Positions 1 through 32,000 of a stretch of 32,000 bases of DNA are shown here, one piece after another. The position numbers and the translations under genes are program-made. This stretch comes from Candidatus Electrothrix sp. GW3-4 (GTDB lineage Bacteria > Desulfobacterota > Desulfobulbia > Desulfobulbales > Desulfobulbaceae), in NCBI RefSeq assembly GCF_037902255.1, contig NZ_CP147990.1:3750001-3782000 (forward strand). The letters run 5' to 3'. Within the stretch, counting starts at the first letter, position 1. Each line of letters begins with the position of its first letter. The notes beneath the pieces are model-generated. The model was not told the origin of the DNA, made no database searches, and saw only the letters and a program-made list of their open reading frames with translations.

Positions 1-26
1 GTTTCATCGACAGATGCTGCCAAACG

Positions 27-1340
27 ATGAGAGTTGACAGCCAATACGAGATTAAGAACCAGAAATGGCTCCCCTGTTTTGCAAGTCCCAGGGTTGAGCG
101 GCAGTTTATGCGGGGATTCAATCTGGAGGCATTAACTGCTGGCCGGGTCGGTTTTTTTATCGTCTCTATCGTCTGGGTTGGCTTTTTCTGGTTTGATCTG
201 CAAATGCATGAACCGCAAAGATCAAGCGCCTTATTTTTCAGATTCTTTATAGGCGCTCCTCTTCTGTTTCTTGTCTTGGCAGCATTATATTCAAAATATG
301 CCGTCACTCGATATCAACTCATTATTACTTTCGGCATCATTATCATAGAATCCAGCATATTCTGGATTGTTATTATGATTGATGATTTCAAAGCCATCTG
401 TGATTCTATGGGGCTGGAACTTCCTCTGCAGGATGCGGACGGAAGAGCGCTCTTTGTTTTTACCTGGCTTCTGGTCATATTCATGGGTTCAATGCTGGTC
501 CGTTTGAATATTCTCCAATCGGTCTTTAATGGATTGGTTGTTGTTTTTTTGAACGCTCTTACTGTAAAATACTGCCAACCAACCATGATACTTATCATTA
601 TCTCAATCCCTTTCCTGCTGGCAACTCTGGCTGTCGTCTGGGCAAGCTCCCTCCACCTCCAGCAGATGACACGGCAAAATTTCCGGATCACCAAACTCCT
701 GGCCCAGAGTATGAATGAGTCCGAAAACCTGCTGCTCAACATCCTGCCAGCCCAGATTGCGGACCGACTCAAAGCGACCCCGGGGACTATTGCCGATGGT
801 TTCAATAATGTCTCTGTGCTGTTTGCAGACATTGTCGGGTTCACAGTACTATCTGAAAAATATCGACCTGACGTTCTTGTTAATCTGCTCAATAACATCT
901 TCAGTGATTTTGATAAAATTTCAGAAAAGTACGGGGCAGAAAAAATCAAAACCATCGGCGATGCCTATATGCTGGCAGCGGGCATTCCCAAAGCAAAAGA
1001 CGATCATTATAGTATTGTCGCACATTGCGCCTTGCATATGTTGCAGGCAGTAAAAAAATTTACAGATCCCGAGGGAAATCCAATTCGGATTCGTATCGGG
1101 ATCCATACTGGCCCGGCCATTGCCGGTGTCATCGGTACCCGTAAATTTTCCTATGATCTCTGGGGAGATACGGTAAACACTGCCTCCAGAATGGAATCGC
1201 ACGGCAACGCCGATAAAATTCAGATGACCAAAGAAATGGCTGACAAGTTACGCAGGGATTTCCTCATAGAACCCCGCAATGCAATTGAGGTGAAGGGAAA
1301 AGGAAAGATGCAGACCTTCTGGCTTATCGGTCCTCGTTAA
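27..1340 (+). CDS. Membrane-anchored class III adenylate/guanylate cyclase
   Basis: 437-aa ORF. The N-terminal ~200 aa are strongly hydrophobic, with about 6 putative TM helices. The C-terminal half carries cyclase-homology motifs: VSVLFADIVGFT, KTIGDAYM, GIHTGPAIAGVIG, YDLWGDTVNTASRMES. Confidence 0.85.
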   Translation: MRVDSQYEIKNQKWLPCFASPRVERQFMRGFNLEALTAGRVGFFIVSIVWVGFFWFDLQMHEPQRSSALFFRFFIGAPLLFLVLAALYSKYAVTRYQLIITFGIIIIESSIFWIVIMIDDFKAICDSMGLELPLQDADGRALFVFTWLLVIFMGSMLVRLNILQSVFNGLVVVFLNALTVKYCQPTMILIIISIPFLLATLAVVWASSLHLQQMTRQNFRITKLLAQSMNESENLLLNILPAQIADRLKATPGTIADGFNNVSVLFADIVGFTVLSEKYRPDVLVNLLNNIFSDFDKISEKYGAEKIKTIGDAYMLAAGIPKAKDDHYSIVAHCALHMLQAVKKFTDPEGNPIRIRIGIHTGPAIAGVIGTRKFSYDLWGDTVNTASRMESHGNADKIQMTKEMADKLRRDFLIEPRNAIEVKGKGKMQTFWLIGPR

Positions 1341-1424
1341 TCTCCCTCTGTGAAAAAAAGGCTGTTCTGCACCGTTGCAAAGGAGCAGAGGCGGTGCCCA
1401 AAAAAACAACATAAAAAAAGAGTT

Positions 1425-3077
1425 ATGAGTATACATGATCTTGCAGGGAAACCGGCCCCGAAATCCATCCTCGTCAATGTCCCGGAGTTAATCTCCGCCT
1501 ATTTCACCCTCAGCCCTGATTGCCAGGAGGCCACCGAGCGCATCAGCTTCGGCACCTCAGGCCATCGCGGCAGCTCCCTGAAGCGGAGCTTCAACCAGGC
1601 CCATATCCTGGCCGTGACCCAGGCGGTCTGTGAGTATCGGCAGGAGGCCGGGATCGACGGCATCCTCTTCATGGGCATGGATACCCATCCCCTGTCCTGG
1701 CCTGCCCAGCTCACCGCCCTGCAGGTGCTGGCTGCCAACAAGGTCCAGGTCCGCATTGCGGCCGGACCAGGAGGAGAGGGCCTGGGCTACACCCCGACCC
1801 CGGTGATCTCCCATGCCATCCTGACCCATAACAGCAAGGACAACGACAAGACCTGCGACGGCATCGTCATCACCCCGTCCCATAACCCGCCTGAGGACGG
1901 GGGCTTCAAGTACAATCCCCCCCACGGCGGCCCGGCTGATACGGACGTGACCCAGGTCATTGAGGCCCGGGCCAATCAGATCCTTGCGGAAAACCTTGCT
2001 GCGGTCAAGACGATTCCGCTCCAGGAGGCCCTGAAGACAGAGAACGTGCAGCTGTACGACTACATCACCCCCTATGTTAACGATCTGGAGCAGGTCATTG
2101 ATATGGAGGCCATTACCCGCTCCAATATCCGCATTGGTGCCGATGCCATGGGTGGCGCAGGCATGGCCTATTGGCAGGCCATTAAAGAGCGATACGGCCT
2201 GAATATGGAGATCTTCCATGACAGCCTGGATTCCACCTTCTCCTTTATGCATTGTGATAAGGACGGCAAGATCCGGATGGACTGCTCCTCGCCCTATGCG
2301 ATGGCCGGACTGGTGGCTATGAAGGAAGACTTCGACATTGCTTTCGGTAATGACACCGACTTTGACCGGCACGGGATTGTCACCAAGAGTGTGGGCCTGC
2401 TGAATCCCAACCATTATCTCAGCGTCGCTATTTCCTACCTGGCCCAGAACCGTCCCCAGTGGCGGCCGGACCTGGCCATTGGCAAGACCCTGGTCAGCAG
2501 CTCTATCATTGATCGGGCAGCGGCCCAGCTGGGACGGGAGGTGATTGAGGTACCGGTGGGCTTTAAGTGGTTTGTGGAAGGCCTGCGCCAGGGCACGCTC
2601 TTTTTCGGGGGCGAGGAAAGCGCCGGGGCCAGCTTCCTGCGTAAGGACGGCACGGTCTGGAGCACAGATAAGGACGGCATTATCCTTAACCTGCTGGCGG
2701 CGGAGATCACGGCCAAAACCGGCCGGGATCCGGGAGAGCATTACCAGGACCTGACCGAGCAGTTCGGGGCCCCCATCTATGCCCGTATTGATGCCCCGGC
2801 CAGCCCGGAGCAGAAGGCCGTGCTCAAGAATCTCAAACCGGAAGATGTTCCGGCGACCTCTTTGGCAGGAGAACCCATCACGGCAGTGCTGACCAGGGCA
2901 CCGGGCAATAATGCGCCCATCGGCGGCCTGAAGATCGTGGCGGAAAACGGCTGGTGCGCCCTGCGGCCTTCCGGGACCGAGGACATCTATAAGATCTACG
3001 CAGAGAGCTTTATTGATCAGGCCCACCTCAGCCGGATCCAGGCAGAGGCCCAGGCCATGGTCACGGCCCTGCTGTAG
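1425..3077 (+). CDS. pgm: Phosphoglucomutase (alpha-D-phosphohexomutase family)
   Basis: The ORF is 1350..3077. The internal ATG at 1425 (MSIHDLAGKPAP) is preferred because the 25 upstream codons are K/R-rich low complexity. Motifs: catalytic Ser loop TPSHNPPEDGGFKYN, metal loop GNDTDFDRHG, GGEESAG and RPSGTEDIYKIY. Confidence 0.9.
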   Translation: MSIHDLAGKPAPKSILVNVPELISAYFTLSPDCQEATERISFGTSGHRGSSLKRSFNQAHILAVTQAVCEYRQEAGIDGILFMGMDTHPLSWPAQLTALQVLAANKVQVRIAAGPGGEGLGYTPTPVISHAILTHNSKDNDKTCDGIVITPSHNPPEDGGFKYNPPHGGPADTDVTQVIEARANQILAENLAAVKTIPLQEALKTENVQLYDYITPYVNDLEQVIDMEAITRSNIRIGADAMGGAGMAYWQAIKERYGLNMEIFHDSLDSTFSFMHCDKDGKIRMDCSSPYAMAGLVAMKEDFDIAFGNDTDFDRHGIVTKSVGLLNPNHYLSVAISYLAQNRPQWRPDLAIGKTLVSSSIIDRAAAQLGREVIEVPVGFKWFVEGLRQGTLFFGGEESAGASFLRKDGTVWSTDKDGIILNLLAAEITAKTGRDPGEHYQDLTEQFGAPIYARIDAPASPEQKAVLKNLKPEDVPATSLAGEPITAVLTRAPGNNAPIGGLKIVAENGWCALRPSGTEDIYKIYAESFIDQAHLSRIQAEAQAMVTALL

Positions 3078-3181
3078 CGGGCTGGCAAGACAAAGGAGGC
3101 CTGCCCCCCGACCTAAGGGACCAGGGGGGTAGGGCCAGCACCGCAGCATCACACCAACTTGAATAGAGATTGAACAGAGAT

Positions 3182-4015
3182 ATGGATACCTTTCTCCTTG
3201 ATGAACAGCTCCGCTATTTCCTGCGGGAAGACCTGGAACACGGCGACATCACCACCGATGCCCTCTTCTCTGACCAGGAAAGCGCCACCGTCACCATCCG
3301 GGCCCGAGAGCCCCTGATTGCCGTGGGTATGGAGCGGGTCGCGGCCCGGGTCTTCCAACTCCTGGACCACCGAACAACCGTTGCCCAGCTGGTCCCTGAC
3401 GGACAAGGGGTCCTTGCCGGGGCAGTGCTGATGACGGTCAGCGGCCGGGTGCGTAGCCTGCTCAGGGGGGAACGCGTGGCCCTGAACCTTATCCAACGCC
3501 TCTGCGGCATCGCCACCCTGACCCAACAGTACGTGGATGCGGTGCAGGGGCTCAAAGCCAGGATTGTTGATACCCGCAAAACCACCCCAGGCCTGCGCAT
3601 GCTGGAAAAATATGCTGTCCAGGTCGGCGGAGGCAGGAACCACCGCTACAGCCTCAGCGACGGGGTCCTGATTAAGGATAACCATATTGCCGCCTGCGGG
3701 ACCATCCACCAGGCTGTAGAGCGGGCACGGGCAGCAGTGCCTCATACTATCGCCATTGAGGTGGAAACGGACACCCTGGAGCAGGTCGAAGAATGCCTGG
3801 AGTGTGGGGTACAGATCATCATGCTGGATAATATGGATTGCAACACCATGCGCCAGGCCGTAACGATGATCAACGGCAAGGCCTTAGTCGAGGCCTCAGG
3901 TGGGGTAAACCTGGACACGGTCCGGGACATCGCAAAAACCGGGGTGGATATTATCTCTGTCGGCGCCCTTACCCACTCTGCCCGAGCCTGTGATATCGGC
4001 CTGGATTGGCCGTGA
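3182..4015 (+). CDS. nadC: Nicotinate-nucleotide pyrophosphorylase (carboxylating)
   Basis: The ORF is 3170..4015, and the start is either 3170 or the ATG at 3182 (MDTFLL). QAPRTase-like blocks: GERVALNLIQRLCGIAT, DTRKTTPGLR, KDNHI, IEVE, IMLDNM, EASGG. Confidence 0.9.
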   Translation: MDTFLLDEQLRYFLREDLEHGDITTDALFSDQESATVTIRAREPLIAVGMERVAARVFQLLDHRTTVAQLVPDGQGVLAGAVLMTVSGRVRSLLRGERVALNLIQRLCGIATLTQQYVDAVQGLKARIVDTRKTTPGLRMLEKYAVQVGGGRNHRYSLSDGVLIKDNHIAACGTIHQAVERARAAVPHTIAIEVETDTLEQVEECLECGVQIIMLDNMDCNTMRQAVTMINGKALVEASGGVNLDTVRDIAKTGVDIISVGALTHSARACDIGLDWP

Positions 4016-4258
4016 CCTCAAGGCGAAGCATCAACACTCCCCAATATATCCTCTTAATTCTCCTACCAATTGTTCTCACAATGTCTCTGAGCAGTTTCTC
4101 TCTACCCTATTTATCAAAAATATAGTATAATTTTTTGAAACAGCGGTACAAATTCCACATCACCATCAATTTACCACCAACAATCAGCCAGATAACACCA
4201 ACAACATCATCCAGTATTTGTCGCAAGGAACAATAATAAGGAGAAAAGAGGAGGAAAT

Positions 4259-4450
4259 ATGATTGTTTGTACTGTTGAACAACACGATATTGTTGATTCC
4301 TCCGGTGTCCCCACCGGCGAACACGAGCTACGCGCCACCTATGCTCTTGATCTTGAAACCAATACCATCCTCTCCCTTCCCCAAGTACCTCTCTGGCAAC
4401 TTGATGCTGTCTATCTGCCCTCTCTGGACAGCTGGGTTATCGGCGCATAA
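4259..4450 (+). CDS. Hypothetical small protein (63 aa)
   Basis: Strong Shine-Dalgarno (aggagaaaagaggaggaaatATG) directly upstream, preceded by a ~240-bp AT-rich non-coding region. No recognisable family. Confidence 0.4.
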   Translation: MIVCTVEQHDIVDSSGVPTGEHELRATYALDLETNTILSLPQVPLWQLDAVYLPSLDSWVIGA

Positions 4451-4655
4451 TGACATCCCCCCTGCACAACAACAGGGAAAGGGAAAGAGATCGACTCCAG
4501 CCACCTAATACAGTATGCTACCTCTCGGGTGAACACCATAACAAAAGAGGTGAGCAAAAAGGCATAGCCAACTTGCATTTTTGGAGTAGAATAATACCGT
4601 TAAGCAATTTTACAGTACGCCGCGAGCAGCAGCGTATCAGGCCCGGAGCTTTGCA

Positions 4656-4973
4656 ATGAACAAAAAAGAATGGCAGGCCATTGAGCAGGCTCGTGAACTC
4701 TTTCAGCTGGGAGAGCAGGCAACAGCGGACGAAATGAAGCAGGCCTATCGAAGGATGTGCAAGAAATACCACCCAGACAGGGCCGAAAAGGGAGAGAAGA
4801 AAAGGTACGCCGAAATTATGTGCCACCTGACCGAATCCTATGATCTGCTCATGCGCTATATCAAGAAATACCGCTTTCCCCTCAAGCCGGATAAAGATAC
4901 CCTCTATGACCCCGAAGACTGGTGGATGCATCGCTTTGGTGATGACCCGCTCTGGGGGAGAAAAAAACGTTAA
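4656..4973 (+). CDS. J-domain (DnaJ-like) protein, 105 aa
   Basis: J-domain signature KQAYRRMCKKYHPDR containing the HPD tripeptide. No Gly/Phe or zinc-finger region, so it is a J-domain-only protein. Confidence 0.75.
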   Translation: MNKKEWQAIEQARELFQLGEQATADEMKQAYRRMCKKYHPDRAEKGEKKRYAEIMCHLTESYDLLMRYIKKYRFPLKPDKDTLYDPEDWWMHRFGDDPLWGRKKR

Positions 4974-4984
4974 GCAGGGCCCTC

Positions 4985-6799
4985 TTAGTTCCTCTCCATG
5001 CTCCAGGATTCTTGGTAAAATTTTTCCATCCTGGACCGATAATAAGCATGATTCTCCTGATCAAGCTCAGCAGCCTTTTTTTCAAGAGCAACCGCCTCTT
5101 CTCTCTTTCCATTGGCCCAAAGGGCCGTGGCCAAGGTATCAAGGACATGACCCTGCGCAGAAAAGCGGGCAGCTGAACGGGCCAAACCCAGCGCCCTCAC
5201 AGGATCACGGAGGCTGCGGTCTTTTGCCGTCAACAGCAACCAGGCCAGATTATTGGCAAGTTCAGAAGAAACAGGCAGAGAGCGTAAGGCCTTTTCATAG
5301 GCCTGGAGGGCGGCTCTTTCCTTGCCGCTCTCCAGCATCAGGTCGCCGAATAATTTAAGCCAACGGCTGTTTTCTGGCTCCTGTTCCAATTTTTCCTCAA
5401 GGATCGTCTTGACATAATGGAGCTGAGACTTGTCATAGAGTCCCTCTGTATCCAGCTGATGCAAGGACCAGGAGCCCACACCGATCAGGAAAAAGTACAC
5501 GGCAAGACTACAATAGACCTTCCAGTCGTGCAGTCGAATATTCCGTGGATTATTCTCACATCTTTCCAAAAAATCAATCCGCTCTCCGATCCCGAAATGA
5601 TGCCAGTTCTTCTTATGCCGGATATTACCGCTCATGACGGCGATTTTTTCAAAAGAACGAATCAGGGGAAAGCCCGTCTTTTGTGCCTTAAAGACATAGA
5701 GATCAGCCTGTCGCTCAAAATTTCTGCTAAAATAGCCAAATAAAAAGCGAAAATAGAGCAGCATCAAGAGAAAGAGGATTACTGTGGCAAAAACGGTCAG
5801 CAACTTATCCCCAGGAAACTGTGACCAGATCAACAGGCGATAAAACCAATCATTATTGAGCAAAAGGAGGTGGAGCGGTTCAGACACGGCCTCTGCAAAC
5901 AGACTGAAGCCGAGAAAGAGGAGCAGGTACAGGACCAGATGATATCGCTTCACATGGCCGATTTCATGGGCAAGAACCGCCTCCAGTTCTTCCTGATCCA
6001 GGGCAGAGAGCAGGGCAGGGGTCAGGAGGAGGTATCTGAACTTGGGTACCATCCCCATTACCGCGGCGGTCACCATTTTTCCTTCAAACAGGGGCCAGGA
6101 GAGTATATCAGCAGAAAACCTCTGGCTGCGGCAAAATCTTTCGATAGCATGGCGAACAGGCCCAGGCTCCAGAGGAACACATCCCCAAAGACGGCGTATT
6201 ATAGGGGGAAAGAGCAGGGTCATCAGCACAAGAAAGGGGAGAAAAAACAGCAGCTCTCCCCAGGGAGACCCTGCCCAGTTCTCCAGCTGGGTTATGGGGA
6301 GGGTATTCAGCAGATCGAAAAAAAAAGACAGGATCAGCCAGGGCAGGATAATGGTCAGATTTGTTCGGATATTATTGAGGATAAAATCGCTCAGAGCAAC
6401 ACCACTGTTGAAGAGACGCCGGTAGCTCGGCAGGGCCCGGTGCCATATCAGGATCAGAAAAACAAAAAAGAGCATCAACCCCAAGAGATTGGCTAACGTC
6501 GGCAGGGTATTATTAAAAGAAAGAGGCTGGGCGTAATACTTCAGATCAAAGGCAAAAAACGAGGTCACAAATACAACCGTTGCCAGCAGAGAGGCTCTCT
6601 TTTCCGCAGCAAAATATCGTTTGGAACTGATGTACCGGTGAGAGCTAAAAAGCTTCCTGGCAAGACGAGAAAAGGTAAGCAGAAGCAGGGCAAAGAGCGG
6701 CAGGGCGAACCAGGGAGCCAGGCGGGGCTGCTCCGGGGCAGTGGCGCTTGAAACGACAAAGATGACTGCCAAAAAATATATGAGATTATTATAGATCAT
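4985..6799 (-). CDS. M48-family zinc metallopeptidase, polytopic membrane protein with C-terminal TPR-like repeats
   Basis: 604-aa ORF with many hydrophobic helices. HExxH zinc motif in LAHEIGHVKRYH. The C-terminal ~130 aa have TPR-like repeats (ALQAYEKALR, LANNLAWLLL, LDTLATALWANGKREEAV). Confidence 0.8.
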   Translation of the reverse strand: MIYNNLIYFLAVIFVVSSATAPEQPRLAPWFALPLFALLLLTFSRLARKLFSSHRYISSKRYFAAEKRASLLATVVFVTSFFAFDLKYYAQPLSFNNTLPTLANLLGLMLFFVFLILIWHRALPSYRRLFNSGVALSDFILNNIRTNLTIILPWLILSFFFDLLNTLPITQLENWAGSPWGELLFFLPFLVLMTLLFPPIIRRLWGCVPLEPGPVRHAIERFCRSQRFSADILSWPLFEGKMVTAAVMGMVPKFRYLLLTPALLSALDQEELEAVLAHEIGHVKRYHLVLYLLLFLGFSLFAEAVSEPLHLLLLNNDWFYRLLIWSQFPGDKLLTVFATVILFLLMLLYFRFLFGYFSRNFERQADLYVFKAQKTGFPLIRSFEKIAVMSGNIRHKKNWHHFGIGERIDFLERCENNPRNIRLHDWKVYCSLAVYFFLIGVGSWSLHQLDTEGLYDKSQLHYVKTILEEKLEQEPENSRWLKLFGDLMLESGKERAALQAYEKALRSLPVSSELANNLAWLLLTAKDRSLRDPVRALGLARSAARFSAQGHVLDTLATALWANGKREEAVALEKKAAELDQENHAYYRSRMEKFYQESWSMERN

Positions 6800-6928
6800 T
6801 CATCCTTAAAGCCCAATCGCTCTTGCACGCCTCCCTTCTTTCCCTTAGGAAGCGAACAGCCTAAAGGGAGTTTGATAAGGTGAGCATAGCACCGACCGGG
6901 ATTGGAAGCAAATATTCCTGTTCGTTCA

Positions 6929-8110
6929 TCAGCTCGCCAAGTATGAGGATTCATCATCGCCCTTGGTCTCCAGCAACTCGGCAAAGGGCGCTATGGAATC
7001 CGCATGCACACTCCTCAATAACTCTTCAGGACGATAGAGAAAATCACCCTCCAGGTCATCTGCAAAAAATTCGTTCTTATAACGGGTAATCAGATTGAGA
7101 TGGCCCCACCTGGTCAGGTAATAGATAATCAGACTGGGGAGTCGGGTATAGATATTTTCCTTCGGCGCCGGATCAACAAAACTTGACTGTTCCAGTTTTT
7201 CCCGCGACAGGGTCTGGGACTGATAAACATCTTTCAAAAACATGTATTCCGGCGGCAGACGGGCCGCAATACCAAACTGGCCGAGAAAACTAATGAGCCG
7301 TTCCAGGAAAAACTTCCCTATCTGGACAACAGGGTATGGTACATATATTTCTCGCGGCTTTTTCAGCTCAAGATAGGCCCTGATGGTCAGGGCCAGATCA
7401 TCAAAGGCCACAGGTTCTTTATCAACGAAATGATAGGTCTGGCGGGAAAATTCTTCTCGATGGTTCAGGATATGATGGATAAAATAGGGGAGCTTATTGG
7501 CATTGCTGTGCGAATGCTTCACCTTCCTCCTGGTGAAGAGAAAGGGCATGGATTCATCGGCAATGGTAAAGAGCAGGCGATGAAAACCCTGGATCTTATG
7601 ATCGTGTTCCCCGTAAACAATAGCGACCCGAATAATCGTGTAATCCAGGCCCATGGTTTCCCCCATATACTCCAGGGTCGTCTCTGCCATGAGTTTGGAT
7701 TTGGCATAATTGGTCATATTGGGTTTCAGGGGCAGCCGATCCTCTTCAGCAAGGTTCTCCCCGTGCGGCAGAACAGCGGCAGAGCTCATGTAGATATAAG
7801 AAATATTCAGGGCAGTGCATGCCCGGGCTAAATTCACCGTGCCGAGATAGTTGGTCTCAAAGGCCAGCTGGGCATCTGAATCCAGGGAGGCCATTGCCGC
7901 ATTAATAACAAAATCCGGTTTCAGCCGTTGCAGATAGAGAATAATATCCTGCGCGTTTCTGATAGAGAGTTTTTTGGAGCTCGGGGCCCGGATATCAAAC
8001 TCCTCCGGGGTCTTGGACTTAAAATAATGGGCAAGGGTACCGCCGATCAAGCCGGAGCCGCCAATAAGTACGCCAAGACGACGTTGTTTTTTCTGTGATT
8101 CCTGCGTCAT
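6929..8110 (-). CDS. NAD-dependent epimerase/dehydratase (extended SDR) family protein
   Basis: 393 aa. N-terminal Rossmann motif VLIGGSGLIGGTL and a YxxxK catalytic pair (YAKSK). Confidence 0.8.
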   Translation of the reverse strand: MTQESQKKQRRLGVLIGGSGLIGGTLAHYFKSKTPEEFDIRAPSSKKLSIRNAQDIILYLQRLKPDFVINAAMASLDSDAQLAFETNYLGTVNLARACTALNISYIYMSSAAVLPHGENLAEEDRLPLKPNMTNYAKSKLMAETTLEYMGETMGLDYTIIRVAIVYGEHDHKIQGFHRLLFTIADESMPFLFTRRKVKHSHSNANKLPYFIHHILNHREEFSRQTYHFVDKEPVAFDDLALTIRAYLELKKPREIYVPYPVVQIGKFFLERLISFLGQFGIAARLPPEYMFLKDVYQSQTLSREKLEQSSFVDPAPKENIYTRLPSLIIYYLTRWGHLNLITRYKNEFFADDLEGDFLYRPEELLRSVHADSIAPFAELLETKGDDESSYLAS

Positions 8111-8376
8111 TTCGCCTCAGGTTGAATCTAGATGTTGAGTGCGCACAATACCCCAATTTGACAACACGTCTCGTATATAGCATAGATAACCGCAAAAATC
8201 ATCTTTTTTCCAGAACATAACCGTGCAGTTTCATTGACGGCCTGTTCTTGATCGGCTATGTTGGCTTTTTTGGCAACAACAAGCATAGTACATCTCCTTC
8301 CCTGCCTCCTGGAAGAGCCGGGAGGTGATGAACAGATCCACTTTGTGAAAAGAACAATAGAACTTCTGGAGGTAAT

Positions 8377-9591
8377 ATGTCTAAAATACAGGTTAAAAAT
8401 CCAATCGTAGAGCTTGATGGCGACGAAATGACCCGGATTATCTGGGCCTTTATCAAGGAAAAACTGATTCTGCCCTATCTGGACGTTGACCTGAAATATT
8501 ATGATCTCTCGGTGCAAAAGCGGGACGAGACTAATGACCAGATCACCGTGGATGCGGCTGAGGCCATTAAAAAATATCGTGTCGGGGTGAAATGCGCCAC
8601 CATCACCCCGGATGAAGGCAGGGTAGAAGAGTTTGACCTCAAGGAAATGTGGAAATCACCCAATGGTACCATTCGTAATATCATTGGCGGCACCGTGTTC
8701 CGGCAGCCGATCATCTGTAGCAATATCCCCCGTCTGGTTCCGGGCTGGACCAAACCCATTGTCATTGGTCGTCATGCCTTTGGTGATCAGTACCGGGCCA
8801 CCGATTTTCTTATCCCCGGTCCTGGCAAGCTCACCATGAAATTCGAGCCTGCTGACGGCGGCGAACCCATTGAGCACGAGGTCTTTGACTTCCCCTCCTC
8901 TGGCTGCACCATGGGCATGTACAACCTGGACGACTCTATCCGGGGCTTTGCCCGCTCCTGCATGAACTATGGTCTCAACCTGGGCTGGCCTGTCTACCTG
9001 TCCACCAAGAACACCATCATGAAGAAGTACGATGGCCGCTTTAAGGATCTCTTCCAGGAGATCTTTGAGAACGAATTCGCTGAAAAATTCGCCGAGGCAG
9101 GCATCACCTATGAGCATCGTCTGATCGACGACATGGTGGCAGCGGCCCTGAAATGGGAAGGCGGCTTTGTCTGGGCCTGCAAGAACTATGATGGTGATGT
9201 CCAGTCCGACACCGTTGCCCAGGGCTTTGGCTCTTTGGGCCTGATGACCTCGGTCCTGATGACCGAAGACGGGCAAACCGTGGAGGCCGAGGCAGCACAT
9301 GGCACGGTCACCCGTCATTACCGGGAGCACCAGAAGGGCAATGCGACTTCTACCAATCCCATTGCCTCCATCTTTGCCTGGACCCGGGGCCTGAGCTATC
9401 GTGGCACCTTTGACAACACCCCTGAGGTGGTCCGGTTTGCTGAAACCCTGGAACGGGTCTGCGTGGAGACCGTGGAATCCGGTTTCATGACCAAGGATCT
9501 GGCCCTGCTGGTGGGCAGTGAGCAGGCCTGGCTGACCACCGAGGAATTCCTGGCCAAACTCGACGAGAACCTGCAGGCGGCTATGGCCTGA
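8377..9591 (+). CDS. icd: NADP-dependent isocitrate dehydrogenase (type II, eukaryote-like ~400-aa class)
   Basis: 404 aa. Full-length IDH-type blocks: [75 protein letters not shown]. Confidence 0.92.
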
Positions 9592-9805
9592 TTCCTCCAA
9601 GGGCACTGAATTTTCCGGGCAGAGAATCATTATCGTTTTGCAGGGACAACCCCATGTGTTTCGCCCTTGATGATCACCCTTGATATTTTGGGCAGGCACA
9701 GGGACCTGCCCCTACAGTTCCGAGCCCGGCCTGCCCCTGAAAGAGGCTCTTATTTTGTAAAAATTTTTATGAAAAAACCTGGCTTCTTCCAATAGATATG
9801 ATGCC

Positions 9806-10564
9806 ATGTCTTTCCTGCACAAAGGGATACAGGCCCTGCAAGAGCTGCTCTTTCCGGCCCGCTGTCTGGGCTGTGAGGAGCAGCTCGCCTCTTCCCGCCC
9901 TCCCCTGCTCTGTTCCGATTGCCTCAAGGGGGCAACCACGCTCCCTCCGCCCTTCTGCACCTGCTGCGGCACGCCTCTGCCCTTTGGCGACAACCATCTC
10001 TGCCTCAGCTGCCTGGAAGAACCCCTTGCTCTGACCAGGGCCCGCTCAAGCTTTCTCTACCAGGAACCCATCAGCACTCTGGTGCGCCAACTCAAATTTA
10101 ACGGCAACCTTACCGGTCTTGCCTCTCTTGCTGCCTTAGTACAAGAAACAGCAGCCTTTGCAGATCTCAATCCACCCGACCTTATCCTACCCGTTCCTCT
10201 CCATATCCAACGCCTGCGCGAACGGGGCTTCAACCAGTCCCTGCTTCTGGCCCGAGCCTGTTTTCCAGAATGGCAGCAACGTATTCGCTTTGACCTCCTG
10301 AAACGTCGGCGCCCCACCGTCCCGCAAACCCGACTCAGCGGTAAGGCCCGCCGCCATAACCTCCATAAGGCCTTCTGCGTCCAGCAACCTCATACTGTAC
10401 AAGGGAAACACATCCTGCTGGTGGATGATGTCCTTACCACCGGCTCCACTCTGCATGAATGCGCCAAGGTGCTCTTGGAGGCAGAAGCTACAGAGGTTGA
10501 GACCTTTACTGTGGCTAGGAGTGGGGCTGCTGGTACAGGTGGACGATCCGTATCGCAGCGATAA
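9806..10564 (+). CDS. comF: ComF-family protein (phosphoribosyltransferase fold with N-terminal Cys-rich zinc finger)
   Basis: 252 aa. Cys pairs CLGC..CSDC and CTCC..CLSC at the N-terminus. PRTase PRPP loop ILLVDDVLTTGSTL near the C-terminus. Confidence 0.8.
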   Translation: MSFLHKGIQALQELLFPARCLGCEEQLASSRPPLLCSDCLKGATTLPPPFCTCCGTPLPFGDNHLCLSCLEEPLALTRARSSFLYQEPISTLVRQLKFNGNLTGLASLAALVQETAAFADLNPPDLILPVPLHIQRLRERGFNQSLLLARACFPEWQQRIRFDLLKRRRPTVPQTRLSGKARRHNLHKAFCVQQPHTVQGKHILLVDDVLTTGSTLHECAKVLLEAEATEVETFTVARSGAAGTGGRSVSQR

Positions 10565-10614
10565 AATACAAAAAAAGCCGCAATGGTGGAATGAGGAATC
10601 CTGAAAAGATGCTG

Positions 10615-10770
10615 GGGTGTGGCAGGGGCAACCCTCTGTGTCCGCTCTGATTTTTCCCGGCAGGTGGGTTACACAGCAAAGGGCGACCGGCAGTCGCCCG
10701 GTTCCAGCCGGGGTGTTCGCCCTGGTCTATCTCGGTGGAAACATCAAGGGCAGACACACAGGTCTGCCCT
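10615..10770. repeat. Cluster of REP-like GC-rich hairpins (trailer copy)
   Basis: Contains hairpins gggcgaccggcagtcgccc (10681-10699) and gggcagacacacaggtctgccc (10748-10769). Same family as the elements at 9640-9716, 11741-11817 and 17521-17636. Confidence 0.6.
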
Positions 10771-10773
10771 AAC

Positions 10774-10809
10774 ATTAGAATACCCTCTTCATAGGGTAGG
10801 TGTTCCAAC
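10774..10809 (-). repeat. Solitary degenerate CRISPR repeat (orphan 1)
   Basis: attagaataccctcttcatagggtaggtgttccaac matches the array repeat at 31/36 positions. The internal hairpin taccct/agggta is intact. It lies 1008 bp away from the terminal repeat of array 1. Confidence 0.85.
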
Positions 10810-10878
10810 GGATCAGTTATCTTTTTCAGAAGCTACTCCGATAACTTATCAAGAGAAACATGCTTCTCAAAAAAAACA

Positions 10879-11331
10879 TTATACTAAAAATCTGAATCCG
10901 GCATTATCCAGGTCTGTTAATGCGGCTTCAAAACTTTCTATCATATTTTTCCCCCAAGCTTTCTTCAATACGGCCACAGTCCCGACAACTGACAACCCGA
11001 GTTCTTCCGCCGTCTGACGCGCCTTCAGATCGTCAAAAATCAAAAAATCCGCTTTACATTCTTCGGCCAGAATTATAGCCTCCGATTCACCGGGACCGAG
11101 GCTCATTCTTAATGCTTTAACCGCCAGCCTATTCTTGGCCTTTCGCCGTTCAATCCAGTCGGAGTTTTTTACCTCCTCCGCACCCGGCCTTCCTTTTCCT
11201 TTGATCACCACTTCGTGATAAACCGCTTCAGGAATCAGGATATTTTTAAAAATCTTCTCAAGAATAAACAGCTTATCAATCTTGCACAATCCGATAAGGC
11301 AGGATGAATCGGCAATGACTATTTTAGACAT
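10879..11331 (-). CDS. PIN-like (DUF3368-type) putative toxin
   Basis: 150 aa. The N-terminal IVIADSSCLIGL is typical of PIN-like nucleic-acid-binding proteins. Overlaps the upstream UPF0175-like gene by 8 nt, the classic pairing. Confidence 0.7.
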   Translation of the reverse strand: MSKIVIADSSCLIGLCKIDKLFILEKIFKNILIPEAVYHEVVIKGKGRPGAEEVKNSDWIERRKAKNRLAVKALRMSLGPGESEAIILAEECKADFLIFDDLKARQTAEELGLSVVGTVAVLKKAWGKNMIESFEAALTDLDNAGFRFLV

Positions 11332-11587
11332 CTGCCAATTTCCCCATATCGTTCTCCAGATCTTCTTTACTGTAATGAATAGGGGTCTTAACGGTTTTAT
11401 TCATTTCGAAAAAATCCCACTGACTCATTCCGCCTATTTCACAGGCTTTGCTTAATGAAATTTTTTTGTGCTCATAAAGGAATATCGCAACCATCTGTTT
11501 TACATCCCGACTTATATTGTCCAGATCCAACCCTGTCTGGGCAAGCACCATTTTCGGCAGTTCAAACTGTATATTCAAAGTGCTCAT
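11324..11587 (-). CDS. UPF0175-family putative antitoxin
   Basis: 87-aa ORF, translationally coupled to the PIN-like gene. Sequence style (AIFLYEHKKISLSKACEIGGMS) matches the UPF0175 HTH-like family as I recall it. Confidence 0.65.
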   Translation of the reverse strand: MSTLNIQFELPKMVLAQTGLDLDNISRDVKQMVAIFLYEHKKISLSKACEIGGMSQWDFFEMNKTVKTPIHYSKEDLENDMGKLADV

Positions 11588-11675
11588 CTTATTCCCACCT
11601 TTTTCCGAACAAAGAAGATTTAACGAAATGTCACCATTCAGGATATGGCAGCATACTTTTCAGGGGCGCAGAAAT

Positions 11676-11705
11676 ATTGTAACCGATATTTGCCGGGTTT
11701 GGCAA
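11676..11705 (-). promoter_or_regulatory. Candidate sigma70 promoter of the PIN/UPF0175 operon
   Basis: Minus strand reads TTGCCA-N18-TACAAT, about 90 nt upstream of the ATG at 11587. Confidence 0.45.
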
Positions 11706-11740
11706 CTGTGGAGGAGGAGGGGCTGAAAGGATTGCGGGGT

Positions 11741-11817
11741 GCCGTAGGGGCGACCGGCGGGTCGCCCGTTTTCAGCCGGGAGTGGTACGAGGGCAGACAC
11801 ATAGGTCTTGCCCCTAC
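11741..11817. repeat. REP-like hairpin pair forming the trailer of array 1
   Basis: Contains ggggcgaccggcgggtcgccc (11747-11767) and gggcagacacataggtcttgccc (11791-11813). Homologous to 10681-10769. Confidence 0.6.
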
Positions 11818-14800
11818 ACCATAATACCCTCTTCATAGGGTAGGTGTTCCGACCGCCAGCTTACAAAAAAGCAGCCAAACAAGGTCAGTCTTAATACCCT
11901 CTTCATAGGGTAGGTGTTCCGACGCGACAGTGGTCGTAAATCGAGGCGATTCCAGCCGTCTTAATACCCTCTTCATAGGGTAGGTGTTCCGACCTGTCCA
12001 CTCGGAGATAATGATTATAATCAGATGTCTTAATACCCTCTTCATAGGGTAGGTGTTCCGACGGCAACAACAACACGGCAGTAATGCAGAGAAAAATGTC
12101 TTAATACCCTCTTCATAGGGTAGGTGTTCCGACTGGTTTCTTCGTCGGCACTGCCCATGCAACGATGTCTTAATACCCTCTTCATAGGGTAGGTGTTCCG
12201 ACAAACCAGCAACCTTGTTCAGACGAAAATGTCGGTCTTAATACCCTCTTCATAGGGTAGGTGTTCCGACAAATGATAACGCTCGAGCGAGCGCGGATCT
12301 GCGTCTTAATACCCTCTTCATAGGGTAGGTGTTCCGACGGAGATGTTGCCAGAATATACAGAGATCAACGTCTTAATACCCTCTTCATAGGGTAGGTGTT
12401 CCGACGGGACTACGATCTACTATCTCAACAAAATCAGATCGTCTTAATACCCTCTTCATAGGGTAGGTGTTCCGACACCAGTCGCAATTGGAACGATTTA
12501 CAAAGAAGGTCTTAATACCCTCTTCATAGGGTAGGTGTTCCGACAAAAGGCGAGACTTACATGTGGACAAAGGCTGATGCGTCTTAATACCCTCTTCATA
12601 GGGTAGGTGTTCCGACAAAGCGGTTTTTTCTCCCCAAAGGCGTAGTTAAGCCTGTCTTAATACCCTCTTCATAGGGTAGGTGTTCCGACATGAAGCAGTA
12701 TCTCAACAACAGACACAAGCTCAGATTGTCTTAATACCCTCTTCATAGGGTAGGTGTTCCGACTGAAAAGTGGGTATAACACAAAGTGGGCTAAGTCTTA
12801 ATACCCTCTTCATAGGGTAGGTGTTCCGACGGCTGGCCTTGTTGGGATTCATTTTTTACCTAGGTCTTAATACCCTCTTCATAGGGTAGGTGTTCCGACG
12901 TCGTGGCAGCTCCAACCGGTCGTCGAACCAGCCGTCGTCTTAATACCCTCTTCATAGGGTAGGTGTTCCGACTATTGGTATGGTGCTTATAATAGCTTTG
13001 TTACCACTGTGTCTTAATACCCTCTTCATAGGGTAGGTGTTCCGACTCGGGCAATTGTGAAATAATATTTCTTCTAGCTGTCTTAATACCCTCTTCATAG
13101 GGTAGGTGTTCCGACTATAAGAAAAACATCCAAGAGAAGGGGTTTCAAAGTCTTAATACCCTCTTCATAGGGTAGGTGTTCCGACTATTTGAAGTTGGTT
13201 GATGAAGGTGGACAAGATGAGTCTTAATACCCTCTTCATAGGGTAGGTGTTCCGACACAAATGGATGCCTAAATCAAACCACAAACTTTGTCTTAATACC
13301 CTCTTCATAGGGTAGGTGTTCCGACTCAAATAAAAAAGATGGCGACCCCGTAAAAATGTCTTAATACCCTCTTCATAGGGTAGGTGTTCCGACACCATTT
13401 CTTATTCAGAAAATGGGATTTGGAAGTTGGTCTTAATACCCTCTTCATAGGGTAGGTGTTCCGACTATTATGAGCTACGTATTAGTTCATATAATTATGT
13501 CTTAATACCCTCTTCATAGGGTAGGTGTTCCGACCCAGCTTGCGATGCCAGGTGCCAAGCTGCCAGATGGTCTTAATACCCTCTTCATAGGGTAGGTGTT
13601 CCGACCTAGGACTTGACTTGTCGATTCATCATTTCATCAATGAGTCTTAATACCCTCTTCATAGGGTAGGTGTTCCGACGGCGGAGACTGTGATGAAGTC
13701 CCCACTGGGGACGCGTCTTAATACCCTCTTCATAGGGTAGGTGTTCCGACCATTATGGCTACGGAAGCCGATCAAGCAGTTGGTCTTAATACCCTCTTCA
13801 TAGGGTAGGTGTTCCGACATACTCCATCCTGTTCCAATGGGAATTGCCTTAGGTCTTAATACCCTCTTCATAGGGTAGGTGTTCCGACATTACTCCCTCT
13901 TGCTTCTGCACAGGCTCAATGTCCGTCTTAATACCCTCTTCATAGGGTAGGTGTTCCGACGTCATACTGCCGTCAGAATAGACCCAGTAGGCAACTGTCT
14001 TAATACCCTCTTCATAGGGTAGGTGTTCCGACAGAACGTTACGCTAACATGGCAGTAGAACTTGTCTTAATACCCTCTTCATAGGGTAGGTGTTCCGACT
14101 ATGCTGTATTTTCTGGGCTTATCAACCGAAAAGTCTTAATACCCTCTTCATAGGGTAGGTGTTCCGACGTCGGAAATTTTTGGATGTCAAAACACATCCA
14201 GTCAGTCTTAATACCCTCTTCATAGGGTAGGTGTTCCGACAAATTCAACAAATCAGGGGGGATATTATGACTTTGTCTTAATACCCTCTTCATAGGGTAG
14301 GTGTTCCGACTATCTACCGACATCCTAGTGATGGTATGAGGATTGTCTTAATACCCTCTTCATAGGGTAGGTGTTCCGACACAGAAAAACAATTAAAAAA
14401 GTGTGCGGTTGCAATACGTCTTAATACCCTCTTCATAGGGTAGGTGTTCCGACCGGTAACTATTTGAGAAAATCCGTTTATAATTACGTCTTAATACCCT
14501 CTTCATAGGGTAGGTGTTCCGACCTCTCGACGTGTTGTCGGGATGCAGACATTTCGTCTTAATACCCTCTTCATAGGGTAGGTGTTCCGACGCCGTTGGT
14601 GGTAAAAACAACTTCAGGACAGTTTGTCTTAATACCCTCTTCATAGGGTAGGTGTTCCGACTATCAAGAACGGTCCCAATTGGGGCAATTTCACAATGTC
14701 TTAATACCCTCTTCATAGGGTAGGTGTTCCGACTACTGGCTTTTGTCATGTATTCCCAACTCCCAAGTCTTAATACCCTCTTCATAGGGTAGGTGTTCCG

Positions 14801-14941
14801 ACGGCAATGCTCTTGCCCAACAACAGCGACAACAGGTCTTAATACCCTCTTCATAGGGTAGGTGTTCCGACAATACTGAAGAGGGTGATGTGAGTATTAA
14901 TATTTGTCTTAATACCCTCTTCATAGGGTAGGTGTTCCGAC
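11818..14941 (-). CRISPR. CRISPR array 1: 45 repeats of 36 bp, 44 spacers
   Basis: - **Repeats:** hand count of gtcttaataccctcttcatagggtaggtgttccgac on the plus strand. The low-coordinate terminal repeat is degenerate (accataa in place of gtcttaa).
- **Spacers:** 31-38 nt, all different within this array.
- **Why minus strand:** the conserved AT-rich leader is at the high-coordinate end and repeat decay is at the low end.
- **Repeat structure:** on the minus strand the repeat is GTCGGAACACC-TACCCT-ATGAAG-AGGGTA-TTAAGAC. That is a hairpin followed by ATTAAGAC, resembling the ATTGAAAS 8-nt crRNA handle. Confidence 0.97.
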
Positions 14942-15235
14942 AGCGGCCTTGCTTTAAACAATACTGAATTCAGTAAATTAAGCAAGTAAAAAAACGACAT
15001 GGAATCGGGTTTTGAAAGTTGTGAAAATTGAACCGGCATTACAACCGCCGATACAGGAAAATGCACGACATCGTGACTCTTTTGTCATGATCGGTATTAA
15101 AATTTGAATTTTAAGCCATTTTCTAAAACTTTTCATCGGTAAATTCAGGGTAGTAGATACTGATTTTTAATCATGACGAATAATGACAAAGAGAAAAAAT
15201 AGCCTGAAAAAATTCCATGTCCGACCGTTTTTCCC
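14942..15235 (-). promoter_or_regulatory. Leader of array 1 (294 bp)
   Basis: AT-rich and 288/294 identical to 28580-28873. On the minus strand there is a candidate promoter, TTGCTT-N16-TATTGT, ending ~20 nt before the first repeat. A perfect 14-bp palindrome, TACTGAATTCAGTA (14962-14975), lies between the two boxes. Confidence 0.75.
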
Positions 15236-15242
15236 CTTCCTC

Positions 15243-15581
15243 TCAGTATGCACAAACCACCTGCTCTATCATTTCCGCCAACCATTGATTCACGGTTTTT
15301 CCGCTCGCAAAGGCCCGAGCAACAACCTCGGCGTGCAGGCCGGGGTGAATCTGCACAAGCAATTCGCCTGAATACTCCTTACGCGGCTCAACCCCGTCCT
15401 CCTGACAGCTATCCAAAAAGGTATCCAGGACCTTCTTGCCTTCCCTGAGTAATCCACCGATATCCTGGGAATAAAAAACAACCTTGCTGCTCAGACCAGC
15501 AAACTCACCGCAAAACATTCCGTGTTTCGGATCGTAGCTGATAACCGCCCGATAGCCATCAATATCGACAATATTCATCAT
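15243..15581 (-). CDS. HicB-like antitoxin-fold protein with C-terminal RHH-type DNA-binding tail; no HicA partner
   Basis: 112 aa. The N-terminal DGYRAVISYDPKHGMFCGEF and the C-terminal VQIHPGLHAEVVARAFASGKTVNQWLAEMIEQ resemble HicB-family antitoxins. No small HicA-like ORF is adjacent. Confidence 0.65.
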   Translation of the reverse strand: MMNIVDIDGYRAVISYDPKHGMFCGEFAGLSSKVVFYSQDIGGLLREGKKVLDTFLDSCQEDGVEPRKEYSGELLVQIHPGLHAEVVARAFASGKTVNQWLAEMIEQVVCAY

Positions 15582-15650
15582 GACGAACAGCCTTTACCCG
15601 AGCAGATAAATCATATTTTAACATATCAACCTCACCAGCAAAACAGAAAA

Positions 15651-16484
15651 TCACGCATTGGGCAGCGATTCGCCCAGAAAAATCACCTGTCGACTACTGC
15701 GGACCACCTGCGTTTTTTGGGGATGCAGAGAAAGCCCCAACTCCTCCAGCCGTTCCCCGGCAAAGGCTTCCGCTGCCAGGGCCTTTTTTTTGGTGTCGGC
15801 AAAGAGAAGGAAGTCATCGGCAAAACGGACAAAAGGAATATTTGCCCTCACCAAGGCTGTGTCGAACTGGTGCAGATAGAGATTACAAAACAGGGGCGAG
15901 AGGATGGAGCCCTGACAGACACCGCGACGATTACGGAGCAAACTGCAATGGTGCGCCCCCTGAACAAGCCATTGCTCAATCAGCTTCATGGCAGCACCAT
16001 CCCGGATAAAGCCTTTGAGCACCTTCAGTAACTGTTTATGGGGGATGGAATCAAAAAATTTCGTAATATCCGCATCCACCAGCCAGGCCTGACCAATCCG
16101 TATTCGTTCCCTGGTCTTGGCCAGAGCGGCCTGTACACTGCGGCCCGGTCGGTACCCATAAGAATCATTATGAAACAAGGCCTCGGCCTGAGGTTCCAGG
16201 ACCGTAAGCAGAGCTCGCTGCACCAGTTTGTCCCGAAGAAAATGGGCTGAGATGATCCGTTGCCCACCATCGGGCTTTGCCATAGGAAACTGGCGCAGGG
16301 GCAACGGCCTATAGGTACCGGCCAGGATATGTTCCCGGCATTCGAGAGTATGGCGGAGCAGGTGGTGCTGCAGCTCGTCTCGGGAGACACCCGGCGCCCA
16401 GGGCGTGTGTTCCCGCCGCAGGCGGCGCCAGGCTACGTCCAACACCTTCGGCGTCATGGCCTGTTCAAGCAGGGGAGTCGTCAT
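15651..16484 (-). CDS. Stand-alone reverse transcriptase (group II intron-like, fingers-palm only)
   Basis: 277 aa. RT blocks: KPDGGQRIIS (RT1), SYGYRPGRSVQAAL (RT3), LVDADITKFFDSIPH (RT4), GVCQGSILSPLFCNLYL and RFADDFLLF (RT5, YxDD as FADD), LSLHPQKTQVV (RT6/7). It ends ~55 aa after FADD, so no thumb/X domain. The ATG at 16484 overlaps the cas1 stop by 20 nt; an alternative ATG is at 16457. Confidence 0.88.
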   Translation of the reverse strand: MTTPLLEQAMTPKVLDVAWRRLRREHTPWAPGVSRDELQHHLLRHTLECREHILAGTYRPLPLRQFPMAKPDGGQRIISAHFLRDKLVQRALLTVLEPQAEALFHNDSYGYRPGRSVQAALAKTRERIRIGQAWLVDADITKFFDSIPHKQLLKVLKGFIRDGAAMKLIEQWLVQGAHHCSLLRNRRGVCQGSILSPLFCNLYLHQFDTALVRANIPFVRFADDFLLFADTKKKALAAEAFAGERLEELGLSLHPQKTQVVRSSRQVIFLGESLPNA

Positions 16485-17496
16485 AGTTCAGCCCTCTCTT
16501 TTCTCCTTGTTGCTTCATAAAGGCTCCGAACCGGGCCGTCTGCCCGTTGAGCAGTTCTCTGAGCGGAGTTGTACTCAGTTCTTCATCCTCCTCCTCTTCT
16601 CCGCTCTGATCCGGTCTCGGCCATTGTTCGCGATATTCGGCCCAGGCCGTAAAGAAGAGCGGGCGGGTTGTCTTGCTCAGGCGACAGCCCTCATCTTTTC
16701 TGTAATAAAATGGTGCCTTATCCAAGGCCGTGTCATGAAGCCAATTCAGGACAAAATGATCCACCCCGGCACGGAACAGCTCGCTGAAGTCCAGGGCCAG
16801 GGATTCCCGGCCCGGATAATCCTGATGAAGAAAGCCCAGCGAGGGATCAAAACCAGCTCGCAGCACAGCCTGGCGGACCTCGGAAAGGAGCAGGGTATAG
16901 CCGAGGGAGAGCAGGGAGTTGACCGGGTCACGGGGCGGTCTGCGGTTACGACCGGTGAAGCGCAGCTCTTCCGGGAGATATTGCGCCAACAGGGCGAACC
17001 ATGCCTGGGCCACATGCCCCTCGACTCCCAGTAAGGTTTGCAGCGAATCTACAGCATTAACCTGCTCCTGGGCTCTCAGCACTTTATCTGCGAATTGCGC
17101 ACAAGCGGGTGCAGCCTCCGGCCACAGGCCGACAAAAGCATGGAGCGGCAAGACATACCTGCTCATTTTTTCCGAGACAAACCACTTTGCCGTTTCCAGA
17201 CGCGTTGTCGAATCCGCTGCCAGCTGATGTTGCAACCTGCGCAACGGCAAACGTACAGCCAGGCCGCTGCCCAGCACAGCAGCCGGTCTTCTCCGGTCCG
17301 GGAGAATAACAACCGGAACTCCGGCTTCACCTAACACCCGCCATACCGTGGTTTCCACCAGAGGGTTGCCGTAAATCACCACCTGCTCCAAAGGATTCAA
17401 AGGAATCTGCTGGGGCTTTCTCCCCTTCTCTTGCAGCTCCAGTACACCCTCCTTATAGCGCAGGGTGCTTTTTCGACGATCAATAACAAAAATCAT
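16465..17496 (-). CDS. cas1: CRISPR-associated integrase Cas1
   Basis: The ORF is 16465..17856. The start is assigned to the ATG at 17496 (MIFVIDRRKSTLRYKEG), preceded by aggaga. Cas1 motifs: GVEGHVAQAWF, RNRRPPRDPVNSLLSLGYTLL, GFDPSLGFLHQDYPGRESLALDFSELFR. The upstream 120 codons run through REP hairpins. Confidence 0.92.
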   Translation of the reverse strand: MIFVIDRRKSTLRYKEGVLELQEKGRKPQQIPLNPLEQVVIYGNPLVETTVWRVLGEAGVPVVILPDRRRPAAVLGSGLAVRLPLRRLQHQLAADSTTRLETAKWFVSEKMSRYVLPLHAFVGLWPEAAPACAQFADKVLRAQEQVNAVDSLQTLLGVEGHVAQAWFALLAQYLPEELRFTGRNRRPPRDPVNSLLSLGYTLLLSEVRQAVLRAGFDPSLGFLHQDYPGRESLALDFSELFRAGVDHFVLNWLHDTALDKAPFYYRKDEGCRLSKTTRPLFFTAWAEYREQWPRPDQSGEEEEDEELSTTPLRELLNGQTARFGAFMKQQGEKRGLNYDDSPA

Positions 17497-17520
17497 ACAT
17501 GTTCTCCTGTGGTGCTGTAG

Positions 17521-17636
17521 AGGCAGGCCCCTGTTCCTGCCCGAAATATCGAGGTGATCATCAGGGCGAACACAGGGGTTCGCCCCTACGAAACGATAAT
17601 GATTCCGGGTAGGGACACGGCATGCCGTGTCCCTAC
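17521..17636. repeat. Three GC-rich hairpins between the cas2-like gene and cas1
   Basis: The three are ggcagg-N8-cctgcc (17522-17541), gggcgaac-acaggg-gttcgccc (17564-17585), and the perfect 28-nt palindrome gtagggacacggcatgccgtgtccctac (17609-17636), which overlaps the cas2-like stop codon. Confidence 0.7.
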
Positions 17637-18013
17637 GCCCTCTCTTTCCCGCCAAACAGACGACGGAAAAACCGCCCTGCTCTTGATGGCGTTTGTTTCG
17701 GAACAGACCCTCCATACAGACCGTGCAATTTGTCGTTCTGCCTTCCAGCGGTCCAGACAGCACCGGGATAAGGAACAGGATAAAGGCGTACATCGTCTTC
17801 CTTATCATTAACCCGAGCCAGCACCCCAGCCACCACCTCCTCCAAATCGATGACATCGGCTTTCAAGAGAAAGACCGACCTCTGCACAGAAACTCCCCGT
17901 TTCTTGCAGAAATAATGGAGCCTGCGCAGCCTTTTTTCATGCCGAACATCATAGGCAAGCAGGTACCATTGTGCCTCTCCTCGCTTTCCTTTGCTTTGCC
18001 GTGTCGTATCCAT
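17633..18013 (-). CDS. cas2: Second Cas2-like protein (126 aa, C-terminal extension)
   Basis: The pattern WYLLAYDVRHEKRLRRLHYFCKKRGVSVQRSVFLLK ... DDVRLYPVP follows the Cas2 ferredoxin-fold pattern (YD, Q-SVF, D-vR-Y). A ~40-aa basic tail extends beyond the core. Confidence 0.7.
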   Translation of the reverse strand: MDTTRQSKGKRGEAQWYLLAYDVRHEKRLRRLHYFCKKRGVSVQRSVFLLKADVIDLEEVVAGVLARVNDKEDDVRLYPVPYPGAVWTAGRQNDKLHGLYGGSVPKQTPSRAGRFFRRLFGGKERA

Positions 18014-18036
18014 TGTCTTTTTTCATCATATTCGTA

Positions 18037-18070
18037 GGAGCAGGGGCACGGCATGCCGTGCCCCTGCTCC
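18037..18070. repeat. Perfect 34-nt palindrome between the two cas2 genes
   Basis: ggagcaggggcacggcatgccgtgcccctgctcc. Its core GGGGCACGGCATGCCGTGCCCC is shared with the elements at 17609-17636 and 19061-19090. Confidence 0.75.
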
Positions 18071-18094
18071 CCGATTCGTTTCGCCCGCCGCCCC

Positions 18095-18379
18095 CTACCC
18101 CATATACAAAATCGGCACTTTGAAGCCGATACCGCTACACTTGGTCAAACCACGGGCCTTCCTGCTCCCGTCCAAAGGAGCCAGCAGGAGCATATCCTGT
18201 TCCTCATGAAGCAGGTCAGTAAGCTGAAGAAACAGCTCCGACGCCTCAGCCTGGGTCAGCTTGCACTCAAAAACAGAGTACTGGGCCGACAACTTCCATT
18301 TCTTCAAAACCCGGAACAGTTTGCGACGACGTTTATTATCTGTGATATCATAGGCAATCACCATCGCTCTCCGTTTCAT
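18095..18379 (-). CDS. cas2: CRISPR-associated endoribonuclease Cas2
   Basis: 94 aa. MVIAYDITDNKRRRKLFRVLKKWKLSAQYSVFECKL is the canonical Cas2 N-terminus. Confidence 0.85.
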   Translation of the reverse strand: MKRRAMVIAYDITDNKRRRKLFRVLKKWKLSAQYSVFECKLTQAEASELFLQLTDLLHEEQDMLLLAPLDGSRKARGLTKCSGIGFKVPILYMG

Positions 18380-18381
18380 AT

Positions 18382-18948
18382 TCAGGGCACCTGCTCATGA
18401 TCTACATTTTCACTGACAATGTTACGGAACTCGTCCAGGAGCTGATCCATCGTATCAAGAAAGTCATCGACAGATTTCTCCAGGCGCTGTTTTTCCCTGT
18501 CCCTGATACACTGGGTTTTGTAGCGCTCCAGCTTTTGGAAACGCTCGTCAATGTCGCTGAGAAATTCTTCAGAAAGGACATTCAACTGATTGGCAACCTG
18601 CTGATATATCTTTCCGAAATGCTCCATCCGTTGCTGACGTAAACTGGTTTTTCCCGTCACCAGGACATGGTTACAGGCTTCACGGATAGAATGAAGGCGA
18701 GTCTCCATAACCAAGCTCAACGCTTGGCGTCGATGCTTAAATCCAACTGACAGCTCTGCCATTAAATGCTCCCGGACAAGCTGGCGCTCCTGCCTATTAA
18801 AAACCGTGGGGATCATACTGCGGTTATGCCGTCCCATCGTTTTGAGTACCAGTTGTTCGTTATCCTCACCCCGACTGGCAGCCTCTTCCGGCAGCCTTTT
18901 CAGGTAATCATTAACATCTGCTTGTGGTTCTCTATGATCAGAATGCAT
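18382..18948 (-). CDS. Uncharacterised 188-aa all-helical/coiled-coil protein, translationally coupled to cas2
   Basis: Its stop TGA (18384-18382) lies 2 nt from the cas2 ATG (18379). RBS aaggagaaaatATG. Charged heptad-like C-terminal half (ERFQKLERYKTQCIRDREKQRLEKSVDDFLDTMDQLLDEF). I recognise no family. Confidence 0.6.
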   Translation of the reverse strand: MHSDHREPQADVNDYLKRLPEEAASRGEDNEQLVLKTMGRHNRSMIPTVFNRQERQLVREHLMAELSVGFKHRRQALSLVMETRLHSIREACNHVLVTGKTSLRQQRMEHFGKIYQQVANQLNVLSEEFLSDIDERFQKLERYKTQCIRDREKQRLEKSVDDFLDTMDQLLDEFRNIVSENVDHEQVP

Positions 18949-19016
18949 ATTTTCTCCTTACAATTAAATTTGTTGACTCAATGGCTAAAGAATAGCTGTT
19001 TGAGTATTTTTTGCCG

Positions 19017-19036
19017 TTCCCGCAAGGTTGCGAGAA
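19017..19036 (-). promoter_or_regulatory. Inverted-repeat motif TTCcCGCAAggTTGCGaGAA (site 1 of 3)
   Basis: Imperfect 20-bp palindrome ~78 nt upstream of the 188-aa gene ATG. Related copies lie at 20285-20302 and 30224-30240. Confidence 0.45.
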
Positions 19037-19060
19037 AAATTTTACATACGGTGTTGTTGC

Positions 19061-19090
19061 CGTAGGGACACGGCGCGCCGTGCCCCTACG
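19061..19090. repeat. 30-nt near-perfect palindrome (REP-like)
   Basis: cgtagggacacggcgcgccgtgcccctacg with one mismatch. It lies between the membrane-protein gene and the 188-aa gene. Confidence 0.7.
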
Positions 19091-19131
19091 GGAATTGCAA
19101 AATTTTCGGGCAAACCACACAGGGTTCCCCC

Positions 19132-20214
19132 TTACGCAACAGCATTTTTCAGGTGGGCCTCCGCCTCTTTGACCACCCGTTTACCAGCCCTGCGCACCCG
19201 ATGAACAGCAGCCCCGTGCAGCAGATCATCCCGTTCCGCCTCGCCATTGACATGTGCTTTCAGCGTTTCTTTTTCCACAGCCTCCTGATGATGCGCCATA
19301 AAGACCGGAACCACAGCAATGGTCAGCGTGGAAAAGGCCAACATGATTCCGGCTTCCAGCAGGGCAGAAATCAAAATAGAAAACAGAAAGACAAACTGAA
19401 GCGGCAAGAGCGTCCGGTTCCATAAGGACTCAACCACTTGGAGAAAGGCGATGACATGCGGTTCGTTGGCTCGTTTATCCTCTGAATAATCAAGTTCCTG
19501 AATTCCTTTTCGTTCCTGTTCTGTTGCCACTTCTATCGCCTCTCTCTCCTTCCTGAATTCGGCAGCCAACATGGAAGCTGCATCAGCTGCATGCCGATCA
19601 AACTCCATAAGGGCCTGCTGCTGTCCGGTTTTTTCCTGAGCCAGACGCTGTGCAAATTCCTCATATCTGGGGCCTCGAAACGTACCTCGGACCGTGTTGC
19701 CCATTTCCTGAAGCAGGAGAGACTCCAATTGTTGAATACGCTGCCCCCATTGCTCCTGAACAGCCTTTCTTTTTTGTGCCTGGCCTGCTTGGGCAGTGAC
19801 TTTTCGGGCATTGTACAAACGCTCTGCTTCGATAAGACGCTCCTCGTGCCGTTGCTCCACAGCCTCCAGCTCAGCGGTCCGCACTTTCTCCAGACCAGGG
19901 CGATCAAGGCGGGCAGAGAGAAAAAGCATGGAACAAAGCAGGGAAAGGAAGACCAGGCCCAAGCGAAAAAAAAGCGAGATCAGACGAACCGTGGTCGGAT
20001 ACTCGTGGTCGGAAAGATGGTGGAGATAATAATGCCAGATAATGGCTGAGATTTTACCGCATTCCAAGGTAACAGCCAGCAACAGAGCAAGGGGCTGCGG
20101 ACTAAAAAAAGAGCTCAGAACCCGGTATTCAAGAAAGAATGAGCAGACGAAGAGGCCGATACCAACAATAAGTTGCACCAGCCAACTTCCTTTAAAAAAG
20201 ACGGACAAAAACAT
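19132..20214 (-). CDS. Uncharacterised membrane protein: 3 N-terminal TM helices, ~170-aa coiled coil, C-terminal TM hairpin (360 aa)
   Basis: The ORF is 19132..20292. The start is assigned to the ATG at 20214 (MFLSVFFKGSW), preceded by ggaggg. Hydrophobic segments: LVQLIVGIGLFVCSFFL, LALLLAVTLECGKISAIIW, LISLFFRLGLVFLSLLCSMLFL, LQFVFLFSILISALLEAGIMLAFSTLTIAVVPVF. The central region is charged and Q/E/R-rich. No family recognised. Confidence 0.6.
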   Translation of the reverse strand: MFLSVFFKGSWLVQLIVGIGLFVCSFFLEYRVLSSFFSPQPLALLLAVTLECGKISAIIWHYYLHHLSDHEYPTTVRLISLFFRLGLVFLSLLCSMLFLSARLDRPGLEKVRTAELEAVEQRHEERLIEAERLYNARKVTAQAGQAQKRKAVQEQWGQRIQQLESLLLQEMGNTVRGTFRGPRYEEFAQRLAQEKTGQQQALMEFDRHAADAASMLAAEFRKEREAIEVATEQERKGIQELDYSEDKRANEPHVIAFLQVVESLWNRTLLPLQFVFLFSILISALLEAGIMLAFSTLTIAVVPVFMAHHQEAVEKETLKAHVNGEAERDDLLHGAAVHRVRRAGKRVVKEAEAHLKNAVA

Positions 20215-20284
20215 CAGACAACCCTCCAGAGTTGAATAAGAATCTTGAAGGGTGACTATGCCGCAAAAAGGAAAACCCTGCCTG

Positions 20285-20302
20285 TCCGGCAAGGTTGCGG
20301 GA
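20285..20302 (-). promoter_or_regulatory. Inverted-repeat motif (site 2 of 3)
   Basis: tccggcaaggttgcggga, ~79 nt upstream of the ATG at 20214. Confidence 0.4.
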
Positions 20303-20442
20303 TGGAATAACGGGAGAGGGAGGGAAGAAAGGAGGGGGCTGTCAGATCCCCTTTGCTGTGATGAGGGTCTCTAGGCGCGACCGGCGGTAGCCCGGATTTT
20401 TCATGGGCATAAAAAAAAGGCGATCACAAGGACCGCCTCTTC

Positions 20443-20476
20443 GCCTTAAACCCCTCTTCATAGGGTAGGTGTTGAC
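20443..20476 (-). repeat. Solitary degenerate CRISPR repeat (orphan 2)
   Basis: gccttaaacccctcttcatagggtaggtgtt--gac compared with the array repeat has 3 substitutions and a 2-nt deletion. On the minus strand a weak hairpin plus T8 (about 20445-20411) follows it. Confidence 0.75.
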
Positions 20477-20492
20477 AATTTTAACGGCCTGT

Positions 20493-20864
20493 TTACACGG
20501 AATTTATTTTCGCAAGCGTTGCAATGGGTTTTAAACGGGAAATCTTTTTTGCTTCCGGGCTGTTCATGGCGTGCCAAAGATCCCAATCCTGCTGGAGTCC
20601 CAACCAGAAGTCCGCTGACATACCAAGCACCTGAGATAGCCGAAGGGCAGTGGATGGAGTGATTGAACGTCGCTCCTTAAGGATATCAATAAGAGAAGAG
20701 TATGAAACATCCAAACGTCGAGCAAATTCTTTTCTTGTTATACCCAGGGGTTTGATAAACTCCTCGGCAAGCATCTCGCCGGGATGCGTCGGAGGGCGTT
20801 GCCGGGGCAGGCGCCGACCGGCTGGTCTTTCAGTGGTAGTCAGTGATTTCGACTTCGCATGCAT
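20493..20864 (-). CDS. higA: HigA-family HTH antitoxin
   Basis: The ORF is 20493..21083. The start is assigned to the ATG at 20864 (MHAKSKS), which overlaps the higB end by 35 nt. HigA-type block: THPGEMLAEEFIKPLGITRKEFARRLDVSYSSLIDILKERRSITPSTALRLSQVLGMSADFWLGLQ. Confidence 0.8.
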   Translation of the reverse strand: MHAKSKSLTTTERPAGRRLPRQRPPTHPGEMLAEEFIKPLGITRKEFARRLDVSYSSLIDILKERRSITPSTALRLSQVLGMSADFWLGLQQDWDLWHAMNSPEAKKISRLKPIATLAKINSV

Positions 20865-21123
20865 GGCTGTTCTCCCATTGAAAGCAGATTCGATACTGCT
20901 GATTAATTCGTATGCTGTATTGATCATCCCGGTCACCTCTGAGGCGTTCCAGGCGGTTTCCAGGAGGAATCCTGAGTTCACCGATTTCTCTGATTCGGTT
21001 GATTTGATCCAGCTTTCGACGGGCCACAGGCCAAATGGACTTCGGACAGCATTTTCTTGCAGCTCGGGATGCTGAGCCGTCAAAAATATCTTCTGTACCC
21101 GCGTTTTTGAACGACTGTATCAT
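20830..21123 (-). CDS. higB: HigB toxin (RelE/ParE superfamily, 'plasmid maintenance system killer' type)
   Basis: 97 aa. MIQSFKNAGTEDIF ... LRIPPGNRLERLRGDRDDQYSIRINQQYRICF is typical of HigB. A perfect TATAAT box lies on the minus strand at 21135-21130, just upstream. Confidence 0.85.
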   Translation of the reverse strand: MIQSFKNAGTEDIFDGSASRAARKCCPKSIWPVARRKLDQINRIREIGELRIPPGNRLERLRGDRDDQYSIRINQQYRICFQWENSHACEVEITDYH

Positions 21124-21202
21124 AGATCAATTATATCTCATTCCATGACAGGCGTACAGAGTAATTCCTTGTTCTTGTGTTTGACTGATGTTTTTCGTGG
21201 GC

Positions 21203-21231
21203 ACAAAAAAAGGGCGACCGACCGGTCGCCC
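21203..21231 (-). terminator. Intrinsic terminator directly after orphan repeat 3
   Basis: Minus strand reads GGGCGACC-GGTC-GGTCGCCC (8-bp GC stem) followed by TTTTTTT. Confidence 0.6.
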
Positions 21232-21235
21232 TTAC

Positions 21236-21271
21236 ATCTTAATACCCTCTTCATAGGGTAGGTGTTTCAAT
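21236..21271 (-). repeat. Solitary degenerate CRISPR repeat (orphan 3)
   Basis: atcttaataccctcttcatagggtaggtgtttcaat matches the array repeat at 32/36 positions, with the hairpin intact. Confidence 0.85.
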
Positions 21272-21299
21272 AGTTATCAACAAGCTGACGAGTTTCCCG

Positions 21300-21605
21300 T
21301 CAAACTCTTTCTCGCCAGTAATCCGGTTGACGGTGCAGATGCATCACTGCGATGACCTGAATGACAGTTTCTTTGACTCGATAGATGAGTCCGTACGGGA
21401 ATCGGTGAATAATGTAGCGTCTGATACCACTGTCTTTATCAAGCAAAGGCCAGATCTCAGGCGAGTCCCTCACTGTCTCAATGGCCTGATCCACCTCATT
21501 GAGAAACTTTATTCCGAGATTGGTCGCCTGCCTCTCGTACCAGGTGCGAGAATATTCCAGCTCAGGATAGACATCCGGGTGCAGGTCAACGCTGTACTTT
21601 GGCAT
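21300..21605 (-). CDS. RelE/ParE-family toxin
   Basis: The ORF is 21300..21665. The start is assigned to the ATG at 21605 (MPKYSVDLHPDV). The C-terminal RRYIIHRFPYGLIYRVKETVIQVIAVMHLHRQPDYW is ParE/RelE-like. Overlaps the upstream antitoxin by 20 nt. Confidence 0.7.
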   Translation of the reverse strand: MPKYSVDLHPDVYPELEYSRTWYERQATNLGIKFLNEVDQAIETVRDSPEIWPLLDKDSGIRRYIIHRFPYGLIYRVKETVIQVIAVMHLHRQPDYWRERV

Positions 21606-21831
21606 TTCGATACAGGCGTTTTTTGACTTCCTCCCACGGGGTACAGTTAACAGCACCGGAGTCAATATCGTTCAACCGTCTGTCAATCTCCTTTTGCCAC
21701 GCATGCCAAATTTCCCTATCTAGGGGAGCTTCAAGACTGGCAAGCAGGGCCTCTGCTATGTGTGCTCGTTCGGCTTCTGGTCGTTTAAGGGCACTATCCA
21801 GTATTTTCTCCGCAACCGTTATGCTCATCAT
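21586..21831 (-). CDS. Putative addiction-module antitoxin (81 aa)
   Basis: Contains ERAHIAEALLASLE ... WHAWQKEIDRRLNDIDSG ... WEEVKKRL, the pattern of the small 'addiction module component' antitoxins. Coupled to the toxin gene. Confidence 0.65.
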   Translation of the reverse strand: MMSITVAEKILDSALKRPEAERAHIAEALLASLEAPLDREIWHAWQKEIDRRLNDIDSGAVNCTPWEEVKKRLYRNAKVQR

Positions 21832-21842
21832 GTTTCTCCGTT

Positions 21843-21859
21843 TTACATAGTTTATGTAA
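21843..21859 (-). promoter_or_regulatory. Candidate TA operator palindrome
   Basis: ttacata-gtt-tatgtaa, with 7-bp arms, immediately upstream of the RBS (ggaga) of the antitoxin gene. Confidence 0.4.
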
Positions 21860-21912
21860 ATAGTATCATGGTGAGAGATATGCGTAAAGCAAAGATTCAG
21901 ACGGGATTGCGG

Positions 21913-24900
21913 GCTGTAATACCCTCTTCATAGGGTAGGTGTTCCGACAAAGAGCAAGTTGTCAAAGCGCCCCCGTTCTCGGTCTTAATACCCTCTTCAT
22001 AGGGTAGGTGTTCCGACCCACAGAGACAAGCTCAGAGACAAGCTCAGAAAAGTCTTAATACCCTCTTCATAGGGTAGGTGTTCCGACAGACCTGCTGGTG
22101 TAGGAATAACGAGTCAGATCTGTCTTAATACCCTCTTCATAGGGTAGGTGTTCCGACAATGGTTTCGCCCCGTAAGTAATCATAAGGGCGAGACTAAAAC
22201 AACCGTCTTAATACCCTCTTCATAGGGTAGGTGTTCCGACTTACACGTTTTATGTTACGTAGGCTTGCCAATGGTGTCTTAATACCCTCTTCATAGGATA
22301 GGTGTTCCGACGGAGAGAAGGTGCCAGAAGACTATAACTCGTCGGAGGTCTTAATACCCTCTTCATAGGGTAGGTGTTCCGACTTAGCTTGATATTACAA
22401 TTCATCACAACTTTATTAGGTCTTAATACCCTCTTCATAGGGTAGGTGTTCCGACTGAATTCAATTCAGGAGAGCAGTATTTTTATGTCTTAATACCCTC
22501 TTCATAGGGTAGGTGTTCCGACTTAGCTTGATATTACAATTCATCACAACTTTATTAGGTCTTAATACCCTCTTCATAGGGTAGGTGTTCCGACTGAATT
22601 CAATTCAGGAGAGCAGTATTTTTATGTCTTAATACCCTCTTCATAGGGTAGGTGTTCCGACAACAATAATTCCCTCAACCGACCCCCTCGCTTGTCTTAA
22701 TACCCTCTTCATAGGGTAGGTGTTCCGACAAGGGAGATGTTATGAGTGATCGTTAGAAATGGTCTTAATACCCTCTTCATAGGGTAGGTGTTCCGACTGT
22801 TGAATTATGGAGAATACGTTATCTAGTGGGCGTCTTAATACCCTCTTCATAGGGTAGGTGTTCCGACGAAAGGGATGCTTTGAAACGCTTATTACAGGAA
22901 GTCTTAATACCCTCTTCATAGGGTAGGTGTTCCGACAACAAAGGAGTTACTTATGTCATCACTGAACTGAGTCTTAATACCCTCTTCATAGGGTAGGTGT
23001 TCCGACTGGAGCTAAGACCAAAAGGGAGCACAAGCTTATTGTCTTAATACCCTCTTCATAGGGTAGGTGTTCCGACTTATTTGAGACACCTGAATGCAAA
23101 GACCCAGAATGTCTTAATACCCTCTTCATAGGGTAGGTGTTCCGACTGTTTCCAGATGACAACAGAGCATCCTTCTTTGAGTCTTAATACCCTCTTCATA
23201 GGGTAGGTGTTCCGACTGGAGCTAAGACCAAAAGGGAGCACAAGCTTATTGTCTTAATACCCTCTTCATAGGGTAGGTGTTCCGACCTCACAGCGAAAGA
23301 AAGAGGTAAATTTGCAAAGGTCTTAATACCCTCTTCATAGGGTAGGTGTTCCGACAAAAAAGATATTTGCTAAGAACATAATAGTCAAAGCGTCTTAATA
23401 CCCTCTTCATAGGGTAGGTGTTCCGACGCATTCGGTTGTTAACTAATCGCTTGCCTAAAACTCTGTCTTAATACCCTCTTCATAGGGTAGGTGTTCCGAC
23501 TGAAGAGGTTGAACAGGCTCGCCCTGTTCACGGTCTTAATACCCTCTTCATAGGGTAGGTGTTCCGACTATGTCAAAAATGTGAAACAACATGGAAACCG
23601 TCTTAATACCCTCTTCATAGGGTAGGTGTTCCGACCGATTGACGTTTCCAGTGCAACTGTTTTTTGTCTTAATACCCTCTTCATAGGGTAGGTGTTCCGA
23701 CGACACCTCCTCATCGAGGTAGAAGGAGTCTTTTGTCTTAATACCCTCTTCATAGGGTAGGTGTTCCGACGAAAGAAAGTCCCAAATGGGAACAACTGTG
23801 GATGTCTTAATACCCTCTTCATAGGGTAGGTGTTCCGACAGGGGAGGCTGGGAAACGGGTCGCTTTACAGAGGTCTTAATACCCTCTTCATAGGGTAGGT
23901 GTTCCGACAGATCAATCGCGTACAAGGAACAACATCTGCCGTGGCGTCTTAATACCCTCTTCATAGGGTAGGTGTTCCGACTGGTTTACACGCCAGTTGA
24001 GGTTGATGGATCAGTCTTAATACCCTCTTCATAGGGTAGGTGTTCCGACGAGGAACTGCCATATCTAAACGGATGGGGAGTTCGGTCTTAATACCCTCTT
24101 CATAGGGTAGGTGTTCCGACCGCTGTCGCAGTTCAACCAAAACCGCATTGCCGTCTTAATACCCTCTTCATAGGGTAGGTGTTCCGACAAGTAGAAACCG
24201 ATGTAGCAGAAGGAAACTACCCGGTCTTAATACCCTCTTCATAGGGTAGGTGTTCCGACAGGGCTCTTGCTGGGGTCCAGCACATTCCTGTACTTGTCTT
24301 AATACCCTCTTCATAGGGTAGGTGTTCCGACTCTGCCGTCGCCTGTGACAGAAGAAACCGAGAAGTCTTAATACCCTCTTCATAGGGTAGGTGTTCCGAC
24401 GTGAACAAAGGCGGGAAAGGTCATAAAGACGATGTCTTAATACCCTCTTCATAGGGTAGGTGTTCCGACGTTTATATCCCATTTATGGGATGCTATTATC
24501 ACGTCTTAATACCCTCTTCATAGGGTAGGTGTTCCGACGCATATCAATGATCCTGTGGGCAAAGAGATGGCGTCTTAATACCCTCTTCATAGGGTAGGTG
24601 TTCCGACCGAATTATTACTACAATTGGCAAATAAAGAGGGTGTCTTAATACCCTCTTCATAGGGTAGGTGTTCCGACAGGTGAGCTGTACTATACAGATT
24701 GCTTGCCTACTGTCTTAATACCCTCTTCATAGGGTAGGTGTTCCGACAGGGGAATCTCGTGTAGCAGGATGAACTATTGGTCTTAATACCCTCTTCATAG
24801 GGTAGGTGTTCCGACCCAGAGGTCGTGCAGATGGGAGAGCTGGTTGATGTCTTAATACCCTCTTCATAGGGTAGGTGTTCCGACGGCTTGCGGCTCATGC

Positions 24901-27900
24901 CGGAGCACATATTCCCAAAAGTCTTAATACCCTCTTCATAGGGTAGGTGTTCCGACACAAGTGTTCACTGTATTGGTGAGCAGAATCGAGTCTTAATACC
25001 CTCTTCATAGGGTAGGTGTTCCGACGCATGTAAAAGTCTGTTGAGAGCTTTCTGGTCCAAGTCTTAATACCCTCTTCATAGGGTAGGTGTTCCGACATTG
25101 CGGGGGCGAAAACCAGCAACCTTGTTCAGTCTTAATACCCTCTTCATAGGGTAGGTGTTCCGACGAGGAACTGCCATATCTAAACGGATGGGGAGTTCGG
25201 TCTTAATACCCTCTTCATAGGGTAGGTGTTCCGACCGCTGTCGCAGTTCAACCAAAACCGCATTGCCGTCTTAATACCCTCTTCATAGGGTAGGTGTTCC
25301 GACAAGTAGAAACCGATGTAGCAGAAGGAAACTACCCGGTCTTAATACCCTCTTCATAGGGTAGGTGTTCCGACAGGGCTCTTGCTGGGGTCCAGCACAT
25401 TCCTGTACTTGTCTTAATACCCTCTTCATAGGGTAGGTGTTCCGACTCTGCCGTCGCCTGTGACAGAAGAAACCGAGAAGTCTTAATACCCTCTTCATAG
25501 GGTAGGTGTTCCGACGTGAACAAAGGCGGGAAAGGTCATAAAGACGATGTCTTAATACCCTCTTCATAGGGTAGGTGTTCCGACGTTTATATCCCATTTA
25601 TGGGATGCTATTATCACGTCTTAATACCCTCTTCATAGGGTAGGTGTTCCGACGCATATCAATGATCCTGTGGGCAAAGAGATGGCGTCTTAATACCCTC
25701 TTCATAGGGTAGGTGTTCCGACCGAATTATTACTACAATTGGCAAATAAAGAGGGTGTCTTAATACCCTCTTCATAGGGTAGGTGTTCCGACAGGTGAGC
25801 TGTACTATACAGATTGCTTGCCTACTGTCTTAATACCCTCTTCATAGGGTAGGTGTTCCGACAGGGGAATCTCGTGTAGCAGGATGAACTATTGGTCTTA
25901 ATACCCTCTTCATAGGGTAGGTGTTCCGACCCAGAGGTCGTGCAGATGGGAGAGCTGGTTGATGTCTTAATACCCTCTTCATAGGGTAGGTGTTCCGACG
26001 GCTTGCGGCTCATGCCGGAGCACATATTCCCAAAAGTCTTAATACCCTCTTCATAGGGTAGGTGTTCCGACACAAGTGTTCACTGTATTGGTGAGCAGAA
26101 TCGAGTCTTAATACCCTCTTCATAGGGTAGGTGTTCCGACGCATGTAAAAGTCTGTTGAGAGCTTTCTGGTCCAAGTCTTAATACCCTCTTCATAGGGTA
26201 GGTGTTCCGACATTGCGGGGGCGAAAACCAGCAACCTTGTTCAGTCTTAATACCCTCTTCATAGGGTAGGTGTTCCGACGGGGCAGGACCCTCTATTCGG
26301 GAGGCAAATGAAAAGTCTTAATACCCTCTTCATAGGGTAGGTGTTCCGACCAGGGACAGGATCGTGCTGGCAACTTGATCTGTGTCTTAATACCCTCTTC
26401 ATAGGGTAGGTGTTCCGACGTTTCTTTAAAATCTAACCTTTCTCCGATGTCTTAATACCCTCTTCATAGGGTAGGTGTTCCGACTTTAAAAAAGCCGTTA
26501 AAACAAACTTATGTGGTGCGTCTTAATACCCTCTTCATAGGGTAGGTGTTCCGACAATGGATACATGCAGGAGGCTTTTGCCTACACAGTGGTCTTAATA
26601 CCCTCTTCATAGGGTAGGTGTTCCGACTGCGGTTGGTTTAATAGTAGGAGCCTTTCTCATGTCTTAATACCCTCTTCATAGGGTAGGTGTTCCGACGGAG
26701 AAATTTACCGTGGAAAAGAAATATTTTACAGTCTTAATACCCTCTTCATAGGGTAGGTGTTCCGACACTTACGGTCGGGTTATCCGTTCAAACATGGATG
26801 CGTCTTAATACCCTCTTCATAGGGTAGGTGTTCCGACGGAGCCTCCTAAATAGGATGTATTGTTGGGTGGGTCTTAATACCCTCTTCATAGGGTAGGTGT
26901 TCCGACAGCTTTCAACGCCATTACGGTTCTCGTAGCTGGGTCTTAATACCCTCTTCATAGGGTAGGTGTTCCGACAATGTGAATGCTCCTCTGAATGGCT
27001 CGGCTACGACGTCTTAATACCCTCTTCATAGGGTAGGTGTTCCGACTCTTAGAGATGTAATGTCGCCTGCTCACACTATGGTCTTAATACCCTCTTCATA
27101 GGGTAGGTGTTCCGACGAGAGTTTCTGGCATGCTGGGAAGTAATCTGGGTCTTAATACCCTCTTCATAGGGTAGGTGTTCCGACTATTTGGCGGTTACAG
27201 ATGCCATAAGGCGAAGTCTTAATACCCTCTTCATAGGGTAGGTGTTCCGACGTACATCACGTTGAACCAAGTTAACCAACAAAACGTCTTAATACCCTCT
27301 TCATAGGGTAGGTGTTCCGACACACTTATCCTCTTAAGGAGGCTGTTCCATGAGTCTTAATACCCTCTTCATAGGGTAGGTGTTCCGACGAAGAGAGGGG
27401 CTTTAACCCCGCTTGTATATGTGGTCTTAATACCCTCTTCATAGGGTAGGTGTTCCGACAGCAGCAAAAGGAACAACCGCCGTAGTTGCTATGTCTTAAT
27501 ACCCTCTTCATAGGGTAGGTGTTCCGACTTTCTGCCTGACCCTAACGGAGAAAGGGGGCCGTCTTAATACCCTCTTCATAGGGTAGGTGTTCCGACGTCA
27601 GCCAGAAAATGCAGCTGGAGGACTTGTTTGTCTTAATACCCTCTTCATAGGGTAGGTGTTCCGACAGCAGCAAAAGGAACAACCGCCGTAGTTGCTATGT
27701 CTTAATACCCTCTTCATAGGGTAGGTGTTCCGACAGAGGACTCCGCCTTTACAGGGGCACAATCAGGTGGTCTTAATACCCTCTTCATAGGGTAGGTGTT
27801 CCGACAATAGCACTGGAGAGAGCACTAAGCGTAAATAATAAGTCTTAATACCCTCTTCATAGGGTAGGTGTTCCGACACCTTCTACAAAGATGATAACGG

Positions 27901-28579
27901 TAACTATTTGAGAAGTCTTAATACCCTCTTCATAGGGTAGGTGTTCCGACACAAACACCTGCTACTATGGGGACCTAAACCAGTCTTAATACCCTCTTCA
28001 TAGGGTAGGTGTTCCGACGGGGATACAAGGGATAATAGATCCCCCAAAACAGTCTTAATACCCTCTTCATAGGGTAGGTGTTCCGACAACCAATAATGCC
28101 CATATAGATGAATCATCTGTCTTAATACCCTCTTCATAGGGTAGGTGTTCCGACACAGGTGTAGGGCTGGCTATTGCCGTGCCTGGCTTCGTCTTAATAC
28201 CCTCTTCATAGGGTAGGTGTTCCGACGGAAAAATGATTTCCCATTCGTGGGACACGATTATCCGTCTTAATACCCTCTTCATAGGGTAGGTGTTCCGACA
28301 ACTATGAGGTTCCTGCCCAACCACTGCCATCTCGGTCTTAATACCCTCTTCATAGGGTAGGTGTTCCGACAGGAAAATCCATGAAAAAATCACACATCGT
28401 CTTAGTCTTAATACCCTCTTCATAGGGTAGGTGTTCCGACGGAGCAGGCTTGTAGCCTGCTCCATGCTTGTCCGTCTTAATACCCTCTTCATAGGGTAGG
28501 TGTTCCGACCTCTTAACATCTGGCTTGGTGTATGTCTGGGGGCGTCTTAATACCCTCTTCATAGGGTAGGTGTTCCGAC
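21913..28579 (-). CRISPR. CRISPR array 2: 96 repeats of 36 bp, 95 spacers (about 75 distinct)
   Basis: Same repeat as array 1, counted by hand. Spacers are 29-37 nt, plus one 47-nt outlier at 22158-22204. One repeat carries a G-to-A variant (22276-22311, ...cataggatagg...). The low-coordinate terminal repeat is degenerate (gctgtaa). The leader is at the high-coordinate end. Confidence 0.97.
24050..26279. repeat. Perfect tandem duplication of a 1115-bp block (16 spacer-repeat units) inside array 2
   Basis: Units from spacer gaggaactgccatatc... to spacer attgcgggggcgaaaacc... occur at 24050-25164 and again at 25165-26279. ORF-track translations of the two copies are identical (24168..24482 = 25283..25597, and so on). 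Confidence 0.9.
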
Positions 28580-28873
28580 AGCGGCCTTTCTTTAAACAAT
28601 ACTGAATTCAGTAAATTAAGCAAGTAAAAAAACGACATGGAATCGGGTTTTGAAAGTTGTGAAAATTGAACCGACATTATAAACGTCGATACAGGAAAAT
28701 GCACGACATCGTGACTCTTTTGTCATGATCGGTATTAAAATTTGAATTTTAAGCCATTTTCTAAAACTTTTCATCGGTAAATTCAGGGCAGTAGATACTG
28801 ATTTTTAATCATGACGAATAATGACAAAGAGAAAAAATAGCCTGAAAAAATTCCATGTCCGACCGTTTTTCCC
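28580..28873 (-). promoter_or_regulatory. Leader of array 2 (294 bp)
   Basis: Differs from 14942-15235 by 6 substitutions and no indel. Carries the same TTGCTT-N16-TATTGT boxes and the TACTGAATTCAGTA palindrome (28600-28613). Confidence 0.75.
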
Positions 28874-29023
28874 TAAAGAACACCCAGAATATTTCCATTC
28901 ATCCCCTCTGAAATCAAACCCTGTCAATAAAACGTAATATAACACTATTGCACAGGGATAACACGAAAAATCACCTCAAAAAGAGCAAGAATATTTCAAC
29001 AGAATGACAACGAACACCGCAGC

Positions 29024-30142
29024 TCAACTAATCAATATATCCTTCGGTTCCATTTCAACAACATACCCTGCCTGTCCGTTAACCTCCACGGTTTGAATAA
29101 GAAAAGGACGGGCCGCCCGCTCCCCAAGCACCAACACCACAGCCTTTTTCAGCTTGGATTTTCGCTGAAGGAACCATTCCTTCTGCTGAGCAGCATCTCG
29201 ACCCCGAGCCACTTCCTCCACCCGCTCAATCCGTCCGCTCCATTCGCCGACAATGCGGGCATAAACCTGGATATATTCATCAACAAAGGCGTCTTCATCC
29301 GGGATAAAGGGCGGTTCTCCGTTTTTGCGGCGCTCGCACATCCAGAGGTACAGGGCCAGATCCGCATCCCCCATGCGCACCTCCAGAGCATTCAGCCGCA
29401 CCTGCTTGCGACGAATATCAATTTCAATGGTCTCAGGACTGGAAAAACGCTGAATAGTTTCAACAGTCTCCTGAAACCCGGCACTGCCTGTAAGCAGGGC
29501 TTCCGGGATCTGATACCGCATCCGGACAAAAGGAATATCGGAGAGGATGATTTGAGATTCCTCAGTGGAATACCAGGTGTTGTTGACCGCAATGCGTTGG
29601 GGGCGGGGCGGAGGGTAGAAAAAATTCTTGTTTTCCTGAAAGGGTTTCGCCACCAGGACATGGGAAAGGCGGTCCTGCATCCGTCCGTACAGGCTCAGGG
29701 CATAGCCCGCATAATAGGACATGGTTTTACGACCTCCGGCTAGGGAAAGGTGGAGCGCAGCCTGATTGTCTTCAGTAAAGCGCCTGACCTGCTCGGTGAT
29801 AAAATCCGCTGTCATGGTGTTGTGCTCCGCCGATTCAGTATCATCAACAAAAGGTCCGTCCGGGCCTGTTATTGTATGGACCTGGCCGGATGCAAAGGAG
29901 ATGCCTTCCAGGCAGTAATCCTCACAAAAACGATGAAATTCCCCTTTGTCGCCCCCGACCCCGAGCAGGGCGTTCCGGGCGGAGTTTGCGCCTTGAGCCG
30001 TGCTGATCAGGTGGATTTCCGTGGGCACAAAGGCCGGGCTGCTGTCCACGGCCAGTTTGTACAGGGTTTCCGTAAGGATTTGTGGAGTCATGCCGATGAC
30101 GGCAAGGAGGATGCGGCGGGGATATTCGTGGGGTTGCGGCAT
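29024..30142 (-). CDS. CRISPR-associated CARF-like protein (NE0113/TIGR02584-like N-terminus) with C-terminal extension, possibly wHTH
   Basis: 372 aa. The N-terminus RILLAVIGMTPQILTETLYKL and the later SLAGGRKTMSYY and SHVLV match what I recall of the Cas_NE0113 Rossmann-like family. The C-terminal ~150 aa (DADLALYLWMCERRKNG...) are unassigned. The family assignment is from memory, not a search. Confidence 0.6.
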   Translation of the reverse strand: MPQPHEYPRRILLAVIGMTPQILTETLYKLAVDSSPAFVPTEIHLISTAQGANSARNALLGVGGDKGEFHRFCEDYCLEGISFASGQVHTITGPDGPFVDDTESAEHNTMTADFITEQVRRFTEDNQAALHLSLAGGRKTMSYYAGYALSLYGRMQDRLSHVLVAKPFQENKNFFYPPPRPQRIAVNNTWYSTEESQIILSDIPFVRMRYQIPEALLTGSAGFQETVETIQRFSSPETIEIDIRRKQVRLNALEVRMGDADLALYLWMCERRKNGEPPFIPDEDAFVDEYIQVYARIVGEWSGRIERVEEVARGRDAAQQKEWFLQRKSKLKKAVVLVLGERAARPFLIQTVEVNGQAGYVVEMEPKDILIS

Positions 30143-30223
30143 GGTTCGGGCTCCGGGTACGTGGTGAATCGGCGGGTTGCAATTTCGCCGTTATGGTACC
30201 CGGTTTAAGCGGGAATTGCCCAG

Positions 30224-30240
30224 GCCGCAGGGTTGCGGGA
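30224..30240 (-). promoter_or_regulatory. Inverted-repeat motif (site 3 of 3)
   Basis: ggccgcagggttgcggga, ~90 nt upstream of the ATG of the CARF-like gene (30142). Confidence 0.4.
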
Positions 30241-30244
30241 AAAA

Positions 30245-30586
30245 TCAGGACTCCTCGTTTAACAGTTCCAGACAGGATGATCTCAGCGGTCGGAGTTTGC
30301 TTTGCACAATATCCCACACCATAGGGATACTCACACCGAAGTATTCATGAATGAGAATATTGCGCAAGCCGATAATTTTTCGCCACTCCACCTCGGGAGC
30401 CTTTTCCCGGACAGAGACAGGTATCTTTCCGGCCGCTTCGCCGATTATTTCAAGATTCCGAATAACAGCGTCCTGTTTTTCTTCATTACTCAGAAAAAGT
30501 TCCTGATTCTGACGATGGGTATACCTCTCTATTTTTTCGACAGCAGCGATAATGTCTTCAATATAGATTTTCCAGTCTCTATACAT
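30245..30586 (-). CDS. hepT: HepT-type (DUF86) toxin
   Basis: 113 aa. Contains the RxxxxHxY motif in [13 protein letters not shown]. Overlaps mntA by 8 nt. Confidence 0.85.
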
Positions 30587-30866
30587 ACAGGGTTTCCTGT
30601 TGAATCATCTTTTTCAGTCGTTTTTTTACGGTCTGCTCCATAACGAGATCAACCGGTCTCCCGAAGAGGTCTTCCAGATAAAATTTCAGTTCCATATAAT
30701 GGTCAAAGGTCGGTTCCGAAAAAGTGACCAGGATATCTATATCGCTTTTGCTGTGTATGTCATCGCGGGCATACGAGCCGAACAGGCCGATGCTGTTTAC
30801 TGAAAAACACCGCTCAATATGCTCTTTTTCATCTTTTAGCGTCGCCAAAATACTATTTTTTCTCAT
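30579..30866 (-). CDS. mntA: MntA-type nucleotidyltransferase antitoxin
   Basis: 95 aa. Minimal nucleotidyltransferase motif [10 protein letters not shown]...SDIDILV. Confidence 0.85.
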
Positions 30867-30982
30867 AGGATCCCCGTGAAATAATCACAGTCCGCCGAAT
30901 GGGCAGTACATGGTATGTACCATATTGTACCGATTTCAGTTGCGTTTGACAACTACGGAAAAAACGGTATTTTTACTGGTGT

Positions 30983-31200
30983 CCAAGCTTTGCTTGGGCA
31001 TCCTGAATACAGCAGTTCGGGCTTCGGAACATGAAGCGGAGCTTCAGAAAAAGCAGTTCCCAAGCCGGAGCTTGGGAACCAGAGAAAACCTTGATGCCCA
31101 CCGTAAAACGATGGGCTATTTTCGACCGGCCCCTCTGGGGCGGCGGGAAAACAGCGTCCCGGAGGGACTGCCGAAAATAGCCCGGTCTTTCAAGGCCGGG
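30983..31200. repeat. Intergenic cluster of perfect hairpins (REP/MITE-like)
   Basis: Contains ccaagc-tttg-cttgg (about 30983-30998) and gttcccaagc-cgga-gcttgggaac (31056-31079, 10-bp stem). Also 12-bp arms gggctattttcg (31113-31124) and cgaaaatagccc (31172-31183) enclosing gtccc-gga-gggac. Confidence 0.5.
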
Positions 31201-31231
31201 ACTGTACAACGCGACCTGCAAGGGAGTTACC

Positions 31232-32000
31232 TCACCTTTCCAATAACTGATACCGCCCAAACCCCTTACTGGCCTGCTTACCGATATGCAGCCGCTGCCC
31301 GAGCAAAAGAAAAGGCCAGAACAACTCCGGCTCCGCAGGCGCAAAATCCACTGTCCCGAGAAAGCCCCTGAACTCGACCACCCTGCCCTGTCGCGCTGAC
31401 CAACAGGTGCTTGTGTGCGGGCGCAGGTCAATACTGATAAGCTCGGACTGGGCTGCCCGTTCCTTGAGGGCCCGGAAGTCGGCCTCCAGGGGACAGCCCA
31501 TATAAAAATACTGGAGCAGAGAGACGCGCCGGATCACGGCCATGAGCAGGCGGCTGATCTCAAGGGTGTCCGGGCGAAAGGCCTTATCCGAGGGCAGATA
31601 GGGGGTGAGGAATTGGAGGCGCACAGCAGCAGGCGCAGGCGGCATCGGCATTGGCTCCATAATACTCTCCCGAACCTCACCCTGCTGTTCCCAAATCAGC
31701 CGTTGACCACTGGGCAGTATCTGACTGACCTGAACCAGTTCAGCCTTTGCCCTGTCCGATCCAAAGCCCAGCTGCCCGGATTTTGCCATGGCCCGGACCA
31801 CCGCAGGCAGGCGTTTGCAGGCCGCCCCGGCCAGCACCAGGCCGTGGCTGAATTGCCCACCCGGCGAAATATTCGCCGCACCGCATTGCTCACTATGAAA
31901 GATATGGGGCAGGGGAACGGTGCCCACCTTGCGCATCATTTCTGCCTCGGGCGGTCTGGGGCCTTTGATAAAAAAGGCGAAATCGCATTGATGACGGAGC
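31232..32000 (-). CDS. cas6: Cas6-like crRNA endoribonuclease, N-terminus beyond the window
   Basis: The frame is open from 31232 to the window edge; upstream of the listed Met it reads LRHQCDFAFFIKGPRPPEAE with no stop. The C-terminal Gly-rich loop HIGKQASKGFGRYQL is typical of Cas6. Confidence 0.6.
   Translation of the reverse strand, partial: LRHQCDFAFFIKGPRPPEAEMMRKVGTVPLPHIFHSEQCGAANISPGGQFSHGLVLAGAACKRLPAVVRAMAKSGQLGFGSDRAKAELVQVSQILPSGQRLIWEQQGEVRESIMEPMPMPPAPAAVRLQFLTPYLPSDKAFRPDTLEISRLLMAVIRRVSLLQYFYMGCPLEADFRALKERAAQSELISIDLRPHTSTCWSARQGRVVEFRGFLGTVDFAPAEPELFWPFLLLGQRLHIGKQASKGFGRYQLLER

Follow-up and report, generated by a model that had tools for sequence, protein, structure and literature searches.

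A predicted toxin-antitoxin (TA) operon at the trailer end of a CRISPR array in the cable bacterium Candidatus Electrothrix sp. GW3-4 sits in a slot that is like an oversized spacer between two repeats, and comparison of related genomes shows the ComF-adjacent site in question both empty and occupied. As this same site can be empty, or equivalent slots can hold other TA pairs, the array ends behave like a platform for TA cassettes. The cassette probably recombined inside the repeat core and was kept as an addiction module. We found no published description in the literature of a TA cassette in such repeat-bounded slots at array ends.

The analysed DNA was a window of 32 kb from this genome (Table 1). 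The 36-nt CRISPR repeat is GTCTTAATACCCTCTTCATAGGGTAGGTGTTCCGAC. A leader of 300 nt lies at the right end of both arrays and is 98% identical between array 1 and array 2 (repeat family D9); this places the trailer of array 1 at the left end and makes minus the crRNA strand. Array 1 is a type III-associated CRISPR array, adjoined by genes for a reverse transcriptase (RT), Cas1 and two Cas2 proteins (Pfam scan), and the window also contains a Cas6 gene. Among the 135 spacers of these arrays, 20 are duplicated, including a 1115-bp tandem block holding 16 spacers, which reflects active recombination between repeats.

Table 1. Features of the array 1 trailer end and its surroundings, in window positions
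Feature	Position	Strand	Remarks
ComF-like phosphoribosyltransferase gene	9806..10564	+	Pfam DZR_2 + Pribosyltran; chromosomal neighbour marking the orthologous site
Resident (left) trailer copy, ComF-adjacent array	10600..10773	-	hairpin A 10681-10699, linker, 30-nt segment, hairpin B 10747-10770
Solitary CRISPR repeat	10774..10809	-	31/36; central 28 nt perfect
Operon 3' untranslated region	10810..10878	-	alignment and predicted fold
UPF0175 + PIN-fold TA operon	10879-11587	-	between solitary and terminal repeats, own promoter
Toxin gene, 150-aa PIN-fold protein, DUF3368 family	10879..11331	-	AF2 model, Foldseek, conserved acidic residues
Antitoxin gene, 87-aa UPF0175 protein	11324..11587	-	Pfam PF03683, E = 1.8e-15, 56.8 bits vs 27.9 cut-off
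Operon promoter (G)TTGCCA-N18-TACAAT	11676..11706	-	10/12 match to sigma-70 consensus
Cassette-borne (right) trailer copy	11717..11817	-	hairpin A 11747-11767, linker, hairpin B 11790-11814
Terminal repeat, array 1	11818..11853	-	33/36; degenerate in trailer-side 5 nt
Array 1	11818-14946	-	46 repeats including terminal repeat 11818-11853
Array 1 leader	14947-15205	-	array 1 + leader without terminal repeat = 11854..15205

The operon looks intact and is predicted to be a type II TA of the COG2886-COG2405 type, with a UPF0175 antitoxin and a PIN-fold RNase toxin. Its co-directional genes, antitoxin first, overlap by 8 nt, have an AGGTGG ribosome-binding site and are transcribed in the crRNA direction from their own promoter. 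The toxin ORF matches Pfam DUF3368 weakly (21.8 bits, below the 27.3 cut-off); its AlphaFold (AF2) model reaches a pLDDT of 95, its best Foldseek matches are PIN/VapC structures (5h4g, TM 0.66), and across 24 homologues the acidic residues D8, E40, E82/E84 and D100/D101 vary little or not at all. The encoded protein and WGN25_16635 of Ca. Electrothrix sp. GW3-4 are 100% identical. The operon promoter belongs to a conserved promoter module: its motif, GTTGC-N19-20-TAYAAT, has a single occurrence in the window, where 0.05 would be expected, and is present at nine other loci, downstream of a repeat and REP and before PIN, VapBC and MNT/HepT operons. In the 3' untranslated region, a 53-nt stretch (10810-10862) is absent from the assemblies L004 and L016 by alignment.

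The solitary and terminal repeats share a perfect 28-nt core, lie in the same orientation as the array at the end opposite the leader, and have their mismatches clustered in the trailer-side 5 nt. At its trailer side the solitary repeat is like a terminal repeat; its other end reads CCAAC, as against CCGAC in the array repeats. It thus combines a resident-type trailer end with a cassette-type CCAAC end, and the terminal repeat has the reciprocal combination. Since an independent Logan unitig matches 10780-11851 exactly and six other assemblies span the operon-repeat junction, the arrangement is not an assembly artefact. The original prediction, which had named the hairpins, a solitary repeat of 31/36, the PIN/UPF0175 operon, its promoter and the terminal repeat, was right about the position of every one of them.

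Each of the two repeats is preceded by the same trailer layout of REP hairpin, linker and REP hairpin. With the repeats excluded, local alignment of the left and right flanks scored 41.4, compared with 19.8 ± 3.0 (maximum 33.6) for dinucleotide shuffles and 31.8 for the best other place in the window. The prediction that trailer plus repeat is present twice around the TA therefore stands as far as similarity beyond chance is concerned, but the identity is only 75% of aligned columns (104/138), with 86 gap columns; 10747-10809 and 11790-11853 align nearly gap-free at ~89%. As for the breakpoints, the homology does stop at the repeat ends, 10809 and 11853, but starts further left than had been proposed, at ~10600 and ~11717.

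It had also been proposed that one trailer unit was duplicated around the cassette, and this does not hold. The left trailer and repeat are 90% identical (145/161) to those of the empty site L037, or 91% (116/127) for the trailer alone, and a 56-nt insert in the left copy (~10633-10688) is absent from L037; this comparison shows the left copy to be the resident end of the ComF-adjacent array. Compared with the long trailer form, the copy on the right is missing ~150 nt; its identity is 81% to the one in L038 and only 75% to the left copy, and it travels with the operon in L004, L016 and L038. The two were therefore not duplicated at insertion. Each is closer to trailers of other species than to the other window copy, and both are different internal-deletion derivatives of a trailer ~110-150 nt longer.

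We then turn to relatives of the locus, where both the empty and the occupied state that the original prediction proposed to look for were found. At L037, ComF is followed by the trailer, the terminal repeat, an array of 4 spacers and the leader, without TA or solitary repeat, and at the empty E. laxa site L015 by an IS110 element, a long trailer and the array. The window ComF has 78% amino acid identity to the one beside L037 and 69% to the E. aestuarii copy. The operon is carried by E. aestuarii, L004, L016, L032, L035 and L038. Wherever a contig extends that far, the toxin stop is succeeded by a repeat, as in 6/6 Electrothrix-type assemblies whose contig includes the operon 3' end; the L038 contig ends first. 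The repeat in this position, a homologue of the solitary repeat, is a perfect match (36/36) in E. aestuarii, while its copies in L004, L016, L032 and L035 are degenerate. Between the window and L004/L016, homology breaks inside the solitary repeat, in its first 5-9 nt. L030 of E. aestuarii has the operon as a 915-bp unit between two 36/36 repeats; further out come a 32-nt spacer and then the terminal repeat and trailer, and the cassette occupies the second spacer slot counted from the trailer. A MITE-like element of ~100 nt lies inside the terminal repeat of E. aestuarii. The L022 cassettes have array on both sides.

Repeat-bounded slots also hold other toxins. The array-2 trailer, orthologous across genomes and marked by CCCGCAACCTTGCCGGACAGGCAGGG, holds a ParE-like system and then HigBA in the window; the corresponding contents are BrnTA and then VapBC in E. 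marina, and MNT/HepT in S24.Bin023. Cassette order varies too: it is array, HigBA, PIN in L038, and leader, repeat, PIN, repeat, HigB remnant in L004. Eight toxin families occur in such slots, all co-oriented with the crRNA, and all annotated slot contents are toxin systems. At other loci, the neighbours of several solitary repeats include no recognisable TA. The cassette end is not fixed, as the gap between stop codon and repeat on the toxin side is 7, 13 or 69 nt and L022 has an extra ORF; across families, the last stop codon lies 1-69 nt from the repeat.

These observations bear on the possibility of coincidence, in which a stray repeat remained when the array end decayed in the ordinary way, a TA unconnected with it inserted nearby, and the flanks share generic REP similarity. 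The hairpins are indeed REP-type (a GC-rich palindrome starting with GTAG or GTTAG directly after the repeat on the crRNA strand), the window has further REP-like palindromes at other places (repeat family D10), and TA operons are mobile, a 69%-identical homologue of this one lying outside Electrothrix between hemC and hemD with no CRISPR nearby. However, within the 32 kb hairpin A occurs four times, each just before a terminal or solitary repeat, and hairpin B twice, so that both are found beside repeats only, and trailers of other Electrothrix species conserve both the linker and the succession hairpin A, linker, hairpin B, repeat. Generic REP similarity, which would have undermined the original prediction, is thus not what was found. 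The regular presence of a repeat after the operon, the clean empty sites, and the same arrangement and orientation in three TA cassettes of the window and eight families overall also speak against coincidence. Array-end decay is accordingly less likely, as predicted, and this account, already largely refuted, has very little probability left.

Transposition, by a RAYT acting on the REP hairpins or by an IS-type enzyme targeting repeats, seems to us extremely improbable. Directly oriented GTAG REP hairpins do flank the operon on both sides, and these array ends do contain insertions of IS/MITE type (IS110 in E. laxa; the element in the E. aestuarii terminal repeat), where foreign DNA likewise interrupts a repeat or spacer. 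Such insertions, however, split the repeat or spacer and bring transposase ends, whereas TA cassettes lie between whole repeats and lack transposon features; the cassette at array 1 contains two TA genes only, with no transposase, terminal inverted repeats or short target-site duplication. The flanking homology of ~140-210 bp is diverged (75%) and comes from different lineages, and is not a target duplication. To our knowledge, RAYTs do not move cargo genes, which also counts against transposition.

The reading we prefer is that the cassette entered, and can leave, by homologous recombination in the 28-nt identical repeat core, aided by trailer and REP homology. The route would be a Campbell-type insertion of a repeat + TA + trailer unit or an exchange between arrays, and the reverse reaction would restore the empty site. 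Arrays would be eroded constantly by repeat-to-repeat deletions, with new spacers joining at the leader end only; a deletion losing the TA cassette would kill the cell, so that addiction modules would survive and end up at the trailer end. In favour of this reading are the empty and occupied sites, the breakpoint inside the solitary repeat, the separate affinities of the two trailer copies, the turnover of cassettes at the array-2 trailer, the duplicated spacers and the toxin systems as sole annotated slot contents. We saw no excised circle, recombination intermediate or polymorphism within a population, and infer this recombination from its end states only. Repeats of 28-36 nt are near the lower limit for RecA-dependent recombination, which counts against the model, as do the variable cassette end on the toxin side and the solitary repeats whose neighbours include no recognisable TA. 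Homologous recombination also leaves unexplained how an operon first came to lie between repeats, why eight families share an orientation, and why three families have one promoter module. Moreover, only a small part of all possible deletions would run across a TA at the trailer end, and it guards against no others; the addiction argument accounts for the persistence of the cassette, not for a benefit.

The first arrival of DNA between repeats would be accounted for if Cas1-Cas2, with the adjacent RT, had integrated operon DNA as an oversized spacer, duplicating the repeat, and later acquisitions at the leader had pushed the cassette trailerward. We regard this as unlikely. Cas1, the two Cas2 genes and the RT do adjoin array 1, the L022 cassettes have array on either side, and a whole repeat delimits the slot on each side (31/36 and 33/36 in GW3-4); around the E. 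aestuarii cassette, in its second slot from the trailer, both repeats are perfect. On the other hand, the distance from the solitary to the terminal repeat is 1008 bp and the units measure 915-1044 bp, compared with 29-47 nt for the 135 spacers, and we know of no integrase of the Cas1 family that inserts kilobase DNA. The cassette is also not RNA-derived, because it carries a promoter and its own trailer copy, and a second mechanism would be required anyway for the differing slot contents and shuffled order. Finally, all eight families share one orientation, whereas RT-Cas1 systems take up spacers in both orientations according to the available part of PMC5576922.

Recombination with addiction has a parallel in sedentary chromosomal integrons, where, in the portions of the sources available, TA addiction counteracts repeat-mediated deletions (10.1101/2022.08.03.502626; PMC11551772). 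As described there, a long array of short direct recombination repeats has TA operons scattered through it, each under its own promoter, one repeat follows each gene unit, and content and order vary between relatives. Such variation at a conserved platform was found here at the array-2-type trailer in three genomes and between L038 and L004. Unlike in integrons, no IntI, attI or attC was found here, the recombination sites being CRISPR repeats with REP hairpins; the cargo comprises TA-like genes only, the cassettes lie at the old array end, and the recombination is probably homologous. No integrase was found among the window ORFs scanned against Pfam, which were part of the 132 ORFs.

A further possibility, compatible with either origin and one we hold to be doubtful, is that the flanking repeats are sense-strand Cas6 sites, so that Cas6 would process or stabilise the TA mRNA and the cell would depend on the CRISPR-Cas locus, a safeguard in the spirit of CreTA. 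As the eight families are co-oriented with the crRNA, the repeat is always sense and in the 3' untranslated region. The Cas6 hairpin core ACCCT-N6-AGGGT is the best kept part of degenerate solitary repeats, and Cas6 is encoded in the window. While both left hairpins are terminator-like on the minus strand (predicted fold energy of the left trailer -52 kcal/mol), neither right hairpin has a T-tail there, and read-through from array to operon is therefore possible. Against such coupling, solitary repeats run from perfect ones to copies that can hardly be recognised (in E. marina; the decayed one in L016a), which better fits relics, and since most repeats were found via a core search, the core conservation is partly an ascertainment effect. 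It is not obvious how cutting a bicistronic type II TA mRNA in its 3' untranslated region would activate the toxin, and neither spacers nor pseudo-spacers are complementary to the operon.

In CreTA/CrePA, degenerate or ectopic CRISPR repeats are linked to a toxin by the CRISPR-Cas locus, as a proposed safeguard (PMC9458426; 10.1101/2024.01.05.574328). The physical linkage of repeats to a toxin at such a locus is shared. The CreTA antitoxin, however, is a crRNA-like RNA whose pseudo-spacer guides type I Cascade to repress the toxin promoter, whereas here the context is type III and the repeats flank the whole of a 0.9-kb type II operon, a complete protein-protein module. No spacer or repeat-adjacent sequence matches the operon beyond chance-level 11-13 nt; with a protein antitoxin and no complementary pseudo-spacer, a CreTA-type module was rejected. 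A functional link has also been proposed for type I TA modules by C. difficile arrays and for HicAB with Cas13a (PMC5961336, PMC13448076). Those modules lie beside arrays, not inside repeat-bounded slots as here, and no empty and occupied states or repeat cassette turnover are described for them.

More speculatively, the CRISPR repeats and the REP-promoter module might be attachment sites of a true cassette system, in which a dedicated activity (Cas1-Cas2/RT or another repeat-recognising enzyme) captures, excises and shuffles TA operons and the sense-strand repeat places the cassettes under Cas6 control. We think this improbable, though it would mean integron-like gene capture by CRISPR arrays, tying addiction modules to the immune locus.

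The hairpins invite one last comparison. In control of 'extraneous crRNA', a structured element after the last repeat limits unwanted RNA (PMC12080349, PMC13187072); the cases in the available parts of these sources are type II-C and type VI arrays with leader or trailer hairpins and no genes between repeats. Similarly, nearly every terminal or solitary repeat here is followed directly by a REP hairpin, often with a T-run behind it.

The UPF0175–PIN operon at the trailer end of array 1 lies between a solitary CRISPR repeat and the terminal repeat, and every element of the originally predicted layout was found in its place (see table). In both repeats the degeneracy falls mainly in the 5 trailer-facing nt. 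The antitoxin and toxin genes overlap by 8 nt, with an AGGTGG ribosome-binding site upstream, and the operon carries, as predicted, its own promoter, TTGCCA-N18-TACAAT. For the toxin, phmmer returned no match in the PDB, a profile search gave only spurious summed matches to pentatricopeptide repeats, and NCBIfam gave no match; the UPF0175 antitoxin had only a spurious sub-threshold NCBIfam match. The 163 homologues of the toxin conserve acidic residues, and its AlphaFold model (pLDDT 95) matches VapC and PIN structures; it is this fold comparison that settles the PIN assignment. Its sequence matches WGN25_16635 of Ca. Electrothrix sp. GW3-4 (4.64-Mb contig) at 100% identity, which assigns the window to a cable bacterium. 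Two other loci bearing the operon (L004 and L016) lack 53 nt that the window has between toxin stop and solitary repeat and that contain an inverted repeat, GTTATC...GATAAC.

Features of the window discussed in the text
Feature	Coordinates	Strand	Remark
Array 1	11818-14946	minus (crRNA)	
Array 2	21913-28584	minus (crRNA)	
Solitary repeat	10774-10809		31/36
Terminal repeat, array 1	11818-11853		33/36
UPF0175 antitoxin ORF	11324-11587	minus	
Toxin ORF	10879-11331	minus	DUF3368 match below threshold
Operon promoter	11705-11676		
Stretch between solitary repeat and toxin stop	10810-10862		53 nt
HigB/HigA, array-2 slot	20493-21123		between degenerate repeat ~20443-20480 and repeat 21236-21271
ParE-like toxin + TIGR02574 antitoxin, array-2 slot	21300-21831		between repeat 21236-21271 and terminal repeat 21913-21948
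HicB-family antitoxin gene	15243-15581	minus	directly after array-1 leader
RT ORF	15651-16484	minus	20-nt overlap with Cas1
Cas1 ORF	16465-17856	minus	upstream of RT
Two Cas2 genes	17633-18013, 18095-18379	minus	side by side, upstream of Cas1
Cas_NE0113 ORF	29024-30142		
MNT/HepT pair	30245-30866	minus	between Cas6 and Cas_NE0113
Palindrome GTAGGGACACGGCATGCCGTGTCCCTAC	17609-17637, 18040-18068, 19062-19090		intergenic, cas cluster
Motif ACCCTGCCTGTCCGGCAAGGTTGCGGG	20275-20310		outer end of array-2 trailer
Partial ACCCTGCCTGTCCGGCAAGGTTGCGGG	29065-29100		inside 3' end of Cas_NE0113 ORF

The window contains two CRISPR arrays with a common 36-nt repeat, GTCTTAATACCCTCTTCATAGGGTAGGTGTTCCGAC. The right ends of both arrays share a 300-nt block, 98% identical between them, that looks like a leader. 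Read on the minus strand, the repeat contains an ACCCT-N6-AGGGT hairpin followed by terminal ATTAAGAC, and an Rfam scan of 10300-12100 gave only sub-threshold CRISPR-DR32 matches, on the same strand. Together these observations place the crRNA strand on the minus strand and make the left ends of the arrays their trailers.

Hairpin A, a linker and hairpin B stand in the same order to the left of both the solitary and the terminal repeat, with homology starting at ~10600 and ~11717 and running to the repeat ends. As a global MAFFT alignment misplaced hairpin A, we relied on local alignment and on comparison with other genomes. Without the repeats, the local alignment of the flanks scored 41.4; shuffles gave 19.8 ± 3.0, and the highest score elsewhere in the window was 31.8. 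The two flanks are thus recognisably the same sequence, as originally claimed, by both score and element order. Nor is the similarity that of generic REP elements, as hairpin A (four copies in 32 kb, all just before a terminal or solitary repeat) and hairpin B (two copies) occur in the window only beside repeats. Identity reaches a moderate 75% over the 138 columns aligned, and the indels are large.

To place the two copies among their relatives, 30 terminal or solitary repeats were aligned with their trailer-side flanks. In the crRNA direction, a GTAG-type REP hairpin comes after almost all of these repeats, in many cases with a T-run, and several hairpin classes occur. A conserved long trailer (hairpin A, GGTTCCAGCCGGGGTGTT, ~110 nt, GTTCGCCCTGG..GGTGGAAACATCAA, hairpin B, repeat) is present in E. 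aarhusensis, E. laxa and others, and the two window copies are different internal-deletion derivatives of it. The nearest relatives are L013b, L004a and L011b for the left flank and L007 and L013a for the right flank, all trailers from other repeat-bearing loci; either flank resembles these more than it does its counterpart in the window, and a fresh duplication or a target-site duplication was rejected for that reason. The copies are old paralogues. The original prediction of a duplicated 'trailer + last repeat' unit therefore stands in that homologous copies flank the operon, and has to be amended in that one copy is resident and the other cassette-borne; with this correction the finding is real and its interpretation holds. 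At another locus, L016 of E. marina, a further hairpin B copy (~1380-1480) precedes a repeat so altered that it can hardly be recognised, CTACATTACAACATCCTCTTTCACGGATAAGG; pairing in its Cas6 hairpin stem is preserved by what looks like one compensatory change, suggesting a series of decaying terminal modules.

A repeat-core scan of species-representative genomes gave 27 loci, of which 26 belong to Electrothrix or Desulfobulbaceae genomes. The remaining one, L004, has been binned as a Robiginitalea MAG, yet is of the same Electrothrix type. These loci were surveyed by eye and not exhaustively; a metagenome scan gave two loci only, both informative. Among the related sites, to which the original prediction had pointed, both empty and occupied states were found. 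The empty site on a 10.9-kb metagenome contig (L037) has ComF in the same orientation (78% amino acid identity), then hairpin A, linker and hairpin B, 90% identical with the repeat to the left copy of the window, and beyond this trailer a terminal repeat, four spacers, the leader and cas genes, with no TA operon and no solitary repeat. E. laxa has ComF, an IS110 insertion, a long trailer and a 22-repeat array, again without TA. An exact look-up of the window's own ComF gave no record. Relative to the empty sites, the window is longer by 1044 bp, which comprise the TA operon, one copy of the trailer and one repeat.

The same operon occurs in six other assemblies at 85-90% protein identity. In the complete genome of E. 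aestuarii, the leader and 31 perfect repeats are followed by 197 nt, in which the promoter recurs and hairpin A is decayed, then by UPF0175 and PIN. A perfect repeat lies 7 nt past the toxin stop, and beyond it come a 32-nt spacer, a terminal repeat split by an insert, a REP hairpin, the long trailer and ComF, so that the operon, as a unit of 915 bp, occupies the second spacer slot. The insert splitting that terminal repeat (~6531-6660 of this locus, L030; CP159373) is ~100 nt long and MITE-like, with terminal inverted repeats TAAGTTTTAGGGTT...AACCCTAAATTTTAGA; ComF is inverted there relative to the window. In L004 and L016 a long trailer adjoins the promoter end of the operon and a repeat follows the toxin gene, the array of L004 being a single repeat beside the leader. 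In L038 the order is array, HigBA cassette, repeat and then the operon with its own trailer copy. The promoter-side trailer copy thus recurs with the operon in these three loci, and homology between the window and L004 or L016 breaks within the first few nt of the solitary repeat. L032 resembles the window on the left side and has different neighbouring genes, and in L035 degenerate repeats enclose the operon, with a BrnA remnant on its upstream side and a trailer, promoter and MNT/HepT on its downstream side. Outside Electrothrix, a 69% identical homologue is flanked by hemC and hemD and has no CRISPR in its vicinity. One-repeat arrays between trailer and leader, with the adjacent TA cassette kept, were seen in strain YB6 (L011 3496-3600) and in L004 (294-329).

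The operon was described as a third TA-plus-solitary-repeat unit, at a different array and of a different TA family, and array 2 indeed has two further slots (HigB/HigA and ParE-like). Its outer trailer flank bears a marker, CCCGCAACCTTGCCGGACAGGCAGGG, at which E. marina (L029) has VapBC and BrnTA in two slots and Desulfobulbaceae S24.Bin023 (L007) a single MNT/HepT slot. Elsewhere, VapBC and HigBA have array on both sides (L022), a PIN_3 pair and BrnT/A remnants lie between a solitary repeat and a one-repeat array (strain YB6), and YhgA/Rpn-like genes stand beside repeats (L013 and L016). All eight toxin families are co-oriented with the crRNA (two-sided binomial p ~0.008 if families are independent). 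The promoter motif GTTGC-N19-20-TAYAAT, found once in the window against 0.05 expected, recurs at nine other loci, where it lies downstream of repeat and REP before PIN, VapBC and MNT/HepT operons; this recurrence indicates a scaffold of repeat, REP hairpin and promoter common to several TA families. Solitary repeats in L005, L012, L019, L020 and L021 have neighbours without a Pfam match, so a TA neighbour is not established as a universal rule. That a solitary repeat is the remnant of a collapsed adjacent array was rejected as a general explanation, because it needs precise loss of the whole leader before eight different operons, each ending within ~70 nt of the repeat.

These loci show repeat-bounded slots in empty and occupied states, a trailer that accompanies its cassette, turnover and reordering of cassettes, and a breakpoint inside the repeat. 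No sign of transposition was seen at the operon locus. That repeats in GW3-4 recombine is evident from their spacers: 20/135 in the window arrays are duplicated, including a perfect 1115-bp tandem duplication of 16 spacer-repeat units in array 2 (24011-26240; spacers 24050-25097 recur at 25165-26212) and four smaller duplications starting at 22384/22523, 22456/22595, 23007/23217 and 27460/27666. We infer that the occupied site arose by a crossover in the 28-nt identical repeat core, between the resident 'trailer + terminal repeat' and a cassette 'trailer + repeat'. Such an event would give exactly the combinations seen, in which the solitary repeat joins the resident trailer to a cassette-type CCAAC end and the terminal repeat joins the cassette trailer to an array-type CCGAC end; the reverse crossover would regenerate the empty site. 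Spacer deletions are described across whole arrays and additions at the leader (10.1101/2024.02.20.581079), so units whose deletion kills the cell would persist and end up at the trailer end.

Repeat-core recombination leaves unexplained how the first operon entered between repeats, the uniform orientation and the shared promoter module, and these gaps keep two other explanations alive. Array 1 is adjoined by HicB, RT, Cas1 and two Cas2 genes, and capture of the operon between repeats by the Cas1-Cas2/RT machinery is conceivable, if quite improbable. Processing of TA transcripts by Cas6 at the flanking repeats also seems unlikely to us; array 2 is adjoined by Cas_NE0113, an MNT/HepT pair and Cas6. 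Guidance by a CreTA-like RNA was discarded, as matches to the operon, whether from spacers or from sequences adjoining repeats, do not exceed 11-13 nt.

CRISPR arrays are commonly viewed as stores of 30-40-nt spacers; here spacer slots hold whole TA operons, as evidenced by a clean empty orthologous site, an in-array state between perfect repeats, different cassettes per slot across species and one promoter module common to three TA families. The literature searched, on TA modules together with CRISPR arrays, solitary repeats, genes between CRISPR repeats, interrupted arrays and CRISPR in Electrothrix, does not describe type II TA operons in slots bounded by repeats, and a 2025 review of TA-CRISPR links has no passage on TA operons inside arrays. 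TA genes beside arrays are one of the nearest analogues. The TA cassettes of chromosomal integrons follow a common logic, but with different sites and enzyme, and CreTA also links repeats to toxins, but works through an RNA antitoxin and Cascade repression. With these slots, the exchange of gene-sized cargo at CRISPR repeats becomes a concrete case that can be tested, and population genetics offers a simple reason for addiction modules to gather at array trailers. The loci are also a natural setting in which to ask if TA modules give CRISPR loci stability or are wired to Cas6. Annotation is affected as well, since array-finding programs will break up or cut short such arrays and label the solitary repeats orphan.

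Several minor features were also noted. A scan of viral contigs gave one, AT-rich (L002, IMGVR_UViG_3300030108_003946), in which 22 nt at 2047-2068 match the repeat core exactly and take in the Cas6 hairpin. The match begins where a 71-aa ORF ends and is oriented as in the TA-repeat units; its neighbouring ORFs have no Pfam match, and it could be a virus-borne solitary repeat. The HicB-family gene has no obvious HicA partner of at least 60 aa, and its position after the leader is kept in E. marina (L029 6277-6615), where RT is truncated and Cas1 apparently missing. The order of Cas1 and RT in the window is opposite to that of the usual RT-Cas1 fusions. In L007 and L035, the MNT/HepT family fills a trailer slot bounded by repeats, with the shared promoter module ahead of it. 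Three genomes carry motif ACCCTGCCTGTCCGGCAAGGTTGCGGG as a marker at the outer end of array-2-type trailers (the window, L007 5755-5785 and L029 ~5270-5300), and CCCGCAAYC also precedes the shared promoter module. Finally, GTAGGGACACGGCATGCCGTGTCCCTAC represents a third class of REP-like palindrome, which a dense run of GTAG hairpins in L029 (5460-5700) resembles.

Follow-up and report, generated by a model that had tools for sequence, protein, structure and literature searches.

The window, a 32,000-nucleotide stretch of DNA from Candidatus Electrothrix sp. GW3-4, carries four minus-strand genes in the order cas2a, cas2b, cas1 and a reverse transcriptase (RT) gene, as called from open reading frames, together with two CRISPR arrays and further genes of a CRISPR locus. 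The features are listed below by position in the window.

11818-14941, minus strand: CRISPR array 1, 45 repeats of 36 nt, spacers of 31-38 nt
14942-15242, minus strand: putative leader of array 1, between hicB and the first repeat, placed by array polarity
15651-16484, minus strand: stand-alone CRISPR-associated RT (WP_339134936.1), 277 aa; Pfam RVT_1 1.1e-36, residues 69-271
16465-17499, minus strand: cas1 integrase, 344 aa; Pfam Cas_Cas1 4.4e-67, full length; TIGR00287 1e-55
17609-17637, no strand: GC-rich palindrome of 29 nt at the junction of the cas2b stop and cas1
17633-18013, minus strand: cas2b, 126 aa; Pfam CRISPR_Cas2 1.2e-12, 48 bits against a cut-off of 23.8; TIGR01573 37 bits against 24.5
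18040-18068, no strand: the same 29-nt palindrome, between cas2a and cas2b
18095-18379, minus strand: cas2a, 94 aa; Pfam CRISPR_Cas2 6.6e-16
18382-18948, minus strand: u188, 188 aa, a helical protein of uncharacterised function immediately upstream of cas2a; may be an accessory
19062-19090, no strand: the same 29-nt palindrome, between u386 and u188
19132-20214, minus strand: u386, uncharacterised membrane protein, about 360 aa from M27
21913-28579, minus strand: CRISPR array 2, 96 repeats, spacers of 29-37 nt and one of 47
29024-30142, minus strand: Csm6/NE0113-family CARF protein, a type III ancillary gene; Pfam Cas_NE0113 1.1e-40; TIGR02584 2.5e-56
31232-31939, minus strand: cas6; Pfam CRISPR_Cas6 1.2e-10

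A first-pass annotation, made from the sequence alone, had named the four genes of the module and given their order, and the family profiles agree with it throughout. It had also noted that the RT start codon overlaps the cas1 stop by 20 nt, as the coordinates confirm (the RT starts at 16484 and cas1 ends at 16465, in different frames); the same overlap is 4 or 8 nt in 24 related loci. RT and Cas1 are separate open reading frames both in the window and in about 50 other loci. The candidate catalytic, metal-binding residues of Cas1 (E159, H224 and D236/E239) are kept in at least 93% of 54 homologues, and its tail consists of a variable acidic linker followed by one conserved helix. The palindrome at the cas2b/cas1 junction is found at that junction in two related loci as well (L001 and L002).

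The module is flanked by the two arrays, which share a common, near-identical 36-nt repeat and together hold 139 spacers. A degenerate terminal repeat lies at the low-coordinate end of both, indicating that the arrays are read on the minus strand like the cas genes. A search for self-targeting spacers gave no match to the rest of the window, and only chance 16-17-mers in the fetched loci. Among the features that mark a type III locus, the window contains cas1, two cas2 genes, two arrays, cas6 and a Csm6-family gene, while effector genes lie beyond its ends. A related locus (L077) has the order Cmr2-Cmr3-Cmr4-Cmr5-Cmr6 ... u386-u188-Cas2a-Cas2b-Cas1-RT, and another (L016) has RAMP genes upstream. 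The host locus is type III, probably of the III-B/Cmr subtype.

The two genes upstream of cas2a precede it in about a third of loci: u188 occurs in 25 of the 72 related loci, and u386 is always paired with it. The u386 protein has three transmembrane helices, a charged helical region of about 165 aa and two more transmembrane helices. No match to u188 was found in Pfam, NCBIfam or the PDB; its family comprises only 84 clusters, all hypothetical, and its AlphaFold2 model (pLDDT 77) has three long helices, one of about 90 residues, and predicts a long coiled coil. Such a membrane and coiled-coil pair might act as a new accessory in loci of this kind.

The reverse transcriptase and its class

The RT is intact in its polymerase motifs and derived from group II introns. 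Blocks RT0 to RT7 are all present, with FADD at residues 221-224, 53 residues from the C-terminus, and the chain stops six residues past the 'FLG' of RT7. Its match to the 353-position group II intron RT/maturase model runs from position 3 to 266, and it aligns with residues 3-271 of the 428-aa GsI-IIC RT. The earlier observations that FADD replaces YADD, that the protein ends shortly afterwards and that no thumb/X domain is present are therefore all borne out. More than 2000 RT homologues were found, the closest 120 or so being almost all 270-320 aa long. An alignment of 20 sequences has every chain ending at 'FLGxxLPxP'; ADD does not vary, and the F preceding it is more than 90% conserved. 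Judged from these homologues, the short length is neither chance nor truncation.

The first-pass annotation had suggested that a partner may supply the thumb function; two candidates for such a replacement were considered and rejected. The tail of Cas1 shows nothing diagnostic of a special C-terminal extension that might take its place. As to u188 as a detached thumb domain, the protein is a predicted coiled coil, Foldseek against the PDB returned nothing below E=5, and a profile search of the PDB gave nothing significant.

Published RT clades that are not fused to Cas1 are 1, 9 and 13 (PMC5541045, PMC6013744), and RT-CRISPR clade 13 (Toro 2018, PMC6013744) corresponds to branch 7 of Silas 2017 (PMC5513706). 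The window RT is 65% identical to a protein of Thiothrix lacustris (WP_028490526.1) and 47-49% identical to one of Thiomicrospira microaerophila (WP_044413451.1), both catalogued as clade 13, type 'RT' (PMC6013744); these two published members are the same proteins as those of related loci L018 and L049. In PADLOC it scores best against the CRISPR 'RT' profile PDLC01136 (2.5e-90, full length) and next best against the RT part of Cas1_IIIb (3.6e-52). Among 1.8 billion representatives, the top 22 or so matches are RTs of about 275-350 aa, and those ranked next are RT-Cas1 fusions of about 40% identity, in which the Cas1 domain starts 16-65 residues past the RT domain. By similarity ranking, the window RT belongs to clade 13, and not to a non-CRISPR clade as the first-pass annotation had allowed.

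The single RT-Cas1 polypeptide, RT at the N-terminus, that characterises clades 2-8 and 10-12 is replaced here by separate genes in the reversed order, cas1 then RT. No Cas1-RT fusion in that gene order occurred among 20 longer proteins scanned from the closest 150 RT representatives, which comprised RT-Cas1, Cas6-RT, RT-Cas4 and (FHA-)RT-AEP proteins, one group II intron RT and several with an RT domain only, so that physical contact between Cas1 and RT has no Rosetta-stone support from this set. In the literature searched, clade 13 and other stand-alone CRISPR RTs appear only in phylogenetic papers, with no experiments.

The separate RT placed after cas1, pointed out at first pass, proved to be a conserved protein. 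More than 50 loci from several phyla have the RT beside cas1 and cas2, and the four-gene layout is conserved across dozens of species. Gene orders among the related loci are of two kinds, cas1-then-RT and RT-first. The module has been deleted or has decayed in some relatives (L019, L032 and L044): a deletion in L019 joins cas2a to about residue 109 of cas1, and another locus (L008) has cas1-RT without cas2. A lineage with fused Cas2 proteins, considered below, carries a second RT paralogue with degenerate catalytic motifs. In the literature searched we found no description of the Cas2a-Cas2b fusions, the u386-u188 pair, the two gene orders or the second, degenerate RT.

Two Cas2 paralogues

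In Cas2a the Cas2 core carries 'AYDI', and a C-terminal 'GF.xPxxYxG' motif is conserved; in Cas2b the Cas2 core has its beta1 aspartate within 'AYDV' and leads through a linker into a C-terminal tail that is basic and amphipathic. The beta1 aspartate is kept in both paralogues, and their conserved tails differ. The basic tail of the second protein had been remarked on before, and its orthologues keep both the linker and the amphipathic basic motif; the possibility then raised that this frame might not have a Cas2 fold is countered by scores above both the Pfam and the TIGRFAM cut-offs, which Cas2a passes as well. The two proteins are 30% identical over 63 aa, and in a neighbour-joining tree all 55 Cas2b domains form one clade from which all 58 Cas2a domains are excluded. 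Cas2a and Cas2b are old paralogues that diverged anciently.

Both types lie beside RT and Cas1 in 54 of the 72 related loci, always adjacent to one another. In seven related loci and in 38 database protein clusters they form a single protein, Cas2a at the N-terminus and Cas2b at the C-terminus, and the window cas2a and cas2b match the N-terminal and C-terminal halves of these natural fusions, respectively. The AlphaFold2 model of a fused protein (pLDDT 84, pTM 0.78) has two Cas2 ferredoxin folds, and its top Foldseek matches are Cas2 structures (TM 0.7-0.77). The fusions in seven loci support a heterodimer, an idea that the first-pass annotation had offered and that gains from the separation of the two domain types in the tree as well. 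From fusion and co-retention together, we infer that Cas2a and Cas2b probably pair.

Proposed mechanism and alternatives

We suggest that the locus encodes a type III spacer-acquisition module of clade 13, with a Cas2a/Cas2b heterodimer and an RT that acts in trans, and we put the probability of this reading at about 0.75. The heterodimer would form the central Cas2 dimer that bridges two Cas1 dimers, and the differing C-terminal tails of its subunits would make the integrase asymmetric. The RT would join the Cas1-Cas2 complex in trans; through it, as in RT-Cas1 fusions, RNA-derived (and DNA) protospacers could be copied, receive a tail and be integrated at the leader-proximal repeat. Having no thumb, it probably needs the Cas1-Cas2 scaffold to grip its template and would make only short products. 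Signs that the module is in use are the 139 spacers between near-identical repeats, the conserved Cas1 residues and the invariant RT motifs. Acquisition from RNA by clade 13 is in this proposal an extrapolation from RT-Cas1 fusions of other clades.

Rather than copying RNA protospacers into cDNA, the RT might in the main work as a terminal transferase, fill gaps as a DNA polymerase or serve the integrase as a structural subunit. Low processivity is expected of an RT that lacks a thumb, and the degenerate catalytic motifs of the second RT in the fused-Cas2 lineage imply that RT folds can serve structural roles here. The RT-Cas1 of M. mediterranea puts short 3' DNA tails onto RNA protospacers, which are integrated directly (PMC11014452). 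Against this, the family of the window RT shows no variation in its catalytic motifs, and all four RT-Cas1 systems tested acquired RNA-derived spacers (PMC11014452). We regard a non-copying role as improbable, and it would refine the main mechanism but not exclude it.

Cas2 and VapD relatives with roles other than in an integrase exist. It is conceivable, then, that only Cas2a forms the integrase dimer, in a conventional Cas1(4)-Cas2(2) complex, and that Cas2b is redundant or moonlights as a nuclease, toxin or regulator. Cas2a does score higher than Cas2b against Cas2 profiles, and a few loci (L019 and L045) have only one recognisable cas2; such single-cas2 loci are, however, visibly degraded, as by the deletion in L019. 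The adjacent co-retention of both paralogues and the 38 clusters fused in the a-b order also argue against a dispensable Cas2b, as does the requirement of Vibrio vulnificus for both of its Cas2 proteins (PMC6821258), and we think this account improbable.

A reading of the RT as an unrelated retroelement or defence enzyme (group II intron remnant, retron or DRT/Abi) that merely lies beside cas1 and plays no part in adaptation is highly improbable and largely refuted already: its best matches among solved structures are group II intron RTs (5hhj, 2e-39; 6ar1, 2e-36), some databases name its homologues 'retron-type RT' and NCBIfam gives weak matches to retron and Drt models, but its neighbours are cas genes, in several phyla besides this one locus, and it matches the CRISPR RT profile at 2.5e-90. 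Identity as a mobile group II intron was rejected because Rfam finds no intron RNA (whole window at the gathering score, around the genes at E<=1) and the RT has no maturase/X or endonuclease domain. Identity as a retron, DRT or Abi element was rejected because the same search finds no retron RNA and the scores fall below the family cut-offs (retron St85, 63 against 235 bits; Drt3a, 53 against 200 bits).

A type III system has no PAM, yet it must insert its spacers the right way round for their crRNA to be complementary to transcripts. For most genes, the RT-Cas1 systems tested show little strand bias (review PMC9048733). An asymmetric clade 13 integrase might distinguish the two ends of an RNA/cDNA protospacer and so fix spacer orientation without a PAM, with u386/u188 as a possible new accessory, a proposal that we consider doubtful. 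Two observations are consistent with asymmetry: the Cas2a/Cas2b heterodimer, taken as obligate, is covalently fused in some lineages and has differing tails, and the trans-acting RT is in some lineages paired with a paralogue whose catalytic motifs are degenerate.

In clade 13 the machine is naturally split into Cas1, Cas2a, Cas2b and RT as separate proteins, so that the function of each component can be addressed more easily. For structural work, the natural Cas2a-Cas2b fusions offer a ready-made single-chain 'heterodimer', and compact stand-alone RTs and heterodimeric Cas2 proteins might widen the RNA-recording toolbox.

Comparison with known systems

The module resembles published clade 13 systems in its stand-alone, unfused group-II-intron-like RT, found in type III loci of sulfur-oxidising Gammaproteobacteria and Deltaproteobacteria, and differs in its host, a cable-bacterium genus absent from the published list. 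A pair of different Cas2 proteins is reported to characterise clade 6 and to be 'frequently observed' in clade 13 (PMC6821258). The module had been called unusual at first pass; the layout is real, but since it belongs to a catalogued group, for which both an unfused RT and two Cas2 proteins are already published, that word overstated the case. The window is one well-preserved example of a catalogued architecture and is not itself exceptional.

A precedent for the Cas2 pair is V. vulnificus YJ016 (clade 6), in which both Cas2A and Cas2B are required and a heterodimer has been proposed (Gonzalez-Delgado 2019, PMC6821258). It too is an RT-linked type III adaptation module that encodes a pair of different Cas2 proteins and is flanked by two arrays. 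In V. vulnificus, however, the RT is fused to Cas1, in the order RT-Cas1, Cas2A, Cas2B, and has YADD, whereas the window RT is separate and has FADD; its Cas2A and Cas2B are about 70% identical, against the 30% of the window pair.

The Cas6-RT-Cas1-Cas2 of Thiomicrospira (PDB 7KFT; Wang 2021, PMC8102632), whose sequence matches the window RT at 8e-32, likewise has fingers and palm, no thumb/X domain and FADD, so that the missing thumb does not set the window RT apart from RT-Cas1 fusions. RNA spacer acquisition has been demonstrated in the class formed by Thiomicrospira Cas6-RT-Cas1 and M. mediterranea RT-Cas1, but these are single polypeptides with Cas6 and Cas1 and a Cas2 homodimer, in place of the three or four separate proteins of the window. 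Group II intron RTs such as GsI-IIC (PDB 6AR1, 2e-36) share the RT0-RT7 fingers and palm; the window RT, at 277 against 428 aa, differs from them in having neither a thumb/X nor a DNA-binding domain, and is encoded apart from any intron RNA.

The adaptation genes and their reverse transcriptase

Pfam and NCBIfam agree on the identity of the four genes of the module, from Candidatus Electrothrix sp. GW3-4, and their minus-strand order is as the first-pass annotation had read it:

18095-18379, minus strand: cas2a, 94 aa (Pfam CRISPR_Cas2, 6.6e-16)
17633-18013, minus strand: cas2b, 126 aa (Pfam CRISPR_Cas2, 1.2e-12)
16465-17499, minus strand: cas1, 344 aa (Pfam Cas_Cas1, 4.4e-67)
15651-16484, minus strand: reverse transcriptase (RT), 277 aa (Pfam RVT_1, 1.1e-36; WP_339134936.1)

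The gene first called Cas2-like is thus a member of the Cas2 family, and the coordinates bear out the 20-nt overlap of the RT start with the cas1 stop. Conservation of Cas1 E159, H224 and D236/E239 shows the predicted integrase gene to be intact.

The RT carries FADD at residues 221-224 and ends six residues past the 'FLG' of RT7. Because its match to the 353-position group II intron RT/maturase model runs from position 3 to 266 and it aligns with residues 3-271 of the 428-aa GsI-IIC RT, it consists of the fingers and palm, together with the N-terminal extension, and lacks the thumb/X domain, as had been proposed. This short C-terminus is not a truncation, since more than 2000 homologues were found and all sequences in a 20-sequence alignment end with 'FLGxxLPxP'; in the same alignment ADD is invariant and the F is more than 90% conserved. 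As judged from such alignments and from the gene layout, the RT catalytic motifs are invariant and the RT gene is coupled to cas1.

Assignment of the RT to a non-CRISPR class finds no support. Among PADLOC models, the RT matches the CRISPR 'RT' profile best (2.5e-90, full length), with the RT region of Cas1_IIIb second. Readings as a retron, a DRT or a group II intron fail: scores lie far below the family cut-offs, and Rfam detected no group II intron or retron RNA in the whole window at gathering score or around the genes at E<=1. In an exhaustive RT search of 1.8 billion representatives, the best matches (about 22) are RTs of about 275-350 aa, and the next are proteins of 630-780 aa with about 40% identity, which by Pfam are RT-Cas1 fusions whose Cas1 domain begins 16-65 residues past the RT domain. 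RT-Cas4, Cas6-RT and (FHA-)RT-AEP fusions are likewise among the matches, and none of the 20 longer proteins scanned from the 150 closest RT representatives has Cas1 fused ahead of the RT. The nearest RT relatives outside the clade include one RT-Cas4 fusion and several fusions of an RT to an AEP primase (search matches P0297, P0300, P0302, P0321 and P0332), of which P0321 and P0332 additionally have an N-terminal FHA domain. These are further joinings of thumb-less CRISPR-type RTs to nucleic-acid enzymes.

Two Cas2 paralogues across related loci

Scanning a single genome per species yielded 72 related loci, which were annotated by phmmer and, in a second round, by HMMs derived from the initial matches. 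As to whether homologous loci always carry both Cas2 genes, 54 of the 72 have both types, with two adjacent genes in 47 and a single fused gene in 7; the other 18 are cut by contig ends, visibly decayed, contain distant RTs (<=40% identity) or, in one locus (L008), have cas1-RT without cas2. The order Cas2a-Cas2b-Cas1-RT occurs in 37 of the 47 two-gene loci, in hosts that include Desulfobulbaceae, Thiothrix, Leucothrix, Thiocapsa, Methylobacter, Competibacter, Phycisphaerales and Magnetococcales, while RT-Cas2a-Cas2b(-Cas1) occurs in 7 and other arrangements in 3. Wherever the RT follows cas1, the two are separate ORFs, and their overlap is 4 nt in 12 loci and 8 nt in another 12, an arrangement typical of translational coupling. 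Two of the decayed loci illustrate particular losses: in a Thiotrichaceae locus (L019, 9120-10062) a deletion fuses cas2a codon ~56 to cas1 codon ~109, and in Ca. Electrothrix marina (L032, 10046-10498) only the last 150 RT codons persist, beside hicB, with no cas1 or cas2.

Within the window, Cas2a and Cas2b share 30% identity over 63 residues. A neighbour-joining tree of 113 Cas2 domains from these loci places 55 of 55 Cas2b domains in a single clade and all 58 Cas2a domains outside it, with mean identities of 48% within Cas2a, 39% within Cas2b and 23% between them. As the Cas2b clade excludes every Cas2a, the duplication predates the module's spread. Both proteins keep the beta1 aspartate ('AYDI' in Cas2a, 'AYDV' in Cas2b); the Cas2a tail has a conserved terminal 'GF.xPxxYxG', and in that of Cas2b a low-complexity linker leads into a basic amphipathic motif.

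The fused form is a single ORF of 202-239 aa, found in the seven loci from Thiomargarita, Thioploca, Ectothiorhodospiraceae, Competibacteraceae and others, with an N-terminal half that matches Cas2a (1e-13 to 1e-15) and a C-terminal half that matches Cas2b (1e-9 to 1e-15). A large protein collection holds 38 clusters of this family (193-246 aa). The AF2 model of one member has two ferredoxin-like Cas2 folds (pLDDT 84, pTM 0.78), and its best Foldseek matches are Cas2 structures (target TM 0.7-0.77). Fusion of always-adjacent paralogues is classic evidence for joint function, and on this ground Cas2a and Cas2b probably work together. The comparisons show two co-inherited paralogues, sometimes fused, and this strengthens the earlier idea of a Cas2 heterodimer; the natural reading is that a Cas2a/Cas2b heterodimer would replace the usual homodimer.

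The fused lineage also has a second RT paralogue, in the order RT1-Cas2ab-RT2-Cas1, located between the fusion and cas1 (L058, 3259-4185; L075, 10851-11945; L076, 3014-4108; L060, 5891-6247). Its motifs are degenerate, with 'LGMANI' or 'VGLAQI' in place of 'LVDADI' and 'VADD' or 'FQDE' in place of 'FADD'; the first aspartate of 'DADI' is gone and a C-terminal extension is present. This second RT may have lost activity and serve as a structural partner for the active enzyme.

Neighbouring genes, junction palindromes and arrays

Directly upstream of cas2a lies u188 (18382-18948), which encodes a helical, coiled-coil protein of 188 aa, preceded by u386 (19132-20214, ~360 aa), which encodes a membrane protein with three TM helices, a coiled coil and two more TM helices; neither has a family, structure or annotation match. 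The pair is conserved in 24-25 of the 72 loci (for example L077, 6757-8579), placed between Cmr or Cas6 genes and cas2a regardless of the side on which the RT lies. The u188 family comprises only 84 clusters, all hypothetical, and in one contig (L078) no cas2 follows u188.

In the window, a GC-rich palindrome of 29 nt (GTAGGGACACGGCATGCCGTGTCCCTACG) is present in three copies, where shuffled sequences predict 0, and it is limited to gene junctions of the module:

17609-17637: cas2b/cas1 junction
18040-18068: cas2a/cas2b junction
19062-19090: u386/u188 junction

Each copy begins at or just past the upstream stop codon with no U-tract after it, and the same junctions have the palindrome in the Electrothrix relatives L001 and L002. 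The palindrome may act as an RNA hairpin within the operon, adjusting stability or stoichiometry.

Two CRISPR arrays with an identical 36-nt repeat type flank the module:

11818-14941, minus strand: array 1, 45 repeats
21913-28579, minus strand: array 2, 96 repeats

Both are read on the minus strand, because each has a degenerate terminal repeat at its low-coordinate end, and from this polarity the putative leader of array 1 comes directly after the RT and hicB on that strand. HicB occupies the same place between RT and leader in relatives L001, L002 and L032. Spacers are 29-38 nt long, with one of 47, and 119 of the 139 are distinct. The 20 present twice arise from array 2, where 16 consecutive repeat-spacer units (24050-25164) are tandemly repeated at 25165-26279 and three small duplications occur (22384-22625, 23007-23250 and 27460-27698). 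Orphan degenerate repeats lie past the trailer ends of both arrays (10774-10809 and 21236-21271), parted from them by toxin-antitoxin-type genes (DUF3368, 10879-11331; ParE-like, 21300-21665), which suggests insertions into, or decay of, old array ends. Toxin-antitoxin genes are dense across the locus (HicB, HigB/HigA-like, ParE-like and MNT/HepT; 15243-15581, 20493-21123, 21300-21665 and 30245-30866). A Csm6/NE0113-family gene and cas6 lie farther upstream on the minus strand, and a type III-B context is seen in relatives.

Relation to known RT-CRISPR systems

The literature searched contained no description of the Cas2a-Cas2b fusions, the second RT paralogue, the u386-u188 pair or the palindrome at module junctions, and no functional study of clade 13, the published RT-CRISPR group of RTs unfused to Cas1. 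We suggest that the RT would bind in trans to a Cas1(4)-Cas2a-Cas2b complex, which would capture RNA and DNA protospacers by analogy with RT-Cas1 systems; the thumb-less RT would lean on this scaffold and make short products, and two unlike Cas2 tails could render the integrase asymmetric. Such asymmetry might conceivably govern spacer orientation; tested RT-Cas1 systems have no general strand bias (PMC9048733).

The architecture, which the first-pass annotation called unusual, has published precedent for each of its features: a stand-alone RT, paired Cas2 genes, absence of the thumb and the FADD motif. Several clades contain RTs that are not joined to Cas1 (Toro et al. 2017, PMC5541045), among them clade 13, branch 7 of Silas 2017 (Toro et al. 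2018, PMC6013744). Possession of two different Cas2 proteins is a characteristic of clade 6 and is also common in clade 13, and the RT-Cas1 of V. vulnificus requires both Cas2A and Cas2B, for which a heterodimer was proposed (Gonzalez-Delgado et al. 2019, PMC6821258). Table S1 of Toro et al. 2018 (PMC6013744) lists Thiothrix lacustris WP_028490526.1 on NZ_KK211259.1 and Thioalkalimicrobium (now Thiomicrospira) microaerophilum WP_044413451.1 on NZ_JYNN01000089; by confirmed accession these are our loci L018 and L049. The window RT is likewise separate from Cas1 and accompanied by two Cas2 types, and it is 65% identical to the former and 47-49% to the latter, so that by similarity ranking the module belongs to clade 13. 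With its split architecture and natural Cas2 fusions, this clade is well suited to studies that take RT-assisted adaptation apart.

Follow-up and report, generated by a model that had tools for sequence, protein, structure and literature searches.

A UAS-9 gene pair encoding a putative membrane coiled-coil protein and a helical partner heads a reverse transcriptase-linked CRISPR adaptation operon in Candidatus Electrothrix

Altae-Tran et al. (2023, Science; PMC10910872) catalogued in their supplement a gene pair named UAS-9. The entry reads "DUF4407 + other protein" and is placed in the acquisition class. It records 23 CRISPR-linked loci, with an effective sample size of 39.3, and supplies one representative locus with sequences. 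As far as the supplement covers them, DUF4407-type proteins recur in CRISPR neighbourhoods, namely as UAS-9, UAS-109 and vWA+DUF4407. In the main text and in passages of the supplement, we found no account of the anatomy, reverse transcriptase (RT) linkage, phylogenetic spread, regulation or function of UAS-9. A search of the literature found no functional work on the pair. The pair is also not described in Silas 2017, Toro 2017/2018, Gonzalez-Delgado 2019/2021, Shah 2018 or Makarova 2025.

Unfused-RT type III modules (Toro clade 13, Silas branch 7) carry a separate group-II-intron-like RT beside cas1, and two distinct Cas2 genes are frequent in clade 13. The V. vulnificus RT-Cas1-Cas2A-Cas2B module (clade 6) also combines a group-II-intron-type RT and Cas1 with two different Cas2 proteins in a type III setting. 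The published descriptions consulted for these modules make no mention of the two genes that concern us here. The V. vulnificus RT-Cas1 module, which belongs to another clade, needs no such proteins to acquire spacers in E. coli (PMC6821258). Hence, the pair is not generally required for RT-linked adaptation.

We analysed 32,000 nucleotides of Ca. Electrothrix sp. GW3-4 DNA, called the window throughout. The operon of interest has the order p360-p188-cas2a-cas2b-cas1-RT, so that p360 and p188 are the first two cistrons. CRISPR arrays flank it on both sides. The features are as follows.

19132..20214, minus strand: p360 (uas9A-type), 360 aa, predicted polytopic membrane protein with a putatively cytoplasmic coiled-coil hairpin
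18382..18948, minus strand: p188 (uas9B-type), 188 aa, predicted soluble all-helical protein
18095..18379, minus strand: cas2a, 94 aa (Pfam CRISPR_Cas2 E 6.6e-16; TIGR01573)
17633..18013, minus strand: cas2b, 126 aa, a second, distinct Cas2 (Pfam CRISPR_Cas2 E 1.2e-12)
16465..17496, minus strand: cas1, 343 aa from an ATG at about 17496 (TIGR00287 E 1e-55)
15651..16484, minus strand: unfused group-II-intron-type RT, 277 aa (RVT_1 E 1.1e-36)
11815..14982, minus strand: CRISPR array 1, 36-nt repeat, directly downstream of RT and hicB
21913..27460, minus strand: CRISPR array 2, upstream of the operon past two toxin-antitoxin pairs
20440..20475, minus strand: lone degenerate CRISPR repeat and, after it, a hairpin resembling a terminator; both upstream of the promoter region of p360

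By gene content, the six genes make up the adaptation module of a type III CRISPR system whose RT is unfused. Its make-up likens it to clade 13 and branch 7: a separate RT beside cas1, two distinct Cas2 genes and a type III context. The mechanical cas1 ORF extends to 17856; the Pfam Cas_Cas1 match begins at residue 124 of that long ORF, and homologues align from MIFVIDRR. The RT start overlaps the cas1 stop, with no fusion. TIGR04416 was matched over model positions 3-266 of 353 only, leaving no counterpart of the C-terminal X/maturase region. An RT that lacks the X/thumb region makes a partner protein plausible. The window is rich in toxin-antitoxin pairs. The arrangement of lone repeat and hairpin recurs in a related locus (L006, at about 8473-8530), and an Rfam scan of 14800-22100 returned nothing at gathering score.

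Both proteins have counterparts in the published catalogue. In BLASTP comparisons, uas9A is 41% identical to p360 over 362 aa (E 3e-87) and uas9B is 49% identical to p188 over 179 aa (E 3e-65). As in the UAS-9 entry, the two homologues are adjacent, and linked to CRISPR arrays and adaptation genes. Judged by this similarity, the Electrothrix pair is a further member of UAS-9, and so has been catalogued since 2023.

The p360 gene starts at an ATG at 20214, downstream of a GGAGGG ribosome-binding site, and homologues begin at the same residue. It ends with a TAA at 19134-19132, 183 nt before the p188 ATG. Hydropathy and an AlphaFold2 (AF2) model place three hydrophobic helices at approximately residues 10-30, 41-60 and 78-100. 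AF2 folds a charged helical region of 168 aa (27 K+R, 30 D+E, 18 Q) into an antiparallel coiled-coil hairpin, with arms at 108-171 and 184-240 and a small beta tip. Residues 268-307 form a 40-residue hydrophobic stretch that is long enough for a transmembrane hairpin. Because AF2 draws a single continuous helix there, that hairpin is putative. The positive-inside rule was the sole basis for assigning topology, and would put the stalk in the cytoplasm. The family is conserved (17 cluster matches, then 302 representatives at E<=1e-3). Charged or polar residues within the membrane segments are invariant (E29, E51, K54, H61, R84 and E287). The best-conserved soluble parts are the stalk tip, EMDNVxxGxFxGPRY, and the stalk base, LDRPNL.

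The start codon of p188 is the ATG at 18948, and an AAGGAG ribosome-binding site precedes it by 7 nt. The TGA of the gene (18384-18382) lies 2 nt before the cas2a ATG at 18379. Of the 24 locus rows listed, 11 have a gap of 9 nt or less here, or overlapping genes. The tight coupling suggests that p188 and Cas2a are stoichiometric partners rather than p188 being a catalytic switch. The protein is charged (29 K+R, 33 D+E), has no hydrophobic segment (19-aa Kyte-Doolittle maximum 0.38) and is modelled as three long helices (pLDDT 78). For the AF2 models, quality is moderate (pLDDT 73-78, pTM 0.42).

Neither protein had an identifying match in Pfam, NCBIfam or PADLOC, and PDB sequence profiles gave nothing. 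Foldseek searches of PDB and BFVD returned generic coiled-coil matches only (E of at least 0.008), with TM-scores of at most 0.38 for p360 and 0.49 for p188. No enzymatic signature emerged from Pfam, NCBIfam, PADLOC or the PDB profiles. CARF, SAVED and other nucleotide or second-messenger sensor domains were likewise absent from the Pfam, NCBIfam and PADLOC results. These data agree with a preliminary description of the locus, which had reported no recognisable Cas family or enzymatic motif. Its account of a charged, helical 188-aa protein ending 2 nt before cas2 is borne out by the ORF, the composition and the AF2 model. For the 360-aa gene, it had given a gap of about 180 bp, three N-terminal transmembrane helices and a coiled coil of about 170 aa, and our measurements match. 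The C-terminal transmembrane hairpin that it also proposed is compatible with the length of 268-307, for which AF2 models one helix.

Three other identities were discarded. An Rx4H motif in the window p188, R89-x4-H94 (REACNH), resembles that of HEPN-like RNases, in which a conserved Rx4-6H motif sits in a compact four-helix domain. Its arginine varies, being Q or K in 3 of 26, and distant homologues (L113, L115) do not retain the EACNH motif. There was no HEPN Pfam match, and the long AF2 helices do not form a bundle fold. The idea that p188 is a split-off C-terminal part of longer DUF4407 proteins found no support, as it bears no similarity to a 471-aa DUF4407 protein from another locus (L033). 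A phage or plasmid origin of the pair was set aside after IMG/VR and PLSDB yielded no homologues.

The DUF4407 family (PF14362) resembles p360 in overall plan, with membrane helices at the N-terminus, a long coiled coil after them and a hydrophobic helix at the C-terminus. The window p360 did not match the DUF4407 HMM even at E<=1 (gathering score 31.3 bits). Weak matches occurred in 2 of 16 close members (best E 0.004) and 8 of 47 distant members (best E 3.4e-6), and one distant family member scores 15.8 bits. DUF4407 is the only recurrent weak Pfam family among p360 relatives. It is also the UniRef label of one relative (P0080) and the label given to uas9A by Altae-Tran et al. Direct homology was not demonstrable: hhalign gave no match to the L033 protein, the one bona fide member compared, and neither did HMM searches with p360 profiles. 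DUF4407 is itself without known function.

Conservation was assessed in 22 distinct related loci from Desulfobacterota and Gammaproteobacteria. In 21 of the 22 distinct p188 loci, cas2a is the next gene, and 18 extend to the RT in the order p360-p188-cas2a-cas2b-cas1-RT. Hosts of the cassette include Ca. Electrothrix, Desulfosarcina ovata, a deltaproteobacterial MAG, Leucothrix, Thiocapsa, Lamprocystis, Methylomarinum and Granulosicoccaceae. Gene order and orientation persist down to 30-35% identity and across the two phyla, with ORFs intact in every locus. Pairwise-identity matrices of the six proteins correlate with one another (r 0.69-0.91; Mantel p <= 5e-4). The value for p360 against Cas1 (r 0.91) equals that for Cas1 against RT. 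The cassette adjoins Cmr (III-B) genes in most loci and Csx19/RAMP (III-D-like) genes in one (L025). As read from these neighbourhoods, the cassette moves as a unit, and the pair stays with the adaptation genes and RT when the effector type changes.

The association follows the RT lineage. Across the related loci the RT is 63-91% identical; RT relatives of at least 53% identity keep the pair, except in L033, and RTs of 41% identity or less are without it. In L033, the place of the pair is taken by a bona fide member of DUF4407 (E 1.2e-41). Another locus (L015) has, between p188 and cas2a, an additional ORF of 257 aa whose product starts with a hydrophobic stretch and contains a Q-rich region. 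Going by predicted architecture, a membrane coiled-coil protein thus recurs at this position in other loci. Distant pairs in L113 and L115 sit directly upstream of the RT. Close homologues track cas2a, cas1 and RT; the preliminary description had called for a check of such co-occurrence. Outside CRISPR loci the only one is an orphan p188 of Sedimenticola, beside housekeeping genes. That description had proposed a new accessory pair of an RT-linked adaptation module. Synteny, co-inheritance and RT linkage uphold the accessory pair; its novelty falls away with UAS-9.

The membrane component also occurs elsewhere. Non-CRISPR operons were found that carry a p360-like gene but no p188. In L112 the gene lies between integrases, in the company of a Zn-ribbon protein and a P-loop NTPase; in L111 its neighbours are ExbB/ExbD-like proteins. 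Among five sampled distant contexts, MotA_ExbB-family genes adjoin p360-like genes in two (L113, and L111 by sequence pattern). No MotA/ExbB gene lies beside the pair in the window or in close loci. Neither p360 nor any of the 63 family members scanned matched PF01618 (MotA_ExbB) in Pfam, and p360 had no Pfam sensor-domain match. These non-CRISPR operons suggest that the membrane part is a module of general use, which could serve in sensing or killing instead of tethering.

Upstream regions of the two genes share a motif. An exact 11-mer, CGCAACCTTGC, extends to the 21-nt motif CGCAACCYTGC-N6-GGCA, with three copies in the window. The copies, and the elements discussed with them, are listed here.

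20279..20299, minus strand: motif copy 1, CGCAACCTTGCCGGACAGGCA, 75 nt upstream of the p360 ATG; kept in L006 (8617-8637)
19012..19032, minus strand: motif copy 2, CGCAACCTTGCGGGAACGGCA, 74 nt upstream of the p188 ATG; kept in L006 (9886-9906) and L007 (1020-1040)
30217..30237, minus strand: motif copy 3, CGCAACCCTGCGGCCTGGGCA, upstream of the NE0113-family CARF gene; also upstream of an 88%-identical CARF orthologue in L006
29024..30142, minus strand: NE0113-family CARF protein, 372 aa (Pfam Cas_NE0113 E 1e-40), candidate regulator via the motif
19062..19090, no strand assigned: GC-rich palindrome (family D10) in the p360-p188 gap, RNA hairpin of -28 kcal/mol
18040..18068, no strand assigned: palindrome of the same GC-rich family in the cas2a-cas2b gap, -39 kcal/mol; equivalent position in L007
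17609..17637, no strand assigned: palindrome of the same GC-rich family in the cas2b-cas1 gap; equivalent positions in both L006 and L007

None of 100 shuffles gave three matches to the motif. Besides the genome of the window, two Electrothrix genomes retain the motif within otherwise diverged spacers. In Ca. Electrothrix laxa, all three copies are kept. The preliminary description had placed an inverted-repeat motif upstream of both genes, at 19017-19036 and 20285-20302. A shared motif does precede both; it is larger, at 21 nt, it has a third copy, and the coordinates become 19012-19032 and 20279-20299. Of the inverted repeat, just a short dyad (TTGC...GCAA) stands, and the p360 and p188 copies fold differently as RNA. 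A conserved RNA hairpin was rejected for that reason. On visual inspection, TTGC and GGCA differ in order and spacing from the -24/-12 pattern of a sigma-54 promoter, and a sigma-70 scan found no promoter-like site at the motif.

The GC-rich palindromes are a separate, genus-specific element family, present in three intergenic gaps of the operon. None precedes p360; hence, they are not a signal shared by both genes. Strong intergenic hairpins could uncouple expression of the cassette genes. A strong hairpin and the second motif copy separate p360 from p188, which weakens the earlier idea of a single transcript. For this reason, the arrangement points to two units under common regulation more than to a single obligatory transcript.

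According to Makarova et al. (2014), proteins of the NE0113 family are predicted to be regulators of transcription. Csa3a, a CARF-HTH protein, activates adaptation genes in Sulfolobus (PMC7515695, PMC6546367). The NE0113 CARF protein offers a regulatory analogy: it is a CARF protein without an effector, and its own promoter region shares a motif with the adaptation genes. Unlike Csa3a, it belongs to another CARF family, no DNA-binding domain was detected in its C-terminal 135 aa, and its binding to the motif is putative. In Electrothrix, the NE0113 CARF gene probably forms one regulon with the pair and the adaptation genes, under a CARF regulator for which the NE0113 protein would be the candidate.

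As the likeliest role of p360 and p188, we tentatively propose that of an accessory module, anchored in the membrane, by which RT-dependent spacer capture is positioned or gated; this is a real possibility, held at less than even confidence. Three N-terminal helices and a C-terminal hydrophobic hairpin would hold p360 in the inner membrane. From there it would project an antiparallel coiled-coil stalk of about 95 Angstrom into the cytoplasm. In sister cassettes, p188 is encoded directly before the RT. We infer that p188 may be a helical adaptor of the cytoplasm, without enzymatic activity and produced in concert with Cas2a, that bridges the p360 stalk to the RT-Cas1-Cas2a/b integrase. The pair could then hold or gate capture at the cytoplasmic membrane. 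Acquisition would thereby be coupled to envelope events, such as nucleic-acid entry or membrane perturbation. A more specific version is unlikely as a whole. Here, the pair would recruit the integrase to the membrane and gate capture, from RNA or DNA, at the entry site of foreign nucleic acid or at the site of envelope disturbance. The unit would be switched on through the 21-nt motif by the NE0113 CARF protein, as a putative sensor of cyclic oligoadenylate.

A works-like precedent for such an architecture exists. ZorA of the Zorya system is a membrane-embedded sensor whose long cytoplasmic coiled-coil tail recruits soluble effectors. Like ZorA, p360 would join a membrane anchor to a cytoplasmic coiled coil, with soluble nucleic-acid enzymes encoded downstream. 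The likeness stops at function, as p360 has no sequence or Pfam relation to MotA_ExbB. Each arm of its hairpin stalk has about 60 residues, whereas the ZorA tail is long and multi-subunit. The partners also differ, being adaptation enzymes for p360 and nucleases for ZorA. ZorA is also a precedent for a reading in which nothing is tethered. Here, p360 would sense phage-induced perturbation of the membrane or the proton-motive force, possibly with MotA/ExbB-type channels, and p188 would relay an on/off signal to the adaptation complex or its expression. The MotA_ExbB-family neighbours in two of five distant contexts, the invariant intramembrane residues and the probable regulon with a CARF regulator all fit this reading. 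We consider it somewhat unlikely: close loci have no such channel gene, p360 matches neither MotA_ExbB nor a sensor domain, and the p188-cas2a coupling speaks for partners in fixed ratio over a switch.

It is less likely still that p360 is a pore-forming or membrane-disrupting effector, restrained by p188, acting in back-up defence or abortive infection or as an addiction device riding with the cassette. Membrane effectors are frequent in type III loci (Shmakov 2018), the window holds many toxin-antitoxin pairs, one p360-like gene shares an integrase-flanked island with a P-loop NTPase (L112), and DUF4407-type proteins are recurrent near CRISPR loci. Yet the pair is tied to adaptation genes and RT, not to effector genes, even where the effector type differs. 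Furthermore, phage and plasmid homologues and PADLOC matches are missing. Unlike the second-messenger-activated membrane effectors of type III systems (Cam1, Csx23, CorA-type), the pair has no nucleotide-sensor domain, fused or paired. Mere hitch-hiking, in which the pair is inherited with the cassette by linkage and plays no CRISPR role, is very improbable. No function has been demonstrated for the pair, and one orphan p188 lies outside any cas context. Against this stand an order and orientation conserved to 30-35% identity in two phyla, distance matrices that match those of Cas1 and RT, intact ORFs in every locus and analogous membrane-type proteins at the same position elsewhere.

The association itself has been public since 2023. 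Our analysis adds anatomy, spread, RT linkage and regulatory context rather than discovery. A dedicated, predicted membrane-anchored module accompanies an entire lineage of RT adaptation cassettes in two phyla. It makes testable how RT-linked CRISPR systems choose what to record, and where in the cell acquisition occurs. RNA-recording tools built from unfused-RT cassettes may fail in heterologous hosts if the pair is left out. If the pair tethers or gates the integrase, spacer capture would be under spatial control. The motif common to the CARF gene and the adaptation genes makes a possible link from type III signalling to adaptation open to experiment. Were membrane recruitment and the CARF switch both true, the cassette would encode the first CRISPR adaptation machinery localised to a membrane, and type III interference signalling would feed back directly on acquisition in bacteria.

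The 360-aa and 188-aa proteins (p360 and p188) are encoded at the head of a cassette with the order p360-p188-cas2a-cas2b-cas1-RT, where RT is a separate reverse transcriptase gene. Every relevant feature is on the minus strand.

Features of the window in order of transcription
21913 to about 27460, minus strand, CRISPR array 2
21300-21831, minus strand, ParE-like toxin-antitoxin pair, then a lone degenerate repeat
20493-21123, minus strand, HigBA toxin-antitoxin pair, then a lone degenerate repeat
20214 (ATG) to 19134-19132 (TAA), minus strand, p360
18948 (ATG) to 18384-18382 (TGA), minus strand, p188
18379-18095, minus strand, cas2a
18013-17633, minus strand, cas2b
about 17496-16465, minus strand, cas1
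16484-15651, minus strand, unfused reverse transcriptase, 277 aa
between RT and array 1, minus strand, hicB
14982-11815, minus strand, CRISPR array 1
beyond array 2, NE0113-family CARF gene (29024-30142, minus strand), HepT gene and cas6

The gene boundaries in the preliminary description were correct, as were the gaps of 2 nt between p188 and the cas2a ATG and 183 nt between p360 and p188. Read on the minus strand, the 36-nt CRISPR repeat ends in ATTAAGAC. Hence, going by the usual ends of type III repeats, both arrays are probably transcribed in the direction of the genes. Lone degenerate repeat copies, each followed by a terminator-like hairpin, occur at 20440-20475, 21235-21270 and 10779-10810. 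The first two bracket the HigBA module, and the ParE-like genes lie between the second and array 2. Hence, the toxin-antitoxin genes appear to have entered array 2 by insertion at its trailer. Within array 2, blocks of several spacers are also duplicated at 100% identity (24011-24310 and 25126-25425; likewise 22348-22486 and 22487-22625).

We mapped the six cassette proteins onto loci from species-representative genomes, metagenomes and homologue-encoding contigs. The co-occurrence proposed as a check was found: among 22 distinct loci encoding a p188 homologue, 21 have cas2a as the next gene. Eighteen extend to cas2b, cas1 and RT, in the same order, and p360 is upstream of p188 wherever the flank suffices. 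Among the 24 locus entries listed, 11 have p188 and cas2a overlapping or separated by no more than 9 nt. Two lineages carry an inserted toxin-antitoxin pair that separates p360 from p188. Hosts include Desulfobacterota (Electrothrix, Desulfosarcina ovata and one MAG) and Gammaproteobacteria (Leucothrix, Thiotrichaceae, Thiocapsa, Lamprocystis, Methylomarinum and Granulosicoccaceae). Most cassettes adjoin Cmr (III-B) genes and one adjoins a Csx19/RAMP (III-D-like) set. Viral contigs and plasmids yielded no p360 or p188 homologues. Pairwise-identity matrices for the six proteins over 16 loci were correlated (r 0.69-0.91, Mantel p <= 5e-4); the value for p360 and Cas1, 0.91, equals that for Cas1 and RT. 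Hence, judging from the protein sequences, the six genes are inherited as one unit. We consider mere hitch-hiking of the pair highly improbable.

Some loci depart from this arrangement. In one Thiotrichaceae genome (L004/L013, 9663-10605) cas2a matches over residues 1-56 only, the called Cas2 gene encoding 67 aa, cas1 matches over residues 108-329 only and there is no cas2b. Nearly full-length p188, p360 and RT homologues are still detected, with a TumE/HVO_A0114 pair separating p360 from p188. A gammaproteobacterial MAG (L015) has an extra 257-aa ORF (1072-1845) that has a Q-rich region and is hydrophobic at its N-terminus. This ORF overlaps the stop codon of p188, and 1 nt separates its end from cas2a; no p360 is visible within 466 nt upstream. 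The extra sequence between p188 and cas2a is about 770 nt both there and in a Methylomarinum MAG (L016, gap 758 nt). Sedimenticola (L021-L024) is an exception to cassette linkage: an orphan p188 homologue (43% identity, 192-749 of L024, at a contig end) has housekeeping genes after it. In each of three independent assemblies the sequence breaks off 190-640 nt upstream of this homologue, suggesting that a repeat lies there.

Toro clade 13 and Silas branch 7 are the published groups of unfused RTs beside Cas1, in which two Cas2 genes are frequent. The V. vulnificus clade 6 system is described as needing both Cas2 proteins (PMC6821258). The two upstream genes are absent from the accessible portions of the Toro, Silas and V. 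vulnificus RT papers, Shah 2018 and Makarova 2025. Altae-Tran et al. 2023 (Science, FLSHclust; PMC10910872) have an entry "UAS-9 (DUF4407 + other protein)" in their supplement, assigned to the acquisition class with an association score of 23/39.3. Their main text says no more than that adaptation modules have links to unexpected genes, transmembrane proteins being one example. Our p360 is 41% identical to uas9A (E 3e-87) and p188 is 49% identical to uas9B (E 3e-65). Hence, the association has been on record since 2023. The proposal of a new accessory pair thus holds for the pair itself, given its synteny and co-inheritance with the RT-linked cassette, and fails on novelty. Our literature search found no follow-up work on UAS-9.

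Neither protein matches a Pfam, NCBIfam or PADLOC family. Profile searches of PDB gave generic helical matches only, and so did Foldseek with PDB and BFVD as targets. The nearest relatives are in Candidatus Electrothrix genomes (91% and 81% identity for the two proteins). Both families are well conserved, with 17 (p360) and 71 (p188) clusters at 90% identity; an exhaustive p360 profile search returned 302 representatives at E <= 1e-3. The three N-terminal hydrophobic helices described for p360 are present, as is a charged helical region, of 168 aa. In AF2 models, which are of moderate confidence only (pLDDT 73-78, pTM 0.42), this region forms an antiparallel coiled-coil hairpin that ends in a small beta tip. 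The C-terminus has a 40-residue hydrophobic stretch, then a basic amphipathic tail. From segment length and the positive-inside rule, this stretch, previously described as a TM hairpin, would indeed be one, and the stalk cytoplasmic. Of the soluble parts of p360, LDRPNL at the stalk base and EMDNVxxGxFxGPRY at the tip are the most conserved; within the membrane helices, several charged residues do not vary. As described, p188 is charged and helical, with no hydrophobic segment and three long predicted helices. In distant homologues the C, N and H of its EACNHVLVTGKTHLRQQR motif are gone, while the core L[IV]xGK-x3-R[RQK][EQ]R-x-EF is kept, a pattern that speaks for p188 as a structural protein and against a catalytic one.

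The RT is the most conserved cassette protein (mean pairwise identity 66%). A group II intron RT/maturase model matched it at positions 3-266 of 353 only. Hence, the predicted enzyme ends right after the polymerase domain and lacks the X/thumb-maturase part. This makes a helper protein for the RT plausible, if speculative. RT relatives with at least 53% identity keep the pair, L033 apart; RTs at or below 41% identity have other arrangements without it. Distant members of the p360 superfamily occur in five further contexts.

Contexts of distant p360-like genes
L115: p360-like, p188-like, RT, cas2, cas2
L113, 6278-8101: MotA_ExbB, p360-like, p188-like, small membrane protein, RT
L114: p360-like and p188-like pair, after which the locus sequence ends
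L112, 8001-11465: non-CRISPR operon between integrases; p360-like without p188, Zn-ribbon protein, 686-aa P-loop NTPase
L111, 259-2485: non-CRISPR operon; p360-like without p188, ExbB/ExbD-like proteins

On these contexts, the pair follows the RT, and the membrane protein alone is a more general module. The neighbouring MotA/ExbB-type and ExbD-like genes and the P-loop NTPase island point to a wider membrane module that several conflict-type systems make use of. DUF4407 is the sole family recurring among p360 relatives, with weak matches for 2 of 16 close and 8 of 47 distant members (best E 3.4e-6). The architectures of DUF4407 and p360 are identical in kind. Metagenomic cassette L033, whose RT is 59-69% identical, encodes one bona fide DUF4407 protein of 471 aa (758-2173, Pfam E 1.2e-41) instead of p360 and p188, directly 5' of cas2a. 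The p360 profile gave no score on this protein. Hence, DUF4407 membership of p360 is unproven.

The common signal reported before both genes exists and is larger than described, a 21-nt motif, CGCAACCYTGC-N6-GGCA.

Copies of the 21-nt motif in the window
20279-20299, minus strand, 75 nt upstream of the p360 ATG
19012-19032, minus strand, 74 nt upstream of the p188 ATG
30217-30237, minus strand, upstream of the NE0113 CARF gene

These are three matches in the window, against 0 of 100 shuffles. All three are kept in Ca. Electrothrix laxa amid otherwise diverged intergenic DNA. Its NE0113 orthologue (88% identical) has the motif upstream (L006 5671-5691), in a different gene orientation. The p360 and p188 copies have unlike RNA folds; hence, a DNA-level site is more likely. 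Occurrence before the NE0113 gene in both genomes suggests a three-unit regulon of p360, p188 with the adaptation genes, and NE0113, possibly autoregulated by the NE0113-family protein. Separately, a family of GC-rich perfect palindromes (GTAGGGRCACGGCRYGCCGTGYCCCTAC) occupies 17609-17637, 18040-18068 and 19062-19090, within the window only in intergenic gaps of the adaptation operon. The latter two form RNA hairpins of -39 and -28 kcal/mol, respectively. Equivalent gaps of two other Electrothrix genomes also carry palindromes (L006 11328-11349; L007 1989-2010 and 2420-2441). They may be REP-like elements, or hairpins for transcript processing or stabilising.

The most likely mechanism is a tether or gate. 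Here, p360 would be anchored in the inner membrane, its coiled-coil stalk of about 95 Angstrom reaching into the cytoplasm. Co-made with Cas2a, or encoded beside the RT in sister cassettes, p188 would form the bridge between the stalk and the RT-Cas1-Cas2a/b integrase. The membrane would thereby become the place where spacer capture is held or gated. An envelope sensor or relay, a role we regard as unlikely for the pair, has support from the MotA/ExbB genes beside distant p360 relatives; a p360 membrane effector kept in check by p188 seems less probable again. Other RT-Cas1 modules work without such proteins, which is the main argument against a role essential to RT-linked adaptation generally.

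In Electrothrix, the NE0113 gene would form a cOA-responsive regulon with the pair and the adaptation genes. NE0113-type CARF proteins lack effector domains and are predicted transcription regulators (Makarova 2014). Given the common motif and this effector-less predicted regulator, control by NE0113 is a reasonable hypothesis, by analogy with Csa3a, which controls adaptation genes. The pair is not a discovery but a good experimental lead.

Follow-up and report, generated by a model that had tools for sequence, protein, structure and literature searches.

Chromosomal integrons, such as the Vibrio superintegron, carry small co-oriented cassettes, each with a hairpin-forming repeat. Many of these cassettes are type II toxin–antitoxin (TA) pairs, each with a promoter of its own. 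The locus stays fixed while the cassettes in it vary, and the role proposed for the TA cassettes is the prevention of deletion between repeats. TA modules have also been described in association with CRISPR loci. The CRISPR-repressed toxin–antitoxin systems (CreTA/CrePA) are addiction modules at CRISPR-cas loci in which repeats flank a spacer-sized segment and give rise to an antitoxin RNA, which directs the effector to the toxin promoter and so brings about its repression (PMC9458426, bioRxiv 10.1101/2024.01.05.574328). In addition, vapBC genes occur within the cas cassettes of the Sulfolobales (PMC4390879) and type I TA systems lie beside the arrays of C. difficile (PMC5961336), whilst RNA anti-CRISPRs are solitary repeat units or mini-arrays, carried by viruses and other mobile elements, that act as decoy RNAs (PMC10651486).

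The locus described here comes from a cable bacterium, Candidatus Electrothrix sp. GW3-4; ‘the window’ refers to the whole stretch analysed (32,000 nt; NZ_CP147990.1, 3,750,001-3,782,000). Its layout resembles that of integron gene cassettes in co-orientation, in bounds formed by hairpin repeats, in type II TA content and in variable content at a fixed locus. However, a CRISPR repeat takes the place of attC as the bounding element, neither an IntI-type integrase nor an attI site turned up among the ORFs tested in the window, and homologous recombination in the repeat core would account more simply for the exchange. CreTA shares the CRISPR-cas location and the degenerate repeats outside a regular array, but in Electrothrix the antitoxins are proteins, the repeats lie 641-1008 bp apart and none of the window spacers matches a cassette; a CreTA-like design is thus unlikely. 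The Sulfolobales and C. difficile systems are likewise physically associated with a CRISPR locus and have a proposed maintenance role, but as far as the relevant passages of those papers go they are neighbours of cas genes or arrays, with no repeat bounds, repeat exchange or position between repeat units described (PMC4390879, PMC5961336). RNA anti-CRISPRs also involve single repeats outside regular arrays, whereas those of Electrothrix are chromosomal, sit at array ends and delimit protein-coding cassettes. Whilst an association of TA genes with CRISPR is known, repeat-bounded, repeat-exchanged TA cassettes are apparently undescribed, and no account of TA cassettes between CRISPR repeats was found in the literature searched.

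Anatomy of the cassettes in the window

The CRISPR repeat (GTCTTAATACCCTCTTCATAGGGTAGGTGTTCCGAC on the plus strand) is present in the window in 141 copies with ≤3 mismatches, against 0 expected, and its 139 spacers are all 31-38 nt long. The two arrays are type III-associated, and cas1, cas2, a reverse transcriptase (RT) gene and cas6 are also present. Leaders (294 bp past the high-coordinate end, 98% identical between arrays 1 and 2) lie at the high-coordinate ends; this places the reading of both arrays on the minus strand and makes their low-coordinate ends the true trailer ends. Following array 2 on the minus strand are an Unstab_antitox/ParE pair, solitary repeat A with a strong terminator, a HigB/HigA pair, and solitary repeat B with a weaker terminator (Table 1). 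All the elements that the original prediction had placed at 20395-21948 are present, as are the two regulatory motifs it had noted, a TATAAT and a palindrome. Gene order and gene overlap in the cassettes are typical of TA pairs, and TA identity, both here and in related loci, was assigned by Pfam. The window also holds TA-type genes without an adjoining repeat, namely HepT/MNT between cas6 and the NE0113 gene, and HicB beside a leader.

Table 1. Features at the trailer ends of arrays 2 and 1 (window positions).
Feature	Position	Strand	Remarks
Array 2	21913-28579	-	96 repeats
Terminal repeat of array 2	21913-21948	-	Upstream boundary of ParE cassette
ParE cassette 5' region	21832-21912	-	Between terminal repeat and antitoxin start
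Antitoxin gene, Unstab_antitox family	21586-21831	-	81 aa; Pfam E about 1e-14
RelE/ParE-family toxin gene	21300-21608	-	102 aa from ATG at 21608; Pfam ParE_toxin E = 1.5e-7
Solitary repeat A	21236-21271	-	32/36 matches; core and hairpin intact
Intrinsic terminator	21203-21235	-	GC hairpin + T7, after solitary repeat A
higBA 5' region	21124-21202	-	Contains TATAAT 21135-21130
higB toxin gene	20830-21123	-	97 aa; Pfam HigB-like toxin E = 1.5e-17
higA antitoxin gene, HTH_3	20493-20864	-	ORF list; Pfam HTH_3 E = 3e-10 (20496-20813); start probable
Solitary repeat B	20443-20478	-	29/36 ungapped, or 34 nt with 2-nt deletion
Second trailer type	20395-20442	-	Weaker hairpin + T8; adjoins conserved 386-aa flanking gene
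Array 1	11818-14941	-	
Array 1 slot	10774-11853	-	UPF0175/DUF3368 pair bounded by repeats
Terminal repeat of array 1	11818-11853	-	
Trailer after terminal repeat of array 1		-	About 105 bp
Promoter-like element	11676-11705	-	
UPF0175 antitoxin gene	11327-11587	-	
DUF3368 toxin gene	10882-11331	-	
Solitary repeat of array 1	10774-10809	-	
Second trailer copy of array 1	10681-10773	-	Just past solitary repeat 10774-10809

The terminal repeat of array 2 has three mismatches, every one in its outer 4 nt, and its 3' handle is degenerate, with ATTACAGC in place of ATTAAGAC. Between this repeat and the start codon of the ParE pair the terminator scan reported no terminator. The 5' region of the cassette, which is conserved in a related locus (L045), contains a perfect palindrome, TTACATAGTTTATGTAA (21843-21859), that is likely to be the operator of the pair. 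The ParE toxin gene begins inside the 3' end of the antitoxin gene, and its product matches an annotated Candidatus Electrothrix sp. GW3-4 protein at 100% identity. Solitary repeat A follows the ParE stop codon by 28 nt and is variant at both ends (ATTGAAAC...ATTAAGAT); the 20-nt repeat core is exact in it and in solitary repeat B, which lies 16 nt 3' of the higA stop codon. The repeats at 21913, 21236 and 10774 retain an intact UACCCU/AGGGUA hairpin, which is weakened in the repeat at 20443. No repeat was found near distant ParE homologues of other organisms.

The terminator after solitary repeat A has a stem of 10 pairs (21233-21210, minus strand) and a T7 run, and its fold (-28.9 kcal/mol, z = -3.9) is stronger than that of the second trailer (z = -2.3). 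It is the canonical Electrothrix array trailer, found also 3' of the terminal repeats of nine other loci (L004, L005, L015, L017, L022, L031, L034, L039 and L040) and forming the ordinary end of many arrays without a cassette. The higBA 5' region is conserved jointly with this trailer and higB in other genomes; its TATAAT lies 6 nt upstream of the higB ATG, and the promoter scan, by its own criteria, reported no minus-strand sigma-70 site. HigB is identical in Electrothrix sp. YB6, and higA probably starts at the ATG at 20864, overlapping the end of higB. A counterpart of solitary repeat B lies 3' of higA in L021 and a truncated one in L022, whilst the second trailer type together with the 386-aa flanking gene recurs in E. 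laxa (L006). The homology previously noted between the two trailers is real but short, with 89% identity over only 27 bp (21191-21217 vs 20397-20423) rather than about 45 bp. Moreover, each is closer to its counterparts in other species (21190-21270, 91-95% identical to L004, L005 and L017; 20405-20473, 83-88% to L001, L020, L028 and L006) than to the other window trailer. The two are distinct, old paralogous types, and the idea that a repeat and trailer were duplicated at each TA insertion is not borne out.

Array 1 provides a third case of the layout, absent from the original prediction. Here a trailer lies between the terminal repeat and the UPF0175/DUF3368 pair, and the two trailer copies of the slot are 88% identical over 61 + 33 bp.

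Recurrence and turnover in related loci

Retrieval with the repeat core yielded 27 genome and 15 metagenome stretches. The named records were all Electrothrix or Desulfobulbaceae, bar a 2.5-kb MAG contig labelled ‘Robiginitalea’, probably through misbinning, and by this retrieval the repeat family belongs to Candidatus Electrothrix. Inserts of >200 bp between repeats had been suggested as something to look for in related genomes; across about 40 related loci, mostly MAG contigs whose assemblies may be broken or chimeric at repeats (L027 has an inverted leader), ten module families were found in repeat-bounded slots (ParE, HigBA, UPF0175/DUF3368, three PIN pairs, two BrnT pairs, MNT/HepT, and Rpn/YhgA nucleases). 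The view of the TA operons as repeat-delimited cassettes is upheld, in that other TA pairs fill the same slots in related Electrothrix genomes. Each of the ten families runs in the direction of array transcription (two-sided binomial p about 0.002). Among leaderless slots of >300 bp, nearly all contain a TA-type or Rpn module, whether intact or decayed, and always in the same orientation; the exception is a 4.1-kb gap (L016) in which an AAA-ATPase gene and a second array are also present. In L022 the cassettes sit among ordinary repeat-spacer units, with spacers on both sides. Mobile-element genes are absent from the window, as had been stated, but Rpn/YhgA ‘Transposase_31’ nuclease genes fill equivalent slots in related loci and IS fragments lie nearby. 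A promoter-like element is common to some cassettes, which hints at a platform more organised than simple homologous recombination.

Content at the site between the 386-aa gene and the array differs among five genomes: a ParE pair then HigBA in the window, a BrnT pair then a PIN pair in L026, a BrnT pair then VapBC in L029, UPF0175/DUF3368 then a truncated Rpn gene in L041, and a decayed cassette in L006, whose flanking gene is 96% identical to that of L026. In four loci the BrnT-partner gene stops 2 nt before a GTTGGAAC-type repeat, and the downstream DNA differs in each. Similarly, what lies upstream of the repeat-trailer-higBA unit differs from locus to locus (ParE, VapC, a spacer or a leader). 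Comparison of the window ParE cassette with L045 revealed homology from the first base past the upstream repeat into the downstream repeat core, stopping in the 3' part of solitary repeat A, and the trailer that follows in L045 is different. Indeed, homology breakpoints fell inside the repeat in all cases examined. Positions 13-31 of the junction repeats are nearly invariant and both ends variable, although the conservation of the core is partly an ascertainment effect because the core itself was the retrieval query. Between the window and YB6, repeat-trailer-higBA is 97.1% identical (higB dS 0.016) compared with 90.5% in cas6, which is evidence of recent exchange. The loss of homology inside the repeat and the finding of the same cassette in different contexts fit the capture or exchange by recombination at repeats that had been put forward, and we infer from these alignments that cassettes are swapped among genomes through recombination inside the repeat.

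Purifying selection acts on the genes of intact cassettes (dN/dS 0.05-0.22, dS up to 1.2), with values of 0.15 for the Unstab_antitox antitoxin vs L045, 0.22 for the ParE toxin gene and 0.15-0.17 for higB vs L022. Decayed cassettes are found in L006, L021 and L004/L013/L017 (higB fragments), and many arrays of the repeat family have plain repeat + trailer ends with no cassette; any stabilising benefit is therefore dispensable. The L006 slot has repeats and trailers without TA genes, a pattern that had been set down as contradicting the cassette view, but it still holds the last codons of a toxin gene and, being a decayed cassette, does not refute it. In YB6, which has a leader, repeat, trailer, PIN cassette and repeat but zero spacers, cassettes outlast spacers.

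Origin and persistence of the cassettes

From these comparisons it seems rather probable that the cassettes are ordinary, self-contained type II TA addiction modules in repeat-bounded slots at the trailer (oldest) end of the array, shuffled by way of repeats and trailers and kept because their loss is penalised. A segment between two directly oriented repeats would be exchangeable between arrays and genomes via recombination in the invariant core, and also in the GC-hairpin trailers, so that DNA upstream of one repeat could be joined to DNA downstream of another. Repeat-repeat recombination would normally delete the intervening DNA; given a penalty on loss, TA modules would preferentially persist and, in persisting, may shield the end of the array together with the cas genes beside it. 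The ParE pair, lying upstream of the array terminator, could be transcribed both by array read-through and from an operator-bearing promoter of its own, whilst HigBA, beyond the terminator, would use its own promoter. The downstream repeat + trailer of each cassette would mainly serve as a transcript end. Recombination between directional repeats explains why orientation is kept on transfer, but does not explain the same-orientation first capture of ten families.

That shared orientation would suit a functional coupling, a protein-based analogue of CreTA in which TA mRNAs are made or shaped by array read-through and Cas6 cleavage at the flanking repeats and the TA balance reports on, or guards, CRISPR transcription and Cas6 activity. 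The presence of cas6 in the window, the Cas6-type hairpin intact in both repeats flanking the ParE pair, a terminator that comes only after solitary repeat A and not ahead of the ParE pair, and junction repeats that keep the hairpin core whilst losing the 3' handle needed only by a guide RNA all point the same way. We nevertheless regard coupling as unlikely, since each operon has a plausible promoter of its own, the ParE palindrome is conserved, a strong terminator precedes HigBA, the hairpin 3' of higA is weakened, YB6 cassettes persist despite collapsed arrays and cassettes decay freely in several genomes. Equally improbable is that CRISPR-cas regions are simply TA-rich defence islands in which the leftovers of collapsed or decayed arrays flank TA genes by chance. 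Many solitary repeats in related genomes are indeed minimal arrays in which a single repeat stands between leader and trailer, the HepT/MNT and HicB genes of the window have no repeat beside them, and TA genes at the Sulfolobales and C. difficile loci, in the passages concerned, offer precedents (PMC4390879, PMC5961336); but the three solitary repeats of the window lack a leader and lie 16-72 nt from operon 3' ends, and chance accords poorly with the filling of leaderless slots, with breakpoints in the repeat and with the spacers flanking the L022 cassettes.

Capture by Cas1-Cas2 with reverse transcriptase, long DNA or cDNA being inserted as outsize spacers with duplication of the repeat, would draw on genes that the window possesses, and the ParE cassette is directly bracketed by two repeats with no trailer between it and the upstream one. 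Spacer length is, however, set by Cas1-Cas2 through a ruler mechanism, and inserts of 641-1008 bp far exceed every window spacer. The flanking repeats differ at their insert-proximal ends rather than being exact duplicates, and variants at their ends move together with the adjoining DNA, as for crossover and not for repeat duplication. The inserts carry promoters and operators and are therefore not mRNA copies, and the slots of HigBA and UPF0175/DUF3368 each contain a trailer, an element that would not be copied by integration; such capture is very hard to credit beside the exchange of self-contained addiction modules at repeats.

Toxin–antitoxin cassettes at the trailer ends of the two arrays

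The CRISPR repeat of the window, given on the plus strand as GTCTTAATACCCTCTTCATAGGGTAGGTGTTCCGAC, occurs in 141 copies at no more than 3 mismatches, where none is expected by chance, and these form arrays 1 and 2. The 294 bp past the high-coordinate ends of the two arrays are 98% identical to each other and end in ...gtattgtttaaagaaaggccgct, immediately preceding the first repeat; these flanks are thus the leaders, transcription of both arrays runs along the minus strand, and their low-coordinate ends are the trailer ends. Written for the transcribed strand, the repeat reads GTCGGAACACCTACCCTATGAAGAGGGTATTAAGAC; within it lies a 6-bp hairpin (UACCCU/AGGGUA), and the 139 spacers of the window are all 31-38 nt long. 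The CRISPR genes neighbouring the arrays likewise all lie on the minus strand. Housekeeping genes take up the first 10 kb of the window. No HicA partner is visible for the HicB-family gene near the array 1 leader, and E. marina (locus L029) has the same HicB before an array.

Coordinates of features in the window and in related loci (L handles)
Feature	Position	Strand	Remarks
Cas6	window 31235-31939	minus	
MNT/HepT pair	window 30248-30866	minus	between cas6 and the NE0113 gene; no adjoining repeat
Cas_NE0113 protein	window 29027-30142	minus	
Array 2	window 21913-28579	minus	96 repeats
Last repeat of array 2	window 21913-21948		
ParE segment	window 21272-21912		
Overlap of ParE-pair ORFs	window 21586-21608	minus	
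Solitary repeat A	window 21236-21271		32/36 matches; 20-nt core exact
Predicted fold, repeat A and trailer	window 21195-21271	minus	
HigB-like toxin	window 20833-21123	minus	64.2 bits, cutoff 27 (Pfam)
HTH_3 protein	window 20496-20813	minus	after HigB; 40.6 bits, cutoff 23 (Pfam)
Solitary repeat B	window 20443-20478		29/36 matches; 20-nt core exact
386-aa gene	window 19132-20292		beside second trailer
Cas2	window 17633-18013	minus	
Cas1	window 16468-17856	minus	463 aa
Reverse transcriptase	window 15654-16484	minus	separate short ORF, 277 aa; after cas1, overlap 20 nt
HicB-family protein	window 15246-15581	minus	after reverse transcriptase; about 300 bp upstream of array 1 leader
Array 1	window 11818-14941	minus	45 repeats
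Solitary repeat, array 1	window 10774-10809		
Hairpin-module trailers	window 10681-10773, 11748-11817; L016 5358-5600; L006 4794-5131		
Promoter-like element	window 11676-11705	minus	
Promoter-like element	L004 552; L007 6072; L012 3000; L013 3744; L016 26/4228/5599; L022 781; L029 4319; L034 407		
MNT/HepT pairs, other loci	L007 4929-5610; L036 231-885		
Rpn/YhgA nuclease genes	L012 3000-4037; L013 2700-3773; L016 4117-5277; L041 1034-1810		
higA of YB6	L001 10295-10623		frameshifted
Second-family arrays	L016 3640-4104; L030 about 10700-10835		
Inverted leader-like sequence	L027 4292-4473		at contig end

At the trailer end of array 2, every element listed in the original prediction is present. 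The segment between the last array repeat and solitary repeat A encodes an 81-aa antitoxin followed by a 102-aa toxin in co-directional, overlapping minus-strand ORFs; by gene order and Pfam profile thresholds (Unstab_antitox, 54.4 bits, cutoff 23.3; ParE_toxin, 32.3 bits, cutoff 23) the pair is classed as a type II toxin–antitoxin (TA) of the RelE/ParE superfamily. The annotation of Candidatus Electrothrix sp. GW3-4 includes a protein identical to the toxin, and an exact-protein lookup returned no record for the antitoxin. A strong intrinsic terminator (hairpin and T7) follows repeat A, and a weaker hairpin with T8 follows repeat B. The ParE pair has a conserved palindrome in its own 5′ region; no terminator separates it from the end of array 2, the array's terminator being downstream of the pair, which could therefore receive read-through as well as transcripts begun in its own 5′ region. 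When repeat A is folded in silico together with its trailer, the 3′ side of the repeat stem (GGGUAU) is predicted to base-pair with a GUGCCC located past the U-run in place of the repeat hairpin, a pairing that might suppress processing of this last repeat. Such suppression of last-repeat processing has been described for extraneous crRNAs in other systems.

The second cassette lies beyond the strong terminator and has the reversed order of HigBA, with the HigB toxin gene upstream of that for an HTH (Xre-type) antitoxin. Its conserved 5′ region carries TATAAT 6 nt from the start codon; a promoter scan returned no minus-strand promoters by the tool's criteria, so the promoters are assigned here solely by inspecting the sequence and by its conservation. 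Candidatus Electrothrix sp. YB6 (CP178758.1) has an identical HigB protein, but the accompanying higA has gained 1 nt in its HTH region and is frameshifted, which reflects either a pseudogene or an error of long-read assembly. Array 1 supplies a third case, absent from the original prediction: its terminal repeat is followed by a trailer of about 105 bp, a UPF0175/DUF3368 pair, a solitary repeat and a second trailer copy, the two copies being of one type and 88% identical. The inserts of the window's three slots (segments bounded by repeats) measure 641, 757 and 1008 bp. The MNT/HepT pair of the window has a relative in L007 that is 80% identical to it and lies after an array trailer in a repeat-bounded slot; a pair in L036 is similarly placed.

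Recurrence and maintenance of cassettes in Electrothrix

Exact matches with the 20-nt repeat core were sought in species-representative genomes and metagenomes. The former yielded 27 stretches, all from Electrothrix or Desulfobulbaceae bar one 2.5-kb 'Robiginitalea' MAG contig, which is probably misbinned, and metagenomes yielded 15. Within the related loci (L001 being from YB6 and L006 from E. laxa), repeat copies were located at no more than 10 mismatches and also by profile, and the ORFs of gaps longer than a spacer were tested with Pfam. The inter-repeat gaps were found to hold UPF0175 with DUF3368 (L004, L016, L041), an 88-aa protein with PIN (L001, L022, L029), a 76-aa protein with PIN_3 (L001/L011), a 77-aa protein with PIN (L026), BrnT with a small partner (L026, L029; remnants in L001, L012, L022), HigBA (L001, L022; decayed in L021; fragments in L004, L013, L017, L034), MNT with HepT (L007, L036) and Rpn/YhgA 'Transposase_31' nucleases (L012, L013, L016, L041). 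Ten module families are represented when the window's ParE pair is included, and all ten lie on the array-transcribed strand (two-sided binomial p about 0.002 under random orientation). The original observation is confirmed, and the arrangement in the window is part of a genus-wide pattern. Cassettes also lie between ordinary repeat–spacer units: the 1985 bp of L022 run from a repeat, a 33-nt spacer, a repeat with trailer, higBA and a truncated repeat fused to a BrnT-partner fragment to a second repeat with trailer, VapBC, a repeat, a 33-nt spacer and a repeat.

The Rpn/YhgA genes encode PD-(D/E)XK nucleases with a DUF4351 tail. They too sit in slots between repeats, oriented like the TA pairs, and may be cassettes in their own right or may contribute to recombination at repeats. 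One leader-like sequence adjoining repeats, in L027, is inverted relative to all other loci; it lies at the end of a contig and is therefore probably a MAG assembly artefact. Repeat-rich contigs can be chimeric.

Orthologous cassette copies gave dN/dS values of 0.05-0.22 (0.15-0.22 for the ParE pair) at dS of up to 1.2, which indicates that intact cassettes are under purifying selection and have been kept in repeat-bounded slots over long divergence. For the predicted growth inhibition by ParE and its neutralisation by the antitoxin, this selection is indirect support only. One YB6 locus consists of a leader, repeat, trailer, PIN cassette and repeat with zero spacers, an arrangement in which the cassette has outlasted the spacers. 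Distant ParE homologues occur in other organisms, in none of which is the repeat nearby.

Turnover, junctions and trailers

The 386-aa gene beside the second trailer marks the same chromosomal site in other genomes, and the contents between array and gene differ from one to the next: the ParE pair then HigBA in the window, a BrnT pair then a PIN pair in L026, a BrnT pair then VapBC in E. marina, UPF0175/DUF3368 then a truncated Rpn gene in L041, and 338 bp only in E. laxa. The flanking genes of E. laxa and L026 are 96% identical, and the difference between their slots is therefore recent. The E. laxa slot was rejected as a never-filled empty site, as it keeps a repeat, about 220 bp of a cassette 5′ region and the last codons of a DUF3368 toxin gene; about 800 bp, comprising the promoter and both genes, have been deleted.

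Where the same cassette is found in different contexts, homology ends within the repeat. At four loci, 2 nt separate the end of the BrnT-partner gene from a GTTGGAAC-type repeat, past which the DNA differs in each; likewise, ParE in the window, VapC in YB6, a spacer in L022 and a leader in L021 stand directly before one and the same unit of repeat, hairpin trailer and higBA. In L045, a relative of the ParE cassette (86% identical to that of the window) lies on a contig that begins at the base following the upstream repeat; it ends in a repeat 29 nt past the toxin stop codon, a different trailer type follows, and homology with the window stops in the 3′ part of that downstream repeat. The 5′-end repeat variant goes with the upstream DNA and the 3′-end variant with the downstream trailer type. 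The 95 junction repeats hardly vary at positions 13-31 but do vary at both ends, the conservation of the core being partly an ascertainment effect as the loci were retrieved by it; in internal array repeats the 3′ handle is invariant. Some crossovers seem to lie in the GC-hairpin trailers; two different hairpin types, for example, are found ahead of VapBC. Over repeat, trailer and higBA the window and YB6 share 97.1% identity (higB dS 0.016), whereas cas6 is only 90.5% and another trailer 84% identical, which suggests a recent exchange of the higBA unit.

The data did not support the prediction that each added cassette brought a duplication of 'repeat + trailer'. The two units at array 2 align at only 89% over 27 bp, and each is closer to counterparts in other species than to the other, for which reason a recent duplication there was rejected. 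The hairpin and T7 unit after repeat A is the ordinary end of many Electrothrix arrays (91-95% identical to them), and the one that follows repeat B belongs to a second trailer type, just as widespread (83-88% identical to its counterparts); the two are old paralogous types brought together rather than fresh duplicates. Many arrays of this family end plainly in a repeat and hairpin trailer, and cassettes are therefore optional. Long trailers are composed of recurring hairpin modules (GGGGCGACCGNCGGTCGCCCC, GGGCAGACNNNNGTCTGCCC, CAGGGTGTTACCCTG), which are also found elsewhere in the loci and are REP-/MITE-like; at gathering thresholds Rfam matched no family in the whole window, these modules included.

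A promoter-like element, TTGCMAA-N9-ATATCRGYTAYAWT (TTGCCA-N17/18-TACAAT), is found in ten cassette 5′ regions at eight loci as well as in the window. It stands upstream of unrelated cassettes (UPF0175/DUF3368, VapBC and Rpn-like genes), and a close variant outside the exact pattern precedes the MNT/HepT pair of L007. By appearance it belongs to the framework of the slots and not to a particular TA family.

Origin of the cassettes and relation to known systems

The interpretation originally offered, that of TA operons as repeat-delimited cassettes and effectively giant spacers, is upheld for its first part by the turnover of slot contents and the breaks within the repeat. The inserts do lie between two full repeats of the array's own family, but they are 641, 757 and 1008 bp long against spacers of 31-38 nt, and the flanking repeats differ at their insert-proximal ends where spacer acquisition needs exact duplicates; with the wrong length and non-identical repeats, they do not qualify as true spacers. 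Most likely, the cassettes are self-contained type II addiction modules in repeat-bounded slots that are reassorted by recombination. Recombination in the repeat core and trailer hairpins would reassort the slots; a segment between two directly oriented repeats could take the place of a spacer wherever an array of that family occurs, with repeat polarity preserving its orientation. Recombination between repeats would also delete the intervening DNA, so that modules whose loss is penalised would be left, and this would account for the presence of TA pairs and toxic nucleases in the slots. A parallel role has been proposed for the TA cassettes of chromosomal integrons.

Recombination keeps an orientation and does not set it, and ten families captured the same way need another cause. 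Expression may depend on array read-through, antisense transcripts running into a type III array may be selected against, or the insertion mechanism may be directional. In a bolder reading the Electrothrix repeats would be the recombination sites of a true, integron-like platform, with cassettes of promoter, genes and repeat, array-tied expression and, instead of chance homologous recombination, a dedicated excision/insertion activity, for which the Rpn/YhgA nucleases in equivalent slots, Cas1-Cas2-RT and Cas6-guided processing are candidates. Such a platform would account for three features left unexplained by plain recombination, namely the uniform orientation, the promoter-like element common to unrelated cassettes and a hairpin core conserved while the guide handle decays, and Rpn/YhgA nucleases do recur in slots; we nevertheless regard it as improbable. 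The likeness to an integron cassette array (co-oriented cassettes, one boundary repeat each and variable content at a fixed site) is one of layout only: in integrons the IntI tyrosine recombinase and attI adjoin and cassettes end in attC, whereas here neither integrase nor attC was found among the window ORFs scanned and the bounding element is a CRISPR repeat, so that they do not qualify as integron cassettes. Tandem collapsed arrays with TA genes between them fit the many solitary repeats in other loci that keep a leader; the window's three have none and abut operon ends, and that origin was rejected for them. Reassortment of addiction modules by recombination remains the preferred reading. 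Anatomy, recurrence, turnover, breakpoints and selection are directly observed; how recombination works here, persistence through addiction and the pattern of expression are inferred.

CRISPR-regulated TA designs were also considered. In CreTA, degenerate repeats flank a spacer-size segment partly complementary to the toxin promoter, whereas the repeats in the window are at least 641 bp apart and neither the spacers nor the segments adjoining repeats match the cassettes or any other part of the window; lacking spacer size and complementarity, the arrangement does not qualify as a CreTA-type system. Comparison of the 139 spacers with the array-masked window and all loci likewise gave no match to any cassette, and self-targeting or a CreA-like design was rejected. 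The association of TA modules with CRISPR loci is itself known. In CreTA and CrePA the RNA antitoxin is made by ectopic repeats (PMC9458426; bioRxiv 10.1101/2024.01.05.574328), vapBC pairs are scattered among the cas cassettes of Sulfolobales, where a role in maintenance has been proposed for them (PMC4390879), and type I TAs adjoin Clostridioides difficile arrays (PMC5961336). In a 2025 review of TA-CRISPR coupling, 'CRISPR array' occurs only once, and a term search gave no instance of 'trailer', 'embedded', 'flanked' or 'adjacent to' (PMC12737573). Type II TA operons bounded by CRISPR repeats were not found described in the literature searched, the coverage of which was incomplete, and this is not proof of novelty; what appears new is the repeat-bounded cassette, its exchange at repeats and the uniform orientation.

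If correct, this reading would make CRISPR repeats portable homology arms, able to carry entire genes as well as spacers from one array or genome to another. In mobile-element-rich genomes, long arrays (here of 96 and 45 repeats) and their cas genes would be stabilised by selfish addiction modules lodged at the end of the array, a role also proposed for the TA cassettes of integrons, and the loci would offer a natural system in which to ask whether protein-coding genes are controlled by Cas6 processing or by read-through from the array. Software that detects CRISPR arrays will cut short or split arrays of this kind, and the cassette structure will escape annotation pipelines; the arrangement may therefore be under-reported in other lineages.

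Viral contigs scanned with the repeat core gave a single partial match in one contig. Arrays of a second, related repeat family (…GCACCCCACCCTATGAAGAGGGTATTGAGAC) are present in some of the same loci (L016 and L030), and this family has its hairpin core in common with that of the window.
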